Source: Dyadobacter beijingensis DSM 21582 (GTDB taxonomy: Bacteria; Bacteroidota; Bacteroidia; Cytophagales; Spirosomataceae). From it: a DNA stretch of 32,000 bases. The number at the start of each line of letters is the position of its first letter. Position 1 is the stretch's first letter. Under the pieces are notes generated by a model. It was given only the letters and a program-made list of their open reading frames with translations. It searched no databases and was not told where the DNA came from. Where the stretch lies: positions 441,007-473,006 of the forward strand of contig NZ_KB907791.1 in the NCBI RefSeq assembly GCF_000382205.1, written 5' to 3'. Position numbers and translations under genes: made by a program. This document shows, one piece after another, positions 1 through 32,000 of this stretch.

Positions 1-2
1 AG

Positions 3-299
3 GTGGTGAGCGCGGTTTGCCACGGGCCGGTTTCCTTGGGTAATGTTAAACTCAAAGACGGCTCTTATCTGGTGAAAGGTAAAAATGTGACTGGTTTCAG
101 TGCATTAGAAGAAAAGAATTATGCGAGTGAGGATGTATCGTTTGAGCTGGAAGACCTTTTGAAAGATCACGGTGCCAATTACAGTTCCGTAGAGCCCTGG
201 CAGCCACACAGTATCACCGACGGACGGCTTGTCACAGGTCAAAATCCTGCCTCGGCCCAAGGCGTGGCAGAAAAAGTGATTGCGATATTGGAGGCCTAA
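3..299 (+). CDS. DJ-1/PfpI (class I glutamine amidotransferase-like) family protein, C-terminal part; the 5' end lies outside the window
   Basis: The ORF is open to the window edge. VCHGP (nucleophile-elbow Cys-His) and the C-terminal DGRLVTGQNPASA are typical DJ-1/PfpI/Hsp31-type signatures. Confidence 0.8.
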   Translation: MVSAVCHGPVSLGNVKLKDGSYLVKGKNVTGFSALEEKNYASEDVSFELEDLLKDHGANYSSVEPWQPHSITDGRLVTGQNPASAQGVAEKVIAILEA

Positions 300-313
300 A
301 AAACAATCCGAAC

Positions 314-625
314 ATGAGCGCAAAACAGATTACGACATTTGCCAAATGGGAGGTGAAGGCGGGCAAACTTGGAGAAGTGCTGGCACTGCTCGCGAAGCTA
401 GCGCCACCTAGCAGGAATGAGCCTGGTAGCCTCTCCTATACTGTGTACCAAAGCAATGCAGACCCAAATGTGATCGTGTTGTTAGAAGTCTATACTGACG
501 AAACGGCTCTCGCAGATCACAGAAGTTCGGCCCATTTCCAGCAGATTGTCATACAGCAAATCGTACCGCTGCTGGAAAACAGGGAAGTCGTACTGACAAC
601 AGAACTAGCACTGGACGACATTTAG
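314..625 (+). CDS. Antibiotic-biosynthesis-monooxygenase (ABM) domain protein / putative quinol monooxygenase
   Basis: It is 103 aa, the typical ABM size. The pattern ...LLEVYTDETALADHRSSAHFQQ... matches the ABM/YgiN-like 'e.w.d..al..H..s.hf' motif. It starts 15 nt after the upstream gene. Confidence 0.75.
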   Translation: MSAKQITTFAKWEVKAGKLGEVLALLAKLAPPSRNEPGSLSYTVYQSNADPNVIVLLEVYTDETALADHRSSAHFQQIVIQQIVPLLENREVVLTTELALDDI

Positions 626-796
626 GATTATTTACCATTCAAAACCAAAGTCGTCTAAAGCGAATGGAAATTGCCGTCGACAAGCAATGGAAATCTTACA
701 CCACGCGGTAAGAAAAGCGCACGAAACTAAGATTCCAGTCTGAAAGAAGATTTCGCGATTGCCACCGCCGGAAGCTCCGGTTAAACACCCAGTGCC

Positions 797-1432
797 ATGA
801 TTAGCGATTCAGGAAACGCACATGTATTCAAGCTCACTTTGGGTGAAATGACGCCTGAAATGGGGTTGATCTTTATTCCAGATATAAGTGGATTTACACG
901 CTTTGTTCAGGATACAGATTTCTCAACCGGCAGAAGAATTATCTACGAGTTGCTTTCCGCGATCATCGATGAAAACGAGCTGATGCTCCGTATTTCGGAA
1001 ATAGAGGGCGATGCAATCTTTTTTTACAAGCTGGGTCGTCCGCCCTCTGTTTTTGAATTGCTGGGGCAGTTCGAGAGAATGCGTAACGCATTTCACTTTC
1101 GGTTGGAGCAGATTAACCGGCTGTTAGGCGTAAAGTTTGACCTGACGTTGAAATTAATCGCTCACTACGGCCCCATTGCGGAGTACGACCTCCGAGGTTT
1201 TAAGAAGCTATACGGGCAGGCCGTCGTGGAAGCGCATGTATTGCTTAAAAACGAGATTGCCAGTCATTCCTACGCGTTGCTCACGGCGGACCTGATAGAA
1301 GCTGCGATGATGGTACAAATCGAAGAGGTACCGGTGGGAATTCAGTCGCATACCATTTGCCGCACAAATGGCGAAATCGTCCATATTTGTTATACGTACT
1401 ACGATTTCGGGCAAACCGGTTTTGAATCATAA
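797..1432 (+). CDS. DUF2652-like protein (nucleotide-cyclase-like fold family)
   Basis: 211 aa. The N-terminal GLIFIPDISGFTRFV resembles the conserved start of DUF2652 proteins common in Bacteroidota. The call is from memory of the family, not a search. Confidence 0.5.
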   Translation: MISDSGNAHVFKLTLGEMTPEMGLIFIPDISGFTRFVQDTDFSTGRRIIYELLSAIIDENELMLRISEIEGDAIFFYKLGRPPSVFELLGQFERMRNAFHFRLEQINRLLGVKFDLTLKLIAHYGPIAEYDLRGFKKLYGQAVVEAHVLLKNEIASHSYALLTADLIEAAMMVQIEEVPVGIQSHTICRTNGEIVHICYTYYDFGQTGFES

Positions 1433-1448
1433 GCCCTGATTTTCACTC

Positions 1449-2007
1449 TTGCTTCCAAAGATGGGTATACTTGGCAAGTTTGCCTCTTCACTTGAACGCC
1501 GGTTGTCGGCACTCGGTGCTTGCATGGTGCTGCTGGCCGGCGTGCACGCAAATGCCGGCAATCCTTACGCATACTGGCTGATACCGGGGATTAACTATAA
1601 GATATCGGAGCGCCGGTATGCGTTTGCTCAGATTGGCTGGACCCGGAGCAAAATTTCTGCTCGGTCATGGTAATTTTATTCTTCGGCCCCGACCAAACTT
1701 TGATGTCAACCTGGGGTTTATGTTCATCGATTATTTGGTACCCGAAACAGAAGAATGGACGCTAATGAACGGGATCACATGGAGAATTCCTGTTGGTAGC
1801 TTTCTGATCGAAAACAGGAGCTTGGTCTGGAACAGGTTCGTCTCCGAAGCGCCTGATCTGCATTTCCTTCGCAACCGAGTCAGGTTCATGCGACTTGTTC
1901 ACAATGTGTGGCAACTGACGCCCTATCTGTTCGATGAGCCCAGCTACTCATTTAACAGGAGAAATAGAAGCTTTCGGTGTGCCGTCTCAAAACCTCGTAG
2001 CATTTGA
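1449..2007 (+). pseudogene. Signal-peptide-bearing barrel-type protein (DUF2490-like?), apparently frameshifted near 1620-1675 and possibly 3'-truncated
   Basis: Two overlapping ORFs in different frames (1449-1673 and 1618-2007) read as one protein. The first has a signal-peptide-like LSALGACMVLLAGVHANAG. The second has beta-strand-like alternating segments. Its 3' end abuts the integrase remnant. Confidence 0.3.
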
Positions 2008-2279
2008 ATGTTCCGACAGCGTATTCCTGGCCAACTAGCGAGTGCATCCGCCGATTGTGCTCTACAATCACCGCCATCAACATCCGCTGTTTTGGGCCGA
2101 TTCCCAAGAATTTGTTTTTAATGGTTTCGGCAGTTGCAAGCTCGCCTGGCGAATTAAAGAAGCATGTGCGTCAAGTAATTGTTGTTCAAGGTTGCCCAAA
2201 TAAGCGTTGAGTGACTTCACGGCCTCCTTGTTACCTAGAACCCGACCTGCGCGCGCATTCCAGGTCCTAGGGTCGCACT
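1965..2279 (-). pseudogene. Remnant of a tyrosine integrase (Arm-binding/SAM-like N-terminal region only), truncated at both ends and internally frameshifted
   Basis: The minus-strand translation CDPRTWNARAGRVLGNKEAVKSLNAYLGNLEQQLLDAHASLIRQ, and after a frameshift TAETIKNKFLGIGPKQRMLMAVIVEHNRRMHSLVGQEYAVGTFKCYEVLRRH, is collinear with residues ~40-140 of the integrase at 5134-6315. The left boundary is approximate. The right boundary is the IS3 end. Confidence 0.8.
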
Positions 2280-2294
2280 TGTCTTGGCCCCTTA

Positions 2295-3179
2295 TTAGTT
2301 GGACACTTCTTCCAGCACGGTTAAGGCGTTTGGCATAGCTTCTTCCCATTTCTTTTGGGGTGTGGTAAAGCCGATGGAGCGGTGTAACCGGCGTTCATTA
2401 TAATGCTTGATGAAACGCTGCAACGTTTCTTTTGCCTCGTAGTAACTGGCAAATTCATTACGTTCAATCACCTCACGCTCCAAAATACTGTGAAACGCTT
2501 CGATATAAGAGTTTTCTTCTGGTGTTGCTACGTGTGTAAACTCTTGTCTGACTTCCGAATTTTTCAAAAAATTACGCACTTTGTTAGCGATGAATTGGCT
2601 ACCGTTATCATTTCGCAGAACGACGCCTTGTAACTGATGAAAATGGTTGACGCGGCGCAATAAATTTATTAAGTCCAGTTGTCGAATGCTGCTCTGGAAT
2701 ATCCAATCGACGATTTTACGGGTAAATACATCTAAAATACACAGGAGATAATAATTACGTCGCTCACCATTGATCCAGATATACTTAATATCCCAGCAAA
2801 GATACTCCAGGGGCTTTGTGGCTTCAATTCGCCGAAATTGAACAAAATCCCGCTTCCCAGCCGGTCGAATCATCTTTCCCAATAGTAGGTCATTGGCTAG
2901 CATCAGGCGGTATACCTTCTTCTTGTTGATTATATATTCCTTTTTCAGTTCGTGTGTAATGTATTCATATCCAAATGCATTAAATTCAGTATCAATAAGT
3001 TGCCTAATCCGTGCGGTCACATCTTCGTTTGATACTGAAACCCCGTCTACGGTCATAGTTTCACGACTAGGTTTTACCCCTGGTGTTCCCTGTCGTGGTT
3101 TGTAGTATGTTACACTCCGCGGTACTTCTAACCACCGGCACAACTCTTTTCGGGTCGCATTAAGCTGATATCGTGCCAT
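2295..3179 (-). CDS. IS3-family transposase OrfB (DDE/rve integrase core), normally made as an OrfAB fusion
   Basis: 294 aa with rve-type motifs (WDIKYI..., LRNDNGSQF, ...PEENSYIEAFHSILEREV...). Its frame stays open upstream of the ATG, back through the A8 run in the -1 frame relative to orfA. Confidence 0.9.
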   Translation of the reverse strand: MARYQLNATRKELCRWLEVPRSVTYYKPRQGTPGVKPSRETMTVDGVSVSNEDVTARIRQLIDTEFNAFGYEYITHELKKEYIINKKKVYRLMLANDLLLGKMIRPAGKRDFVQFRRIEATKPLEYLCWDIKYIWINGERRNYYLLCILDVFTRKIVDWIFQSSIRQLDLINLLRRVNHFHQLQGVVLRNDNGSQFIANKVRNFLKNSEVRQEFTHVATPEENSYIEAFHSILEREVIERNEFASYYEAKETLQRFIKHYNERRLHRSIGFTTPQKKWEEAMPNALTVLEEVSN

Positions 3180-3184
3180 GATAG

Positions 3185-3505
3185 CTATCTTTTCCTGGGT
3201 CCGATAGGAGTTTTTTTTAGCAGCTCGCTTTTTACCTCCAATTCCAAAGCTTGCTTGGCCACAATCCGCTTAAGTCGCTCATTTTCTTCTTCAAGAGCGC
3301 GTAATTGAGGATCGACACGGACATATGAATCGCGAAGGCCATCCTTACCACTGTCTAAATACTTTTGCCTCCACTTTCTCAAAAGTGATGGTGACAGGTT
3401 GTACTTCCTACTGACATCAGCATGGCCGTCCCGAAGAGATTCCTGTACGATCGAATAGCGATCTTCGGCGCTGAATGTTCGTCTTTGTTTACTCATGATT
3501 CCCAA
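3185..3505 (-). CDS. IS3-family transposase OrfA (HTH DNA-binding / leucine-zipper part)
   Basis: 106 aa. Motifs are RRTFSAEDRYSIVQE...LSPSLLRKWRQKY (HTH_Tnp_1-like) followed by a coiled-coil region, LRALEEENERLKRIVAKQALELE. Confidence 0.9.
   Translation of the reverse strand: MGIMSKQRRTFSAEDRYSIVQESLRDGHADVSRKYNLSPSLLRKWRQKYLDSGKDGLRDSYVRVDPQLRALEEENERLKRIVAKQALELEVKSELLKKTPIGPRKR
3211..3218 (-). other. Programmed -1 ribosomal frameshift site of the IS3 element (A8 slippery run)
   Basis: The minus strand reads CTA AAA AAA ACT in the orfA frame. The orfB frame is -1 relative to orfA and stays open across this run (..AKKNSYRTQEKIAIMARYQL). A-AAA-AAA heptamers are the classical IS3-family frameshift signal. 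Confidence 0.75.
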
Positions 3506-3562
3506 ATTAAATGGACTAAACTGTTTTTACAATTTTGTCCAACCATTTAGGGGGCTAAGACA

Positions 3563-3743
3563 CTTCCGCCAGGCAGAGCGACAAAGACGTGTCATCGGAC
3601 CATGTTCCGGGTGGTAGGTTGTAAGTCCCATAACCATCCATGTCGTCGACTGGCTTAACTTCAAATTCCTTTCGTGGCTTAAATTCATACGGTACACCAA
3701 GCGCATCGCCAATTGCTATTCCAAGCAGAGCATCTTTTATCAC
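3563..3743 (-). pseudogene. ADP-ribosylglycohydrolase family protein, N-terminal ~60 codons only, cut by the IS3 end
   Basis: [21 protein letters not shown]...[15 protein letters not shown] matches the N-terminal metal-binding motifs of the ARH/DraG family (GDALG.P.EF, G.wsDDT). The reading frame runs into the IS3 terminal repeat and stops there. Confidence 0.8.
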
Positions 3744-4105
3744 AGGCCTATATCGAAATGTTATCCGGGCAAATGTATCTCAATTGATAATGGAAGTCCA
3801 GAATTTTGGAAAGCAATCGCAACGCGGGTACACCAAACTGCCGCGTTAGTATGCCCAGCACTAGCTACGTCCATCAATGAAAATTTATAAAACTCTTCCG
3901 CTAGCGACTTCGGAGCGTTTGAGCGGCCAGATGAGATTGTGACACAATCTGACATCTGGCCGATTGCGGGTAAGAGGCAATCCCGAAGTTCCCGGATTCG
4001 CACTTGCCCGTTGAACGGAGAAGGAAAAGTGATATTCGTCCCGTCATGAACGTATTACAAGAAAGCCCTATATTTAGCAGATACTATTTCACGTAACAAA
4101 AGTCT

Positions 4106-5155
4106 GTGAGCTTAACTACGGTAGACCTAGCCACTGGTCGCTATCAAATTTCAAAGGGCGTGACCGCGAATGAATTGGCTAAATTGGCAGAAGATCTGAA
4201 AACTTCTGTAATCCAGCTTTCCAAGCCGATTGATACTAAAACCATTGCCTTACTGGAACAAGTCGTTTTTTCCAAACGTCGAGACATCGCCCTGAGGGTG
4301 TATGGGCACTATTCTGAGAGATGTGATCTAAGCTTTATTGAAAAGATACCATCGATTAGAGAGCTCTCGGTAGATTGTCTGATGGAGGTCACTAATATTG
4401 ATGTAGTTACGAGAATCCGGCACTTAGATGGACTGCATGTAGGCATTTTTGGACTTGATAACTTTGAGTTCCTGAATAACGTCGACCCTCACTTGAAGCG
4501 GCTCTCGCTATATCAGACTCGATCAAAAAAACCAAGGATTGAGACGATTGGTCGGTTCACTGAACTTAACGAACTATTCTTAGAAGGACAGAGCAAGGGG
4601 ATTGAGGCCATTAATGAGTTGAAAAAACTCGAAAAAATCGTATTGCGATCTATATCAACCCCGGATATTGAATACCTTAGGAATCTGGAACGCTTATGGT
4701 CCGTTGATATTAAGTTAGGAGGTATAAAGGATTTAAGTGCATTAAAATCCCTACCCAATTTGAAATACCTGGAAATTTGGCAAGTTAGAGGACTTTCAGA
4801 CCTGTCGGTTCTATCGGACTTAAAATCGTTACAAAACTTATTTCTTCAATCACTACCGCAGCTCGCCGTGTTTCCTGCAATATCTAGCTTGGGTAAACTA
4901 AGGCGTATTGACCTTGAAAATCTAAAAGGTTTGATGGACTTGAGTGAATTGAAATCTGCGCCTGCCTTAATTGAATTCAGTTACTTAATGGCACAAAACC
5001 AAAGCCCTGAAAACCTCATCCCTGTACTCGAAAATAAGAGCCTGAAAAGGGTCTCTTGTTATTTTGGTAGCGATAGGAAGAATAATGATTTTAAAAAGCT
5101 AGCCCAGTCATTTGGAAAAGATGAGTGTGAGTATCAAAAGTTCGTGTATAACTGA
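4106..5155 (+). CDS. Leucine-rich-repeat (LRR) protein
   Basis: 349 aa with a GTG start per the ORF track. It has about 22-24-residue LxxLxxLxL repeats, for example LPNLKYLEIWQVRGLSDLSVLSDLKSLQNLFLQSLPQL and LGKLRRIDLENLKGLMDLSEL. Its 3' end overlaps the convergent integrase 3' end by 22 nt. Confidence 0.6.
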   Translation: MSLTTVDLATGRYQISKGVTANELAKLAEDLKTSVIQLSKPIDTKTIALLEQVVFSKRRDIALRVYGHYSERCDLSFIEKIPSIRELSVDCLMEVTNIDVVTRIRHLDGLHVGIFGLDNFEFLNNVDPHLKRLSLYQTRSKKPRIETIGRFTELNELFLEGQSKGIEAINELKKLEKIVLRSISTPDIEYLRNLERLWSVDIKLGGIKDLSALKSLPNLKYLEIWQVRGLSDLSVLSDLKSLQNLFLQSLPQLAVFPAISSLGKLRRIDLENLKGLMDLSELKSAPALIEFSYLMAQNQSPENLIPVLENKSLKRVSCYFGSDRKNNDFKKLAQSFGKDECEYQKFVYN

Positions 5156-6315
5156 GGTTCATTCGCATAGATCTGCGTAGTACGGATGTTCGTATGTCCA
5201 AGCATTTTAGAAACACTCTCAATCGGAACTCCATTTTGCAGGGTAATCGTAGTAGCGAACGTATGCCTGGCTACGTGTGAAGTGAGAACTTTATCAATCC
5301 CGCAGATTACGGCAATCTCTTTCAGATAATCATTCATTTTTTGGTTACTCGGCACCGGCAAAACGAGCCCGCGGGATTCGCAAAGCGGATGGCCTTTGTA
5401 TCTGTCAATGATTTGAAGCGCTTCCGGCAGCAACGGAATGTGAGACTTGACATTCATTTTGGTGCGCTGGCTAAATATCCACTGTTCACCGTCAATTCCT
5501 CGTGTTATCTGGCTTTTTTCGAGCTTCTGAACATCCGAGTAGGCCAGGCCGGTGAAACAACAAAAAAGAAAGGTGTCCCGAACCTGTGCAAGCCGGTCGC
5601 TAGCAAATTCTTTCCCCGCCATCAAATCCAATTCAGTTCTAGTGAGGATCTCCTTGTCAACCTTTTTAAATTTACCCTTGAAGTTCAAATACGGGTCAAG
5701 GTTCATCCAGCCATTGCCCAGGCAGATGTTGACGATTTTGCGGAACATTTTCATGTGCTTCACCACCGCGTTGTTGCCCATTTTACGAACTGAGCGGAGA
5801 TAGAATTCGTAATCGGCGATGAAAGCGAAATCGATGCGACTAATGTCAAAATCGGTTGTGTTGAATGTCACTTTCAGAAATGCGAGTGTATGGCGTTCTA
5901 AAACCTTATAGCGATTGAATGTATCGATTGCATATTCCTGGCCAACCAGTGCCTTCATCCGATCATTATGGTCAGCAATCACTACCATAAGTAACCGCTG
6001 CTTAGGACCGACGCCCAGAAATTTGTTTTTGACCGTTTCCGCTGTTATCAATGCGCCGTCGCGAACCAGGGCGGCGTGGGCGTCGAGTAGTTACTGTTCT
6101 AAGTTGCCGAGATAAGCGTTGACGGATTTCACGGTTTCCTTCGCACCGGTAACTCTTCCCGCAACCGCATTCCATCGACTGGGTTCGCATTCGCGCCCGG
6201 TCGTAAATTCAGCTCTTTTACTTTCAACCGTAATCCGCAGATAGATCGGAACCGGACCTTTCTGATAATTCTTCGGCTTCTTCAAATAGAAAAGCAGACT
6301 GATCTTTGTTTTCAT
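5134..6315 (-). pseudogene. Tyrosine recombinase/integrase (Bacteroidota Arm-binding + SAM-like + catalytic domains) with one in-frame TAA at 6091-6093
   Basis: The ORFs 6091-6315 and 5134-6051 are in the same frame (1182 nt = 394 codons). The minus strand reads ...AAC TTA GAA CAG TAA CTA CTC GAC... (NLEQ*LLD). The C-terminal catalytic motifs are HVARHTFAT and LGHTNIRTTQIYA. Confidence 0.85.
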
Positions 6316-6511
6316 ACCCTTTTCAGGTTAAAAAGTTGAACAAAAGTAGTCTTGCAAGCCTGGTCAGCGCAAGATGTCCACCGCATGGACATCTTGTAAA
6401 TCAATTGGTTACGCGATTTCTGGTGAGTAAACTTTTCAGGCTGATTGACTCACCGAATTACTCACCAAAACTTTGAGAATATTTGAACGTTTTGGTATAG
6501 TAGGGGCAAAC

Positions 6512-6545
6512 AAAAAAGCCTGCAATCGTTTGATTTGCAGGCTTT
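6512..6545. terminator. Rho-independent terminator-like hairpin, stronger on the minus strand
   Basis: A perfect 8-bp stem GCCTGCAA (6518-6525) / TTGCAGGC (6534-6541) has an 8-nt loop. An A6 run precedes it (T6 on the minus strand) and TTTT follows it on the plus strand. It lies between the small ORF 6591-6833 (-) and the integrase upstream region. Confidence 0.55.
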
Positions 6546-7003
6546 TGATGCTTTTTGTTATTTCTTTAAGTGATCCCGCTGGAATCATTTTTATCGCCTA
6601 ACTGCCTCATAAACAGCATTGCTTCTGAATAGGATTTCCAGGTTACCGGATAGGTTACCGGATGAAATGATCAATACTGTCGAGCTTTGACCACTTTCTA
6701 CAAGTATAAAACTACTGATTTTTTTCTTATAGACAGTAACATATTCCATATTGATAATGCGATGACACCGAACAACTGCCTGATTGTTTGCTTCAAAAGT
6801 CTGTACCGTTCGGTGTCTTTGGGAGATACCCACTTTTGCTAGTTTTGGGAATCGCCTCCTGTGTATGCTCGCAGTTCGGATTCTCTACTTGTCGACGGAA
6901 TACTTGGCATCGCCTAAAGTTCTGTCGTAAGACTTACCAAAGCAATTGGAGTAAATTTTTATTCAAGGGATTCAGGATTGCTGAGCAAATTGAAAACAAA
7001 ATG

Positions 7004-7011
7004 TAACTTTG
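7004..7011 (+). promoter_or_regulatory. Candidate Bacteroidota -7 promoter element (TAnnTTTG) for the 7055-10276 operon
   Basis: TAACTTTG lies 44 nt upstream of the ATG at 7055 and fits the TAnnTTTG consensus used by Bacteroidota sigma-A. No convincing -33 TTTG was found at the ideal spacing. Confidence 0.3.
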
Positions 7012-7054
7012 AGAATTCTGATCTACAGTTTCCCCTCCCTAATAAGCTAACAAT

Positions 7055-7873
7055 ATGAGTCAATGTTTCACCATACAGCCTTTTGACAAAGATCGTTTTG
7101 ATAAGCGCTTTACAGATGTGTTTGAGCCCGCAATTAAGAAGGCTGGCTTAAATGCCTATCGGATAGATCGTGATCATTCAGTAAGAATCCCGATCGAGGA
7201 GATTGAGAAGGGCATAAGGGAATCGGAAATTTGTTTCGCGGAAATTACTACTAATAATCCGAACGTATGGTATGAGCTAGGCTATGCGTTTGCGTGTGGG
7301 AAGGATGTTGTGATGGTTTGCTGCAAAGATGAACGCAAAGAAGAATTCCCATTCGATGTGCGACATAAATTTATACTCGACTATAAAAGCACTTCAACAA
7401 GTGATTTCCAGTCTCTCTCCGAACTCATTACCGAACGTATCAAAGCATACCTTGCCACATCTAAGGTCACTGAAAAGCTCTCACTATCACCGATAATGGA
7501 AACTGAGGGGCTAAATGCTCAAGAAATTTCAGCACTAATAATAACGCTCGAGAATCAACCGACAGACCATGATATGTTAAGCGTCAATAGCTTGATTGAT
7601 TACATGGGCAAGGCTGGGTTCACTCGGGCAGCTACAAACGTGGCAATTCGCACTCTCAAACGCAAACAGCTGGTCGACTTTGTTCAAAAGGAAGAATATA
7701 ACTATAACGAATCCTACCAAATAACTTACTGTTTCTTGACAAAAAAAGGTGAAGATTGGCTAATCGATAATCAGGATAAAATTCGAATTAGGTTAGATCC
7801 ATCTGAAAAAATAAGTTCCGAAAAAACGGAATCCCCGTCTGAAAATGATGGTGATGATGATTTACCATTTTAA
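7055..7873 (+). CDS. Nucleoside 2-deoxyribosyltransferase-like / TIR-like Rossmannoid domain fused to a C-terminal winged-helix domain, with an acidic tail
   Basis: The N-terminus reads FTIQPFDK..FDKRFTDVFEPAIKKAGLNAYRIDRD...ICFAEITTNNPNVWYELGYAFACGKDVVMV. This fits the NDT/TIR-like pattern (DxxxxnpNVxyElGyAxaxgK). The C-terminal ...GFTRAATNVAIRTLKRKQLVDFV... is wHTH-like. The protein ends in ENDGDDDLPF. Confidence 0.6.
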   Translation: MSQCFTIQPFDKDRFDKRFTDVFEPAIKKAGLNAYRIDRDHSVRIPIEEIEKGIRESEICFAEITTNNPNVWYELGYAFACGKDVVMVCCKDERKEEFPFDVRHKFILDYKSTSTSDFQSLSELITERIKAYLATSKVTEKLSLSPIMETEGLNAQEISALIITLENQPTDHDMLSVNSLIDYMGKAGFTRAATNVAIRTLKRKQLVDFVQKEEYNYNESYQITYCFLTKKGEDWLIDNQDKIRIRLDPSEKISSEKTESPSENDGDDDLPF

Positions 7874-7907
7874 CTTTTTCGTTTTGAGTACTTACATTAG
7901 TTAAGAA

Positions 7908-9428
7908 ATGATTTTCAAGATACTCAATCGTTGGGGCGACTACCCTCCGTCCACTCGTAACCAAGTTATCCTTACCTGGGATAATTGGAATGATTTCCAA
8001 TTCTACACGTCCTTCGGCATTTTCTATATCGACGAGGATTCGAAAAAGCACGAACTTAGTGGTATAAAGATTGGATTTATTGGTCAGTCGGTGAAGCAAC
8101 GTGTATACAGCATAGGTCATTCGTTTGACCGCCTTGAATCACCATATTTTTCCTTGGGAACCTCCGAAGAGTACTACGAAAAATTAAATTTGCTTCCGGA
8201 TGATATCAGGGATGAAATTTTATCAGGCCTTCGCGATCTCGCAAAGGATACGGAACTGTTTTATGAGGTGATCAACGAACCGGTAGTCGCGAAATCGTTG
8301 CTGAGAGACCTAAGCATATCAACAGTTACGGGACAGTTTAAACGAATGACCGAAGGGGGGGCTAAGCTGACGGACTACCATTTTAAATTCAATTATGCGG
8401 GATTTGCAACGACTCATCCGGTCGAACTAACTTTTGACGTGTCTCCCGAGTCTCAGCCACCAACTAACATTCATGTGATTATTGGAAGAAACGGAGTTGG
8501 TAAGACATACTTGATAAATAGTATGATTGATGCTCTTGTTATCGATGGGAAGAAGCAAACCGGTGGGGGGGACTTTGACTTCGTTGGTTATAATTCTGAA
8601 AGTGGAGATTCATTTGCGAACTTAATATCCATATCCTTTAGTGCTTTTGACGAGGTAGAACCGAAGTCGAAGAGCACTAAATTTATGGGTAACATCAGTT
8701 ATTCCTATATCGGATTAAAAAATACAGAGGCAACAAACCTGCGACGTTCCTCCATCAAAGATCCATCTCTATTGGCAGATGAATTTCTAAATAGTTTAAG
8801 GGCATGTCGTTCAAGACTTTTGTCAAAAAGATGGCTCCAAGCTGTCTCCACGCTCGAGTCGGACCCGAATTTCTTTGAAGCTGGTATTCGGAGCTTGATC
8901 GACGAGGTCTCTCCTCGACGGTCCGCAGACGTTTTAAATGTTTTTCGAAGGCTCAGTTCGGGACATAAAATCGTGTTGTATTCAATCACAAGTCTCATTG
9001 AAAAACTACAAGAACGTAGCCTTGTCATAATGGACGAGCCTGAGGCGCACCTGCATCCTCCACTATTATCAGCCTTTATTCGGTCGGTTTCCGATCTTTT
9101 AATTATGACTAACGGTGTTGCGATTGTTGCGACCCATTCGCCAGTCATTCTTCAGGAGGTCCCTAGAAGTTGTGTATGGAAGTTGAGGAGAAGCGGACCG
9201 GTTATGGTTGGAGAGAGACTTGCGAGAGAATCATTCGGTGAAAACGTCGGAACATTAACAAATGAGATTTTTGGTCTTGAGGTTACTGATTCCGGTTTCT
9301 ATAAAATGTTAAATAAGATTATGAAGCTACAAAATTTTGATTATGAGTCCGTTATTCGAGAGTTCGGAGGTCAGTTAGGAATGGAGGCAAGGTCAATTTT
9401 AATGGCTGAAATTGCGAATAGAGAATAA
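7908..9428 (+). CDS. ABC/AAA_21-type ATPase (Septu PtuA-like) with a ~190-aa N-terminal extension of unknown function
   Basis: Walker A is GRNGVGKT (8484-8507). The ABC signature-like motif is LSSGHK. Walker B plus D-loop is LVIMDEPEAHLHPPLL (D376 at 9033). The H-loop is VATHSPVILQE. The stop overlaps the next start (TAATG). Confidence 0.75.
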   Translation: MIFKILNRWGDYPPSTRNQVILTWDNWNDFQFYTSFGIFYIDEDSKKHELSGIKIGFIGQSVKQRVYSIGHSFDRLESPYFSLGTSEEYYEKLNLLPDDIRDEILSGLRDLAKDTELFYEVINEPVVAKSLLRDLSISTVTGQFKRMTEGGAKLTDYHFKFNYAGFATTHPVELTFDVSPESQPPTNIHVIIGRNGVGKTYLINSMIDALVIDGKKQTGGGDFDFVGYNSESGDSFANLISISFSAFDEVEPKSKSTKFMGNISYSYIGLKNTEATNLRRSSIKDPSLLADEFLNSLRACRSRLLSKRWLQAVSTLESDPNFFEAGIRSLIDEVSPRRSADVLNVFRRLSSGHKIVLYSITSLIEKLQERSLVIMDEPEAHLHPPLLSAFIRSVSDLLIMTNGVAIVATHSPVILQEVPRSCVWKLRRSGPVMVGERLARESFGENVGTLTNEIFGLEVTDSGFYKMLNKIMKLQNFDYESVIREFGGQLGMEARSILMAEIANRE

Positions 9429-10276
9429 TGCGATCAATAACAAAGCCCAATCTAGACGCCTCGGTCGTATTTTCCGACTGCGTCAGCGTAGTACAATCTG
9501 AGAATCTAAGGCAGCGCCTAACTGCTTGCGCGGGCCTAATTGAGGATGCCGAAGAGGAGTTTGAACGGAAAATTACACGAGGCCGTATTCATACAATTGC
9601 TAGGGAGGATAGAGTAAATGGAAATGTATCCGTGAAGGAATTTATGAATCTCTACACCGGAAGGATGGTAGGGAACCCGTTAGGCCGGATACATTATGAC
9701 AAATTGCTTCTGTCAGCCCCAAACGGATTATGTCCGTTATGCGGTCACCGAGATGTGTCAACATTGGATCATTATCTACCTAAATCGAAGTATCCGCGTT
9801 TATCAGTTGTGCCAATAAATTTAGTTCCATCATGTAAGGATTGTAACACTGGTAAGCTTGTTGATTTTCCCGTGTCACCTGAGACCGAGACGTTACATCC
9901 ATACTTCGACCGAATTGGTAATCAACGTTGGTTATCATTAACAGTCAATAAGACCACTCCACTGTCTGTTACTTATTCAGTCGTTGATGTATTAGGTTCG
10001 GGTGCACTTATATTCGAAAGGATTAGGGAGCATTTCAAGGCATTTGGTCTTCAATCGCTATACGCCACGCAGGCCGCACGGGAACTTACAGGTATAAAAC
10101 TTCAATTAACCAATATTTTCGACAATGGGGCTGGATTTCCGGGAGTCCAAAGGTTCCTTAGAGATTCCGCGGAATCAAGATCAATAGATAATTTAAACTC
10201 TTGGCAGGCAGTTCTCTACGAAGGCCTTGCCAATGACGACTGGTTTTGTCGATTGGGTTTTCGAACCATTGCATGA
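9428..10276 (+). CDS. HNH endonuclease (Septu PtuB-like)
   Basis: CPLCGHRDVSTLDHYLPKSKYPRLSVVPINLVPSCKDCNTGK (9731-9853) fits the pattern C.xC...(x)DH..PKs.yp....NL.p.C..CN..K. It is translationally coupled to the ATPase. Confidence 0.75.
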   Translation: MRSITKPNLDASVVFSDCVSVVQSENLRQRLTACAGLIEDAEEEFERKITRGRIHTIAREDRVNGNVSVKEFMNLYTGRMVGNPLGRIHYDKLLLSAPNGLCPLCGHRDVSTLDHYLPKSKYPRLSVVPINLVPSCKDCNTGKLVDFPVSPETETLHPYFDRIGNQRWLSLTVNKTTPLSVTYSVVDVLGSGALIFERIREHFKAFGLQSLYATQAARELTGIKLQLTNIFDNGAGFPGVQRFLRDSAESRSIDNLNSWQAVLYEGLANDDWFCRLGFRTIA

Positions 10277-10454
10277 GGTATTCTTGAAGTAGCTAACATT
10301 CTAGTCATCGGTAAATCAAAATGACAAATGGGCGCCCATTGAATTGTCAGCATTGTTGCCTCGCTTTCGAGGGTTAAAATGGCTAGGTTGTAATATCAAG
10401 AACCATAAACCAATTAGTACGCTAATATTTATCTAAATAGCACCCGAGTTATGT

Positions 10455-10955
10455 ATGGTCTCATTTGCAATTAAAGTCCTCTTGATAGCTGGAGTAATTG
10501 TCTCCATTGTTATTTCTCGTGTTTTAGATTTGTCATTCACAGTTGAAGGCATTTCGGCAGTCGGTAGTCTTCTTACAGGCATTTCTGCGCTGATAGCCAT
10601 TTTAGGTGCCTTCTATACTATGCGCTATCAGGTTAAAAAAACAGCTCATAGCGAGTGGTTGAAAGTGTTTCGATCAGAATGCGCTAAGGTACTGGCGTCC
10701 TCTCAAAAGCTTGAAGCAAATTCTATGAAAAGTGAGCTCGTTGAGTTCGGCAATTCAAGTATGACACTGTTGTTGCTACTTAATCCTAGATCTGAAAGCC
10801 AGCGGTTGCTTGAGAAGATGGTTAAAGATTTTACTATTTTTATGATGAGTTCCGATATGAGTGACCCAGACTTCAATAGGGTCTTTTCTAAGAATTGGAA
10901 TATAGTTCTCTCCCAAATGAAGGCAATTATTACGGAGGAAGAAAATAGCTTTTAG
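10455..10955 (+). CDS. Small membrane protein (two N-terminal TM helices plus a soluble helical tail), unknown function
   Basis: Hydrophobic stretches FAIKVLLIAGVIVSIVISRVL and AVGSLLTGISALIAILGAFYTM are followed by a charged tail. I recognised no family. Confidence 0.45.
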   Translation: MVSFAIKVLLIAGVIVSIVISRVLDLSFTVEGISAVGSLLTGISALIAILGAFYTMRYQVKKTAHSEWLKVFRSECAKVLASSQKLEANSMKSELVEFGNSSMTLLLLLNPRSESQRLLEKMVKDFTIFMMSSDMSDPDFNRVFSKNWNIVLSQMKAIITEEENSF

Positions 10956-11096
10956 TCTCTTAATCACATTTTCTGAGGCATGTACAGAGATCATTTACGT
11001 ATTGTCCCTCACAATTTGTAAGATTAGCTGCGGCTCATTGGGGGCATCACGTCCGTTTAGAGGCTATTGCCTATAATTAGAAAAATTTAATCGATA

Positions 11097-14000
11097 ATGA
11101 GTCCCGAAAATGATTACGCATTAAGTCGTTTAGCCGTACGCCTTGATAACATAGAAAACGGCACGCCGATCGGCAGTGGAATACTATTTAATTGTAACAC
11201 GCCATCAGGTCCAGTTTATTTAATCACAGCGGCCCATTGCTTGTACGAGGATGAGGAGACTTTCCAGCTTCCGAGGTTACGGATACAAGCCCAATTTTTT
11301 GATCCTAGGCTTGGATCGCATCAATCTGTTACGATTAATGTCAATCACGATTTGGTGTCAAAATCTCCACTTAACGACATTGCCATAATTCATCTGGAGA
11401 AGGACGTGGTAGAGTTGATCACCGGCGAGTTGCCAACGGTTCATGCCATCAGCGAGCGACACTCAATCACTTCCTTTGTTTTGAAAGGATTTCCAAGCGC
11501 CACACGTGGCCAGGAAATTGTTATGATAAAGCCGGAGTTTGTTCAAGCGAATCCAGGAAGATTGGGTTTCCAGTTGCGCCTAACAGATGATTTTACCACG
11601 GATACCAGTGCAGAGTCGAAAGTGGACGGTTTCTCGGGGAGCGGGATTTTTCTGGAAACACATGGTAGACTGTATCTTTACGGTATTTTTACCCGGTTTC
11701 GAGAGGCTCAGAAGATCATCTATTGTCAAAACATCGAGACTGCCAACGAGCTACTTGCTGTTGCCTTTTTACAGACCATCCCCTTCACCTATATTGGTGA
11801 GCACGGACTCACGCCCGAGTTTTTTGCAAGGCACAATTCAGGCGCGATAAATAATCTGGGGCCGCGATTTAGTGAGCAATTGAATTTGCGATTGCCAATT
11901 GTCGGCGATTTTCATGACGCGCGTAGAGGCAATGCATTTAAATATAGGCTTCAAGATTGCGTCGAACAATGGCTTGATTCTCACAGACATTCCGGCTCAG
12001 ACTTCAAAGGCGGAATACTTGAGACAACTGTCAGTGAATGGCATTCTATCAAAAAGTCTGTTATTACGTGGATCACAAACATTCAATGGCGAGCTGACCA
12101 GCATCTCAGCATCGCCCCGATTCAAGATATTCTTGACAGTTTCAAGCTCCATGTTGATGCGAAAAAGGAGGATTTCTACGCACTGCGACAAAGGAACAGA
12201 CAACAAGAAACGCCGCCGAGCAATGAGAAGAAGAATGCTCATACTTCTCGAAGACAGCAGTATGAAGATGAATTGACTTGGCTGCGAACCGTTGATCAGG
12301 CTATTTACGCACTCGAGCGTGCATTATCAGAAATATCCATTACGCTTGCAAATAATCCCTTTCTGGTAATTAAAGGCGAGCCGGGATGTGGGAAGTCCCA
12401 TTTGCTCGGTGATATTGCTAGTTTGGCGACTAAGGATGGCGTTGCGACTCTCTTGTTATTGGGGCAGCTCTTCACAAAGAGTCAAAGCGTTGCTCAGAAC
12501 ATTTTAAGCCAACTTGGCCTTAACTGCTCTCCGGATGAATTATTCAATTCGCTGAACAGTATAGGTAGGCAGCAAGGTGCAAGAGTTCTATTGATGATCG
12601 ATGCGCTCAATGAAGGCCCAGGTAAGGACCTGTGGAAAGATTCGTTGGCGGGTTTTATTCAGGATGTAAAGAGGTATCCTTTTGTTGGTGTGATTATGAC
12701 TGTTCGGTCCACATATTTCAACGCTATTCTTCCAACAAATTTACAAAACGATGAAACGATCACGTACAGAGATCATCAAGGTTTTAAAGGAAATGAATAT
12801 GCGGCTCTCCGACTTTTCTGTGAACACTACGGACTACAAATGCCGACGTTTCCGATTTTGACGCCTGAATTTGCCAATCCACTCTTTCTTCAACTCTTAT
12901 GTCAGGGCGTTAAGATCTCTAGAAACAGGACTTTCCCGCATGGCTTCCAGGGGATTACAAAAGTATTTAACTACTATATAGATGCAGTGTTTGAAAGACT
13001 AGTCGGGAAAAGAGATGAGTATGAGAATCGGCGTCATATTGTCCGTGATGCTATTTTTACAGTTGCGAAAGCCTGTTTTAGTGATGATAATTCACGAATA
13101 TTGTCATTTGAAGATGCAGACAGGCTTTTTGAAAAAACTTTCCCGCGATTCCAACACTTGCTGAATGATCTTATTCACGAGAACGTTTTCATCCAAACGA
13201 CTCAAAATACCTACGATTTAAATCCAGGATTTGAAGCGCTGTCGTTTTCCTATGAACGATTCGGAGACATTTTCATCGCTGAGGAATTGTTGGCTGGGTA
13301 TGTTTCAACTGCGGATGTTAGCCAAGCATTTCAGAAAGATGGCAAGCTTGGACGGTTGCTAAAAGGCTATTTGTGGCCAAACAGAGGTGTTCTTGATGCA
13401 ATGGCTATTCGTTTACCTGAAAGATACGGCTTGGAACTAATGGAAATATGCGATTGGGTCTATGCCGAGGAGGAGGATTCAGAGTACAGTGATGTCGGCG
13501 AGTGGCTATCTCGATCTTTTTGGGACAGCTTAAAATGGCGACACCCGGAAAGCATTGATAATGCGAAGATAACAACATGGTTGAATAGCGACCAATGCAT
13601 GCTGAATGAACACGAGTACACTTTGAAGTTAGTCGAATTAGCAACTGTTCAGCAGCACCCCTTCAATTCGGATCGACTGTTCAGATATTTGAATCAGTTT
13701 TCGATGGCGGAACGCGACGCTTTTTGGCAAGAACATATGCTTAGATATTCTCGATATGATGACGATCGAAATGCTCTTCCAATAAGACGACTTATGGATT
13801 GGGCATGGCAAAAGGGAATATCATCATCAGTTGACATGGAGACCGCTCGCCTTGCCGCGCAAACTCTGGCTTGGCTTCTTTCAAGCACTTATAGACAACT
13901 TCGGGACCAAGTAACTAAAGCCATGGTGAATTTGCTAGAAGAGCAGCCAGATGTCCTAATTGAAGTTATGACAGCGTTTAAGGATACAGACGATGTCTAT

Positions 14001-15431
14001 ATTTCGGAACGGCTTTACTCAGTAGCTTATGGATGTGTACTTCGGACTGCGAATGGCAGTAGCATCGCGAAAATAGCGAAATACGTATATAACCGTACGT
14101 TCATTGGTAAAAACCCGCCCATTCATGTACTGCTTCGTGATTACGCTAGGAATATTTTGGAATATGCCGACTACAAAGGACTAGCTGACTACGCCGATAT
14201 GGCACGAGTACGTCCGCCCTACAATAGTGACTTTCCAAAAAGATTACCGTCCGAATCGGAGATTAAGCAATTCGAAAATAGTTTTGAAGGGACAGGCCAA
14301 AGCTTGGAAAAAGAAAAAAACAGGATATATGGACAGATACATTTTTCAACGACCACATGGGATTTTGGGCGCTATGTGGTGAAAAGTGCCCTTAGGCATT
14401 TTGCCCCAACTAGTTTTAAATTCGAGTCGACATATAGAGATTTTAAAAAGTCACTTAAAGGAAAAAGAAAATCTTTCATATCCGTGTTAGAATCAAGTGC
14501 TCGCCTACATTCGGTAATCGAGGAAAGGCGTGCACAAGGTGTTAAATCCCTTTTTGGCAAGTCGACAGATGATTGGCTTAGAGAAGAAGAAGAGCATCTT
14601 CAGGTATGTCTTGATCGTATGAATGGACCATTTGATCAGATAGAAATGATGCAAATACGCGACGAATTTTTACCTTTTCTCAAAGCGAAATATGCGAGCC
14701 AAAGTGGCCAACGGGATGCTATTGATGACGGACCCATCAAACGCTGGATTGTCCAGCGTTCATTCCAATTGGGATATGACATCGAAAAACATTATGATTA
14801 CGACAGCCGTACCGAAAGACTCAACGAGTTTCCAGACTATTATGGAAGCAAAATTGAGCGCATTGGAAAAAAATATCAATGGATTGCATTCCATGAAATT
14901 GTTGCCCGGCTTTGCGACAATTACCATTTCATCGAAGATAGATGGAGCTCGAGTGCTAAGTATGGGTTGTACCAGGGGCCATGGCAGCTTTTAATAAGAG
15001 ATGTCGATCCGGTGTTCACAACAAAGACAAAGAGAGAGGAAAATGACAGCGACTTGGGAGAAGCTACCGATTTTTCAAAAAAGGATTGGAGGTTTGACGC
15101 AGATTACCGATACTGGAACCAGCCGGTATCGCAATGGGTAAGAAATAAGCAAGATCTACCTGCACCCGAAAAAATGATTCTTCGTAAAGATGATTATGGA
15201 CACGAGTGGGTGTACCTGCGAATGAACAAAACTTGGCAAGAACCGAAGGGAGTTGGATCGGACCGACATATTAGTCGTAAGGAGATATGGTATGGGATTA
15301 ATTCTTATCTCGTACCAAAGCGAGACAGAAAGAAGATAGTTGCGTGGCTAGAGGGGAAAAACTTCTTCGGCAGATGGATGCCTGAACCTGACGAAATGAG
15401 CTTAAATCTTTTCAATAGGGAGAATTATTGA
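11097..15431 (+). CDS. Trypsin-like serine protease fused to a STAND/NACHT-like P-loop NTPase with a long helical C-terminal region (Avs/NLR-like). The frame continues past the TGA to 15881
   Basis: Protease triad motifs are LITAAHCL (His47 at 11235-11237), NDIAIIHL (Asp94) and DGFSGSGIF (Ser180). Walker A is GEPGCGKS (12375-12398). Walker B is LLMIDALNEG (Asp502 at 12600-12602). More than 900 aa of mostly helical sequence follows. Confidence 0.8.
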   Translation: MSPENDYALSRLAVRLDNIENGTPIGSGILFNCNTPSGPVYLITAAHCLYEDEETFQLPRLRIQAQFFDPRLGSHQSVTINVNHDLVSKSPLNDIAIIHLEKDVVELITGELPTVHAISERHSITSFVLKGFPSATRGQEIVMIKPEFVQANPGRLGFQLRLTDDFTTDTSAESKVDGFSGSGIFLETHGRLYLYGIFTRFREAQKIIYCQNIETANELLAVAFLQTIPFTYIGEHGLTPEFFARHNSGAINNLGPRFSEQLNLRLPIVGDFHDARRGNAFKYRLQDCVEQWLDSHRHSGSDFKGGILETTVSEWHSIKKSVITWITNIQWRADQHLSIAPIQDILDSFKLHVDAKKEDFYALRQRNRQQETPPSNEKKNAHTSRRQQYEDELTWLRTVDQAIYALERALSEISITLANNPFLVIKGEPGCGKSHLLGDIASLATKDGVATLLLLGQLFTKSQSVAQNILSQLGLNCSPDELFNSLNSIGRQQGARVLLMIDALNEGPGKDLWKDSLAGFIQDVKRYPFVGVIMTVRSTYFNAILPTNLQNDETITYRDHQGFKGNEYAALRLFCEHYGLQMPTFPILTPEFANPLFLQLLCQGVKISRNRTFPHGFQGITKVFNYYIDAVFERLVGKRDEYENRRHIVRDAIFTVAKACFSDDNSRILSFEDADRLFEKTFPRFQHLLNDLIHENVFIQTTQNTYDLNPGFEALSFSYERFGDIFIAEELLAGYVSTADVSQAFQKDGKLGRLLKGYLWPNRGVLDAMAIRLPERYGLELMEICDWVYAEEEDSEYSDVGEWLSRSFWDSLKWRHPESIDNAKITTWLNSDQCMLNEHEYTLKLVELATVQQHPFNSDRLFRYLNQFSMAERDAFWQEHMLRYSRYDDDRNALPIRRLMDWAWQKGISSSVDMETARLAAQTLAWLLSSTYRQLRDQVTKAMVNLLEEQPDVLIEVMTAFKDTDDVYISERLYSVAYGCVLRTANGSSIAKIAKYVYNRTFIGKNPPIHVLLRDYARNILEYADYKGLADYADMARVRPPYNSDFPKRLPSESEIKQFENSFEGTGQSLEKEKNRIYGQIHFSTTTWDFGRYVVKSALRHFAPTSFKFESTYRDFKKSLKGKRKSFISVLESSARLHSVIEERRAQGVKSLFGKSTDDWLREEEEHLQVCLDRMNGPFDQIEMMQIRDEFLPFLKAKYASQSGQRDAIDDGPIKRWIVQRSFQLGYDIEKHYDYDSRTERLNEFPDYYGSKIERIGKKYQWIAFHEIVARLCDNYHFIEDRWSSSAKYGLYQGPWQLLIRDVDPVFTTKTKREENDSDLGEATDFSKKDWRFDADYRYWNQPVSQWVRNKQDLPAPEKMILRKDDYGHEWVYLRMNKTWQEPKGVGSDRHISRKEIWYGINSYLVPKRDRKKIVAWLEGKNFFGRWMPEPDEMSLNLFNRENY

Positions 15432-15533
15432 TCCCCCGCAGCGAAATTTGACAATAGTCAGCGAAATCTTTGGGAAACTATTTCCGGTACTAAATTCAAG
15501 GTAATCCTTACCACTAATCGAGCGGTAGGTGAA

Positions 15534-15881
15534 ATGAGCGAGGACAAATCTGATGCTCACTTTTATTACGAGATGCCTTCAAAGATAATCTTTGAAGGTA
15601 TGGGATTGAATTATGCATCTGAGGATGGTTGCTTTACGAATGGAGATGGTCAAGTTGTTGTGATCAATGTAGATCAGACTGGGGTCTTGGTGAGGAGGAA
15701 AGAGTTGGTACTGTTTCTCAATAATAATAACTATGATATTATATGGACCTTACTCGGAGAAAAAAATGCTCTAACAGGGTTATCGACGAACAGTGATGCA
15801 TACTTTAAAGCAATATGCGGAGTCTACCAATTTGAAGGAGATAAGATAATTGGCGATTTATCTATTTTTGAACGTAACTAA
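15534..15881 (+). CDS. Either the C-terminal ~150 codons of the protease-STAND protein, separated by an in-frame TGA, or an independent 115-aa protein
   Basis: It is in the same frame as 11097-15431. The 34 codons between the TGA (15429-15431) and this ATG contain no stop (SPAAKFDNSQRNLWETISGTKFKVILTTNRAVGE). I recognised no family. Confidence 0.4.
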   Translation: MSEDKSDAHFYYEMPSKIIFEGMGLNYASEDGCFTNGDGQVVVINVDQTGVLVRRKELVLFLNNNNYDIIWTLLGEKNALTGLSTNSDAYFKAICGVYQFEGDKIIGDLSIFERN

Positions 15882-15885
15882 AAAT

Positions 15886-16974
15886 ATGCGCATTCGATTT
15901 TATCAGGTTGACTGTGGTGACGCGGCTAGTATTTTGTATGAAGGCAGTGATGGGAAGGACAACTATGTTTTCGTAGACGCTGGCTACGAGAGGACTTATC
16001 GAGAAATTCTCGCTGACGAAATCAAGATTATCGATGCGACAGGTGCTACGATTGATCTGTGGTTGATTTCTCACATCCATGATGATCATATTGGCGGAGC
16101 TGTCTCATATGCAAAAGCGATAGAAAGGTGCGATGCCAGGGACATCGTTTCAAATTGGTGGTACAATCATCCCTATAAAGCAATAGGAGATACGAAAGCT
16201 CCCAAGTCAACTTTTAATATAAGTGAAGCCAAAAGTTTCGCGCAGAGTGAAAAACTAACCTCCTACCTCCGATCGGCTGGTCGTCTGCCGAAGTTTGATA
16301 TTGTTCAAGCAATCGATCCCAAATACCATAACGATCTGAAAATCAATATACTGTCACCAACGAAGGATGCTGTAAACAAATTGAGAGAAAAATATGAGAA
16401 TTCCAGCTTTCTCGACAGGGACTATCATGAGATGACCGCGATTAGTGAGCCGAAAGCAGCGAAAATGAATGACTACTGCCAAACGATAGAGAGCTTTGAT
16501 TTAGAGGCTTTTGCAGAGGATGTGTCAATCGAAAATGAAAGTAGTATAGCGATTTTGATAGAGCACAGTGGCATACGAATACTCTGGTTGGCCGACTCCC
16601 TTCCTAGCATAATTACAACCGCTCTTAGAAATCTTGGATACTCCGAAGGGAACCCATTGCAGGTTGACCTAGTGAAAGTCTCCCATCATGGAAGCCGTGG
16701 AAACAATAGCAGCGAACTGTATGATATGGTTCGCTGTGACAAATATATTTTCTGTGGAAGTGGAATCAATAAGCACCAATTGCCTACGAAAGAATGCATG
16801 GTGAGAATTCTTAAAAATAAATATAGGGACGTTAGAGACCGATACGAGTTTATATTTACTCACGACAATCCCAGCCTCCGCGGAATTTTTGATGTTGATG
16901 AAATTGACATTGTTAAAAACTTAAACTTTACGATGACTTTTTCTGCCTCTAAATATGTCGATTTGCATTTTTAA
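15886..16974 (+). CDS. Metallo-beta-lactamase-fold hydrolase, ComEC/Rec2-type (probable nuclease)
   Basis: HxHxDH motif SHIHDDHIGG (16072-16089). A later VKVSHHGSRGNNS is typical of ComEC-type MBL domains. I prefer the ATG at 15886 (MRIRFYQVDCGDA), 4 nt after the upstream stop, over the track start at 15850. Confidence 0.75.
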   Translation: MRIRFYQVDCGDAASILYEGSDGKDNYVFVDAGYERTYREILADEIKIIDATGATIDLWLISHIHDDHIGGAVSYAKAIERCDARDIVSNWWYNHPYKAIGDTKAPKSTFNISEAKSFAQSEKLTSYLRSAGRLPKFDIVQAIDPKYHNDLKINILSPTKDAVNKLREKYENSSFLDRDYHEMTAISEPKAAKMNDYCQTIESFDLEAFAEDVSIENESSIAILIEHSGIRILWLADSLPSIITTALRNLGYSEGNPLQVDLVKVSHHGSRGNNSSELYDMVRCDKYIFCGSGINKHQLPTKECMVRILKNKYRDVRDRYEFIFTHDNPSLRGIFDVDEIDIVKNLNFTMTFSASKYVDLHF

Positions 16975-17084
16975 TGTAAGAAGCTACTTATTTGAACCAT
17001 TATGAATATTGAATACCCGATTAAGTTCAACCAAACTTAAATGACCTTTCGATGATAACTATTTAGTAGTATCGGCAATATAAA

Positions 17085-18554
17085 ATGAAAGATGCGTTAT
17101 TATTTATGCAAAATTTAGAAATGAAGACATATAAAGCTGTTGAACAATCGAACGTCGTTCGCGACCTAGATGAAGAAATCTCAATTGGTAACTATGTGCT
17201 TGATTTAATTCATCCAGACAGAGCAGCTTCGATTAACGTTAAATTGGAATTTCGTACGTCGCCAATTAATCATGTATTCTTATGTGGTACGGTGGTCCCT
17301 GGCAAGGAGCCGTTTAGTTTGATGGTTTTGCACGGTAATAAGTATCAGGCATTTGTAGAAGGAGTAAAGGTTGGAAATATAGTGTTGCGTAAGTACGACG
17401 AGAAAACAGGTGCGGTTCAGGGAGTATTCCTCGGCGAGACCGTCTTCGGAGACCGGTCGGTCTATGCTGATCGGGCCAGATTTCTTATTCAAAATCTCCG
17501 CGAGATTGGAGGGCGTCAAATGGTTTATGAAGATGGCTCCTTTAATGTCGGACACTATACATTTGATGATGGCAAATTCGAAATTCAAATTAGTAGAAAT
17601 CGAGAATTCAATTTAAAAATGCAAGCTTGGCAGGATTTCGGAGGTGCGTTCTGGGGTTATTCGGGAGAAGTAAAAAAGAAAGGGAGTTCCATTTCATTTG
17701 AAGAAGTAAACAAGGTTCTTAAGTCATTTGGGTCATTTCTAACGATGATTAATGGTGCCACTATTTCTCCATTAGTTGTCGAAGGGATTGCGCGAGATGG
17801 ATCACAGCTCTTGTGGCGAGATTTTTCGGCCTATGCTAATAGTAACGCTATTTTTTCTAACACACACGGTCTCTTGCAATCAAAAACCTATTTGAATCTA
17901 AACACTACGTGGCAAAATTTCAGGAAATTGGAGACGTTTCCAAAGGACAAGAGCTTTCTTAACTCTGCTTTGAAATGGTATATCGAGGCAAATTCGAGTA
18001 CTAGTCTGGAAGCATCTATAGTTATTTCACAAACCTGCTTGGAACTAATTTACAACTGGCTTGTGGTTGAGAAAAGGCAAATGCTTGCAGGCAAAGATGC
18101 TAGTAATATTCTTGCCGCAAATAAGCTACGCCTGCTAAACAGCATCATAGATTTCAAAATTGACCTTCGAATGCTTCCCGCGCTTGCAGATGGAGGCTTC
18201 CAGAAGAGTCGGGATAAGGACATTTTCAACATCATTGTCGGTATACGCAACGCGCTAGTGCACGGTGAAGAAACGAAACGGGAAAGTATTGAGAGCCTGC
18301 TGCCACACGCGCTGCACCAAGCGCGAGAATTACTTCTGTATATGATTGAGATGGCACTTTTGTTTATATTAGGATACGAAGGACGCTATTGTAGCCGGTT
18401 CCTGGTCCCAGAGGTAAGAGCTATTGCCAAGTATCCTGTACCGTGGCATCGATTATACGATAAGATCATGTGGAATATTGAGACAGGGAAGTATGACCCG
18501 GATCTGGCCAAGGCCGAGACGGATTTGCTTTATGGAGAAGGGAGTCATCTTTAA
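17085..18554 (+). CDS. HEPN-domain protein with a large uncharacterised N-terminal domain (ApeA-like architecture)
   Basis: The C-terminal helical domain carries an Rx4H motif, GIRNALVHGEE (R388-H393, 18246-18263). It is preceded by a helix, SLEASIVISQTCLELIYNWLV. The N-terminal ~300 aa is beta-rich with no recognised motif. Confidence 0.55.
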   Translation: MKDALLFMQNLEMKTYKAVEQSNVVRDLDEEISIGNYVLDLIHPDRAASINVKLEFRTSPINHVFLCGTVVPGKEPFSLMVLHGNKYQAFVEGVKVGNIVLRKYDEKTGAVQGVFLGETVFGDRSVYADRARFLIQNLREIGGRQMVYEDGSFNVGHYTFDDGKFEIQISRNREFNLKMQAWQDFGGAFWGYSGEVKKKGSSISFEEVNKVLKSFGSFLTMINGATISPLVVEGIARDGSQLLWRDFSAYANSNAIFSNTHGLLQSKTYLNLNTTWQNFRKLETFPKDKSFLNSALKWYIEANSSTSLEASIVISQTCLELIYNWLVVEKRQMLAGKDASNILAANKLRLLNSIIDFKIDLRMLPALADGGFQKSRDKDIFNIIVGIRNALVHGEETKRESIESLLPHALHQARELLLYMIEMALLFILGYEGRYCSRFLVPEVRAIAKYPVPWHRLYDKIMWNIETGKYDPDLAKAETDLLYGEGSHL

Positions 18555-18764
18555 ATGTGAAGTGAATCACCGTTTGCTCAGCTCAAAAGCAGGTTACGGC
18601 ACATCGCTCTGTGTTTTAGTATATTGAAGAACTTTGATGACAAATCAGTAAGTGTTGGTAGTGCTACTATCTTTCTACCTAAGGAGTTAATGAGCAGGGC
18701 TCATTGAAGCGTAGGCTTAGCCAAAATGTAAGCTTTTCGGAATCATGATACCAAGATTTACAAA

Positions 18765-19712
18765 ATGAGTCATAATAAAATTACTACCGTTACCAGAACA
18801 AGTATCGCTGATGCCTTGACCGTCGGAAAATTGTGGTACAGCGGAAGATTGAAGGAAGCAGATTTTTTAAACCGGATCTACGATTTGTCGGCGATGCCTT
18901 CAACAGATTATAGACCGGAATATAATAATGCTTATAAAGACGTTTATCAACATGCCGATATGAACTTCGGAGACTGGGAACCGGATTGGGTGTTTACCGA
19001 TGTCCGTTTTAATCTGATGCATTGCGACGATGAGACATATTTAAAGTTTTTAACTGAAACTTTAAATCCGAACGTAAGGCCTGACATTAACGATACCAAC
19101 AAAGTCGTTGGGATTTATAATAAGTATTTGCAACCAGATGGGTTTCAATTTTATCAGACTGGTGAATTATCTGGAAGACCTGTTTTTTCATGGACGAGAG
19201 ATGGGATCAGCCAGACCCGGCTGGTCGCTAAGGCCGTTGAGATCAGAAAGTATATTGATACTGACTATGTGAACAAGAAGATCGAGCAGATGAATAAGGC
19301 TATCCCCAACGACACAGATGTCGCCATCGGTACCGGTAAAGAATTGTTGGAGATCATTTGTAAATCTATATTGAAGCAAAAGAATGTTGATATTGATAAA
19401 GGTTGGACACTCCAACAACTCATAAAGCACACAACAAATATCCTGGATTTCAAGCCAAAAGAAGCTGATCAGCCGGATGCTGCCGAACGATCCATAAAAC
19501 AAGTCTTAGGCGGTATAGCAACAATTGTCCAGGGGGTAACGGAGCTAAGAAACGCTTATGGTTCCGGGCATGGTAAGGATGCCGAATTTAAAGGATTAGA
19601 GAGTAAATATGCTAAATTATATGTTGGTGTTGTTGCTGAAATCGCTATTATCTATCTTGCCACAAACGGCGAGACTGTGATGGTCGAACCTATCAACCCG
19701 TCTATTTTGTAG
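18765..19712 (+). CDS. AbiJ-like abortive-infection protein (AbiJ N-terminal domain plus Abi_C/HEPN C-terminus)
   Basis: The C-terminal VQGVTELRNAYGSGHGK (R at 19548, H at 19569) matches the Abi_C 'RN..G.GHG' HEPN motif. The N-terminal ITTVTRTSIADALTV...WYSGRLKEADFLNRIYDL resembles AbiJ-NTD-type domains. Confidence 0.7.
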   Translation: MSHNKITTVTRTSIADALTVGKLWYSGRLKEADFLNRIYDLSAMPSTDYRPEYNNAYKDVYQHADMNFGDWEPDWVFTDVRFNLMHCDDETYLKFLTETLNPNVRPDINDTNKVVGIYNKYLQPDGFQFYQTGELSGRPVFSWTRDGISQTRLVAKAVEIRKYIDTDYVNKKIEQMNKAIPNDTDVAIGTGKELLEIICKSILKQKNVDIDKGWTLQQLIKHTTNILDFKPKEADQPDAAERSIKQVLGGIATIVQGVTELRNAYGSGHGKDAEFKGLESKYAKLYVGVVAEIAIIYLATNGETVMVEPINPSIL

Positions 19713-19876
19713 CCTGGCGGCCTTTGAAAAACCATAAGGTATTTATCATTATGGTGGGACATGAACAGTGCCATTAAACATAACGTCAAGGCGGGCAGTC
19801 ACTTACGCGAAAATGATTCAAATTAGCTGATGCATAGGCGCGTTTTATTGTAAGTATATCAAATACCAACAGAATT

Positions 19877-20533
19877 ATGATCGATGAACTAATTGATTTT
19901 CATAAAAAAGAACTGAACTTCTACTACCTAGTCACCAGGAAAAATAAAACCTGGCAGACCGCTCTAATAAATGCATCCTTTGCATTGGCTTTTATTTTTT
20001 ATTCTCTTATGTTATTCATGGGCGAAATCTGGTATGGTGTGTGGGCAGGCGTTTGTCTCGTAGTTGCGGCGTGCCTGGCCAAAGTGTTTAACACTATGAC
20101 CATTAAGAGGCTTTATCCGGAAGTTTATACACCTTGGTATCAACCCTTCCCACGCTCGGCATTTAATGACATGATACTAATGAAATTCAGAAAGCATGTG
20201 GAGGACAAAAAATGGGATGATAAAAAATGGGACATGATACAAGCTGCTGTCGCCAGTGTGGCGGAAAGGCAAAGGATGTCGCTTATTATTTATATATCTG
20301 CGGTAGCCGCGCTCATTTTGCCTGTCTGGGGCATCTATGCTGTTAAAATGATAAGCAAATTCGACAACCCTCCCTATGACCTGACAAAGGGATTTGTGAC
20401 TATGATCATGCTGATTATTGTTATGGCCATCATACCCATGCAGGTTGCCTGGATGAGGGATCACATTTTCAGTAACTATGGAAGATTGACTAGGTTCAAC
20501 AAACTTATAACGGATTTCAGGCTGCTTGTTTAG
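19877..20533 (+). CDS. Polytopic membrane protein, unknown function
   Basis: It has at least four hydrophobic segments (ALINASFALAFIFYSLMLF, IWYGVWAGVCLVVAACLA, LIIYISAVAALILPVWGIYAV, FVTMIMLIIVMAIIPMQVAW). It lies 165 nt downstream of the AbiJ-like gene on the same strand. Confidence 0.5.
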   Translation: MIDELIDFHKKELNFYYLVTRKNKTWQTALINASFALAFIFYSLMLFMGEIWYGVWAGVCLVVAACLAKVFNTMTIKRLYPEVYTPWYQPFPRSAFNDMILMKFRKHVEDKKWDDKKWDMIQAAVASVAERQRMSLIIYISAVAALILPVWGIYAVKMISKFDNPPYDLTKGFVTMIMLIIVMAIIPMQVAWMRDHIFSNYGRLTRFNKLITDFRLLV

Positions 20534-21136
20534 CTTTCGGAAAAATCAGGCGGTGGCTGGTAGATTAAAGTAGTTTTTTGTCGATTGTCAGCATTTCGGA
20601 ATTTCTATCAGAGGGAACCCGTTCCGGATGGGCTTGATAATTTGTTCAGCTCGAACAGTTTCATTGAACTCAGTGCTCTGAGCTAGGGGAAGTATGATAA
20701 GAGCTTTAATGATGTGCCCGTTCTCCCACGCTTCCAATTTAACCGAGCAGGAAGCTGATTCAAAGCGGCGCACTCTTGAATGATAGCCGATAAACGCATG
20801 AGATTGGTAAAACCAACTTCAAACCGTCTCATAATCTGGGGGGCTTAAAACTACTGATTTCCAGCTATCAAAATTGGGTGTATTTTGGGTACAGCTAAAA
20901 GTTGTACTTGAAGAGCGGTGATTTCGGATGTTGTTTTGTCAGGTTTTCGGATGATGAGAAATTGCAAATATACCCGCGTTGGTCACCCGACAAGGCTGCT
21001 TAACGCATTATCAGACCGTTAGTCAAGTTTTTTGGCTTGTTAGTACGAAGTATTTTTGGCGAAAATCGATACATGTGTATTTTTGAAACGGCGCCTGGAA
21101 GTGCCCGGTGTTCATCTAGTATGACTTTAAAGATAT

Positions 21137-22042
21137 GTGGGAATGGTACTTCATGCTAATGAGCGATATCCGCTCGTAAAATTTCTTTTTGACGAGCTAT
21201 CCGGTAGCTTTTTCGAAAATGAGCTAACATGGTTAAACAGGCTAGTGATTCTTTATCACAACAGAAAAACATTGTCGATTCGTGATGACCACGACAGCTT
21301 CCTTCAAGATTTTATCTCAAAAAACAAGAACTCCTCTTTTTTTGACATTCTTAGGTCGCAGGCAGCTCGCCAATCTATGCGGACCACTCGGGCAAGATTA
21401 AGCTATTTGCTGACGAACAACGCGAGGCTGGTAGAGGATCTTCTCCATCGAGATGATTATGGTTTGCCGAAAGCCAGGTTTGAGACAATTGTCCAAATAT
21501 ATGATTGGCTGAAAGGTGTACCTTATGACGTCGACCTGAAAACAGGCTTAGACCTGGAGGCCTGGAAACAAGAGATACGTGATAGGTATCCTAACATATT
21601 AGAGAGAACTATTTTGCGGCCCCGCAAAAATGCACTCTTTCAGAATGAGGAAAGGACCAGAAATTTTTCGGACCTGTTTATGGGAATTGATCAGCAAGAG
21701 CGCGAAGCAAAATTTGAGAAGCTGCTCGGATGCCTGACGGAAGCCGATTGGATTGCGCCAGCGGATATGGCCGGAAAATTTCAGTTACGAAAATCGGCTC
21801 ACGGAGGTAGGCTTTGGATAGCGGCTCTTTACTATGCATTGTATCAAAAACAGCACATTAAAGAATCTCAGACGGCATCTACCATCGCAGGCCTCTTTAA
21901 CAACTGGCTCATTCATCCTTTTTCAAATGAATCGTTCGAGAAGGTATTCCAGCCTGAGGAGCAAGCAAAATTCGCAGGGAAGGGCAACCATCAACGCGGA
22001 AGGTATGCGCAGGAATGCTTCCTGCTGATCCAAAATCTGTAA
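21137..22042 (+). CDS. Hypothetical protein (first gene of the higher-GC backbone)
   Basis: A 301-aa ORF followed by a terminator-like structure. No motif was recognised. The start is uncertain (GTG 21137 or ATG 21143). Confidence 0.45.
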   Translation: MGMVLHANERYPLVKFLFDELSGSFFENELTWLNRLVILYHNRKTLSIRDDHDSFLQDFISKNKNSSFFDILRSQAARQSMRTTRARLSYLLTNNARLVEDLLHRDDYGLPKARFETIVQIYDWLKGVPYDVDLKTGLDLEAWKQEIRDRYPNILERTILRPRKNALFQNEERTRNFSDLFMGIDQQEREAKFEKLLGCLTEADWIAPADMAGKFQLRKSAHGGRLWIAALYYALYQKQHIKESQTASTIAGLFNNWLIHPFSNESFEKVFQPEEQAKFAGKGNHQRGRYAQECFLLIQNL

Positions 22043-22052
22043 TAATAGGAAC

Positions 22053-22106
22053 TCCTGATCATTTTTGTTCTTTTCATTCCGGCCGGAACATCAGGATCGT
22101 TTTTGC
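22053..22106 (+). terminator. Compound hairpin plus T-run after 21137-22042
   Basis: TCCTGAT (22053-22059) pairs with ATCAGGA (22090-22096). They enclose the perfect 12-bp palindrome TTCCGGCCGGAA (22077-22088), and TCGTTTTT follows. Confidence 0.4.
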
Positions 22107-22239
22107 AGACCCCAGTAGCTCATTTTTGTGGCATGTTCAACTAAACAGCTACGAAAATGAGCTACTGTAATTCAAGACCTCCCGGAAAGCGATATACTGC
22201 TACTCCGGCTGTACATTTCTTCTTCTATTTTCAAAAGCT

Positions 22240-22560
22240 ATGGCGGCCATGGAAGAGGATATAAAACATTTGAGATATCTCTTTCAGAAAGCAGATGTTA
22301 AAAGACGTCGAAAGCTCTACGAATGTTTCTCCGATATCTTCGACTCACAGAACTCGTATGTAATCACCGTTGAAATACTCAACGACAAGCTGGGTGCTTC
22401 GGTTGTCTCTCGAGCTGATGTGAAGTACATCAGGGCGCACTGCAGCAAGTGGCAGAAGCCGTCAACGCCAGAGCAACCCACAATTGCTCCCGCGCAAAAA
22501 AGGACCGTGCCGAAAATCAAGTGGACTGATCCAGACCAGGCACCAGACCCAGCATCTTAG
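22240..22560 (+). CDS. Hypothetical small protein upstream of the ParA-like gene
   Basis: A 106-aa ORF ending 21 nt before the ParA-like start. The C-terminus is Pro/Ala-rich and looks disordered. I recognised no family. Confidence 0.4.
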   Translation: MAAMEEDIKHLRYLFQKADVKRRRKLYECFSDIFDSQNSYVITVEILNDKLGASVVSRADVKYIRAHCSKWQKPSTPEQPTIAPAQKRTVPKIKWTDPDQAPDPAS

Positions 22561-22581
22561 AACCAATAAACCAACTGACCA

Positions 22582-23277
22582 ATGAAAAGACTACATTTCA
22601 TTACCCAAGCCAAAGGCGGCGTGGGCAAATCGCTACTAATGTATTTGCTCGCATTAAAGCATTACCAAAATCCCAATTATCTGTTCATCGATCTGGACGC
22701 GTCTTCATTTACAAGCCAGCGCCAGTTGCAGTTCGTAAGTCCGAAACAGTTTCGTAGCGTGAGCCTACTCGATGAAAGAGCGGTACTCGTCCGCGATAAT
22801 CTGGTCGAGTATCTGGAATTGATCTCAACCTCACCATTTAGCGAGATATATGTCGACATGGGAGCCCCGGAGAGTGAGCAGCTTCCGGCACTCATTGAAT
22901 TCGATCTGCCGCTTCGCGAATTCGCAGAGGAATTGGGTTTAGAAATCCAGTTTCATATCGTTGTGGCGGGCGCCGGTGCTTACAGTCCTTCGGTAGAATT
23001 TCTGAAAAAAATGATGGCCGTCGCGGGCGAGTTCAAGATCATAGTATGGCAAAACCTGTCGAGCTTTCGAAAGTTTGCAGAGCTATCGAAAGAGCTCAAA
23101 GAGAATTGCCAGTTGATGCAATTACCGTTCAGGCAATTTGGCGACTTCGAAGTGGGTTCCTATCTAGGGGCCAAGATTCTGTCAGGAACGCGAAGAGGCC
23201 TATCACTTGAAGAGTTTGAAACAGGCCCTAGGCTCAGACTGAAACGCGAACTTCATTTCAATATTAGCCATGACTGA
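22582..23277 (+). CDS. ParA/MinD-like ATPase (TraA-like protein of Bacteroidota mobile elements)
   Basis: It has the deviant Walker A FITQAKGGVGKSLL near the N-terminus. Its size of 231 aa and its position upstream of mob genes resemble TraA/ParA of CTn-type elements. Confidence 0.75.
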   Translation: MKRLHFITQAKGGVGKSLLMYLLALKHYQNPNYLFIDLDASSFTSQRQLQFVSPKQFRSVSLLDERAVLVRDNLVEYLELISTSPFSEIYVDMGAPESEQLPALIEFDLPLREFAEELGLEIQFHIVVAGAGAYSPSVEFLKKMMAVAGEFKIIVWQNLSSFRKFAELSKELKENCQLMQLPFRQFGDFEVGSYLGAKILSGTRRGLSLEEFETGPRLRLKRELHFNISHD

Positions 23278-23803
23278 ACAGGAATCAAATCTTTCGGAAA
23301 CACTTAGCCGTATCAAGGCAGAGTACCAGTCGCGATACGGGATGGATATGGACGAATGGTCTGCGGTGATGATGGCAGATAACCAAAAAGCTTTCGATGA
23401 AATCCGACACTGGCTAGCTAGACATTTTGAAGAGGCCAGAAAGCTTCGGGCTACTTTCAAAGGGTCAATCAAGCAAGTAACGTTTGCCTCGGACAAACAG
23501 GCTTTTCTATATAGCTTGGGCCGTCTTATTCCGCCATCGGTTTGTGCGTTAGTTCTTGGGATTTGTTGTTACGTATACATGAGTACGTACAAGGATTATC
23601 AGGAGCTGGAAAGGTTAGTGGATGCTTATGCTAACATGCCACTTTACGAACAGATCGTCGTCGATGGTCAACTAACCAAAGAAAAAGGCGTGACATATCT
23701 GGTGTTAAGCCCAGCAAAAGCGGGCAAACATCGGATTGGCAAGACCTATGAATATGATTCACGAAACAAAGTCGTCAAAGTACCCTTAAAACGGCAGCAA
23801 TGA
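23270..23803 (+). CDS. Hypothetical protein with one TM segment, coupled to the ParA-like gene
   Basis: It overlaps the upstream gene by 8 nt (ATGACTGA). It has one hydrophobic segment, LIPPSVCALVLGICCYVYM. I recognised no family. Confidence 0.45.
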   Translation: MTEQESNLSETLSRIKAEYQSRYGMDMDEWSAVMMADNQKAFDEIRHWLARHFEEARKLRATFKGSIKQVTFASDKQAFLYSLGRLIPPSVCALVLGICCYVYMSTYKDYQELERLVDAYANMPLYEQIVVDGQLTKEKGVTYLVLSPAKAGKHRIGKTYEYDSRNKVVKVPLKRQQ

Positions 23804-23961
23804 TCAACAGTAGGCCATTTTGATCCTTAATTTGATCTCTAATAGGAAATAGTGAGAAATTTTGGATCAGAATGGGCCATCCTGCTCCACTTTAAGCTAA
23901 GTCAAAAGCCATTTTAAGAACTTTTGAGCTGGAATCAGCATGCGCGGTGGTTTCCTCCACA

Positions 23962-24012
23962 GCCAGCTATCGCCGGTACGTCGCGAAATGCGACTCCCCG
24001 GCGGGAGCTGGC
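23962..24012. promoter_or_regulatory. GC-rich nested hairpin, candidate oriT recognition structure
   Basis: Three nested stems are separated by small symmetric bulges. GCCAGCT (23962-68) pairs with AGCTGGC (24006-12). CGCCGG (23971-76) pairs with CCGGCG (23998-24003). GTCGC (23980-84) pairs with GCGAC (23990-94) around the loop GAAAT. The structure lies 63 nt upstream of the MobC-like start. Confidence 0.45.
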
Positions 24013-24074
24013 CATGGGAAAACCCCTGGACCCCTGCTATTCGCCTCCGGCTCATAGCTAATCAAAAAAGACAC

Positions 24075-24734
24075 ATGGAAAATCAGAAACAAAAAGGCAG
24101 ACCGCCGAAGGAAAAAGGCACTGCCAAAAGGGAACACTTTTCAGTATGGGCGAGTGCTGATCAGAAAAGACAAATTAATGAGCTCATTGAAAAAAGCGGG
24201 CTTTCCGCCAGTCAATATTTCTTGACCTTGGCGCTTGATGTGCCTTTTAAAAGGCCACAAAAAAGGGCGCTACCCAAGGCAACTGCCGAGATGGTCAGGG
24301 TGCTCCAACAGCTTTCGGGCGTTTTGTCGCTGGCAGCCCTGAAAACCAAGGGACACCAGATTCTTACAGACCAGTGGCAGCAGAGTAGCCAACGGGTCAG
24401 GCTTCTTGCGGATCTGATCACCCTTTGGGTGTTTGAAAGCTTTGAGATCCGTAGCATACAAAAAGCTTTCGACGAGCTGCTTAATTGCTCAAATGAGCTC
24501 AGCTTTTATCTTTCTCAAATGCTGCCTGAAACCGAAGGCAAGCATCAGCTGCTTCTTAGATGCAGTGCGACCAGCCGTATGACCAGTGATTTGAAGCAAA
24601 AATATGAGGACTACTATTCGCAGCCACTTGAAGAGCTAGGACCGCTTTGGAAATCAGGCGAAACCGACGCCCTTTCCGTTCACGCTGAGATTGAAAAAGC
24701 TGTAATTGCAACCCTGAAAAAGATGAGGTTATGA
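24075..24734 (+). CDS. MobC/MobA-like relaxosome accessory protein (ribbon-helix-helix type)
   Basis: From the internal ATG at 24075 the protein reads MENQKQKGRPPKEKGTAKREHFSVWASADQKRQINELIEKSGLSASQYFLTLAL. This is the typical N-terminus of Bacteroidota MobA/MobC-family proteins. The stop overlaps the relaxase start (ATGA). Confidence 0.7.
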   Translation: MENQKQKGRPPKEKGTAKREHFSVWASADQKRQINELIEKSGLSASQYFLTLALDVPFKRPQKRALPKATAEMVRVLQQLSGVLSLAALKTKGHQILTDQWQQSSQRVRLLADLITLWVFESFEIRSIQKAFDELLNCSNELSFYLSQMLPETEGKHQLLLRCSATSRMTSDLKQKYEDYYSQPLEELGPLWKSGETDALSVHAEIEKAVIATLKKMRL

Positions 24735-25576
24735 TTGGGAAGGCGACACTCGGCAGCTACGCCAAAGGGTTGATTGAATATTGCTATTACGACAAGCATG
24801 TCTCCGCGAAGATGCGGCAAAGCCTGGATGAACAGGAGGTCCGAGGAGAATTGGTTTATATCCAGAACCTGGGGATCAAAATGCAGGCAGACGGGAAGTT
24901 AGACCTGGACTATTTGATCAAACAGTTTAACCGTAATCACATGCAAAATACGAACCTGAAAAAGTTCATGTGGCACCAGTCATTTAGTTTCGCGCCGGGC
25001 GAAAAGCCTGGCAACGAAACGATCGCCGAGATATCCACGGAATTTGCAAAGGAGTTTGGATTTGAACAGAACCAGATGCTGGTTTTCAAGCATGAAGATA
25101 CGTCGAATGTGCACTTTCATATCGTCGCAAATCGAATTAATTTCAATGGCCAAAACACTTCAAAGCACTTTCACAACTACGCCAGAACCGGAGAATTCTG
25201 CCGCAGAATGGAACAACGTCTTGAATTAATCCAGGCACCGGAAATGAGGATCAATAAGCGGCTCGGGCTTGAAAATGTGCTGACCGACATGCAGCATCTG
25301 AAACTCAAATCATCCGTTGACCAGCTTTTAAATACGGCAGCATCGATCAATGAACTCAAAGCGAAATTGTTAACCCAGGGGTACAAAACTTATGTTGGAA
25401 GAGGGATCGCATTCTATCATATGCGGAAAAATATAAAAATTAAGGGCTCCGACTTAGGGCGGAGCTATTCGCTCGCCGCCATTGAAAAGCGGCTAGCTCG
25501 AAATATCGGAATCGGGATTAAGGAGGAGTTGCAGCAACAGCAAAAAAGGCAGAAAAAGCAGGGCCTGGGCATTTAA
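24731..25576 (+). CDS. Relaxase/mobilization nuclease (MOB family, MobB-like)
   Basis: It has the histidine-triad region EDTSNVHFHIVANRINFNG (HxH...N motif of Relaxase/Mobilisation nuclease domains). It is coupled to the upstream accessory gene. Confidence 0.8.
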   Translation: MIGKATLGSYAKGLIEYCYYDKHVSAKMRQSLDEQEVRGELVYIQNLGIKMQADGKLDLDYLIKQFNRNHMQNTNLKKFMWHQSFSFAPGEKPGNETIAEISTEFAKEFGFEQNQMLVFKHEDTSNVHFHIVANRINFNGQNTSKHFHNYARTGEFCRRMEQRLELIQAPEMRINKRLGLENVLTDMQHLKLKSSVDQLLNTAASINELKAKLLTQGYKTYVGRGIAFYHMRKNIKIKGSDLGRSYSLAAIEKRLARNIGIGIKEELQQQQKRQKKQGLGI

Positions 25577-25630
25577 GTGCCAGTTTCTAGGCAGAATGAG
25601 TTATTTTAGCCCAAAGTAACCTATAACACC

Positions 25631-26089
25631 ATGAAACTGAAAGCTATCAAATTCTTTTCCCCAGAGGAAAACGTTCCCGAACTCAAGGCCGCCGCAAAAG
25701 CAGCGCCGCTTCCGACTGGTTACATTTCCAATTCAGGCAAGCTTGTTTTTCCGGCGGCTGCGCTTCGCGAATTGGGAATAGATCCGGAGTCAGCCAATTT
25801 TAAAATCGGGACACAGGAAGGAAAACGTAAAATTAAATCCGTATACCTCGTTCCGGCTACCAATTCGGATCAGACATTTTCGTTCGAAAAAAGTGGCCGG
25901 GGGCACGTAATCCCGCTGGCTATTATATTGAAAAAAGGCGGAGTTGATTTTGAAAACCAAAAGCTGATTTTCAAAATCTCGACTTTTGATTTCGATCAGT
26001 CTACCAAAGGATTCGAGCTGGCTATTGAGACAGAAGTTCCAAAGCCTGAATACACGGGCAAGCCGCGCGGGAGAAAGCCTCGTCAGTAG
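25631..26089 (+). CDS. Hypothetical protein, possibly with an AbrB/SpoVT-like DNA-binding N-terminus and a basic tail
   Basis: 152 aa. GKLVFPAAALRELGI resembles the SpoVT-AbrB 'g.i.iP...r..lgi' loop. The C-terminus KPRGRKPRQ is AT-hook-like. The support is weak. Confidence 0.4.
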   Translation: MKLKAIKFFSPEENVPELKAAAKAAPLPTGYISNSGKLVFPAAALRELGIDPESANFKIGTQEGKRKIKSVYLVPATNSDQTFSFEKSGRGHVIPLAIILKKGGVDFENQKLIFKISTFDFDQSTKGFELAIETEVPKPEYTGKPRGRKPRQ

Positions 26090-26108
26090 GTAGATTCCCA
26101 TTATAAAC

Positions 26109-26136
26109 AAAGAAGCCGCGTCAACGCGGCTTCTTT
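26109..26136. terminator. Bidirectional rho-independent terminator between convergent genes
   Basis: A perfect 12-bp stem AAAGAAGCCGCG (26109-26120) / CGCGGCTTCTTT (26125-26136) has the loop TCAA. Both sides are T-rich. Confidence 0.8.
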
Positions 26137-26137
26137 G

Positions 26138-26539
26138 TTATTGCTTGTTTTTAAGTAGCTCAACTTTTTCTCGCTCGCTTTCAAGTAGTCTCTCATAAAG
26201 CTTTTTGTTTTCTTCGAAAAGTTCAACCAACTTATCTATCGGGTTAAACGTGGGGAAATAATTGAACAGTGAACCATTATCATGGTTGTTAACTGTATTT
26301 CCGATGATGTTAAACACAGCGTCTTCGCTAAAATTTTTGATCCCTTCAGCAGGAACGCCAAGGATCTTACCGATCTGTTCAAGCAATTCTTGATCAACAG
26401 TTTCACTCTGTTCGATCTTCGACACCGTTTGCTGACTGACCTTCAGTTCGTGTGCCACGAACTCCTGTTTCAGTCCGCGCAGTTCACGGATGCGTGAGAT
26501 CTTATGACCAATATGATTGGGTTTTGTTGCTGTGCTCAT
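26138..26539 (-). CDS. XRE-family helix-turn-helix transcriptional regulator
   Basis: IGHKISRIRELRGLKQEFVAHELKVSQQTVSKIEQSE is a classical HTH_3 motif. I prefer the start at MSTATKPNH (26539) over the track start at 26575. Confidence 0.8.
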   Translation of the reverse strand: MSTATKPNHIGHKISRIRELRGLKQEFVAHELKVSQQTVSKIEQSETVDQELLEQIGKILGVPAEGIKNFSEDAVFNIIGNTVNNHDNGSLFNYFPTFNPIDKLVELFEENKKLYERLLESEREKVELLKNKQ

Positions 26540-26677
26540 GGTTACAAATAAAGGAAATATCTGCGCTAAGGTCAACAGGCAAGAGGAAGTGTTTTACCAA
26601 TGACCAAAGGTAGTATACAACTTGTTGTGGTTCGGTACGCGGAGTCGGAGCTTCTTTTTTGTCAAAAAAAGAAGCCT

Positions 26678-27661
26678 ATGGAGACTGTAAACTTAACAAC
26701 GAGCGAAAATCGGGGCTCGAGCGAGCAGAAGCTTGCCGATGCTCGTGATCTGATCGCAGAATTCTTTCACGCGACTGATCTTGAATTCGTACGTATCGAA
26801 CTGTGGCAATTCCTAAAAGCAGTGACGACGGAGAAACCTTTTTCATTCCTGGGTGATCCGTCAACGGTGCTTTGCCTGCAAAGGCATCTACAAAAGATCA
26901 TTAAGGCTTGTAGGTTGCTGTTAGACGTTGCTGAGGAAGATGGAATCGACTTGAACACCAGTGATCTTCAGCCTTTCAGTCATGCACAAATTGAAGCCGA
27001 TCGGCAGTATATGCGGGATGTCCGGGAACTCAACGACAGGCATGGAGGCATGATCCGTAGGTTATCGCTCGCTGAGACCGAGCAGCCTCTTCTGGCGATC
27101 AAGCGCGTTTTTAATACTTACGGCTATGACCAGTGGCAAGATATTCTGGAAGACTGGGTGGAGTATGGATTAAGCAAAATGAGTATTTGCGAAGCTACTG
27201 GCGAGTGTGCCGAAATCATTCAGTACGAGCTGTTGGAATCACTTCTCGAAGCCGTTTACCTGATTTCAAGAAACGATCAAGGGATTCCATTTCAGAAACG
27301 CTGCCTTGGGAAGCTGGCGGCGAGCAAAGCCATCATAGAATTACTAATTGCAGCATTCGACCCACTTCTGATATTTGAGGTCAAGCATCCCGCGCCTGAC
27401 TCAACGGAGCAAAAACCGTACAGGGATCTGCTGATTGTGTTTGCCGATGATAATCAAAAGACCTTCAAAGAGCATCAGCCCATCGTTGAGCTGTTTAGTG
27501 CAGGTAATGAAAAGCTCTGCTGCTCAGTCCACAAATTGTCGGATATTCATCAGGCGCTTACCAGCGGACAAGTATATTTCGCTTTGGCTTGTACCCCCCG
27601 AAGACTTGGTATACCAACGGAGTGCTATGCCATTACCAAAAATGCTACCGGAAACCATTAG
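26678..27661 (+). CDS. Hypothetical protein; the C-terminal part resembles a degenerate minimal nucleotidyltransferase (MNT) partner of HEPN
   Basis: Its 3' end overlaps the HEPN gene by 35 nt. LLIFEVKH...YRDLLIVFADD sits where MNT proteins have hhhFGSxxRG...SDxDLhhh, but the G-S and D-x-D residues are absent. The start is uncertain (26600 or 26678). Confidence 0.4.
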   Translation: METVNLTTSENRGSSEQKLADARDLIAEFFHATDLEFVRIELWQFLKAVTTEKPFSFLGDPSTVLCLQRHLQKIIKACRLLLDVAEEDGIDLNTSDLQPFSHAQIEADRQYMRDVRELNDRHGGMIRRLSLAETEQPLLAIKRVFNTYGYDQWQDILEDWVEYGLSKMSICEATGECAEIIQYELLESLLEAVYLISRNDQGIPFQKRCLGKLAASKAIIELLIAAFDPLLIFEVKHPAPDSTEQKPYRDLLIVFADDNQKTFKEHQPIVELFSAGNEKLCCSVHKLSDIHQALTSGQVYFALACTPRRLGIPTECYAITKNATGNH

Positions 27662-28097
27662 CCAATTGATCGAGAAATCAAAGCACGCTTTTGCGACGGG
27701 AGTGAGCAAAGCCAGAAAGTTTTTTGAGGGGGCACAGTATTACCAACAAGCAAATGAATATGCACTATCGATGTTTATGCTGCAACAAGCTGCTGAAACG
27801 ACATTTCGCAACACTGCAATTGCGCTCTACGGAAGCGAACGGCGCACGCATTCCATCAGATCACTTAAAAGGTTTAACCATAGATTAGCTCCTCAATTGA
27901 ATGAGATCTTTCCTGGCGGTTCGCCAGATGAGGAGCGGCTTCTACAGCTTTTAGAAGACGCATATCTCGGGGCCAGATACAATCCGAACTATCAGGTCGG
28001 CGAACAAGATCTTCATTCAATTTCATCTCGGGTGTTCCGCTTGCTGGAATTAGCCGAAGCGGTTTTCGAAGATCGAATAGCTGCAATCAGAGTTTAG
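27627..28097 (+). CDS. HEPN domain protein (PF05168-type)
   Basis: From the ATG at 27627 the motifs are FFEGAQYYQQANEYALSMFMLQQAAETTFR, ...RRTHSIRSLKRF... and LEDAYLGARYNP. These match the classical HEPN 'tH.l..L' and 'Y..aRY' motifs. Confidence 0.7.
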   Translation: MPLPKMLPETISQLIEKSKHAFATGVSKARKFFEGAQYYQQANEYALSMFMLQQAAETTFRNTAIALYGSERRTHSIRSLKRFNHRLAPQLNEIFPGGSPDEERLLQLLEDAYLGARYNPNYQVGEQDLHSISSRVFRLLELAEAVFEDRIAAIRV

Positions 28098-28191
28098 CGG
28101 GAGAGGTGACTACATGCCTTTTTTTAAGTTGCTCGGATTGCTGAAAAGAATCACTAAAAGATGCGTTCAGTGCAAACGAAAGTTACAAAGC

Positions 28192-28314
28192 AAAAAATGA
28201 CGGTTGCAAGCCTGCACTACGTCATCCGGCTTTTTAGCTGGCCGCATAACTGCCAGCCGCACCTTAAACCGCCGGATGGCCCTGCAACCAAGGGGACAAG
28301 CCCCGTCATTTTTT
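28192..28314 (+). other. 123-nt nested inverted-repeat element upstream of ardA (structured RNA/ssDNA element or complex terminator)
   Basis: The outer stem is a perfect 12 bp: AAAAAATGACGG (28192-28203) / CCGTCATTTTTT (28303-28314). Inner pairs are TTGCA (28204-08)/TGCAA (28283-87), ATCCGGC (28224-30)/GCCGGAT (28271-77) and GCTGGC (28237-42)/GCCAGC (28252-57). Confidence 0.6.
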
Positions 28315-28383
28315 CATTGAGTGGAAGGCAGCGATTGCCCTGAGCACAAAGCCAGGCCTTAGCTACTTAAATGCCTTTCAATC

Positions 28384-28941
28384 ATGAGAAATCTCGAAAA
28401 TGCTCCAAAAATCTATGTTGGAACCTACGGTCAGTACAACAATGGATCGCTGTTCGGTAAATGGTTTGACCTGACCGAATATGCTGATCTCAAAGAATTC
28501 CTGCAAGACTGCCACGAGTTTCATCGTAATGAGTTCGATCCCGAACTAATGTTCCAGGACTGGGAAAACATCCCGGATTTTTTGATATCAGAATGCAGCC
28601 TTCACAAAGAAGCTTTCGCCTACTTTGAGGCCACCGGTGAAATGGACCATGAGACTGCCGAAGCATTCGAGATTTACTGTAAACAGATCAACTATTGGCC
28701 ATCTAACGGGTACGAACTACAAGACCAGCTTGAGAGCTTTCGGGAAAGCTACCGGGGCTTCTTTGGCGGATCGATGAAAGATCCAGAGCTTGAATATGCC
28801 TACCAATACATTGAGGAGACAGGCTTGCTGTTAGGAGTCCCACGGGCTCTCGAGCGTTATTATGACTACGAAGCTTTCGCGAAAGATTTATTTCTGGATG
28901 GCTACTGTGCCTACGAAGGCCATGTATTTGCTGATTATTGA
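28384..28941 (+). CDS. ardA: Antirestriction protein ArdA
   Basis: KIYVGTYGQYNNGSLFGKWFDLTEYADLKEFLQDCHEFHRNEFDPELMFQDWENIP is the characteristic ArdA N-terminal domain. The size (185 aa) and acidic composition also fit. Confidence 0.9.
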   Translation: MRNLENAPKIYVGTYGQYNNGSLFGKWFDLTEYADLKEFLQDCHEFHRNEFDPELMFQDWENIPDFLISECSLHKEAFAYFEATGEMDHETAEAFEIYCKQINYWPSNGYELQDQLESFRESYRGFFGGSMKDPELEYAYQYIEETGLLLGVPRALERYYDYEAFAKDLFLDGYCAYEGHVFADY

Positions 28942-28946
28942 ATATA

Positions 28947-28995
28947 AAAGTGCGGTTCGATGCCGTTGGCATTGAACCGCACTTTATTCTTTTTG
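28947..28995 (+). terminator. Rho-independent terminator after ardA
   Basis: An 18-bp stem with one mismatch, AAAGTGCGGTTCGATGCC (28947-64) / GGCATTGAACCGCACTTT (28969-86), has the loop GTTG. ATTCTTTTTG follows. Confidence 0.8.
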
Positions 28996-29109
28996 TTCCA
29001 CCGGGAAAAAGAGGAAGCAAGTATCTACTGCTGACTATTATTTTCCGACCAAAGACATCGTTGCTACGCGCAGTCGATGTTTTTGATTGTTAACGTAAAT
29101 TAATGAGCA

Positions 29110-29430
29110 ATGGAAAAGAAGGGCAAGCAAACTGAGGAGAGTTCAGCGTTATTCACGCATCAGTTAGTCACTTTGGCGGATCTGGAAAAGTTTAAGGAGC
29201 AAATACTGACTGAAATAAGAAGGCTGCTTGCAGGTGGTGGCGCTAAGCATTCCAAGCAATGGCTCAAATCTCGAGAGGTTAGGAAGTTGCTTGATGTATC
29301 GCCCGGCAAGCTGCATGCTATGCGCGTCAGCCGCCAGCTCAGCTTTATGCGGATCGGCGGTGTGATTTATTATGAGCGGGCAGATATCGACAGAATGTTC
29401 GAAAAGTTTAAAACCACGGCGATCAAATGA
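29110..29430 (+). CDS. Excisionase-family / HTH_17 (MerR-like) DNA-binding protein
   Basis: WLKSREVRKLLDVSPGKLHAMRVSRQLSFMRIGGVIYYERADIDRMF matches the pattern 'W...keva..Lgis...l...r..g.l....iGg.iyY' of Bacteroidota Xis-like HTH proteins. Confidence 0.75.
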   Translation: MEKKGKQTEESSALFTHQLVTLADLEKFKEQILTEIRRLLAGGGAKHSKQWLKSREVRKLLDVSPGKLHAMRVSRQLSFMRIGGVIYYERADIDRMFEKFKTTAIK

Positions 29431-29636
29431 AGCATGAATGGTGCTCCGCAGGTTATGGAAGCCAGTGTCCCCCTGACGAAATTCACGTCAGGGTTTATTT
29501 CTTGCAGCAGGGTGCGACTCAGGAAGAAGCAACTAGATTTTTGGATAACTACCAGGCGAAACTGTGGAAGACAAGGAATGGTTCGATTGTTCGAAATTGG
29601 AAACGAAATGCCTGGTGCTGGATCTGGTATCGTTAA
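29427..29636 (+). CDS. Small conserved-looking hypothetical protein coupled to the HTH gene
   Basis: The start overlaps the upstream stop (ATGA). The Trp-rich C-terminus FLDNYQAKLWKTRNGSIVRNWKRNAWCWIW resembles small proteins found next to Xis-like genes in Bacteroidota elements. That resemblance is from memory only. Confidence 0.45.
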   Translation: MKHEWCSAGYGSQCPPDEIHVRVYFLQQGATQEEATRFLDNYQAKLWKTRNGSIVRNWKRNAWCWIWYR

Positions 29637-29935
29637 GCTAAATTTGCGAGCTGTGTTATTTCCCTCAGTACCCTATCTGTATCCCTCTCTTCTTAAACAG
29701 AACAACTTCATTGCGAGGTAGCAATCTTCTAGGCAGTTCCTTTCTTTGCGCATGGAGACGACATTAAGATAGCATTCCCGGCCATCCAATGTCTCGCGCG
29801 AGCCGCGCTCCATTCAGCTGGGCGAAACGCATTTTGCCTGGTCGTTTAGCTGGGTCAAAGTCAGGTGGCAACGCAAACTCGAGCCATTTAAATGAGTTGC
29901 GTTGGTCTGCGGTAAATATGTTGGTATGGCAGTTA

Positions 29936-30271
29936 ATGATTGTCATCTAACACCCCAGCGTTAGTTCCTTATTTGGCGGCGGGTACAAACAGAAGCGTTT
30001 CCCATCGAAGAAGTACAAGGCATGGAAAGCAGCCTGCCCCCAGTTAGAGGCCGCAGGAATAACTACGCCCGTACACATCCATTACACATTCGCGTGGCCG
30101 TGTCGCCGTAAACGTGACGCGCAATCGTACTTCAAAGCAGTGACTGATTATTTGGTAAGCCAGGGCGTGATAGCCGACGGCAACTACGAAATTGTTGACA
30201 GCGAATCATGGGATAATGTAGGAGTGGACAAAACGAAACCACGTGTAGAAATAAGGATCACGAAGAAATGA
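29936..30271 (+). pseudogene. RusA-like Holliday-junction resolvase family gene with an in-frame TAA at codon 5 (29948-29950); absent from the ORF track
   Basis: My own translation is MIVI*HPSVSSLFGGGYKQKRFPSKKYKAWKAACPQLEAAGITTPVHIHYTFAWPCRRKRDAQSYFKAVTDYLVSQGVIADGNYEIVDSESWDNVGVDKTKPRVEIRITKK. It is collinear with E. coli RusA (..LPWPPSNNRYY.., [45 protein letters not shown]). Confidence 0.6.
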
Positions 30272-30426
30272 CCACGAAAGAAATAAAATACCACGACGCA
30301 CGGCGCGGCGAAGTGAAGCTGAATAACACCCGACAGCGCCGGAAACAGCCTTTTCCGAAATTATATGCAAACAACCCGGAAGATTACGATCTCTCGGAGA
30401 GTCACGAAGACAGATCAAGGCTGTGA
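30268..30426 (+). CDS. Small 52-aa ORF coupled to the RusA-like gene (hypothetical)
   Basis: It overlaps the RusA-like stop by ATGA. The translation is MTTKEIKYHDARRGEVKLNNTRQRRKQPFPKLYANNPEDYDLSESHEDRSRL. It is below the ORF-track size cut-off, and coupling is the only support. Confidence 0.25.
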   Translation: MTTKEIKYHDARRGEVKLNNTRQRRKQPFPKLYANNPEDYDLSESHEDRSRL

Positions 30427-30601
30427 TGGTTGATTTGAACATGACAAGATTGCAACAAACATTCATCTGCAGTATCTACTGTGAAAAATACAAACGTTAT
30501 CGATGCAAAGCTGCGGTAGATGTTTTTGCACAAAGTAATATCGGCTATCCCTTACTCGAACATTTTTGATCCTGAGTCGGCAATTGTTGCAAGGTTGGAA
30601 A

Positions 30602-30610
30602 GCACCGACG
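30602..30610. repeat. Left copy of the 9-bp target-site duplication (GCACCGACG) of the IS256-family element
   Basis: An identical 9-mer directly abuts both IS ends (30602-30610 and 31934-31942). Confidence 0.85.
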
Positions 30611-31933
30611 GGACTATCGCATTAACTGTGTAAACTTTCAATCGGGGCTGGGTAGAACTTAAAGCCTGACCCTATCTTCAAAAATAGTCAAAAACTGATT
30701 CAGGATCATGCCCCAATTCCGAATGGGCATGGTCCATTTTTTAGAAGCCTCTCTGAGCGCCAGATAGACAGACTTCAATACTGCATCATCATTGGGGAAG
30801 GAGAGCTTGTTTTTGGTGTATTTCCTAATTTTCCCATTCAGGTTCTCGATCAAGTTAGTGGTGTAAATGATCTGCCGGATTTCCAATGGAAAATCAAAAA
30901 ATACGGTCAGTTCATCCCAATTCTGCCGCCAACTTTTAATGGCGTAAGAGTATTTGCTATTCCATTTCGATTCCAGACTTTCCAAGGCAACCAGAGCTGC
31001 TTGCCTGGTGGGAGCGGCATAGATATCCTTCATATCGCGGCTGAACTCTTTTTTATCCTTCCAGACCACATACCGGCAACTGTTGCGGATTTGATGAACC
31101 ACGCAGATCTGAGTTGCGGATTCTGGAAACACAGACCGGATCGTTTGGGTAAAGCCGTTTAGATTGTCGGTGGCCGTGATCAGAATATCCTGCAATCCGC
31201 GGGCCTTCATATCAGTTAATACGCTCATCCAGTAGGCCGCAGACTCGCTTTTACCCAGCCACATGCCCAAAATCTCCTTGTAGCCATCCCGTTTAAGACC
31301 GACGGCGATGTAGATTGTCTTGTTGATGACCTTGCTGTTTTCGCGCACTTTGAAGACAATCCCATCCATCCAAACAATCAGGTAGACTGGCTCCAAAGGT
31401 CGGTTTTGCCAGCTGACAATATCCTCAGCTATCCGGGAGGTAATGCGGCTAATTGTAGAAGCCGAAACATCAAAATTGTAAACATCCTTGATCTGCTCTT
31501 CAATGTCGGAGACGCTCATTCCCTTAGCGTACAGCGAGACGATTACCTCTTCGATGCCATCAACCATATTTTCCCGCTTGGGGACTATCATTGGATTAAA
31601 GCTTGCATCGCGGTCGCGTGGAACGCTGATCTCGGATTCGCCGTAGCTGGTCCTGATTTTCTTTTTGCCGTAGCCGTTACGCGAATTGCTGTTGGCCGAT
31701 TGTTCGTGCTTGTCGTAGCCTAAATGCCCGTCCAACTCACCTTCCAGCATCTTCTCGATGCCACGCTTCTGCAACTGGCCCAGAAAGTCATTGAGTGCGT
31801 CGCGGCTCTTGAATTGCTTTAAAAAATCATCGGTTAAAAGATCCTCTGGTCTCATAAGCTGTGTTTTGTTAAAAATAAAAAATCGGGATCATTAACCCCG
31901 ATTTTTCACTTACACAGTTTTTGAGATAGTGTC
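30611..31933 (-). mobile_element. IS256-family insertion sequence, complete (1323 bp)
   Basis: The terminal inverted repeats are GGACTATCGCATTAACTGTGTAA (30611-) and the reverse complement of the right end, GACACTATCTCAAAAACTGTGTAA. A further shared AATCGGGG block lies inside. It carries a single Mutator-type transposase gene and is flanked by 9-bp direct repeats, the size typical of IS256. Confidence 0.9.
30659..31855 (-). CDS. IS256-family (Mutator-type) transposase
   Basis: 398 aa. Motifs are [16 protein letters not shown]...[38 protein letters not shown], ...[15 protein letters not shown]... and ...[10 protein letters not shown]..., all hallmark IS256 transposase motifs. Confidence 0.95.
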
Positions 31934-31942
31934 GCACCGACG
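31934..31942. repeat. Right copy of the 9-bp target-site duplication (GCACCGACG)
   Basis: See 30602-30610. Confidence 0.85.
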
Positions 31943-32000
31943 CATATTCCTGAATGTTTTTCTTGAATCCAGTAAATTTATTGTTGTCGTTCTTATCCTC

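Follow-up and report, generated by a model that had tools for sequence, protein, structure and literature searches.

This locus raises the question of whether a gene that precedes a Septu-type ATPase/HNH pair in Dyadobacter beijingensis is a third component of that system, or a separate defence module in the same operon. The window, which is the whole 32,000-nucleotide stretch of DNA analysed, contains three plus-strand open reading frames at 7055-7873, 7908-9428 and 9428-10276. The first (gene 1) encodes a protein of 272 aa with a head of the NDT/DNPH1/TIR fold, a winged helix, an acidic linker and a C-terminus resembling the SSB tip. The second (PtuA) encodes an ABC/AAA_15/AAA_21 ATPase of 506 aa, and the third (PtuB) a protein of 282 aa of the HNH nuclease type. 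The spacer between gene 1 and PtuA (7874-7907, plus strand) is 34 nt long and has no terminator-like hairpin, and no terminator was found between the two genes in the window. At the PtuA/PtuB junction, GAGAATAATGCG, the stop codon TAA (9426-9428) and the start codon ATG (9428-9430) have one nucleotide in common (TAATG). ORF calling thus reproduces the strand and the 34-nt and -1-nt spacing given in the initial annotation, and all of the ATPase, HNH and gene 1 motifs quoted there were located in the products. Neighbouring genes in the window include a split integrase, Avs2 (NCBIfam E=0), an MBL-fold gene, HEPN_Apea and AbiJ, and the setting is a defence island.

The Septu-type pair

PtuA matches the PADLOC profile PDLC00282 ('PtuA1|PtuA') with E=2.9e-174, residues 1-506 aligning with profile positions 1-516 of 520, and PDC-M01A with 7e-191 over its full length. 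Pfam matches are to AAA_21 (5.3e-13) and AAA_15 (1.6e-10). A motif search located Walker A, GRNGVGKT (aa 193-200, 8484-8507), the signature LSSGHK (aa 349-354, 8952-8969), the Walker B/D-loop DEPEAHLHP (aa 376-384, 9033-9059) and the H-loop ATHSP (aa 408-412, 9129-9143), all on the plus strand. The protein also has an N-terminal domain of ~185 aa that is typical of the subfamily. An association between this extension and gene 1 had been raised initially, but the extension is present in all subfamily members, with or without gene 1.

PtuB has PDC-M01B as its best PADLOC model (1.8e-98), and a model named PtuB is absent among the 25 PADLOC matches listed for it. The Pfam HNH match (E=1.1e-3) scores 19.5 bits, just under the 21.4-bit cut-off. 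The HNH core is nevertheless recognisable on the plus strand, with CPLCG (aa 102-106, 9731-9745) supplying the first CxxC, DHYLPKSKYP (aa 114-123, 9767-9796) the DH, and NLVPSCKDCNTGK (aa 131-143, 9818-9856) the N...CxxC part. PtuB directly follows PtuA in L001-L004, L007, L108, L110, L111 and L112; the pair is kept in 10 related loci, and PtuB lies 3' of PtuA in every complete one. The overlapping two-gene layout, the full set of ABC-ATPase motifs and the CxxC...DH...N...CxxC core are all features of Septu and of the PADLOC candidate system PDC-M01. As judged from sequence, genes 2 and 3 clearly form a PtuA/PtuB pair of the Septu type, divergent but of a known kind, as first proposed.

This locus differs from Septu in that a third co-inherited gene precedes the pair in one clade, and in that the pair is remote from the PtuAB of retron-Ec78. 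The retron-type PtuA equivalog of NCBIfam (NF041760) gives 39.9 bits against a cut-off of 500 bits. Compared with solved retron-type PtuAB, the window PtuA reaches E of about 4e-5 over 70 residues and PtuB E of about 0.8. Because the similarity is this remote, the PtuAB mechanism can be transferred by analogy only. On the model of the characterised PtuAB, PtuA would oligomerise and restrain the HNH nuclease of PtuB, and infection would free PtuB, which would then cut nucleic acid. The reported targets of PtuAB in E. coli systems are tRNA-Tyr and DNA.

Domains of the gene 1 product

The head of gene 1 (7055-7459, plus strand, ~aa 1-135) has a flavodoxin-like fold of the NDT/TIR superfamily. By sequence alone this assignment would be weak. 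The score against Pfam PF05014 (clan Nribosyltransf) is 22.2 bits (E=1.6e-4), below the gathering score of 28.8; the PADLOC 'Effector TIR' profile PDLC00733 matches aa 15-116 with 8.4e-8, and there is no Pfam TIR match. The assignment, and with it the initial description of an NDT/TIR-like head followed by a winged helix, is supported because a confident AF2 model (pLDDT 84.3, pTM 0.75) matches NDT, DNPH1, the CMP N-glycosidase BcmB and TIR domains in Foldseek searches. Matches of the NDT/DNPH1 type include 8pqt, 4jen, DNPH1 entries and Rcl, with TM to target of 0.6-0.76, and the TIR matches (SPARTA, RPP1, AbTir and RUN1) have E of about 1e-3.

More than 600 homologs of gene 1 carry an invariant QPFD / NPNVWYELG / PFD..H core, which corresponds in the family alignment to Q8-P-F-D11, N68-P-N-V-W-Y-E74-L-G76 and P99-F-D101..H104. 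The motif NPNVWYELGYAFACGK (aa 68-83, 7256-7303, plus strand) contains the predicted catalytic Glu74, which is invariant in 34 of 34 aligned family sequences. In the profile alignment it falls on the nucleophile of DNPH1, numbered Glu104 (PMC10483697). Gene 1 is like DNPH1, NDT and the CMP N-glycosidases BcmB and MilB in its fold and in having '...YELG' on Glu104 and the phosphate-loop positions. Unlike them it scores under the Pfam cut-off and has an additional wHTH and tail, and its surroundings are those of a mobile or defence gene, not of a metabolic one.

The winged helix (7502-7774, plus strand, ~aa 150-240) is defined by the AF2 model and Foldseek. It consists of helices at residues 155-166, 177-186 and 191-203 followed by strands at 207-216 and 219-228, and the C-terminal half resembles the winged helices of PadR, TFIIE and ORC. 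Pfam gives weak matches to wHTH-type families over aa 158-255. A disordered, acidic and serine-rich low-complexity linker follows (7775-7852, plus strand, ~aa 241-266), with pLDDT below 50 at aa 257-268, and varies in both length and sequence across the family. The acidic tail noted initially is more specific than described, since after this linker the protein ends in GDDDLPF, with DDDLPF at 7853-7870 on the plus strand. L270, P271 and F272 are each at least 90% conserved in the family alignment; among 149 representatives the terminal residues are IPF in 60, LPF in 30 and VPF in 17.

DDDLPF is also the acidic tip of SsbA in S. aureus and S. mutans, and the tip of E. coli SSB is DDDIPF (PMC5531588, PMC5143411). 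As in the bacterial SSB C-terminus, a disordered linker leads in gene 1 to D-D-D-[IL]-P-F at the extreme end, and many family members end in the very DDDIPF of E. coli SSB. However, gene 1 has no OB fold and is not an SSB. An alternative reading of the tip is by analogy with S. mutans, where the LPF end of SsbA is a ClpXP degron; the LPF end of gene 1 might likewise act as a degron of the ClpXP type.

A profile of the C-terminal module recovers 663 cluster representatives. The wHTH-plus-tip module is fused to TIR_2 in three representatives, to PIN_8 in one and to DUF4062 in one, the last being P0350, whose DUF4062 head (PF13271, 2.4e-31) is joined to a C-terminal module of the gene 1 type. Effectors with an acidic [ILV]PF tip also include an OLD-family nuclease, an Abi_C protein and a PDC-S32 candidate.

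Two known kinds of effector resemble gene 1. Swarozyc is a single protein with a DUF4062 TIR-like NADase and a C-terminal HTH/winged auxiliary domain, and it depletes NAD+ once the auxiliary domain binds the phage portal; 'SSB' has 0 occurrences in that preprint (bioRxiv 10.64898/2026.05.01.722283). Gene 1 is likewise a single polypeptide in a defence island, with a TIR/NDT-superfamily head, a Glu at the catalytic position and a C-terminal winged domain, and its relative P0350 has a genuine DUF4062 head. The head of gene 1 itself, however, has no PF13271 match in Pfam and looks closer to NDT/DNPH1. The second kind is the type II retron effector, in which an NDT domain is followed by a wHTH. 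The Retron Ec86 effector, an NDT with a DNA-binding domain, kills by depleting adenine derivatives. Gene 1 has the same domain order, but it has the SSB-tip tail and is mostly solo. Neither a retron RT among the window ORFs nor an Rfam ncRNA family in the window was found, and gene 1 matches no retron effector in PADLOC at E<=0.1 or in PDB searches. On the lack of an RT, an ncRNA and a PADLOC retron-effector match, its identification as a type II retron effector was rejected.

Occurrence of gene 1 and PtuAB together and apart

The gene 1-PtuA-PtuB arrangement occurs at four loci in one small clade, namely the window, L007, L096 and L110, one of the four being partial. The initial annotation suggested a three-gene Septu variant and knew of no described subtype of this composition; none was found in searches of PADLOC, NCBIfam and the literature. 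A true three-component variant, in which gene 1 has been co-opted and now works with PtuAB, through physical or functional coupling, as its sensor, its regulator or a second effector, seems to us unlikely but deserving of serious weight, and several features of these loci speak for it. The homologous DNA forms one block that begins no more than 5 nt from where gene 1 starts and stops ~30 nt before the PtuB stop, despite unrelated flanks at all four loci. Cassette members group together as monophyletic in both the gene 1 tree and the PtuA tree, each a neighbour-joining tree without support values. The gene 1-PtuA spacers (34 nt in the window; 44, 45 and 38 nt in L007, L096 and L110) are not conserved in sequence, but their length is kept at 34-45 nt despite 30-40% protein divergence, with PtuA down to 64-67% identity. 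In loci without gene 1, by comparison, the spacing 5' of PtuA is 54-219 nt.

PtuA in the cassette also has no promoter box of its own and no preceding terminator. The -7 promoter box of Bacteroidota has the consensus TAnnTTTG. A regex scan for this pattern found no box within 200 nt 5' of PtuA in any of the four cassette loci, as against three of six loci without gene 1. An exact match, TAACTTTG, lies at 7004-7011 on the plus strand, 51 nt 5' of the gene 1 ATG, and on this soft evidence is a candidate promoter for the whole cassette; among cassette loci the exact box precedes gene 1 in the window only. There are also precedents for coupling. Other sensing modules co-opt PtuAB, as the RT-msDNA does in Retron-Ec78, and related retron RTs can have either PtuAB or NDT-wHTH as effector, the two being exchanged between type I-A and II-A1 retrons. 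The gene 1-PtuA-PtuB cassette is a real inherited unit in this small clade. The linkage is tighter and longer-lived than unrelated neighbours in an island usually show, and fits functional coupling as well as stacking.

Against an obligatory three-component system, gene 1 is absent beside the six closest other PtuAB pairs, L108 (64% identity), L111 (60%), L112 (60%), L001 (58%), L002 (57%) and L003 (44%), the first five of which are as diverged as the cassette members. Conversely, PtuAB is absent from every gene 1 locus below 69% identity, among them P0004, P0006, P0008, P0015 and P0031, and relatives of gene 1 at <=63% with readable flanks have other neighbours. PtuA or PtuB accompanies none of 80 metagenome gene 1 loci, at least 500 nt downstream being readable in 56 of the 80. 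All-vs-all clustering and PADLOC/Pfam scans of 150 neighbour proteins revealed no recurrent neighbour of gene 1. Solo copies adjoin HigBA, transposases, a ResIII helicase or a phage tail-lysin gene. In the phage contigs L101 and L103, gene 1 is a single insert between a neck/minor-head gene and the maturation protease, and L105 has the same layout, a lone insert in the head module. The expectation that gene 1 is kept beside homologous ATPase/HNH pairs is therefore largely contradicted, and the proposed three-gene variant holds as an inherited unit of four loci but is not supported as a general form of Septu. Furthermore, co-adaptation of gene 1 and PtuA is not visible, because cassette copies of gene 1 retain all family-invariant residues and the tip, and cassette PtuA has neither an extra domain nor an altered length (506-507 aa versus 502-512 aa).

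A more elaborate proposal, which we regard as rather doubtful, is that the acidic [ILV]PF end functionally imitates the SSB tip and ties a whole set of Bacteroidota immune effectors to the SSB interaction network, and that in the D. beijingensis clade gene 1 has in addition become a genuine third component of Septu. Such a mimic could lure phage proteins that make use of host SSB, or could give access to replication and recombination intermediates.

Regulation, salvage and stacked defence

A role for gene 1 as a ligand-sensing transcription factor (a Rossmann-like sensor with a wHTH) in control of the Septu operon, in the manner of the BrxR/CapW-type regulators that lie 5' of defence operons, is very unlikely. 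The winged helix with its weak Pfam matches, and the position of gene 1 first in the cassette behind the sole candidate promoter, would fit such a role. However, most family members are solo, with heterogeneous and often convergent neighbours, or are lone inserts in phage head modules. The head retains a catalytic-type invariant constellation that includes the nucleophile-position Glu, and the heads joined to the same C-terminal module elsewhere (TIR, the DUF4062 NADase and the PIN nuclease) are effectors and not ligand sensors. The conserved SSB tip is also left unexplained. Least probable of all is fortuitous adjacency, whether of unrelated neighbours (unrelated systems do lie side by side in defence islands, of which the window is one) or of a housekeeping nucleoside/nucleotide salvage enzyme (several homologs are named 'nucleoside 2-deoxyribosyltransferase' by their sources), given that four loci with unrelated flanks share this order and spacing and homology stops at the block edges, and that a salvage enzyme would not be expected to have a wHTH and SSB tip, a C-terminal module in common with TIR and PIN heads, or a patchy spread among transposons, toxin-antitoxin genes and phage morons.

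The reading that we favour, with some confidence, is that the region is a compact and probably co-transcribed cassette stacking two anti-phage modules, the Septu-type pair and a self-contained sensor-effector encoded by gene 1. Most likely gene 1 is such a sensor-effector placed in one operon with Septu, and not an obligatory third component, because the cassette is limited to one clade, both modules occur apart and the C-terminal module is swapped among heads. The head, an N-glycosidase-type domain, is predicted to hydrolyse a nucleotide or NAD+ by means of Glu74 at the nucleophile position, which would lead to depletion of the abortive-infection type. The winged helix, linker and terminal DDLPF-COOH would form the sensing or regulatory part. 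Possible ligands of this C-terminal half are a phage protein or DNA, and the tip could either dock on SSB-tip-recognising proteins or cause auto-inhibition by folding back.

The ancestor of one small clade of Bacteroidota may have acquired a stacked cassette of this kind when gene 1 joined 5' of PtuAB. Since then gene 1 and PtuAB would have been inherited, and mobile, as one unit, with gene 1 probably supplying the promoter. The gene 1 family as a whole is large and uncharacterised, and its members mostly stand alone.

The cassette and its setting

The cassette consists of three plus-strand genes. Gene 1 (7055-7873) is an ORF of 272 aa encoding an NDT-like head and a winged helix, gene 2 (7908-9428) a PtuA-type ATPase of 506 aa, and gene 3 (9428-10276) a PtuB-type HNH nuclease of 282 aa. 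A 34-nt spacer separates the first two, and at the gene 2/gene 3 junction, GAGAATAATGCG, the TAA of gene 2 and the ATG of gene 3 overlap by 1 base. ORF calls and the junction sequence agree with the initial annotation in all positions, strand and spacing, and every motif that it quoted is found in the window proteins. The window PtuA has 100% identity to a protein of Dyadobacter beijingensis, the source organism.

The Septu pair itself is of an already known, ordinary kind. The PADLOC PtuA model PDLC00282 covers gene 2 over its full length (E=2.9e-174), and the PADLOC candidate-system models PDC-M01A and PDC-M01B match gene 2 (7e-191) and gene 3 (1.8e-98), respectively. Pfam assigns AAA_21 and AAA_15 to gene 2 and HNH, slightly below threshold, to gene 3. 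The PADLOC matches and the Pfam ATPase domains bear out the Septu-type ATPase/HNH assignment first made from sequence motifs. PtuB lies directly 3' of PtuA in all complete related loci fetched. Similarity to the retron-associated form is slight: gene 2 scores 39.9 bits against the NCBIfam retron-type PtuA equivalog (cut-off 500 bits) and resembles the retron-Ec78 PtuA of solved structure over only ~70 residues of the signature/Walker B region (E ~4e-5), while gene 3 is barely like the solved retron-Ec78-type PtuB (E ~0.8). Judged by these profile and pairwise scores, the window pair is a divergent branch of Septu.

The setting is a defence island. Upstream of the cassette, on the minus strand, is a tyrosine integrase gene split between two frames (5134-6051 and 6091-6315). 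With one ORF encoding the Arm-DNA-binding domain (74 aa) and the other the SAM-like and catalytic domains (305 aa, TTG start), the gene is probably a pseudogene that arose by a frameshift. An LRR protein gene (4106-5155, plus strand) overlaps it with its 3' end. The ~740 nt before gene 1 (6316-7054) lack a convincing ORF and match no Rfam family, and the regions upstream of gene 1 in two other cassette loci, L007 and L096, are likewise long (>500 nt). An ORF of 166 aa (10455-10955), which has hydrophobic segments near its N-terminus, begins 178 nt 3' of PtuB. It was ruled out as a fourth component, having zero family matches and lying beyond PtuB, where homology among the cassette loci stops. 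Further 3' are a full-length Avs2 (11097-15431; trypsin-like N-terminus and STAND NTPase; NCBIfam NF041813, E=0) and a metallo-beta-lactamase-fold gene (15850-16974), which together resemble the 'Avs2-trypsin-MBL' system named in a 2026 preprint. These are followed by a 489-aa protein (17085-18554) with a weak HEPN_Apea match (3.2e-4, under the cut-off) and by a clear AbiJ (18765-19712; AbiJ_NTD3 2.8e-48, Abi_C 1.3e-16).

Inheritance of the three-gene unit

Among the closest PtuA homologs, gene 1 is present beside those of L007 (67% identity to the window protein) and L110 (64%). It is absent beside those of L108 (64%), L111 (60%, inside a CTnDOT-like element), L112 (60%, 3' of a Lamassu LmuB-type gene), L001 (58%), L002 (57%) and L003 (44%). 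The gene 54 nt 5' of PtuA in L002 was considered as an alternative 'first gene'; it has no relationship to gene 1 and contains a GxGxG motif of methyltransferase type. In neighbour-joining trees, calculated without support values and including four cassette loci, one of them partial, the gene-1-bearing PtuAs cluster together. The PtuAB-linked gene 1 proteins also cluster, within a set of relatives that stand alone or have other contexts. DNA homology among the window, L007 and L110 starts a few bases from the gene 1 start codon and stops ~30 nt short of the PtuB stop codon; the sequences on either side of this block are unrelated. The gene 1-PtuA spacers measure 34, 44, 45 and 38 nt; in the gene-1-less loci the gap 5' of PtuA is 54-219 nt. 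The tree grouping, the block-bounded homology and the short spacers indicate that a single ancestral fusion made the three-gene unit, which was then passed on and moved as a whole while the PtuA sequences drifted apart to 64-67% identity.

No terminator-like hairpin was found in the gene 1-PtuA spacer by a terminator scan. A sigma-70 promoter/terminator scan, which does not cover Bacteroidota promoters, returned counts at or below shuffle expectation, and promoters were searched in its place with the regular expression TAnnTTTG, the Bacteroidota -7 promoter box. In the window an exact box, TAACTTTG, is located at 7004-7011, 51 nt 5' of gene 1. Within 200 nt 5' of PtuA the box occurs in none of the four cassette loci versus three of the six gene-1-less loci, a pattern that may be read as soft evidence of promoter placement.

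Among the gene 1 relatives, P0002 in L096 (72% identity) is followed by PtuA, at which point the contig stops; the L110 protein (72%) and P0003 in L007 (69%) are followed by PtuA and then PtuB. Beyond these, P0004 (63%) has unrelated genes on either side, P0005 (63%) lies 3' of a ResIII helicase, P0006 (58%) 3' of HigBA, and P0008 (56%) 3' of a phage tail-lysin-like gene, while P0031 (52%) is alone. On the P0005 contig, L095, the 1032-aa ResIII/DEAD helicase gene (339-3437) precedes P0005 (3474-4280) by 36 nt on the same strand, and as the contig stops straight after P0005, this relative may be in a tight partnership of another kind. P0015 (55%), from Dyadobacter sp. NIV53 (L010, 6001-6750), is a degraded gene 1 of 249 aa that lacks the SSB tip and is surrounded by IS and Tn3 transposase genes. 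Another degraded copy, P0241 of Dyadobacter bucti, is a fragment of 92 aa that shares 67% identity with the C-terminal half.

Neither PtuA nor PtuB occurs in any of 80 metagenome loci with 41-55% gene 1 homologs; these are the best-scoring 80 of at least 565 confirmed matches, on short contigs, 56 of which extend at least 500 nt downstream. When the ORFs flanking gene 1 were clustered all-vs-all, no neighbour recurred. Bulk scans of 150 neighbour proteins found a mixture of R-M methylases, TIR_2, HEPN_AbiV, transposases and housekeeping genes, with PtuA only in L007 and L096. A tblastn search of phage and plasmid DNA with gene 1 gave weak head-domain matches (<45%) and no full-length relatives. 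Three IMG/VR phage contigs, L101 (6001-6783), L103 (6001-6744) and L105 (6001-6708), carry gene 1 homologs of 40-43% identity. In L101 and L103 (the L105 layout is alike) a lone homolog separates a minor-head/neck gene from the head maturation protease, the order being terminase, portal, minor head, neck, gene 1, maturation protease, major head. This position is typical of cargo, and these homologs look like moron-type cargo. The three-gene arrangement described in the initial annotation recurs in L007 and L110 and, partially, in L096; it does not extend to the six gene-1-less PtuABs or to the 80 metagenome loci. The cassette is a lineage-specific variant.

Gene 1, its family and its SSB-like ending

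Sequence profiles assign gene 1 to NDT/TIR proteins weakly, with 22.2 bits against Pfam NDT (cut-off 28.8) and 8.4e-8 against a PADLOC TIR effector model. An AlphaFold2 model built with 34 homologs is confident (pLDDT 84.3, pTM 0.75). In Foldseek searches its head matches nucleoside 2'-deoxyribosyltransferase, DNPH1/Rcl, the CMP N-glycosidase BcmB and many TIR domains, and its C-terminal half the winged helices of PadR, TFIIE and ORC. The fold originally proposed, an NDT/TIR-like domain with a winged helix, is supported by this predicted structure, although the Pfam NDT cut-off is not reached. When the family profile is aligned with DNPH1, the invariant Glu74 (NPNVWYELG) falls on the 'GYELG' glutamate, DNPH1 Glu104 (numbering counted along the D80A-mutant chain), the proposed nucleophile of that enzyme (PMC10483697). 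The winged helix is followed by a variable, low-confidence acidic linker and then by a nearly invariant C-terminus. This region is more than an acidic tail: the window protein terminates in GDDDLPF.

A word-indexed search with the C-terminal half recovered one fragment only, and an exhaustive profile search with the winged-helix-plus-tail module alone was used instead, yielding 663 cluster representatives. Most have the standard architecture of ~260 aa. The module, tip included, also occurs on TIR_2 heads (P0322, P0375 and P0384) and on a PIN_8 nuclease head (P0346), and in P0350 it stands behind a DUF4062 head in a sequence that ends without the tip. P0282 carries ~160 additional N-terminal residues on the NDT-like head. 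Single-protein immune systems are built in this way, with one C-terminal module kept constant and the enzymatic head exchanged. The recently reported Swarozyc consists of DUF4062 and a C-terminal HTH/winged auxiliary domain that binds the phage portal, while the head depletes NAD+ (bioRxiv 10.64898/2026.05.01.722283). Type II retron effectors share the NDT-like plus winged-helix architecture with gene 1, and that of Ec86 depletes adenine derivatives. However, gene 1 has no DUF4062 match and no detectable similarity to retron effectors, and the window contains neither a reverse transcriptase among its ORFs nor an Rfam family, which places gene 1 outside both families. The same two absences rule out a retron reading, under which NDT-wHTH and PtuAB would both be retron effectors. 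Gene 1 belongs to a widespread and apparently undescribed family of predicted sensor-effectors whose tail ends in an SSB-like tip.

Among 149 C-terminal-module representatives the sequence ends in IPF in 60, LPF in 30 and VPF in 17. Acidic residues usually precede these endings, and in several the exact ending is DDDIPF. The acidic tip of bacterial SSB is DDDIPF in Escherichia coli and DDDLPF in the SsbA of Staphylococcus aureus and Streptococcus mutans, where in the latter the LPF end doubles as a ClpXP degron (PMC5531588, PMC5143411). At the sequence level, the C-terminus of the gene 1 family matches the SSB acidic tip. Among 2135 stop-to-stop ORFs of 80 aa or longer in 708 kb of DNA, 85 have acidic-[ILV]PF ends, and 82 of the 85 belong to the gene 1 family. 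The remaining three, the only ones outside the family, are all of defence type. One is an OLD-family ATPase-TOPRIM nuclease (L018, 7139-8743, minus strand; DDDLPF), one an Abi_C protein ~1.8 kb 3' of a gene-1-less PtuAB (L002, 10145-10978, plus strand; YDDLPF), and one a PDC-S32 candidate directly 5' of a gene 1 homolog (L072, 836-1198, plus strand; DEELPF). In this small sample, skewed to defence loci, the distribution suggests that an SSB-tip mimic may be a recurring accessory of Bacteroidota immune effectors. A literature search found no paper connecting the SSB tip with anti-phage defence.

Two modules or one system

Each module is found independently of the other elsewhere, and on balance we lean towards reading the cassette as a pair of immune modules that share a promoter. 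Gene 1 would be a sensor-effector whose C-terminal module senses infection, and whose NDT/TIR-type head, with Glu74 as predicted nucleophile, would hydrolyse a nucleotide or NAD+. PtuAB would act in parallel as a gated nuclease. The analysis shows the domain assignments, the conservation, the limits of the cassette and the occurrence of each module without the other, whereas the activity, the trigger, the part played by the tip, co-transcription and all other points of function are predictions. The main rival, an appreciably less probable account that still deserves weight, is that gene 1 is a true third Septu component in this clade, as retron RT-msDNA is for Ec78 PtuAB. The tight and long-lived linkage fits such a role, but co-adaptation is not visible and sister PtuAB lineages manage without gene 1. 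It is unlikely that gene 1 is purely a dedicated regulator, because members of its family occur solo and as phage morons and have swapped effector heads. Fortuitous adjacency, or a housekeeping role for gene 1, is about as improbable, and both readings fit the data poorly.

Gene 1 opens onto a large family, for whose C-terminal-module representatives no description was found in the literature. Its SSB-tip ending offers a concrete, mutable handle. If the tip docks on SSB-interacting proteins, anti-phage sensing would be tied to the host SSB hub, a link that no paper found describes. The family pairs one constant, predicted sensor with exchangeable heads (NDT-like, TIR, DUF4062, PIN), a logic known from proven single-protein abortive-infection systems. 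In the cassette, a widespread two-gene system appears permanently joined with a second, independently functioning immune module, so that nature offers a case in which to ask whether stacking goes beyond co-expression and creates cross-talk.

Follow-up and report, generated by a model that had tools for sequence, protein, structure and literature searches.

A probable Avs2-trypsin-MBL locus (AVAST type 2, two genes) in Dyadobacter beijingensis, with a TGA codon interrupting the sensor gene

Two adjacent genes were analysed in the window, a stretch of 32,000 nucleotides of Dyadobacter beijingensis DNA (Table 1). The first has a reading frame of 1594 sense codons (11097-15881, forward strand) that closes with a TAA at 15879-15881 and carries an in-frame TGA before it; the second codes for an MBL-fold hydrolase, and its ATG at 15886 lies 4 nt past that TAA. 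A first-pass annotation, made from the letters of the DNA, had described the pair as a protease-STAND sensor co-transcribed with a ComEC-type MBL nuclease, and its anatomy proved right, from the Ser-protease triad and the Walker A and Walker B motifs, all found where it had placed them, to the start of the MBL gene and the two metal-binding motifs, HIHDDH and SHHGS (MBL residues 63-68 and 266-270).

Table 1. Features of the avs2-MBL locus, in positions of the window.
Feature	Position	Strand	Remarks
Avs2 gene as now read	11097..15431	+	1444 codons up to the premature TGA
Trypsin-like serine protease effector domain, N-terminal	11097..11786	+	about residues 1-230; H47, D94, S180
STAND NTPase core	12294..12746	+	about residues 400-550; both Walker motifs
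Helical sensor (TPR-like domain and most of the C-terminal domain)	12775..15428	+	unbroken match to Avs2 profiles and 9o4e_A
In-frame TGA nonsense codon, codon 1445	15429..15431	+	replaces Trp (TGG) of the motif NRENYW-SP
Orphaned last 149 codons of Avs2 and original TAA	15432..15881	+	frame kept, intact
MBL-fold pro-nuclease, 362 aa	15886..16974	+	predicted to be cut by the Avs2 protease and to act as its effector
Predicted scissile bond 1, I112-S113	16219..16224	+	gating loop 1, disordered residues 101-114
Predicted scissile bond 2, I186-S187	16441..16446	+	gating loop 2, disordered residues 178-192

An exact-sequence look-up showed that the product of the large gene up to the TGA is 100% identical to RefSeq WP_026351064.1 of D. 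beijingensis, which NCBI names 'AVAST type 2 anti-phage system protein Avs2'. The same 1444-aa part matched the PADLOC profile PDLC02163 Avs2 with E=0 and 2073.6 bits over profile positions 1-1427 of 1576, and by itself reached 1258.1 bits against the NCBIfam equivalog model NF041813 Avs2, whose cut-off is 1000 bits. A solved Avs2 structure, PDB 9o4e_A, also matched the part before the TGA (7e-156, residues 165-1319); 9o4e was considered as the Vibrio cholerae protein VcAvs2 and rejected, since the two differ in the numbering and residues of Walker A (IGK348 vs TGK394), and represents another Avs2 homolog. The closest database homolog of the window Avs2 has 64% identity, and the solved Avs2 much lower. 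These matches assign the large gene to Avs2 of AVAST type 2, an already named family.

The catalytic motifs of the large protein are intact. The protease domain contains TAAHC (residues 44-48, H47), NDIAII (93-98, D94) and GFSGSG (178-183, S180); its Pfam Trypsin score of 20.1 bits is slightly under the cut-off of 20.6, its PADLOC matches are to the protease-type LmuA (1e-21) and RT_UG9_large (5e-11), and its closest solved relative is the trypsin domain of Hachiman HamA (9wh1). The NTPase core scored 29.1 bits with Pfam AAA_22, over the cut-off, with NACHT and nSTAND3 sub-threshold, and it contains Walker A GEPGCGKS at residues 427-434 (12375-12398, K433) and Walker B LLMIDALNEG at residues 498-507 (12588-12617, D502). 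In a family alignment of 19 sequences, S180, G427/G430/G432/K433/S434 and D502 were invariant, and H47 and D94 were at least 90% conserved. The stretch of more than 900 residues in which the first-pass annotation recognised no motif corresponds to the TPR and CTD sensor of Avs2, matched end to end by the Avs2 profiles. The roles of these two sensor domains are assigned from the VcAvs2 cryo-EM preprint, and by homology the helical region would bind the phage terminase through its ATPase domain.

The MBL protein is identical in sequence to WP_019945473.1, and 48-50 of 50 syntenic homologs share each of its metal ligands (H63, H65, D67, H68, D237 and H267/H268). It scored 30.3 bits with Pfam Lactamase_B, and its PADLOC matches were the MBL-type LmuA (5e-69, the best), RTasMBL (1e-42) and Avs1a (3e-34). 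Assignment as an Avs1a equivalog was rejected at 151.9 bits for NF041809 vs a cut-off of 420, which leaves a related MBL that is no equivalog. A Lamassu assignment of the MBL was also discarded, with no LmuB or LmuC among the listed PADLOC matches of the 19 flanking ORFs; the LmuA-type matches reflect the shared effector module only. ComEC/Rec2 was rejected too, at 31.5 bits vs 190 for TIGR00361 and with a match restricted to the C-terminal MBL motif region. The AF2 model (pLDDT 88.2, pTM 0.88) had as its best PDB fold match the ComEC beta-lactamase-like domain 9ic4 (E=1.7e-11), and we regard the kinship with the ComEC MBL domain as fold-level only.

The sole two low-confidence loops of this model, with pLDDT below 50 across residues 101-114 and across residues 178-186 and 188-192, each contain an Ile-Ser pair. 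Alignment and disorder together predict these pairs as scissile sites, I112-S113 being the putative analogue of I133-S134 in the V. cholerae protein VcMBL and I186-S187 that of I232-S233. At the first site, 31 of 50 homologs have I or V at P1, 15 have a non-aliphatic residue there (N, A or T), and all 50 have S or G at P1'; at the second, 44 of 50 have I or V at P1, and P1' is S in 48 of 48.

The pairing of the two genes is strict. Across loci from GTDB species-representative genomes and two contig look-ups, an MBL homolog lay 5-50 nt downstream on the same strand in all 47 evaluable loci where the Avs2 homolog bears the protease, and in none of the 15 evaluable loci where it does not. The window follows the same pattern, with a separate MBL gene next to a protease-bearing Avs2 at a gap of 4 nt, and the expectation that an MBL gene would be conserved directly downstream of homologs of the large gene was borne out for those with the protease. 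A third conserved gene was looked for and rejected: neither the 166-aa ORF upstream nor the 489-aa ApeA-like ORF downstream had a homolog in 79 related loci. These counts independently confirm, in a large Bacteroidota clade whose MBL gene is downstream, the co-occurrence already published. This clade, in which the MBL gene always lies downstream and the fragment excised between the predicted sites would be shorter, is a candidate sub-variant of the module.

As the first-pass annotation had indicated, the surroundings of the locus are a defence island; the island is carried by an integrative, mobilisable element. The neighbours that had been called Septu-like and AbiJ-like hold up well (PtuA/PDC-M01A 7e-191 and PDC-M01B 2e-98 for the former, AbiJ_NTD3 3e-48 plus Abi_C for the latter), and the ApeA-like gene retains a sub-threshold HEPN_Apea match only (21.6 bits, under the 24.4 cut-off). 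The description of the region as AT-rich is weak, with a GC content of 0.43 for Avs2, 0.41 for the MBL gene and 0.42 for the island at 7055-20533 vs 0.45-0.46 in the flanks of the window. By megablast, positions 11000-17000 had no match in complete E. coli genomes, nor did positions 7000-31000 in PLSDB plasmids. A scan of 10200-18800 returned 27 sigma-70 promoter-like sites vs 19.2 ± 3.4 expected, in a scan ill-suited to Bacteroidota promoters, and 6 intrinsic-terminator-like sites vs 6.7 expected.

The TGA falls at a position occupied by Trp in 60 of 60 aligned homologs, and it removes the last 149 residues of Avs2, that is, the end of the terminase-binding CTD. A genetic code with TGA as Trp was rejected, since TGA is the ordinary stop of 8 of the 22 other ORFs in the window and the Avs2 frame has 32 TGG codons against this single TGA. 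The piece after the stop still matches PADLOC Avs2 positions 1429-1575 of 1576 (3e-48), NCBIfam Avs2 positions 1164-1317 and 9o4e_A residues 1345-1477 of 1484. By exact-sequence look-up, a 115-aa 'hypothetical protein' (WP_157505207.1 / GGN13918.1) is called there from an ATG at 15534, and in the family alignment this Met is a conserved internal residue (consensus ...VGEMSxDKS...). Recorded products of 1444, 945 and 115 aa all respect the stop, and the first two end ...NRENY; their accessions belong to two series, WP_ and GGN, and the contigs that carry them measure 490,906 and 490,902 nt, which means two assemblies. The reading frame is therefore interrupted, which bears on function and not on descent, and the gene is filed as a pseudogenised member of its family.

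Since the gene calls of two assemblies end at the same stop, the TGA is most likely a real pseudogenising mutation and not an error. Both assemblies probably come from the same type strain, so the TGA could have arisen in a culture-collection stock and not in nature. That the organism has an intact, functional 1594-aa Avs2, obscured by a sequencing or assembly error, is improbable: the TGA is one base away from the invariant TGG and the 149 codons after it are undamaged, as such an error would have it, but both assemblies share the stop, and the 1594-aa sequence with the Trp repaired was absent from a collection of 15 billion proteins searched by exact look-up, even though that exact sequence could just be unsampled. 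A 37-nt exact pattern across the stop, with TGA or TGG allowed, was not found in JGI metagenome contigs. The undamaged codons past the stop fit a very recent event, and a tolerated or read-through stop would fit them too. Among bacterial stop codons UGA is the leakiest, and it is near-cognate to Trp, which counts for a premature stop that is tolerated or exploited, as does the undamaged state of both the MBL gene and the codons past the stop. Such a truncated Avs2 could work with a CTD-shortened sensor of altered or relaxed trigger specificity, as a split protein complemented in trans by a C-terminal fragment of 115-149 aa, or through rare tRNA-Trp read-through that holds a potentially autoimmune Avs2 at very low dose, and VcAvs2 without TPR and CTD does keep its protease active, indeed auto-active. 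An auto-active truncation adjoining an intact MBL gene would be toxic, however, and the CTD is half of the terminase-binding cleft. At least 120 homologs among the matches listed are all about 1470-1605 aa long and the 60 aligned ones all have the Trp, so that these give no natural precedent for a stop, and the conserved internal nature of the Met at 15534 argues against a new start. We therefore hold a working truncation, by any of the three routes, to be highly improbable; if true, a stop that is tolerated or read through would be of mild interest for the restraint of toxic sensors, but it finds no support here. Because the change of TGG to TGA at codon 1445 cuts 149 CTD residues, the sensor gene most likely became a pseudogene recently and left a non-functional locus, with the MBL gene still intact.

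The first-pass annotation had also proposed an undescribed immune module, possibly with the protease-STAND protein and the MBL as two independent effectors, and to this reading we give next to no probability. It could draw on PADLOC 2.0 and NCBIfam, which model Avs2 as one gene, and on the score of the MBL under the Avs1a cut-off, and these are the reasons why automated annotation leaves the pair unlinked. However, PADLOC, NCBIfam and RefSeq all name the large gene Avs2, the Avs2-trypsin-MBL pair is published, named and mechanistically characterised, and both genes match this named system, the outcome that the annotation itself had given as its refutation. Its 'two-effector' design does not agree with the characterised homologs, in which the MBL zymogen is the sole shown substrate of the protease and no parallel effector, whereas its alternative of an activator plus a nuclease does. 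The region is thus very probably an AVAST type 2 locus with two genes, of the Avs2-trypsin-MBL kind, and with a sensor probably inactivated by the TGA.

Detailed genetic, biochemical and structural work on the Avs2-trypsin-MBL pair has been published by Tuck et al. (Science 2025, PMC12799240), by Evans et al. (2025, PMC12642450) and in two preprints of the Xiao laboratory (10.1101/2025.09.03.673762 and 10.64898/2026.08.25.746987, the latter by Guo et al. 2026). VcAvs2 and VcMBL provide phage defence triggered by the large terminase (PMC12642450; 10.64898/2026.08.25.746987), and cutting of VcMBL at its two Ile-Ser bonds leads to Zn-dependent DNase activity. Cryo-EM showed VcAvs2 as a tetramer, with the terminase ATPase domain held by TPR and CTD. 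Proteolytic activation to a DNase was demonstrated for VcMBL, AtMBL, HamM and EpiAvs1a, and the same protease/pro-nuclease logic operates in an Avs1 system and in Hachiman. The window itself contributes family membership, intact catalytic motifs, strict synteny and conserved Ile-Ser sites on loops modelled as disordered; terminase sensing, tetramerisation, MBL cleavage and DNase activity would carry over from the published homologs. In an intact system, the TPR and CTD sensor of Avs2 would bind the ATPase domain of the large terminase subunit of a phage, and the STAND NTPase domains would form a tetramer. The tetramer would unite four N-terminal trypsin-like domains into an active protease, which may then cut the MBL zymogen after Ile on the two loops that gate its active site, at the predicted I112-S113 and I186-S187 bonds. 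The freed MBL would act as a Zn-dependent, non-specific DNase, so that DNA is degraded and the infection aborted.

The system is already known, and the locus is an ordinary, truncated and probably inactive copy of Avs2. Its significance beyond annotation is small. PADLOC 2.0 and the NCBIfam label treat Avs2 as a single gene and the obligatory MBL partner is left as a generic 'MBL fold metallo-hydrolase' or 'ComEC/Rec2 family' protein; therefore, the pair seems unlinked to a naive reader. The nonsense codon is also a small example of the decay of a defence gene within a mobile island.

Among known systems, VcAvs2 with VcMBL shares with the window membership of the Avs2 family by HMM, the trypsin-like domain, the STAND NTPase, TPR and CTD, a separate adjacent MBL, the same catalytic motifs and two Ile-Ser sites on two MBL loops. 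The window pair differs in lineage (Bacteroidota, not Vibrio), in the length of Avs2 (1594 aa vs 1461 aa) and in the predicted sites, which at 112 and 186 instead of 133 and 232 would give the window MBL a shorter excised middle fragment. Unlike VcAvs2, the window copy has a nonsense codon and has lost its last 149 residues, which are equated with the VcAvs2 terminase contacts G1401, S1402 and K1405 of 1461 by position and not by alignment. AVAST type 1 (Avs1a MBL and Avs1b protease-STAND; EpiAvs, PMC12799240) likewise places a trypsin-MBL module on a terminase-sensing STAND protein, and the EpiAvs pro-nuclease is gated and cut at two isoleucines, as predicted for the window MBL, but its sensor belongs to the Avs1 family and the window MBL falls far below the Avs1a cut-off. 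According to Tuck et al. (PMC12799240), the nuclease gene is 'typically upstream', whereas it is downstream in all 47 evaluable protease-bearing loci of the clade considered here. Hachiman HamMAB, the protease/MBL variants of Lamassu and DRT UG9 with MBL have a protease domain and MBL homologous to those of the window, but their sensors are unrelated (the HamB helicase, the SMC-like LmuB/C and a reverse transcriptase, respectively), and none adjoins the window pair. The MBL domain of ComEC/Rec2 has metal-binding motifs in common with the window MBL, besides being its best structural match; ComEC, however, is a membrane channel protein without gating insertions, and the window MBL is a soluble protein with two inserted disordered loops.

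The protein encoded by the large frame that precedes the MBL-fold gene is Avs2. The first-pass annotation had proposed that this trypsin-like protease and STAND NTPase gene, together with a ComEC-type MBL gene, was an undescribed immune module, but the system has already been named and mechanistically characterised, and the very protein is annotated as Avs2 in RefSeq. An in-frame TGA divides the frame, and the PADLOC model for Avs2, PDLC02163, aligned its positions 1-1427 of 1576 with the 1444-aa part before it (2073.6 bits, E=0), while the 149 codons past it matched the remaining positions 1429-1575 (3e-48). NCBIfam NF041813 ("AVAST type 2 anti-phage system protein Avs2"), an equivalog model with a cut-off of 1000 bits, scored the window protein at 1258 bits, and the solved Avs2 structure 9o4e matched it at 7e-156, with the post-stop piece aligning with residues 1345-1477 of 1484. 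A database search returned 247 homologs, the named ones nearly all from Bacteroidota and many already carrying the name Avs2; the top homolog is 64% identical, and sizes among the 120 matches listed are about 1470-1605 aa. By exact-sequence look-up, the 1444-aa product is WP_026351064.1 of Dyadobacter beijingensis, recorded under the same name as the NCBIfam model.

The underlying reading of the sequence was nevertheless correct. The protease motifs TAAHC (H47), NDIAII (D94) and GFSGSG (S180), the STAND motifs GEPGCGKS (K433) and LLMIDALNEG (D502), and an MBL-fold gene with HIHDDH and SHHGS starting 4 nt after the large frame are all where they had been reported, which confirms the observation, and the catalytic triad and Walker motifs are kept across the family alignment. 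The stretch of more than 900 residues described as having no motif does exist, but it corresponds to the TPR-like and C-terminal sensor domains of Avs2. The region is AT-rich only weakly: GC content is 0.41-0.43 for Avs2 and MBL, and the window flanks stand at 0.45-0.46.

The module is covered by Tuck et al., Science 2025 (PMC12799240), by Evans et al., 2025 (PMC12642450) and by two Xiao-laboratory preprints (10.1101/2025.09.03.673762 and 10.64898/2026.08.25.746987). Jointly, these four sources report that the Vibrio cholerae pair, VcAvs2 and VcMBL, protects against several phages, requires the protease serine or histidine as well as the MBL aspartate, and is toxic only when the large terminase subunit is co-expressed. 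VcMBL is cleaved in vitro after I133 and I232, only with terminase, and the cleaved protein is a Zn-dependent DNase. Cryo-EM showed VcAvs2 as a C4 tetramer in which the terminase ATPase domain is clasped by the TPR together with the C-terminal domain (CTD), and activity of the trypsin domains requires tetramerisation. According to the Xiao-laboratory preprints, half of the terminase-binding cleft is made up by the CTD, which has contacts at G1401, S1402 and K1405 in its last 60 residues, and VcAvs2 without the entire TPR and CTD has a protease that is auto-activated in vitro.

Whether an MBL gene is conserved directly downstream of homologs of the large gene was examined at 79 loci, drawn from two contig look-ups and from GTDB species-representative genomes scanned with an Avs2 alignment, by tblastn with four pieces of the window (protease, STAND-plus-sensor, C-terminal piece and MBL). 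It is: an MBL homolog was present in all 47 protease-bearing Avs2 loci with enough downstream DNA, at 35-64% identity, on the same strand and 5-50 nt past the Avs2 stop, and tblastn found none in the 15 loci whose Avs2 homolog has a different N-terminus; the other loci were cut by contig ends. The upstream 166-aa ORF and the downstream 489-aa ApeA-like ORF had no homolog in any of the 79 loci, and therefore the system consists of two genes.

The MBL protein matches Pfam Lactamase_B and, in PADLOC, the MBL-type LmuA (5e-69), DRT-associated MBL (1e-42) and Avs1a (3e-34) models, and it falls under the NCBIfam Avs1a cut-off (151.9 bits against 420). The N-terminal protease of Avs2 in turn matches the PADLOC protease-type LmuA and RT_UG9 models, and these shared matches indicate that both genes belong to a module common to several defence systems. 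Among 50 syntenic homologs, the metal ligands H63, H65, D67, H68, D237 and H267/H268 are invariant. The homolog alignment also contains two sites in which I or V is followed by S; the P1' position of the first is occupied by S or G in all 50 homologs and that of the second by S in 48 of 48, and cleavage is predicted between I112 and S113 and between I186 and S187. An AlphaFold2 model built from a 44-sequence alignment was confident overall (pLDDT 88.2, pTM 0.88), and its low-confidence residues (101-114, 178-186 and 188-192) are exactly the loops with the predicted cleavage sites. The top solved fold match of the model was the beta-lactamase-like domain of ComEC (9ic4, E=1.7e-11), in agreement with the ComEC-type label and with the two gating insertions published for MBL relative to ComEC.

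The TGA at 15429-15431 (codon 1445) is the sole one in the Avs2 frame, and its alignment column (MAFFT) is Trp in 60 of 60 homologs, in the motif NRENYW followed by SP. An alternative genetic code reading TGA as Trp is ruled out by the 32 TGG codons in the same frame and by the TGA that ends 8 of the 22 other window ORFs; with TGG in use and TGA an ordinary stop, the codon is therefore a TGG-to-TGA nonsense change. The three recorded products found by exact-sequence look-up all obey the stop (1444 aa; 945 aa, residues 500-1444; and a fragment of 115 aa whose called start is the ATG at 15534), and the repaired 1594-aa protein, with Trp at codon 1445, was not in the protein collection searched. 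Since WP_ and GGN accessions both occur among these products, on contigs of 490,906 and 490,902 nt, we infer that the stop is present in two assemblies, probably both from one type strain, and a random sequencing error is accordingly unlikely. In the second assembly (GCM10010967_ locus tags, 490,902 nt contig) the 945-aa product, starting at M500 (window 12594), replaces the 1444-aa one, either as a gene-caller quirk or through a further upstream lesion. The segment lost past the TGA is the end of the Avs2 CTD and, by position rather than by alignment, would correspond to the terminase contacts of VcAvs2. The nonsense change most likely reflects a sensor recently inactivated beside a still intact pro-nuclease gene, and the 1444-aa Avs2 may be inert, unstable or mildly auto-active.

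Features of the Avs2-MBL locus and the surrounding island (window positions)
Feature	Position	Strand	Remarks
IS3-type transposase pair	2295-3505	-	mobile-element hallmark
Leucine-rich-repeat protein, 349 aa	4106-5155		several LRR Pfam models, ~1e-5 to 1e-7; adjoins integrase
Tyrosine integrase	5134-6051	-	mobile-element hallmark
TIR/NDT-like gene, 272 aa	7055-7873		PADLOC "Effector TIR" 8e-8; Pfam Nuc_deoxyrib_tr under cut-off; weak
PtuA/PtuB-like pair	7908-10276		PDC-M01A 7e-191, PDC-M01B 2e-98; genes overlap 1 nt
166-aa ORF	10455-10955		hydrophobic N-terminus; between Septu-like pair and Avs2
Avs2 frame	11097-15881	+	ATG at 11097, TAA 15879-15881; 1594 sense codons (ORF listing and translation)
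MBL ORF	15886-16974	+	ATG 4 nt past Avs2 TAA; 362 codons; HIHDDH 63-68, SHHGS 266-270
489-aa protein	17085-18554		110 nt past MBL gene; HEPN_Apea at C-terminus, sub-threshold (21.6 vs 24.4 bits)
AbiJ-family abortive-infection gene	18765-19712		AbiJ_NTD3 3e-48, Abi_C 1e-16; clear
NikA-like and MobA relaxase genes	23940-25576		mobile-element hallmark
ArdA anti-restriction gene	28384-28941		mobile-element hallmark
IS256 / Mutator-family transposase	30659-31855	-	mobile-element hallmark

Avs2 and MBL sit in a defence island together with the TIR/NDT-like gene, the PtuA/PtuB-like pair, the weak HEPN_Apea protein and AbiJ, and the island is enclosed by an element with the integrase, the transposases, the relaxase genes and ArdA. 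Of the flanking defence genes that had been proposed, the Septu-like (PtuA/PtuB) and AbiJ assignments held, but the ApeA-like one comes down to a weak HEPN_Apea match in the 489-aa protein, which had no PADLOC match, is not kept beside Avs2 homologs and carries the UniRef name "YopA central domain-containing". The TIR/NDT-like gene stops 35 nt ahead of the PtuA/PtuB-like pair, and 7055-10276 may be a three-gene Septu-like variant. The 166-aa ORF had no match in Pfam, PADLOC or NCBIfam, and the leucine-rich-repeat protein had none in PADLOC. Between AbiJ and the mobilisation genes sits a same-strand run of ORFs at 19877-23803 (218, 301, 106, 231 and 177 aa), with no Pfam or PADLOC match. The defence genes are probably carried on an integrative mobilisable element, and a contig look-up showed that one homologous Avs2 locus adjoins CTnDOT-type transfer genes, as would fit horizontal transfer by elements that are conjugative or mobilisable.

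Compared with the characterised system, the differences found here are minor: MBL is downstream of Avs2, where one of the papers places it "typically upstream"; a shorter fragment is predicted to be excised from MBL; and, locally, a nonsense codon probably inactivates this Avs2 sensor.

Follow-up and report, generated by a model that had tools for sequence, protein, structure and literature searches.

The Avs2-trypsin-MBL system of V. cholerae, made up of VcAvs2 and VcMBL, has been experimentally characterized (Guo et al., bioRxiv 10.64898/2026.08.25.746987; Evans/Gao laboratory preprint PMC12642450), and terminase-triggered tetramerization, MBL cleavage and phage defense are known only from V. 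cholerae and E. coli homologues. When such a system is intact, terminase binding drives the STAND domain to tetramerize. The four protease domains then come together, cleave the MBL protein at two sites and set free a DNase lethal to the infected cell. The sensor has also been described in EcAvs2 bound to the terminase of PhiV-1 (PDB 9O4E; Evans et al., Nat Commun 2026, PMC13601566), where residues E1362, E1364, E1444 and E1462 contact terminase or a bridging ATP and where mutating them weakens defense. In VcAvs2, residues G1401, S1402 and K1405 of the C-terminal domain (CTD) contact terminase (bioRxiv 10.64898/2026.08.25.746987). An Avs2-trypsin protease construct without both the TPR and the CTD is auto-active in vitro.

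We analyzed a stretch of 32,000 nucleotides from Dyadobacter beijingensis (hereafter the window), and show that positions 11097-15881 of its forward strand form one gene, which encodes an Avs2-type antiviral STAND protein that has a trypsin-like protease at its N-terminus. Together with the gene at 15886-16974 (+), which encodes an MBL-fold zymogen nuclease, it is a two-gene operon. Very probably, the Avs2 gene was cut by one TGG-to-TGA change at an invariant tryptophan, an ordinary and apparently recent gene inactivation. The locus has the same two-gene layout as VcAvs2-VcMBL and the same domain order of trypsin-like protease, STAND NTPase, TPR and C-terminal sensor, followed by the MBL-fold hydrolase. 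The window's genes have the catalytic triad, both Walker motifs (A and B) and the MBL HxHxDH motif and, by homology, the same path from terminase to tetramer, MBL cleavage and DNase would be expected here. The locus differs from the V. cholerae system in that the homologues of the window's copy all come from Bacteroidota, with the nearest relative only 63% identical, and in that the sensor gene is broken by a TGA 149 codons before its natural end and, judging from its sequence, is probably non-functional. The STAND, TPR and C-terminal sensor regions also align with those of EcAvs2, although EcAvs2 has another, uncharacterized N-terminal effector and no MBL partner, and is intact whereas the window's copy is interrupted. 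The locus sits on a low-GC mobilizable defense island. On the same island, an integrase gene carries a second single-base in-frame stop (TAA, 6091-6093).

The identity of the gene is given by profile, domain and structure matches. The PADLOC Avs2 profile PDLC02163, which has 1576 positions, matched the product of the upstream ORF (11097-15431, +; 1444 codons and the premature TGA) over positions 1-1427 with 2073.6 bits, and the 149-residue tail encoded past the TGA (15432-15881, +; 149 codons and the original TAA) over positions 1429-1575 with 162.2 bits (E = 3.2e-48). The profile match thus breaks exactly at the TGA. Pfam matches in the 11097-15431 product were Trypsin, NACHT and AAA_22. The trypsin-like triad consists of His47 (11235-11237), Asp94 (11376-11378) and Ser180 (11634-11636), all in conserved columns, and the STAND NTPase contains Walker A Lys433 (12393-12395) and Walker B Asp502 (12600-12602). 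The Walker A motif GCGKS has both its glycines, its lysine and its serine unchanged in 112 of 112 homologues, and the same holds for the D, A, N and E of the Walker B region IDALNE. Beyond the STAND domain, the upstream ORF encodes a helical TPR-like sensor region and then the first half of the C-terminal sensor domain; this upstream part keeps 168 of the 169 columns conserved at 95% or more. In a sequence search, residues 238-1587 matched the EcAvs2 structure 9O4E (E = 3.5e-173), and NCBI names the homologues "AVAST type 2 anti-phage system protein Avs2". An Avs2 protein carries its TPR and C-terminal sensor uninterrupted in one polypeptide, and here the TGA removes the last 149 residues. The window's gene, homologous to Avs2 throughout, is thus a broken member of the family whose product is truncated under the standard code.

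The MBL partner gene encodes a 362-aa effector that matched the PADLOC MBL models LmuA (PDLC03854, 231 bits), RTasMBL and Avs1a as well as Pfam Lactamase_B. Its metal-binding motif HIHDDH (HxHxDH) is conserved at residues 63-68, and the gene appears intact from its sequence. The protein is 63% identical to its counterpart in L005 and 56% identical to that in L006, these being the two nearest relatives of the window's Avs2 gene. In all three, the MBL gene starts 4-5 nt past the stop of the full-length Avs2 gene.

Direct rechecking of the reading frame agreed with the original prediction in its coordinates, the shared frame and the stop-free interval. The TGA at 15429-15431 closes the 1444-codon ORF that starts at 11097, and the next ATG, at 15534, lies in frame with it ((15534-11097)/3 = 1479). 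The 34 codons between them (15432-15533) contain no stop, and the frame stays open after the TGA for 149 sense codons, until the TAA at 15879-15881. We compared this with all long frames of the genome, taken from stop to stop and at least 400 codons long (n = 2515): 286 of them (11.4%) are followed by at least 149 open in-frame codons, which agrees with the earlier caveat that a shared frame is not beyond chance. Since frame sharing is this common, it is homology and not statistics that establishes the feature.

The column holding the TGA is a tryptophan in 112 of 112 full-length homologues (at least 1400 aa), within the motif NRE[NK][YF]-W-SP, and is also invariant in alignment A1. L005 and L006 have TGG at this codon. 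The TGA aligns with W1320 of EcAvs2 (chain 9o4e_A), and the alignment runs unbroken across the stop. The orthologue alignment that had been suggested along with the original prediction thus finds a continuous ORF with tryptophan at this position in the relatives. A G-to-A nonsense mutation truncating a defense protein, which had been listed first among three unranked explanations, is backed by the invariant tryptophan, by the TGG codons of L005 and L006, and by the colinearity of the tail with the EcAvs2 sensor. The nearest protein homologue is 63% identical. Among the 61 other genomes of the genus, we found no close DNA orthologue, just three weak short matches, and 24 genus relatives yielded one Avs2, a distant one. 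The ancestral codon is therefore deduced from distant relatives, and the timing of the mutation is only bounded.

A TGA of its own also interrupts the Avs2 homologue L015, where one TGG-to-TGA change hit a different conserved tryptophan of an otherwise intact gene. As its position differs and its genome is unrelated, the two are independent events. L015 shows that nonsense alleles recur in the Avs2 family at various sites.

The cut-off tail is the second half of a beta-rich C-terminal sensor domain. It aligns to residues 1321-1477 of 9O4E and holds the conserved motif IIWTLLGEK, whose glutamate (15759-15761) is the equivalent of EcAvs2 E1444, so that the WTLLGEK motif with its terminase-contacting residue is kept in the orphaned piece. 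E1362, E1364, E1444 and E1462 of EcAvs2 all lie C-terminal of W1320; from protein lengths, we estimate that G1401, S1402 and K1405 of VcAvs2 also fall in the stretch that corresponds to the tail. All 20 of the 20 columns conserved at 95% or more are kept in the tail, which has no indel and no second stop and, at 149 residues, is close to the family median length of 148.5. It shares 68.5% identity with the nearest homologue, against 63.9% upstream of the stop. An AlphaFold2 model of residues 1151-1594 (pLDDT 82.6) places beta strands on either side of the stop. The best and sole Foldseek match of the C-terminal model in the PDB was the SeAvs3-terminase complex 8DGC (E = 5.9e-5), in a library that ends in April 2026 and seemingly lacks 9O4E, which makes the sequence search the more informative of the two.

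We weighed this picture of one broken gene against three others. The shorter ORF at 15534-15881 could be a real gene, so that a shortened Avs2 would stand beside a separate protein of 115 aa (or 102 aa) that starts at the ATG at 15534 and acts alone or complements the sensor in trans. Gene callers did annotate 115-aa and 102-aa products here, and an in-frame ATG is available 34 codons past the stop. The homologues speak so consistently against this second of the earlier explanations that we give it practically no credence. More than 2000 of them match the C-terminal region, all 112 aligned full-length ones carry the tail as their C-terminus, and none ends at NRENY, so that a separate gene fails by the criterion put forward with the original prediction. 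Homology to Avs2 extends through the 34 codons that separate the TGA from the ATG, from profile position 1429 onward, with the S after the tryptophan kept in 108 of 112 homologues and the P in 103 of 112. The methionine of MSEDKSD, encoded by the ATG at 15534, aligns with E1363 of EcAvs2 and so falls in the middle of a terminase-contacting loop, inside a single folded domain. Among 5.8 billion protein clusters, the only stand-alone match to the tail was the window's own small protein, which rules out a stand-alone family. The 115-aa ORF is an artefact of the Avs2 tail. The TGA could also stem from an error in sequencing or assembly, or have arisen in the sequenced laboratory culture, with TGG and an intact Avs2 in the natural population. 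This would fit a single-base difference in an operon that is otherwise undamaged, and the integrase stop on the same island is again a matter of one base. We nevertheless regard such an origin as quite improbable: the same split products are recorded both by NCBI and by Logan (1444 aa and 115 aa) and recur among the older gene calls of MetaClust, on two versions of the contig (490,906 and 490,902 bases), and substitution errors are rare in consensus assemblies, this genome being 99.99% complete in 14 contigs. A mutation born in culture would, moreover, leave the sequenced strain with a genuine nonsense allele. No recorded contig encoding the window's 945-aa product was found.

The third explanation offered earlier was stop-codon readthrough. 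An alternative genetic code is ruled out by genome-wide stop-codon statistics: TGA closes 715 of the 2515 long frames (28%), and the open stretch after the stop follows one and the same length distribution for all three codons, with a median of 16 codons for TGA, 17 for TAA and 15.5 for TAG. The tRNA content of the genome rules out selenocysteine and suppressor tRNAs, as neither a tRNA-Sec nor a UCA-anticodon or suppressor tRNA was found in it. Its sole tRNA-Trp has a CCA anticodon and a normal anticodon stem, which also rules out a tRNA-Trp with the 4-bp anticodon stem discussed in PMC13092985. We found no Rfam match in 15000-16200 at E up to 1, and 15420-15500 folds no more stably than shuffled sequence (z = 0.65), ruling out a SECIS or stimulatory RNA element after the stop. 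No relative shares the in-frame stop, and the only other interrupted homologue, L015, has its TGA elsewhere. Programmed recoding is thus unsupported. UGA is, however, the leakiest bacterial stop codon and tRNA-Trp its usual near-cognate reader, so that readthrough would recreate the exact ancestral residue. Reading by tRNA-Trp(CCA) could restore the tryptophan in a small fraction of translations, and the little full-length Avs2 made might keep some defense at a lower cost of autoimmunity, an amount that might suffice because activation is catalytic, through the protease and then the DNase. Continued selection of this kind would fit the perfect preservation of the tail, and in L015, too, one TGA stands at a conserved tryptophan of an Avs2 homologue. 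A recent mutation explains the preserved tail equally well; the stop is present in 0 of 112 homologues, that of L015 is at a different site, and the base after the TGA is T, the commonest base following TGA stops in the genome. The normal anticodon stem of tRNA-Trp, the lack of a suppressor tRNA in the genome and the negative folding and Rfam results point the same way, and we think a leaky stop quite improbable. That the UGA is tolerated through such low-level reading, turning an abortive-infection sensor into a low-dose, low-autoimmunity allele, seems to us about as improbable. If true, L015 would hint at recurring Trp-to-UGA "dimmer" alleles in the Avs2 genes of the phylum.

Returning to a single recent nonsense mutation, one G-to-A transition at 15431 would have changed the invariant TGG codon midway through the CTD to TGA. 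With this stop in place, translation would normally end 149 residues early, and the truncated product would lack the second half of the sensor, including the residues that match the terminase and bridging-ATP contacts of EcAvs2. By analogy with EcAvs2, the truncated protein probably can no longer recognize terminase, and the system would then amount to a null or nearly null allele. That a living strain has an intact MBL gene speaks against strong auto-activity of the truncated Avs2, which is presumably non-toxic. The behavior of a half-CTD truncation is less certain given the auto-activity of the construct without TPR and CTD; as an alternative reading, rather than plainly abolishing sensing, the truncation might alter autoinhibition or the specificity for the trigger.

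The undamaged rest of the operon and the orphaned tail without decay both indicate that the mutation is recent. From the conserved codons, the neutral divergence since it occurred has a rough bound of less than about 0.06-0.07 substitutions per site; by 0.15-0.20 substitutions per site, a further stop should have appeared with 95% probability. In its ancestral form, TGG TCC, the sequence would have contained a GGWCC site, and one can speculate that a methylated-cytosine hotspot lay behind the G-to-A mutation. This stays speculative, since genome-wide depletion of GGWCC is mild (observed/expected 0.77-0.78) and the integrase nonsense site does not have the motif.

For annotation, this means that the public 1444-aa or 945-aa and 115-aa or 102-aa products are the two fragments of a single broken Avs2 gene, that the small protein of the tail is not to be taken for a gene family, and that the strain should not be counted as having a working Avs2-trypsin/MBL system. 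The locus would add one more case of a costly abortive-infection sensor switched off by a point mutation, with its latent DNase partner intact. Losing the second half of the C-terminal sensor appears compatible with cell viability, which is of some interest because full removal of the TPR and CTD auto-activates the protease in vitro.

The TGA at 15429-15431 closes an ORF of 1444 codons (11097-15431). The next ATG, at 15534, lies in the same frame after 34 stop-free codons, and the frame then stays open to a TAA at 15879-15881, leaving 149 sense codons past the TGA. Re-reading of the window DNA confirmed both the coordinates and the junction sequence of the original prediction, which had also cautioned that a shared frame is only moderately unlikely by chance. 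This caution was well placed: the 7.38 Mb genome holding the window has 2515 frames that run 400 codons or more from stop to stop, and 286 of them (11.4%) are likewise followed by at least 149 open in-frame codons, probably for the most part just neighbor genes in a shared frame. Frame sharing without other data is weak evidence for one split gene.

Homology identifies the two pieces as parts of a single Avs2. In a PADLOC scan, the upstream ORF matched positions 1-1427 of the 1576 in the Avs2 profile PDLC02163 (2073.6 bits) and the 149 residues past the TGA matched positions 1429-1575 (162.2 bits, E = 3.2e-48); the TGA therefore fills exactly one profile position. A search of 5.8 billion protein clusters with the read-through protein returned more than 2000 homologs, the best of which are Bacteroidota proteins of 1570-1594 aa, many labeled Avs2 by NCBI. 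We aligned 112 homologs of at least 1400 aa with MAFFT. Rather than ending at NRENY, as a separate downstream gene would predict, all 112 carry Trp at the column of the stop, within the motif NRE[NK][YF]-W-SP, and continue for a median of 148.5 residues, against 149 in the window. At the DNA level, the loci of the two nearest relatives, L005 and L006, have AAT TAT TGG TCT and AAT TAC TGG TCT, against AAT TAT TGA TCC in the window, so that the broken codon differs from theirs by one G-to-A transition at 15431. These results bear out the proposal of a G-to-A nonsense mutation truncating a defense protein.

The lost segment corresponds to a sensor. Residues 238-1587 of the read-through protein match the EcAvs2-terminase complex (PDB 9O4E, E = 3.5e-173) in an alignment that runs unbroken through the stop and places the TGA at EcAvs2 W1320. 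In this complex, the terminase pocket is built jointly by the TPR domain and a beta-rich "C-terminal sensor", and E1362, E1364, E1444 and E1462 touch terminase or the bridging ATP; mutating them together weakens defense (PMC13601566). All four lie past W1320, in the segment lost here. E1444 sits within a WTLLGEK motif that is kept in the orphaned tail, with the Glu at 15759-15761. In the V. cholerae Avs2-trypsin protein, the C-terminal sensor domain spans residues 1171-1461, with terminase contacts including G1401, S1402 and K1405 (bioRxiv 10.64898/2026.08.25.746987); as estimated from protein lengths, their equivalents would also fall in the lost tail. Residues 1151-1594, modeled with confidence by AlphaFold2 (pLDDT 82.6), show beta strands flanking the broken position on either side; in a PDB fold comparison, the model matched significantly only the SeAvs3-terminase complex. 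According to the literature, SeAvs3 has this C-terminal sensor too.

Two other explanations had been raised, a separate 115-aa gene and stop-codon readthrough. The tail has no stand-alone homolog among the 5.8 billion protein clusters, its sole small-protein match being the window's own gene call, and the start Met of the 115-aa ORF pairs with E1363 of EcAvs2, midway along the contact loop; an independent gene is very unlikely. Programmed readthrough fares no better. TGA is an ordinary stop in this genome, terminating 28% of long frames, and the open stretches past TGA, TAA and TAG (medians of 16, 17 and 15.5 codons) share the same length distribution. The anticodon stem of the single tRNA-Trp(CCA) is normal, and neither a tRNA-Sec nor a suppressor tRNA was found in the genome. 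The base after the TGA is T, the commonest context among real TGA stops of this genome, and neither an Rfam match nor an unusually stable RNA fold was found downstream of the stop. To the extent that sequence can tell, recoding at the TGA is thus excluded; an unprogrammed leak at the UGA, which would put back the wild-type Trp, may still occur. As for the base call at 15431, NCBI, Logan and MetaClust all list the same split products, which provides partial reassurance. Public gene calls disagree on both pieces (1444 aa or 945 aa from internal Met500 for the upstream one; 115 or 102 aa for the tail), and the contig is on record in two versions of 490,906 and 490,902 bases.

The nonsense allele appears young. 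Of the columns conserved in at least 95% of homologs, the window Avs2 retains 168 of 169 before the stop and 20 of 20 in the tail. The tail of 149 codons shows no decay, with no indel and no further stop, and its identity to the nearest homolog is 68.5%, against 63.9% for the upstream part. On a rough calculation, neutral divergence accumulated after the TGA arose is below ~0.06-0.07 substitutions per site, and the mutation would therefore be recent. The lone upstream mismatch is residue 1391 (15267-15269), within the C-terminal sensor and 54 residues ahead of the stop, which is His in the window and Tyr in 108 of the 112 homologs.

The MBL-fold hydrolase gene (15886-16974) starts 4 nt past the TAA, and in L005 and L006 alike it starts 4-5 nt past a full-length Avs2. 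This order, Avs2 then MBL, is the one seen in the Avs2-trypsin-MBL system characterized in V. cholerae, and the operon is an instance of it. There, terminase binding drives Avs2 into a tetramer, the assembled protease cleaves two sites in the MBL zymogen, and the released DNase leads to cell death (bioRxiv 10.64898/2026.08.25.746987; PMC12642450). In the window Avs2, the catalytic triad residues (H47, D94, S180) are all present, as are both Walker motifs (A and B), and HIHDDH is retained in the MBL protein; apart from the TGA, the operon looks intact. Judged from sequence, the broken Avs2 is best described as a known defense gene in which a recent TGG-to-TGA change has created a nonsense allele, most probably abolishing terminase sensing. 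It is an ordinary finding. We infer that the truncated Avs2 is not strongly auto-active, because the MBL gene is intact in a viable strain. The window MBL also carries two conserved Ile-Ser dipeptides, at residues ~112-113 (ISEAKS) and ~186-187 (ISEPK), both in stretches that align poorly among the three MBL homologs; they are similar to the Ile-[S/G/A] sequences at which the protease is reported to cut VcMBL (after Ile133 and Ile232).

Avs2 is sporadic in the lineage, with one distant copy in 24 genus relatives and no DNA ortholog of the window gene in 61 genomes of the genus. Its C-terminus occurs in 7 of 401 phylum genomes sampled, own genome counted, and is interrupted by TGA in two of the seven. 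The other case (L015:1462-4077, - strand), from another class of the same phylum, has one in-frame TGA between FQNF and WNPVMYSEWD, at a different, nearly invariant Trp, and retains the Trp broken in the window. Avs2 nonsense alleles therefore recur, without a fixed site.

The window itself, with a G+C content of 40-47% against 52% for the genome, is a mobilizable defense island. It encodes an IS3-type transposase (2295-3505), an interrupted tyrosine integrase (5134-6330, - strand), a Septu-like ATPase (7908-9428), the Avs2 and MBL operon (11097-16974, + strand), an ApeA-like HEPN protein (17085-18554), an AbiJ protein (18765-19712), and a NikA-like protein with a MobA-type relaxase (23940-25576). 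The integrase frame holds one in-frame TAA (6091-6093, - strand, between GNLEQ and LLDAH), which parts ~78 N-terminal residues from a 305-aa catalytic piece and is the island's second one-base nonsense interruption beside the Avs2 TGA. At the latter, the inferred ancestral TGG TCC would have formed a GGTCC/GGACC (GGWCC) site (window 15426-15437) whose internal cytosine on the minus strand is the mutated base; speculatively, 15431 may be a 5-methylcytosine deamination hotspot. Genome-wide, GGWCC is mildly depleted (observed/expected 0.77-0.78) and GGATCC strongly avoided (0.315), the latter suggesting, again speculatively, that some part of the lineage has a BamHI-type restriction system.

Follow-up and report, generated by a model that had tools for sequence, protein, structure and literature searches.

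The window, the whole 32,000-nt stretch of Dyadobacter beijingensis DNA analyzed here, contains a mobilizable element whose genes were assigned with Pfam. A NikA-like accessory gene and a MobA/VirD2-type relaxase gene (24076-25576 on the plus strand, the relaxase at 24731-25576; PF21983 and PF03432) are followed by an HTH gene, a 353-aa ORF, a HEPN gene, the structured non-coding element that is the subject of this report, ardA, an HTH_17 gene and an IS256-family transposase gene. The ardA gene (28384-28941, plus strand) encodes a 185-aa protein matching the ArdA family (PF07275, E 4e-30). Just behind it, a terminator scan flagged a plus-strand hairpin with an 18-bp stem and a T-rich tail (28947-28985), likely the terminator of the ardA transcript. 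Relatives display a compact layout of NikA-like gene, relaxase gene, ca. 60 nt, element and ardA; in the window and in many relatives, cargo genes are inserted between the relaxase gene and the element. The element is always co-oriented with the NikA-like and relaxase genes.

Upstream of the NikA-like gene, a non-coding block with a nested GC-rich hairpin (23950-24060) is conserved at the DNA level between diverged mobilizable elements, and the intergenic DNA that flanks it is not. This block is likely the oriT core. Within 23940-24080, the ca. 110-nt conserved block overlaps the listed start of an ORF at 23940, and the ATG at 24076 is the more likely start of the NikA-like gene. An ATCCTGC sequence (23879-23885) next to a TTTGATC inverted repeat was considered as an IncP-type plus-strand nick site and rejected, as it is absent from all related elements; the TTTGATC repeats and ATCCTGC (23813-23885) are not conserved in relatives.

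Directly before ardA lies a hairpin that an earlier note had described as a perfect 12-bp stem, AAAAAATGACGG (28192-28203) with CCGTCATTTTTT (28303-28314), enclosing nested inner stems, and all of these are present in the sequence. The 123-nt limits then proposed (28192-28314) proved too narrow: the conserved, covarying element extends over 28168-28342, ca. 175 nt, and an alignment of the four copies in the strain's own genome shows conservation from ca. 28165 to ca. 28350, well past the hairpin. The distance to ardA, previously put at 70 nt, shortens accordingly, with helix P0 ending 41 nt and the covariance-model match ending 31 nt before the ATG at 28384. What is added to the hairpin is helix P0, a lengthening of the outer stem to ca. 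16 bp and a second branch, P5; judged from the alignments, the hairpin is the core of a larger branched element with five to six helices that is conserved in soil Cytophagales.

Both strands of the hairpin fold far more stably than dinucleotide shuffles, with DNA as well as RNA parameters, in the folding check that the earlier note had suggested. For the 141-nt stretch around the stems, fold z-scores were -4.9 (DNA, plus strand), -4.4 (DNA, minus strand), -3.8 (RNA, plus strand) and -2.9 (RNA, minus strand), and none of the 200 dinucleotide shuffles generated per case folded as well (0/200 in each). The minus strand was the more stable one by minimum free energy (MFE) in 80-86 of 91 homologues; this result was discarded as evidence, since shuffles show an equal offset. 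The offset between strands arises from the G+T-rich composition, and the MFE strand comparison is therefore not used. The Rfam search matched no known RNA family: none reached its gathering score in the window and matches around the site at E<=10 were at chance level, none of them relevant. Scans for tRNA and tmRNA found none, nor did a scan for sigma-70 promoters, whose consensus is not relevant for Bacteroidota.

In the consensus fold, helix P0 leads through an internal loop into the ca. 16-bp helix P1 and a three-way junction, from which a long arm (P2, P3, P3b and P4) and the side hairpin P5 extend. We assign these parts to the minus strand and give them in window coordinates. P0 pairs plus-strand CAGTGCAAACG (28168-28178) with plus-strand CGATTGCCCTG (28332-28342), occurs in the MFE fold of the minus strand as DNA, and has double changes in 9/9 pairs among 92 sequences. 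One side of the internal loop between P0 and P1 is formed by a -7-like box, TAACTTTC in minus-strand reading (28185 down to 28178), which is unpaired; the side that faces it (28320-28331, ca. 12 nt) is poorly conserved, with most columns at 0.3-1.2 bits. P1 joins a left arm at 28186-28202, in which C28191 is bulged and which includes the A-run/TGACG stem of the earlier note, to the right arm CGTCATTTTTTCATTG (28304-28319). In the same 92 sequences, 14 of its 16 pairs show double changes, e.g., from A-T to G-C in the outermost pair. P2 (28204-28212 with 28279-28287) contains plus-strand CAA at 28207-28209, which reads TTG on the minus strand and is a candidate -33 element held in duplex. These CAA/TTG pairs almost never change, and the adjoining pairs covary freely.

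Further out on the long arm, the left arm of P3 and P3b (GTCATCCGGC..TTTA, 28221-28236) pairs with 28265-28280; P3 pairs covary and the TTTA/TAAA pairs of P3b are invariant. The right arms of P3b, P3 and P2 (28265-28287), placed by alignment and covariation, carry invariant TAAACC and TTGCA motifs. The apical hairpin P4 (28237-28257) is variable in length and sequence and lies outside the covariance model: it is GCTGGC/GCCAGC in the window, and relatives have other short stems or open loops. In seven loci (L083, L087, L093, L086, L098, L088 and L035), the tip of P4 carries a common GC-rich palindromic insert of ca. 16 nt (GGCGCCCCCGG-like), which may be a tiny mobile or repeat unit. P5 (28292-28304), a GGGG-loop-CCCC hairpin that abuts P1 at the three-way junction, is supported by covariation, with double changes in 3/3 modelled pairs and a full G/C flip in one member.

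Covariation among homologues, another check proposed at the outset, is very strong and reveals a conserved structure. In a MAFFT alignment of 27 sequences that was not fitted to the structure, 89% of cells pair, compared with 39-45% when pairing partners are displaced by 1-3 columns. The same alignment contains double changes in 27 pairs vs 9-14 in these slid controls, a number that 0/500 shuffles equalled. When 92 distinct homologues were placed on the covariance model, termed R1, whose alignment was built on the plus strand, 92% of cells pair vs 34-45% in slid controls, and double changes occur in 38 of 46 pairs (312 such cells).

The departures from Watson-Crick pairing differ between strands. 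Read on the plus strand, A·C combinations occupy 91 cells and G·T combinations 35, with one pair set aside; counted by pair, A·C is in excess in 24 and G·T in 7. The pair set aside, a frequent plus-strand T·G (63 sequences), was rejected as it is not a real pair. Its G pairs with the C of an extended P3 in long variants (60 sequences), where C-G takes the place of the apparent T·G, and short variants, which have no such C, carry C in place of the T (15 sequences). Parsimony on a FastTree phylogeny of 91 sequences counted 69 changes from Watson-Crick to A·C vs 27 to G·T in plus-strand reading (binomial p 2e-5). Unpaired columns served as control and show a slight opposite bias, with 150 changes of the A·C type vs 205 of the G·T type; since they lean the other way, a mutational strand bias is not the cause. 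A plus-strand A·C is a G·T on the minus strand, and therefore the minus strand is the one kept foldable. Moreover, the model alignment was made on the plus strand, so that any fitting bias works against this conclusion. On this substitution evidence, the strand whose pairing has been maintained is the one that serves ardA and the mob genes as template, the minus strand.

The minus strand also carries a conserved promoter-like feature. The sequence TAnnTTT[C/G] occupies the P1/P0 loop in 90 of 92 distinct sequences, with a final C in 82 of them and a final G in 8. Neither TA nor TTT varies (1.9-2.0 bits), nn reaches 0.9-1.2 bits, and the box side as a whole averages 1.7 bits per column. This imbalance between the box side and the facing side suits a site recognised on one strand better than a loop in a structured RNA. 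Even the most diverged members retain an exact consensus box, TATTTTTG or TAAATTTG. TAnnTTTG is the -7 box of Bacteroidota sigma-A (PMC7366714, PMC9723704), located at -12 to -5 in the flavobacterial consensus (PMC9723704). In the genome studied here, TAnnTTTG occurs upstream of genes 920 times in sense vs 644 times in antisense orientation, most often at 20-60 nt from the start codon. Of the 92 sequences, 72 have a TTG exactly 21 nt upstream of the box, and the count rises to 80 when spacings of 20-22 nt are allowed; in three diverged members the triplet is TGG. The TGG members speak against a promoter, as do two further observations: upstream of the genes of this strain, TAnnTTTC shows no enrichment (436 sense vs 499 antisense), and the 21-nt spacer exceeds the genomic promoter peak of 19-20 nt.

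When the minus strand is folded as DNA, the MFE structure has the box as an unpaired stretch separating P1 from P0, and the geometry of this fold suggests that the box would point into ardA only in folded single-stranded DNA (ssDNA) and away from it in duplex DNA. As such, the fold appears to rebuild host-type promoter elements aimed at the downstream gene, with the box unpaired rather than in duplex. The earlier note had seen no TAnnTTTG motif or promoter hexamers in the stem. This holds within the 123-nt stem, but the box is present just outside it, on the minus strand, which is why it was missed. No further TAnnTTT[GC] box turned up on either strand between the element and ardA, within the opening 300 nt of ardA or in the 270 nt upstream. 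For the plus strand, the search took in the spacer before ardA and ca. 270 nt upstream in 57 loci and gave only four singletons. Since the box would be at -12 to -5, transcription is predicted to start near 28337, plus or minus a few nt, within the right arm of P0. This would give a leader of ca. 47 nt whose remainder, 28343-28383 on the plus strand, is the spacer before ardA and contains no plus-strand box. P0 keeps positions -5 to about +7 paired and would have to open for initiation, so that the start position is uncertain. The invariant TTTA/TAAA pairs, CGC and CCGCC motifs, and P5 go beyond the needs of a simple promoter.

The element is linked to ardA across Dyadobacter and Ravibacter. 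It was found by blastn in 19 of 201 genomes of the same family and with model R1 in 6 of 151 genomes sampled over the order. Among 151 genomes sampled over the phylum, R1 matched only the window's own genome and none of the other 150; in the genomes searched, the family thus appears to be confined to Cytophagales. A blastn search (word size 11) with 28100-28400 against 72,556 plasmid records gave no match. Scanning species-representative genomes for ArdA proteins yielded 80 loci, and R1 matched on the ardA strand in 67 of the 69 Dyadobacter/Ravibacter loci, in most of them ca. 30-33 nt (about 31) before the ardA ATG. None of the 11 ardA loci from Bacteroidales, Dysgonomonas or gammaproteobacteria matched. 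In the Bacteroidales and Dysgonomonas loci (L117-L127), the ca. 300 nt before ardA comprise a conserved non-coding region of their own, different from the element; its minus strand forms a long imperfect hairpin (z -2.7, 4/200 shuffles as good), and no exact TAnnTTTG box was seen in it.

Diverged members in another Cytophagales family (L039, L044 and L046 at 1501-2120; L040 at 573-1704) contain the exact TATTTTTG box and lie 25-28 nt before DUF6876 genes and an ArdC gene (ArdcN and zincin domains). DUF6876 may therefore act in early establishment or anti-defence. In L031, a second copy is located 31 nt before the gene of a small secreted protein with a signal peptide, and an element copy in the same locus is followed by a strongly G+T-rich tract of ca. 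400 nt (1650-2030) in which no convincing ORF is found.

Four copies of the element reside in the strain's own genome. On contig C4 (1447-1700 of the extracted locus), a copy with 92% identity precedes a second ardA gene, and homology to the window stops at the 5' edge of the element, where it abuts a divergent beta-lactamase-family gene (PF00144). On contig C7 (1290-1740), the element directly follows a gene for a 281-aa relaxase; there, only a short remnant of ardA is left, which contains a stop codon, and a STAND/KAP-type NTPase gene comes next. The copy on contig C2 (1195-1690) lies between ABM-like and SLATT_5 genes, with no mob gene or ardA within 1.5 kb. Upstream neighbours vary and include relaxase, HEPN, type I R-subunit-like, ABM-like and divergent beta-lactamase-family genes. 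The element thus goes together with the beginning of the gene that follows it, in most cases one for anti-restriction, and not with its upstream neighbour. Intact copies that persist without ardA beside relaxase genes count against the promoter reading.

A promoter active on incoming ssDNA requires that the minus strand be the one transferred, a question on which the gene layout bears. In two relatives (L091 and L093), the order element, ardA, one further gene, HTH_17, o106, o231 and o177 runs into oriT from the side opposite the relaxase gene, with all genes pointing to oriT. This is the layout of the F and ColIb-P9 leading regions, whose genes also point toward oriT on the side opposite the relaxase. 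At 3780-8550 in both loci, the region comprises the element, ardA, one gene, HTH_17, homologues of the window ORFs at 22240-23803, the oriT block and the NikA-like gene. The window contains the same modules in circularly permuted order, which implies that its mobilizable element is a small circle linearised at another site. In conjugation, the relaxase gene is as a rule the last to be transferred (PMC11541004). By analogy, this rule and the layout of the two relatives favour the minus strand as the transferred strand. An analogy that points the other way comes from the plus strand of the oriT block, where a CCCCTG-C motif after the hairpin vaguely resembles IncP nick regions; if the analogy holds, the plus strand could be the one nicked, which would break the ssDNA promoter model. 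Wobble pairs on the oriT hairpin, judged by eye, amount to one case per strand.

The explanation we favour, at a probability of roughly 60%, is that the element is an Frpo-like ssDNA promoter in a Bacteroidota version, carried on small mobilizable elements of Dyadobacter and related Cytophagales. The main idea of the earlier note, a promoter on folded ssDNA that serves ardA, is thereby strengthened, being favoured by the ardA linkage, the pairing kept on the template strand, and the box with its TTG. During conjugation, the template strand of ardA (the window's minus strand) would enter the recipient as ssDNA and fold into P0-P5. This fold would hold TTG in the P2 duplex and, ca. 21 nt downstream on the same arm, present the -7 box unpaired, like a pre-opened promoter. 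The arm with the box would be the 3' arm and act as non-template strand, with the left arm of P0 providing the non-template side of the duplex that immediately follows the box and the poorly conserved loop side at 28320-28331 providing the template side of the pre-opened bubble. RNA polymerase would copy the 5' arm, starting near 28337, leave the structure at its base and continue on the single strand that serves as ardA template. Sense ardA mRNA would thus be made before the complementary strand, and ArdA would be ready by the time the DNA is open to restriction. Conversion to duplex would abolish the structure and leave the box pointing away from ardA, limiting expression to a transient burst. 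The same RNA could also prime synthesis of the complementary strand. A more elaborate version, which we put forward tentatively and somewhat short of an even chance, is a branched promoter that evolved independently and is read specifically by Bacteroidota sigma-A, with the -7 box permanently unpaired on the non-template arm. From the far end of the leading region, it would transcribe ardA, HTH17 and three small ORFs toward oriT, as well as prime the second strand.

The main rival, which is compatible with this explanation because one RNA could serve both roles, is a priming signal similar to sso or ssi. Here the folded minus strand would recruit RNA polymerase or primase to make a short primer, and the element's place ahead of ardA would be coincidental, or would follow from its place behind the relaxase gene. 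Folding on one DNA strand and the intact copies directly after relaxase genes without ardA are both as this reading would have it. In ICEBs1, the Sso1 origin likewise comes immediately after the relaxase gene. Priming of DNA synthesis is also a function of Frpo (PMC12672017). A fixed distance of 25-31 nt to the start codons of four unrelated gene families, together with the 67/69 ardA linkage, points instead to downstream expression, and we consider priming as the sole role unlikely.

Readings in which the structure works as RNA are less probable again. A structured 5' leader of ardA, whether riboswitch-like, protein-binding or stabilising, could be read through from the mob operon, and such a sense-strand RNA would accord with the place of the element directly upstream of and co-oriented with ardA, with covariation of several helices with conserved loops, and with a plus-strand fold z slightly better than that of the minus strand. 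Yet the wobble and mismatch changes favour the other strand, 69 vs 27; no Rfam family matches; no plus-strand box occurs within 270 nt upstream; and in the C4 copy, where the upstream gene is divergent and homology ends at the edge of the element, there is no room for a sense promoter. We regard this reading as improbable. An antisense small RNA from the minus strand, regulating ardA or the relaxase gene, has slightly lower odds still: it would account for the maintenance of pairing on the minus strand, and its termination could be provided by the T run behind P1, but a minus-strand box to the right of the element exists in only 1 of 57 loci and is not conserved, a transcript from the sole conserved box, which is found at the structure's 3' end, would not contain the fold, and the neighbouring genes are all on the plus strand. 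Least probable, and in our view quite unlikely, is a terminator or insulator that separates ardA from the mob operon (or the HEPN gene), a reading of which the earlier note had offered one form, an unusually long bidirectional terminator. The A-run and T-run flanking the outer stem, and the location of the element ca. 60 nt after the relaxase stop codon in the compact layout, would suit it. However, no terminator was called here by the scan, covariation in P0 is seen on either side of the T run and beyond it, and one copy has a divergent neighbour; because P0 encloses the T run, this run cannot be where the functional molecule ends. A conserved branched structure of ca. 175 nt with invariant loop motifs also far exceeds what a terminator needs, and the element is linked to its downstream gene, with a varying upstream neighbour.

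The ssDNA promoter that we favour has its closest known counterparts on conjugative plasmids. Newer classes of ssDNA promoters, 2 and 3, have been described on pESBL and F, with class 2 promoters lying before ardA and klcA on IncI1 pESBL and F and their starts mapped by 5' RACE (PMC12672017). By analogy with class 2, the element would combine a large template-strand fold directly before ardA with a rebuilt promoter aimed at the gene, expected to be silent as duplex. Class 2 promoters, however, are simple long stem-loops with sigma-70 -35/-10 hexamers and have no sequence similarity to the element, which is branched (a three-way junction plus a closing helix) and has a TAnnTTT box in an unpaired loop. 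Frpo of F and ssi1-3 of ColIb-P9 are described as single-strand promoters (Masai & Arai 1997; Bates 1999, as cited in PMC11541004 and PMC12672017). With these, the element would share the concept of a single-strand promoter, an early burst of establishment genes and possibly a primer RNA, all three being proposed for the element. It differs from them in phylum, sigma specificity and architecture, and it occurs singly on a small mobilizable element, in contrast to the several elements on a large plasmid. Compared in this way, the element is an analogue and not a homologue of Frpo/ssi.

Single-strand origins, such as ssoA/ssoU of rolling-circle plasmids and Sso1 of ICEBs1, are strand-specific folded DNAs of ca. 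150-200 nt that are recognised by RNA polymerase and can adjoin a relaxase gene. Unlike the mRNA proposed here, ssoA, ssoU and Sso1 produce a short primer, and reading the minus strand of the element in the window and alignment revealed no copy of their conserved terminal-loop motif CS-6 (TAGCG[T/A], TAGCGT-like). A further parallel is 6S RNA, an open-promoter mimic that acts as an RNA decoy and sequesters polymerase. Like the proposed fold, it shows the holoenzyme a pre-opened bubble flanked by duplexes, but the fold of the element is proposed to act as DNA and to be productive.

Among the papers searched, none brought ssDNA promoters together with Bacteroidota. To our knowledge, ssDNA promoters have been demonstrated only as sigma-70 promoters on enterobacterial plasmids. 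A survey of leading regions searched for sigma-70 hexamers only (TTGACA/TATAAT) and does not mention Bacteroidota (PMC11541004); relying on the sigma-70 consensus, it therefore cannot see ssDNA promoters of other phyla.

Promoters on ssDNA explain how anti-defence genes are expressed from incoming conjugative DNA ahead of restriction. The element family described here adds a well-aligned Bacteroidota case comprising ca. 90 distinct sequences, with a covariance model, a predicted box and start, and a clear prediction of the strand. Reuse of the same element before ArdA, ArdC and DUF6876 genes marks DUF6876 as a candidate for such an early role. The strand-specific wobble test offers a general means to separate ssDNA signals from RNA leaders. 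If the more elaborate version proposed above is correct, this would be the first such promoter family outside Proteobacteria to be defined by strand-specific covariation, and it would provide a natural pre-melted substrate that shows which bases sigma-A reads as ssDNA.
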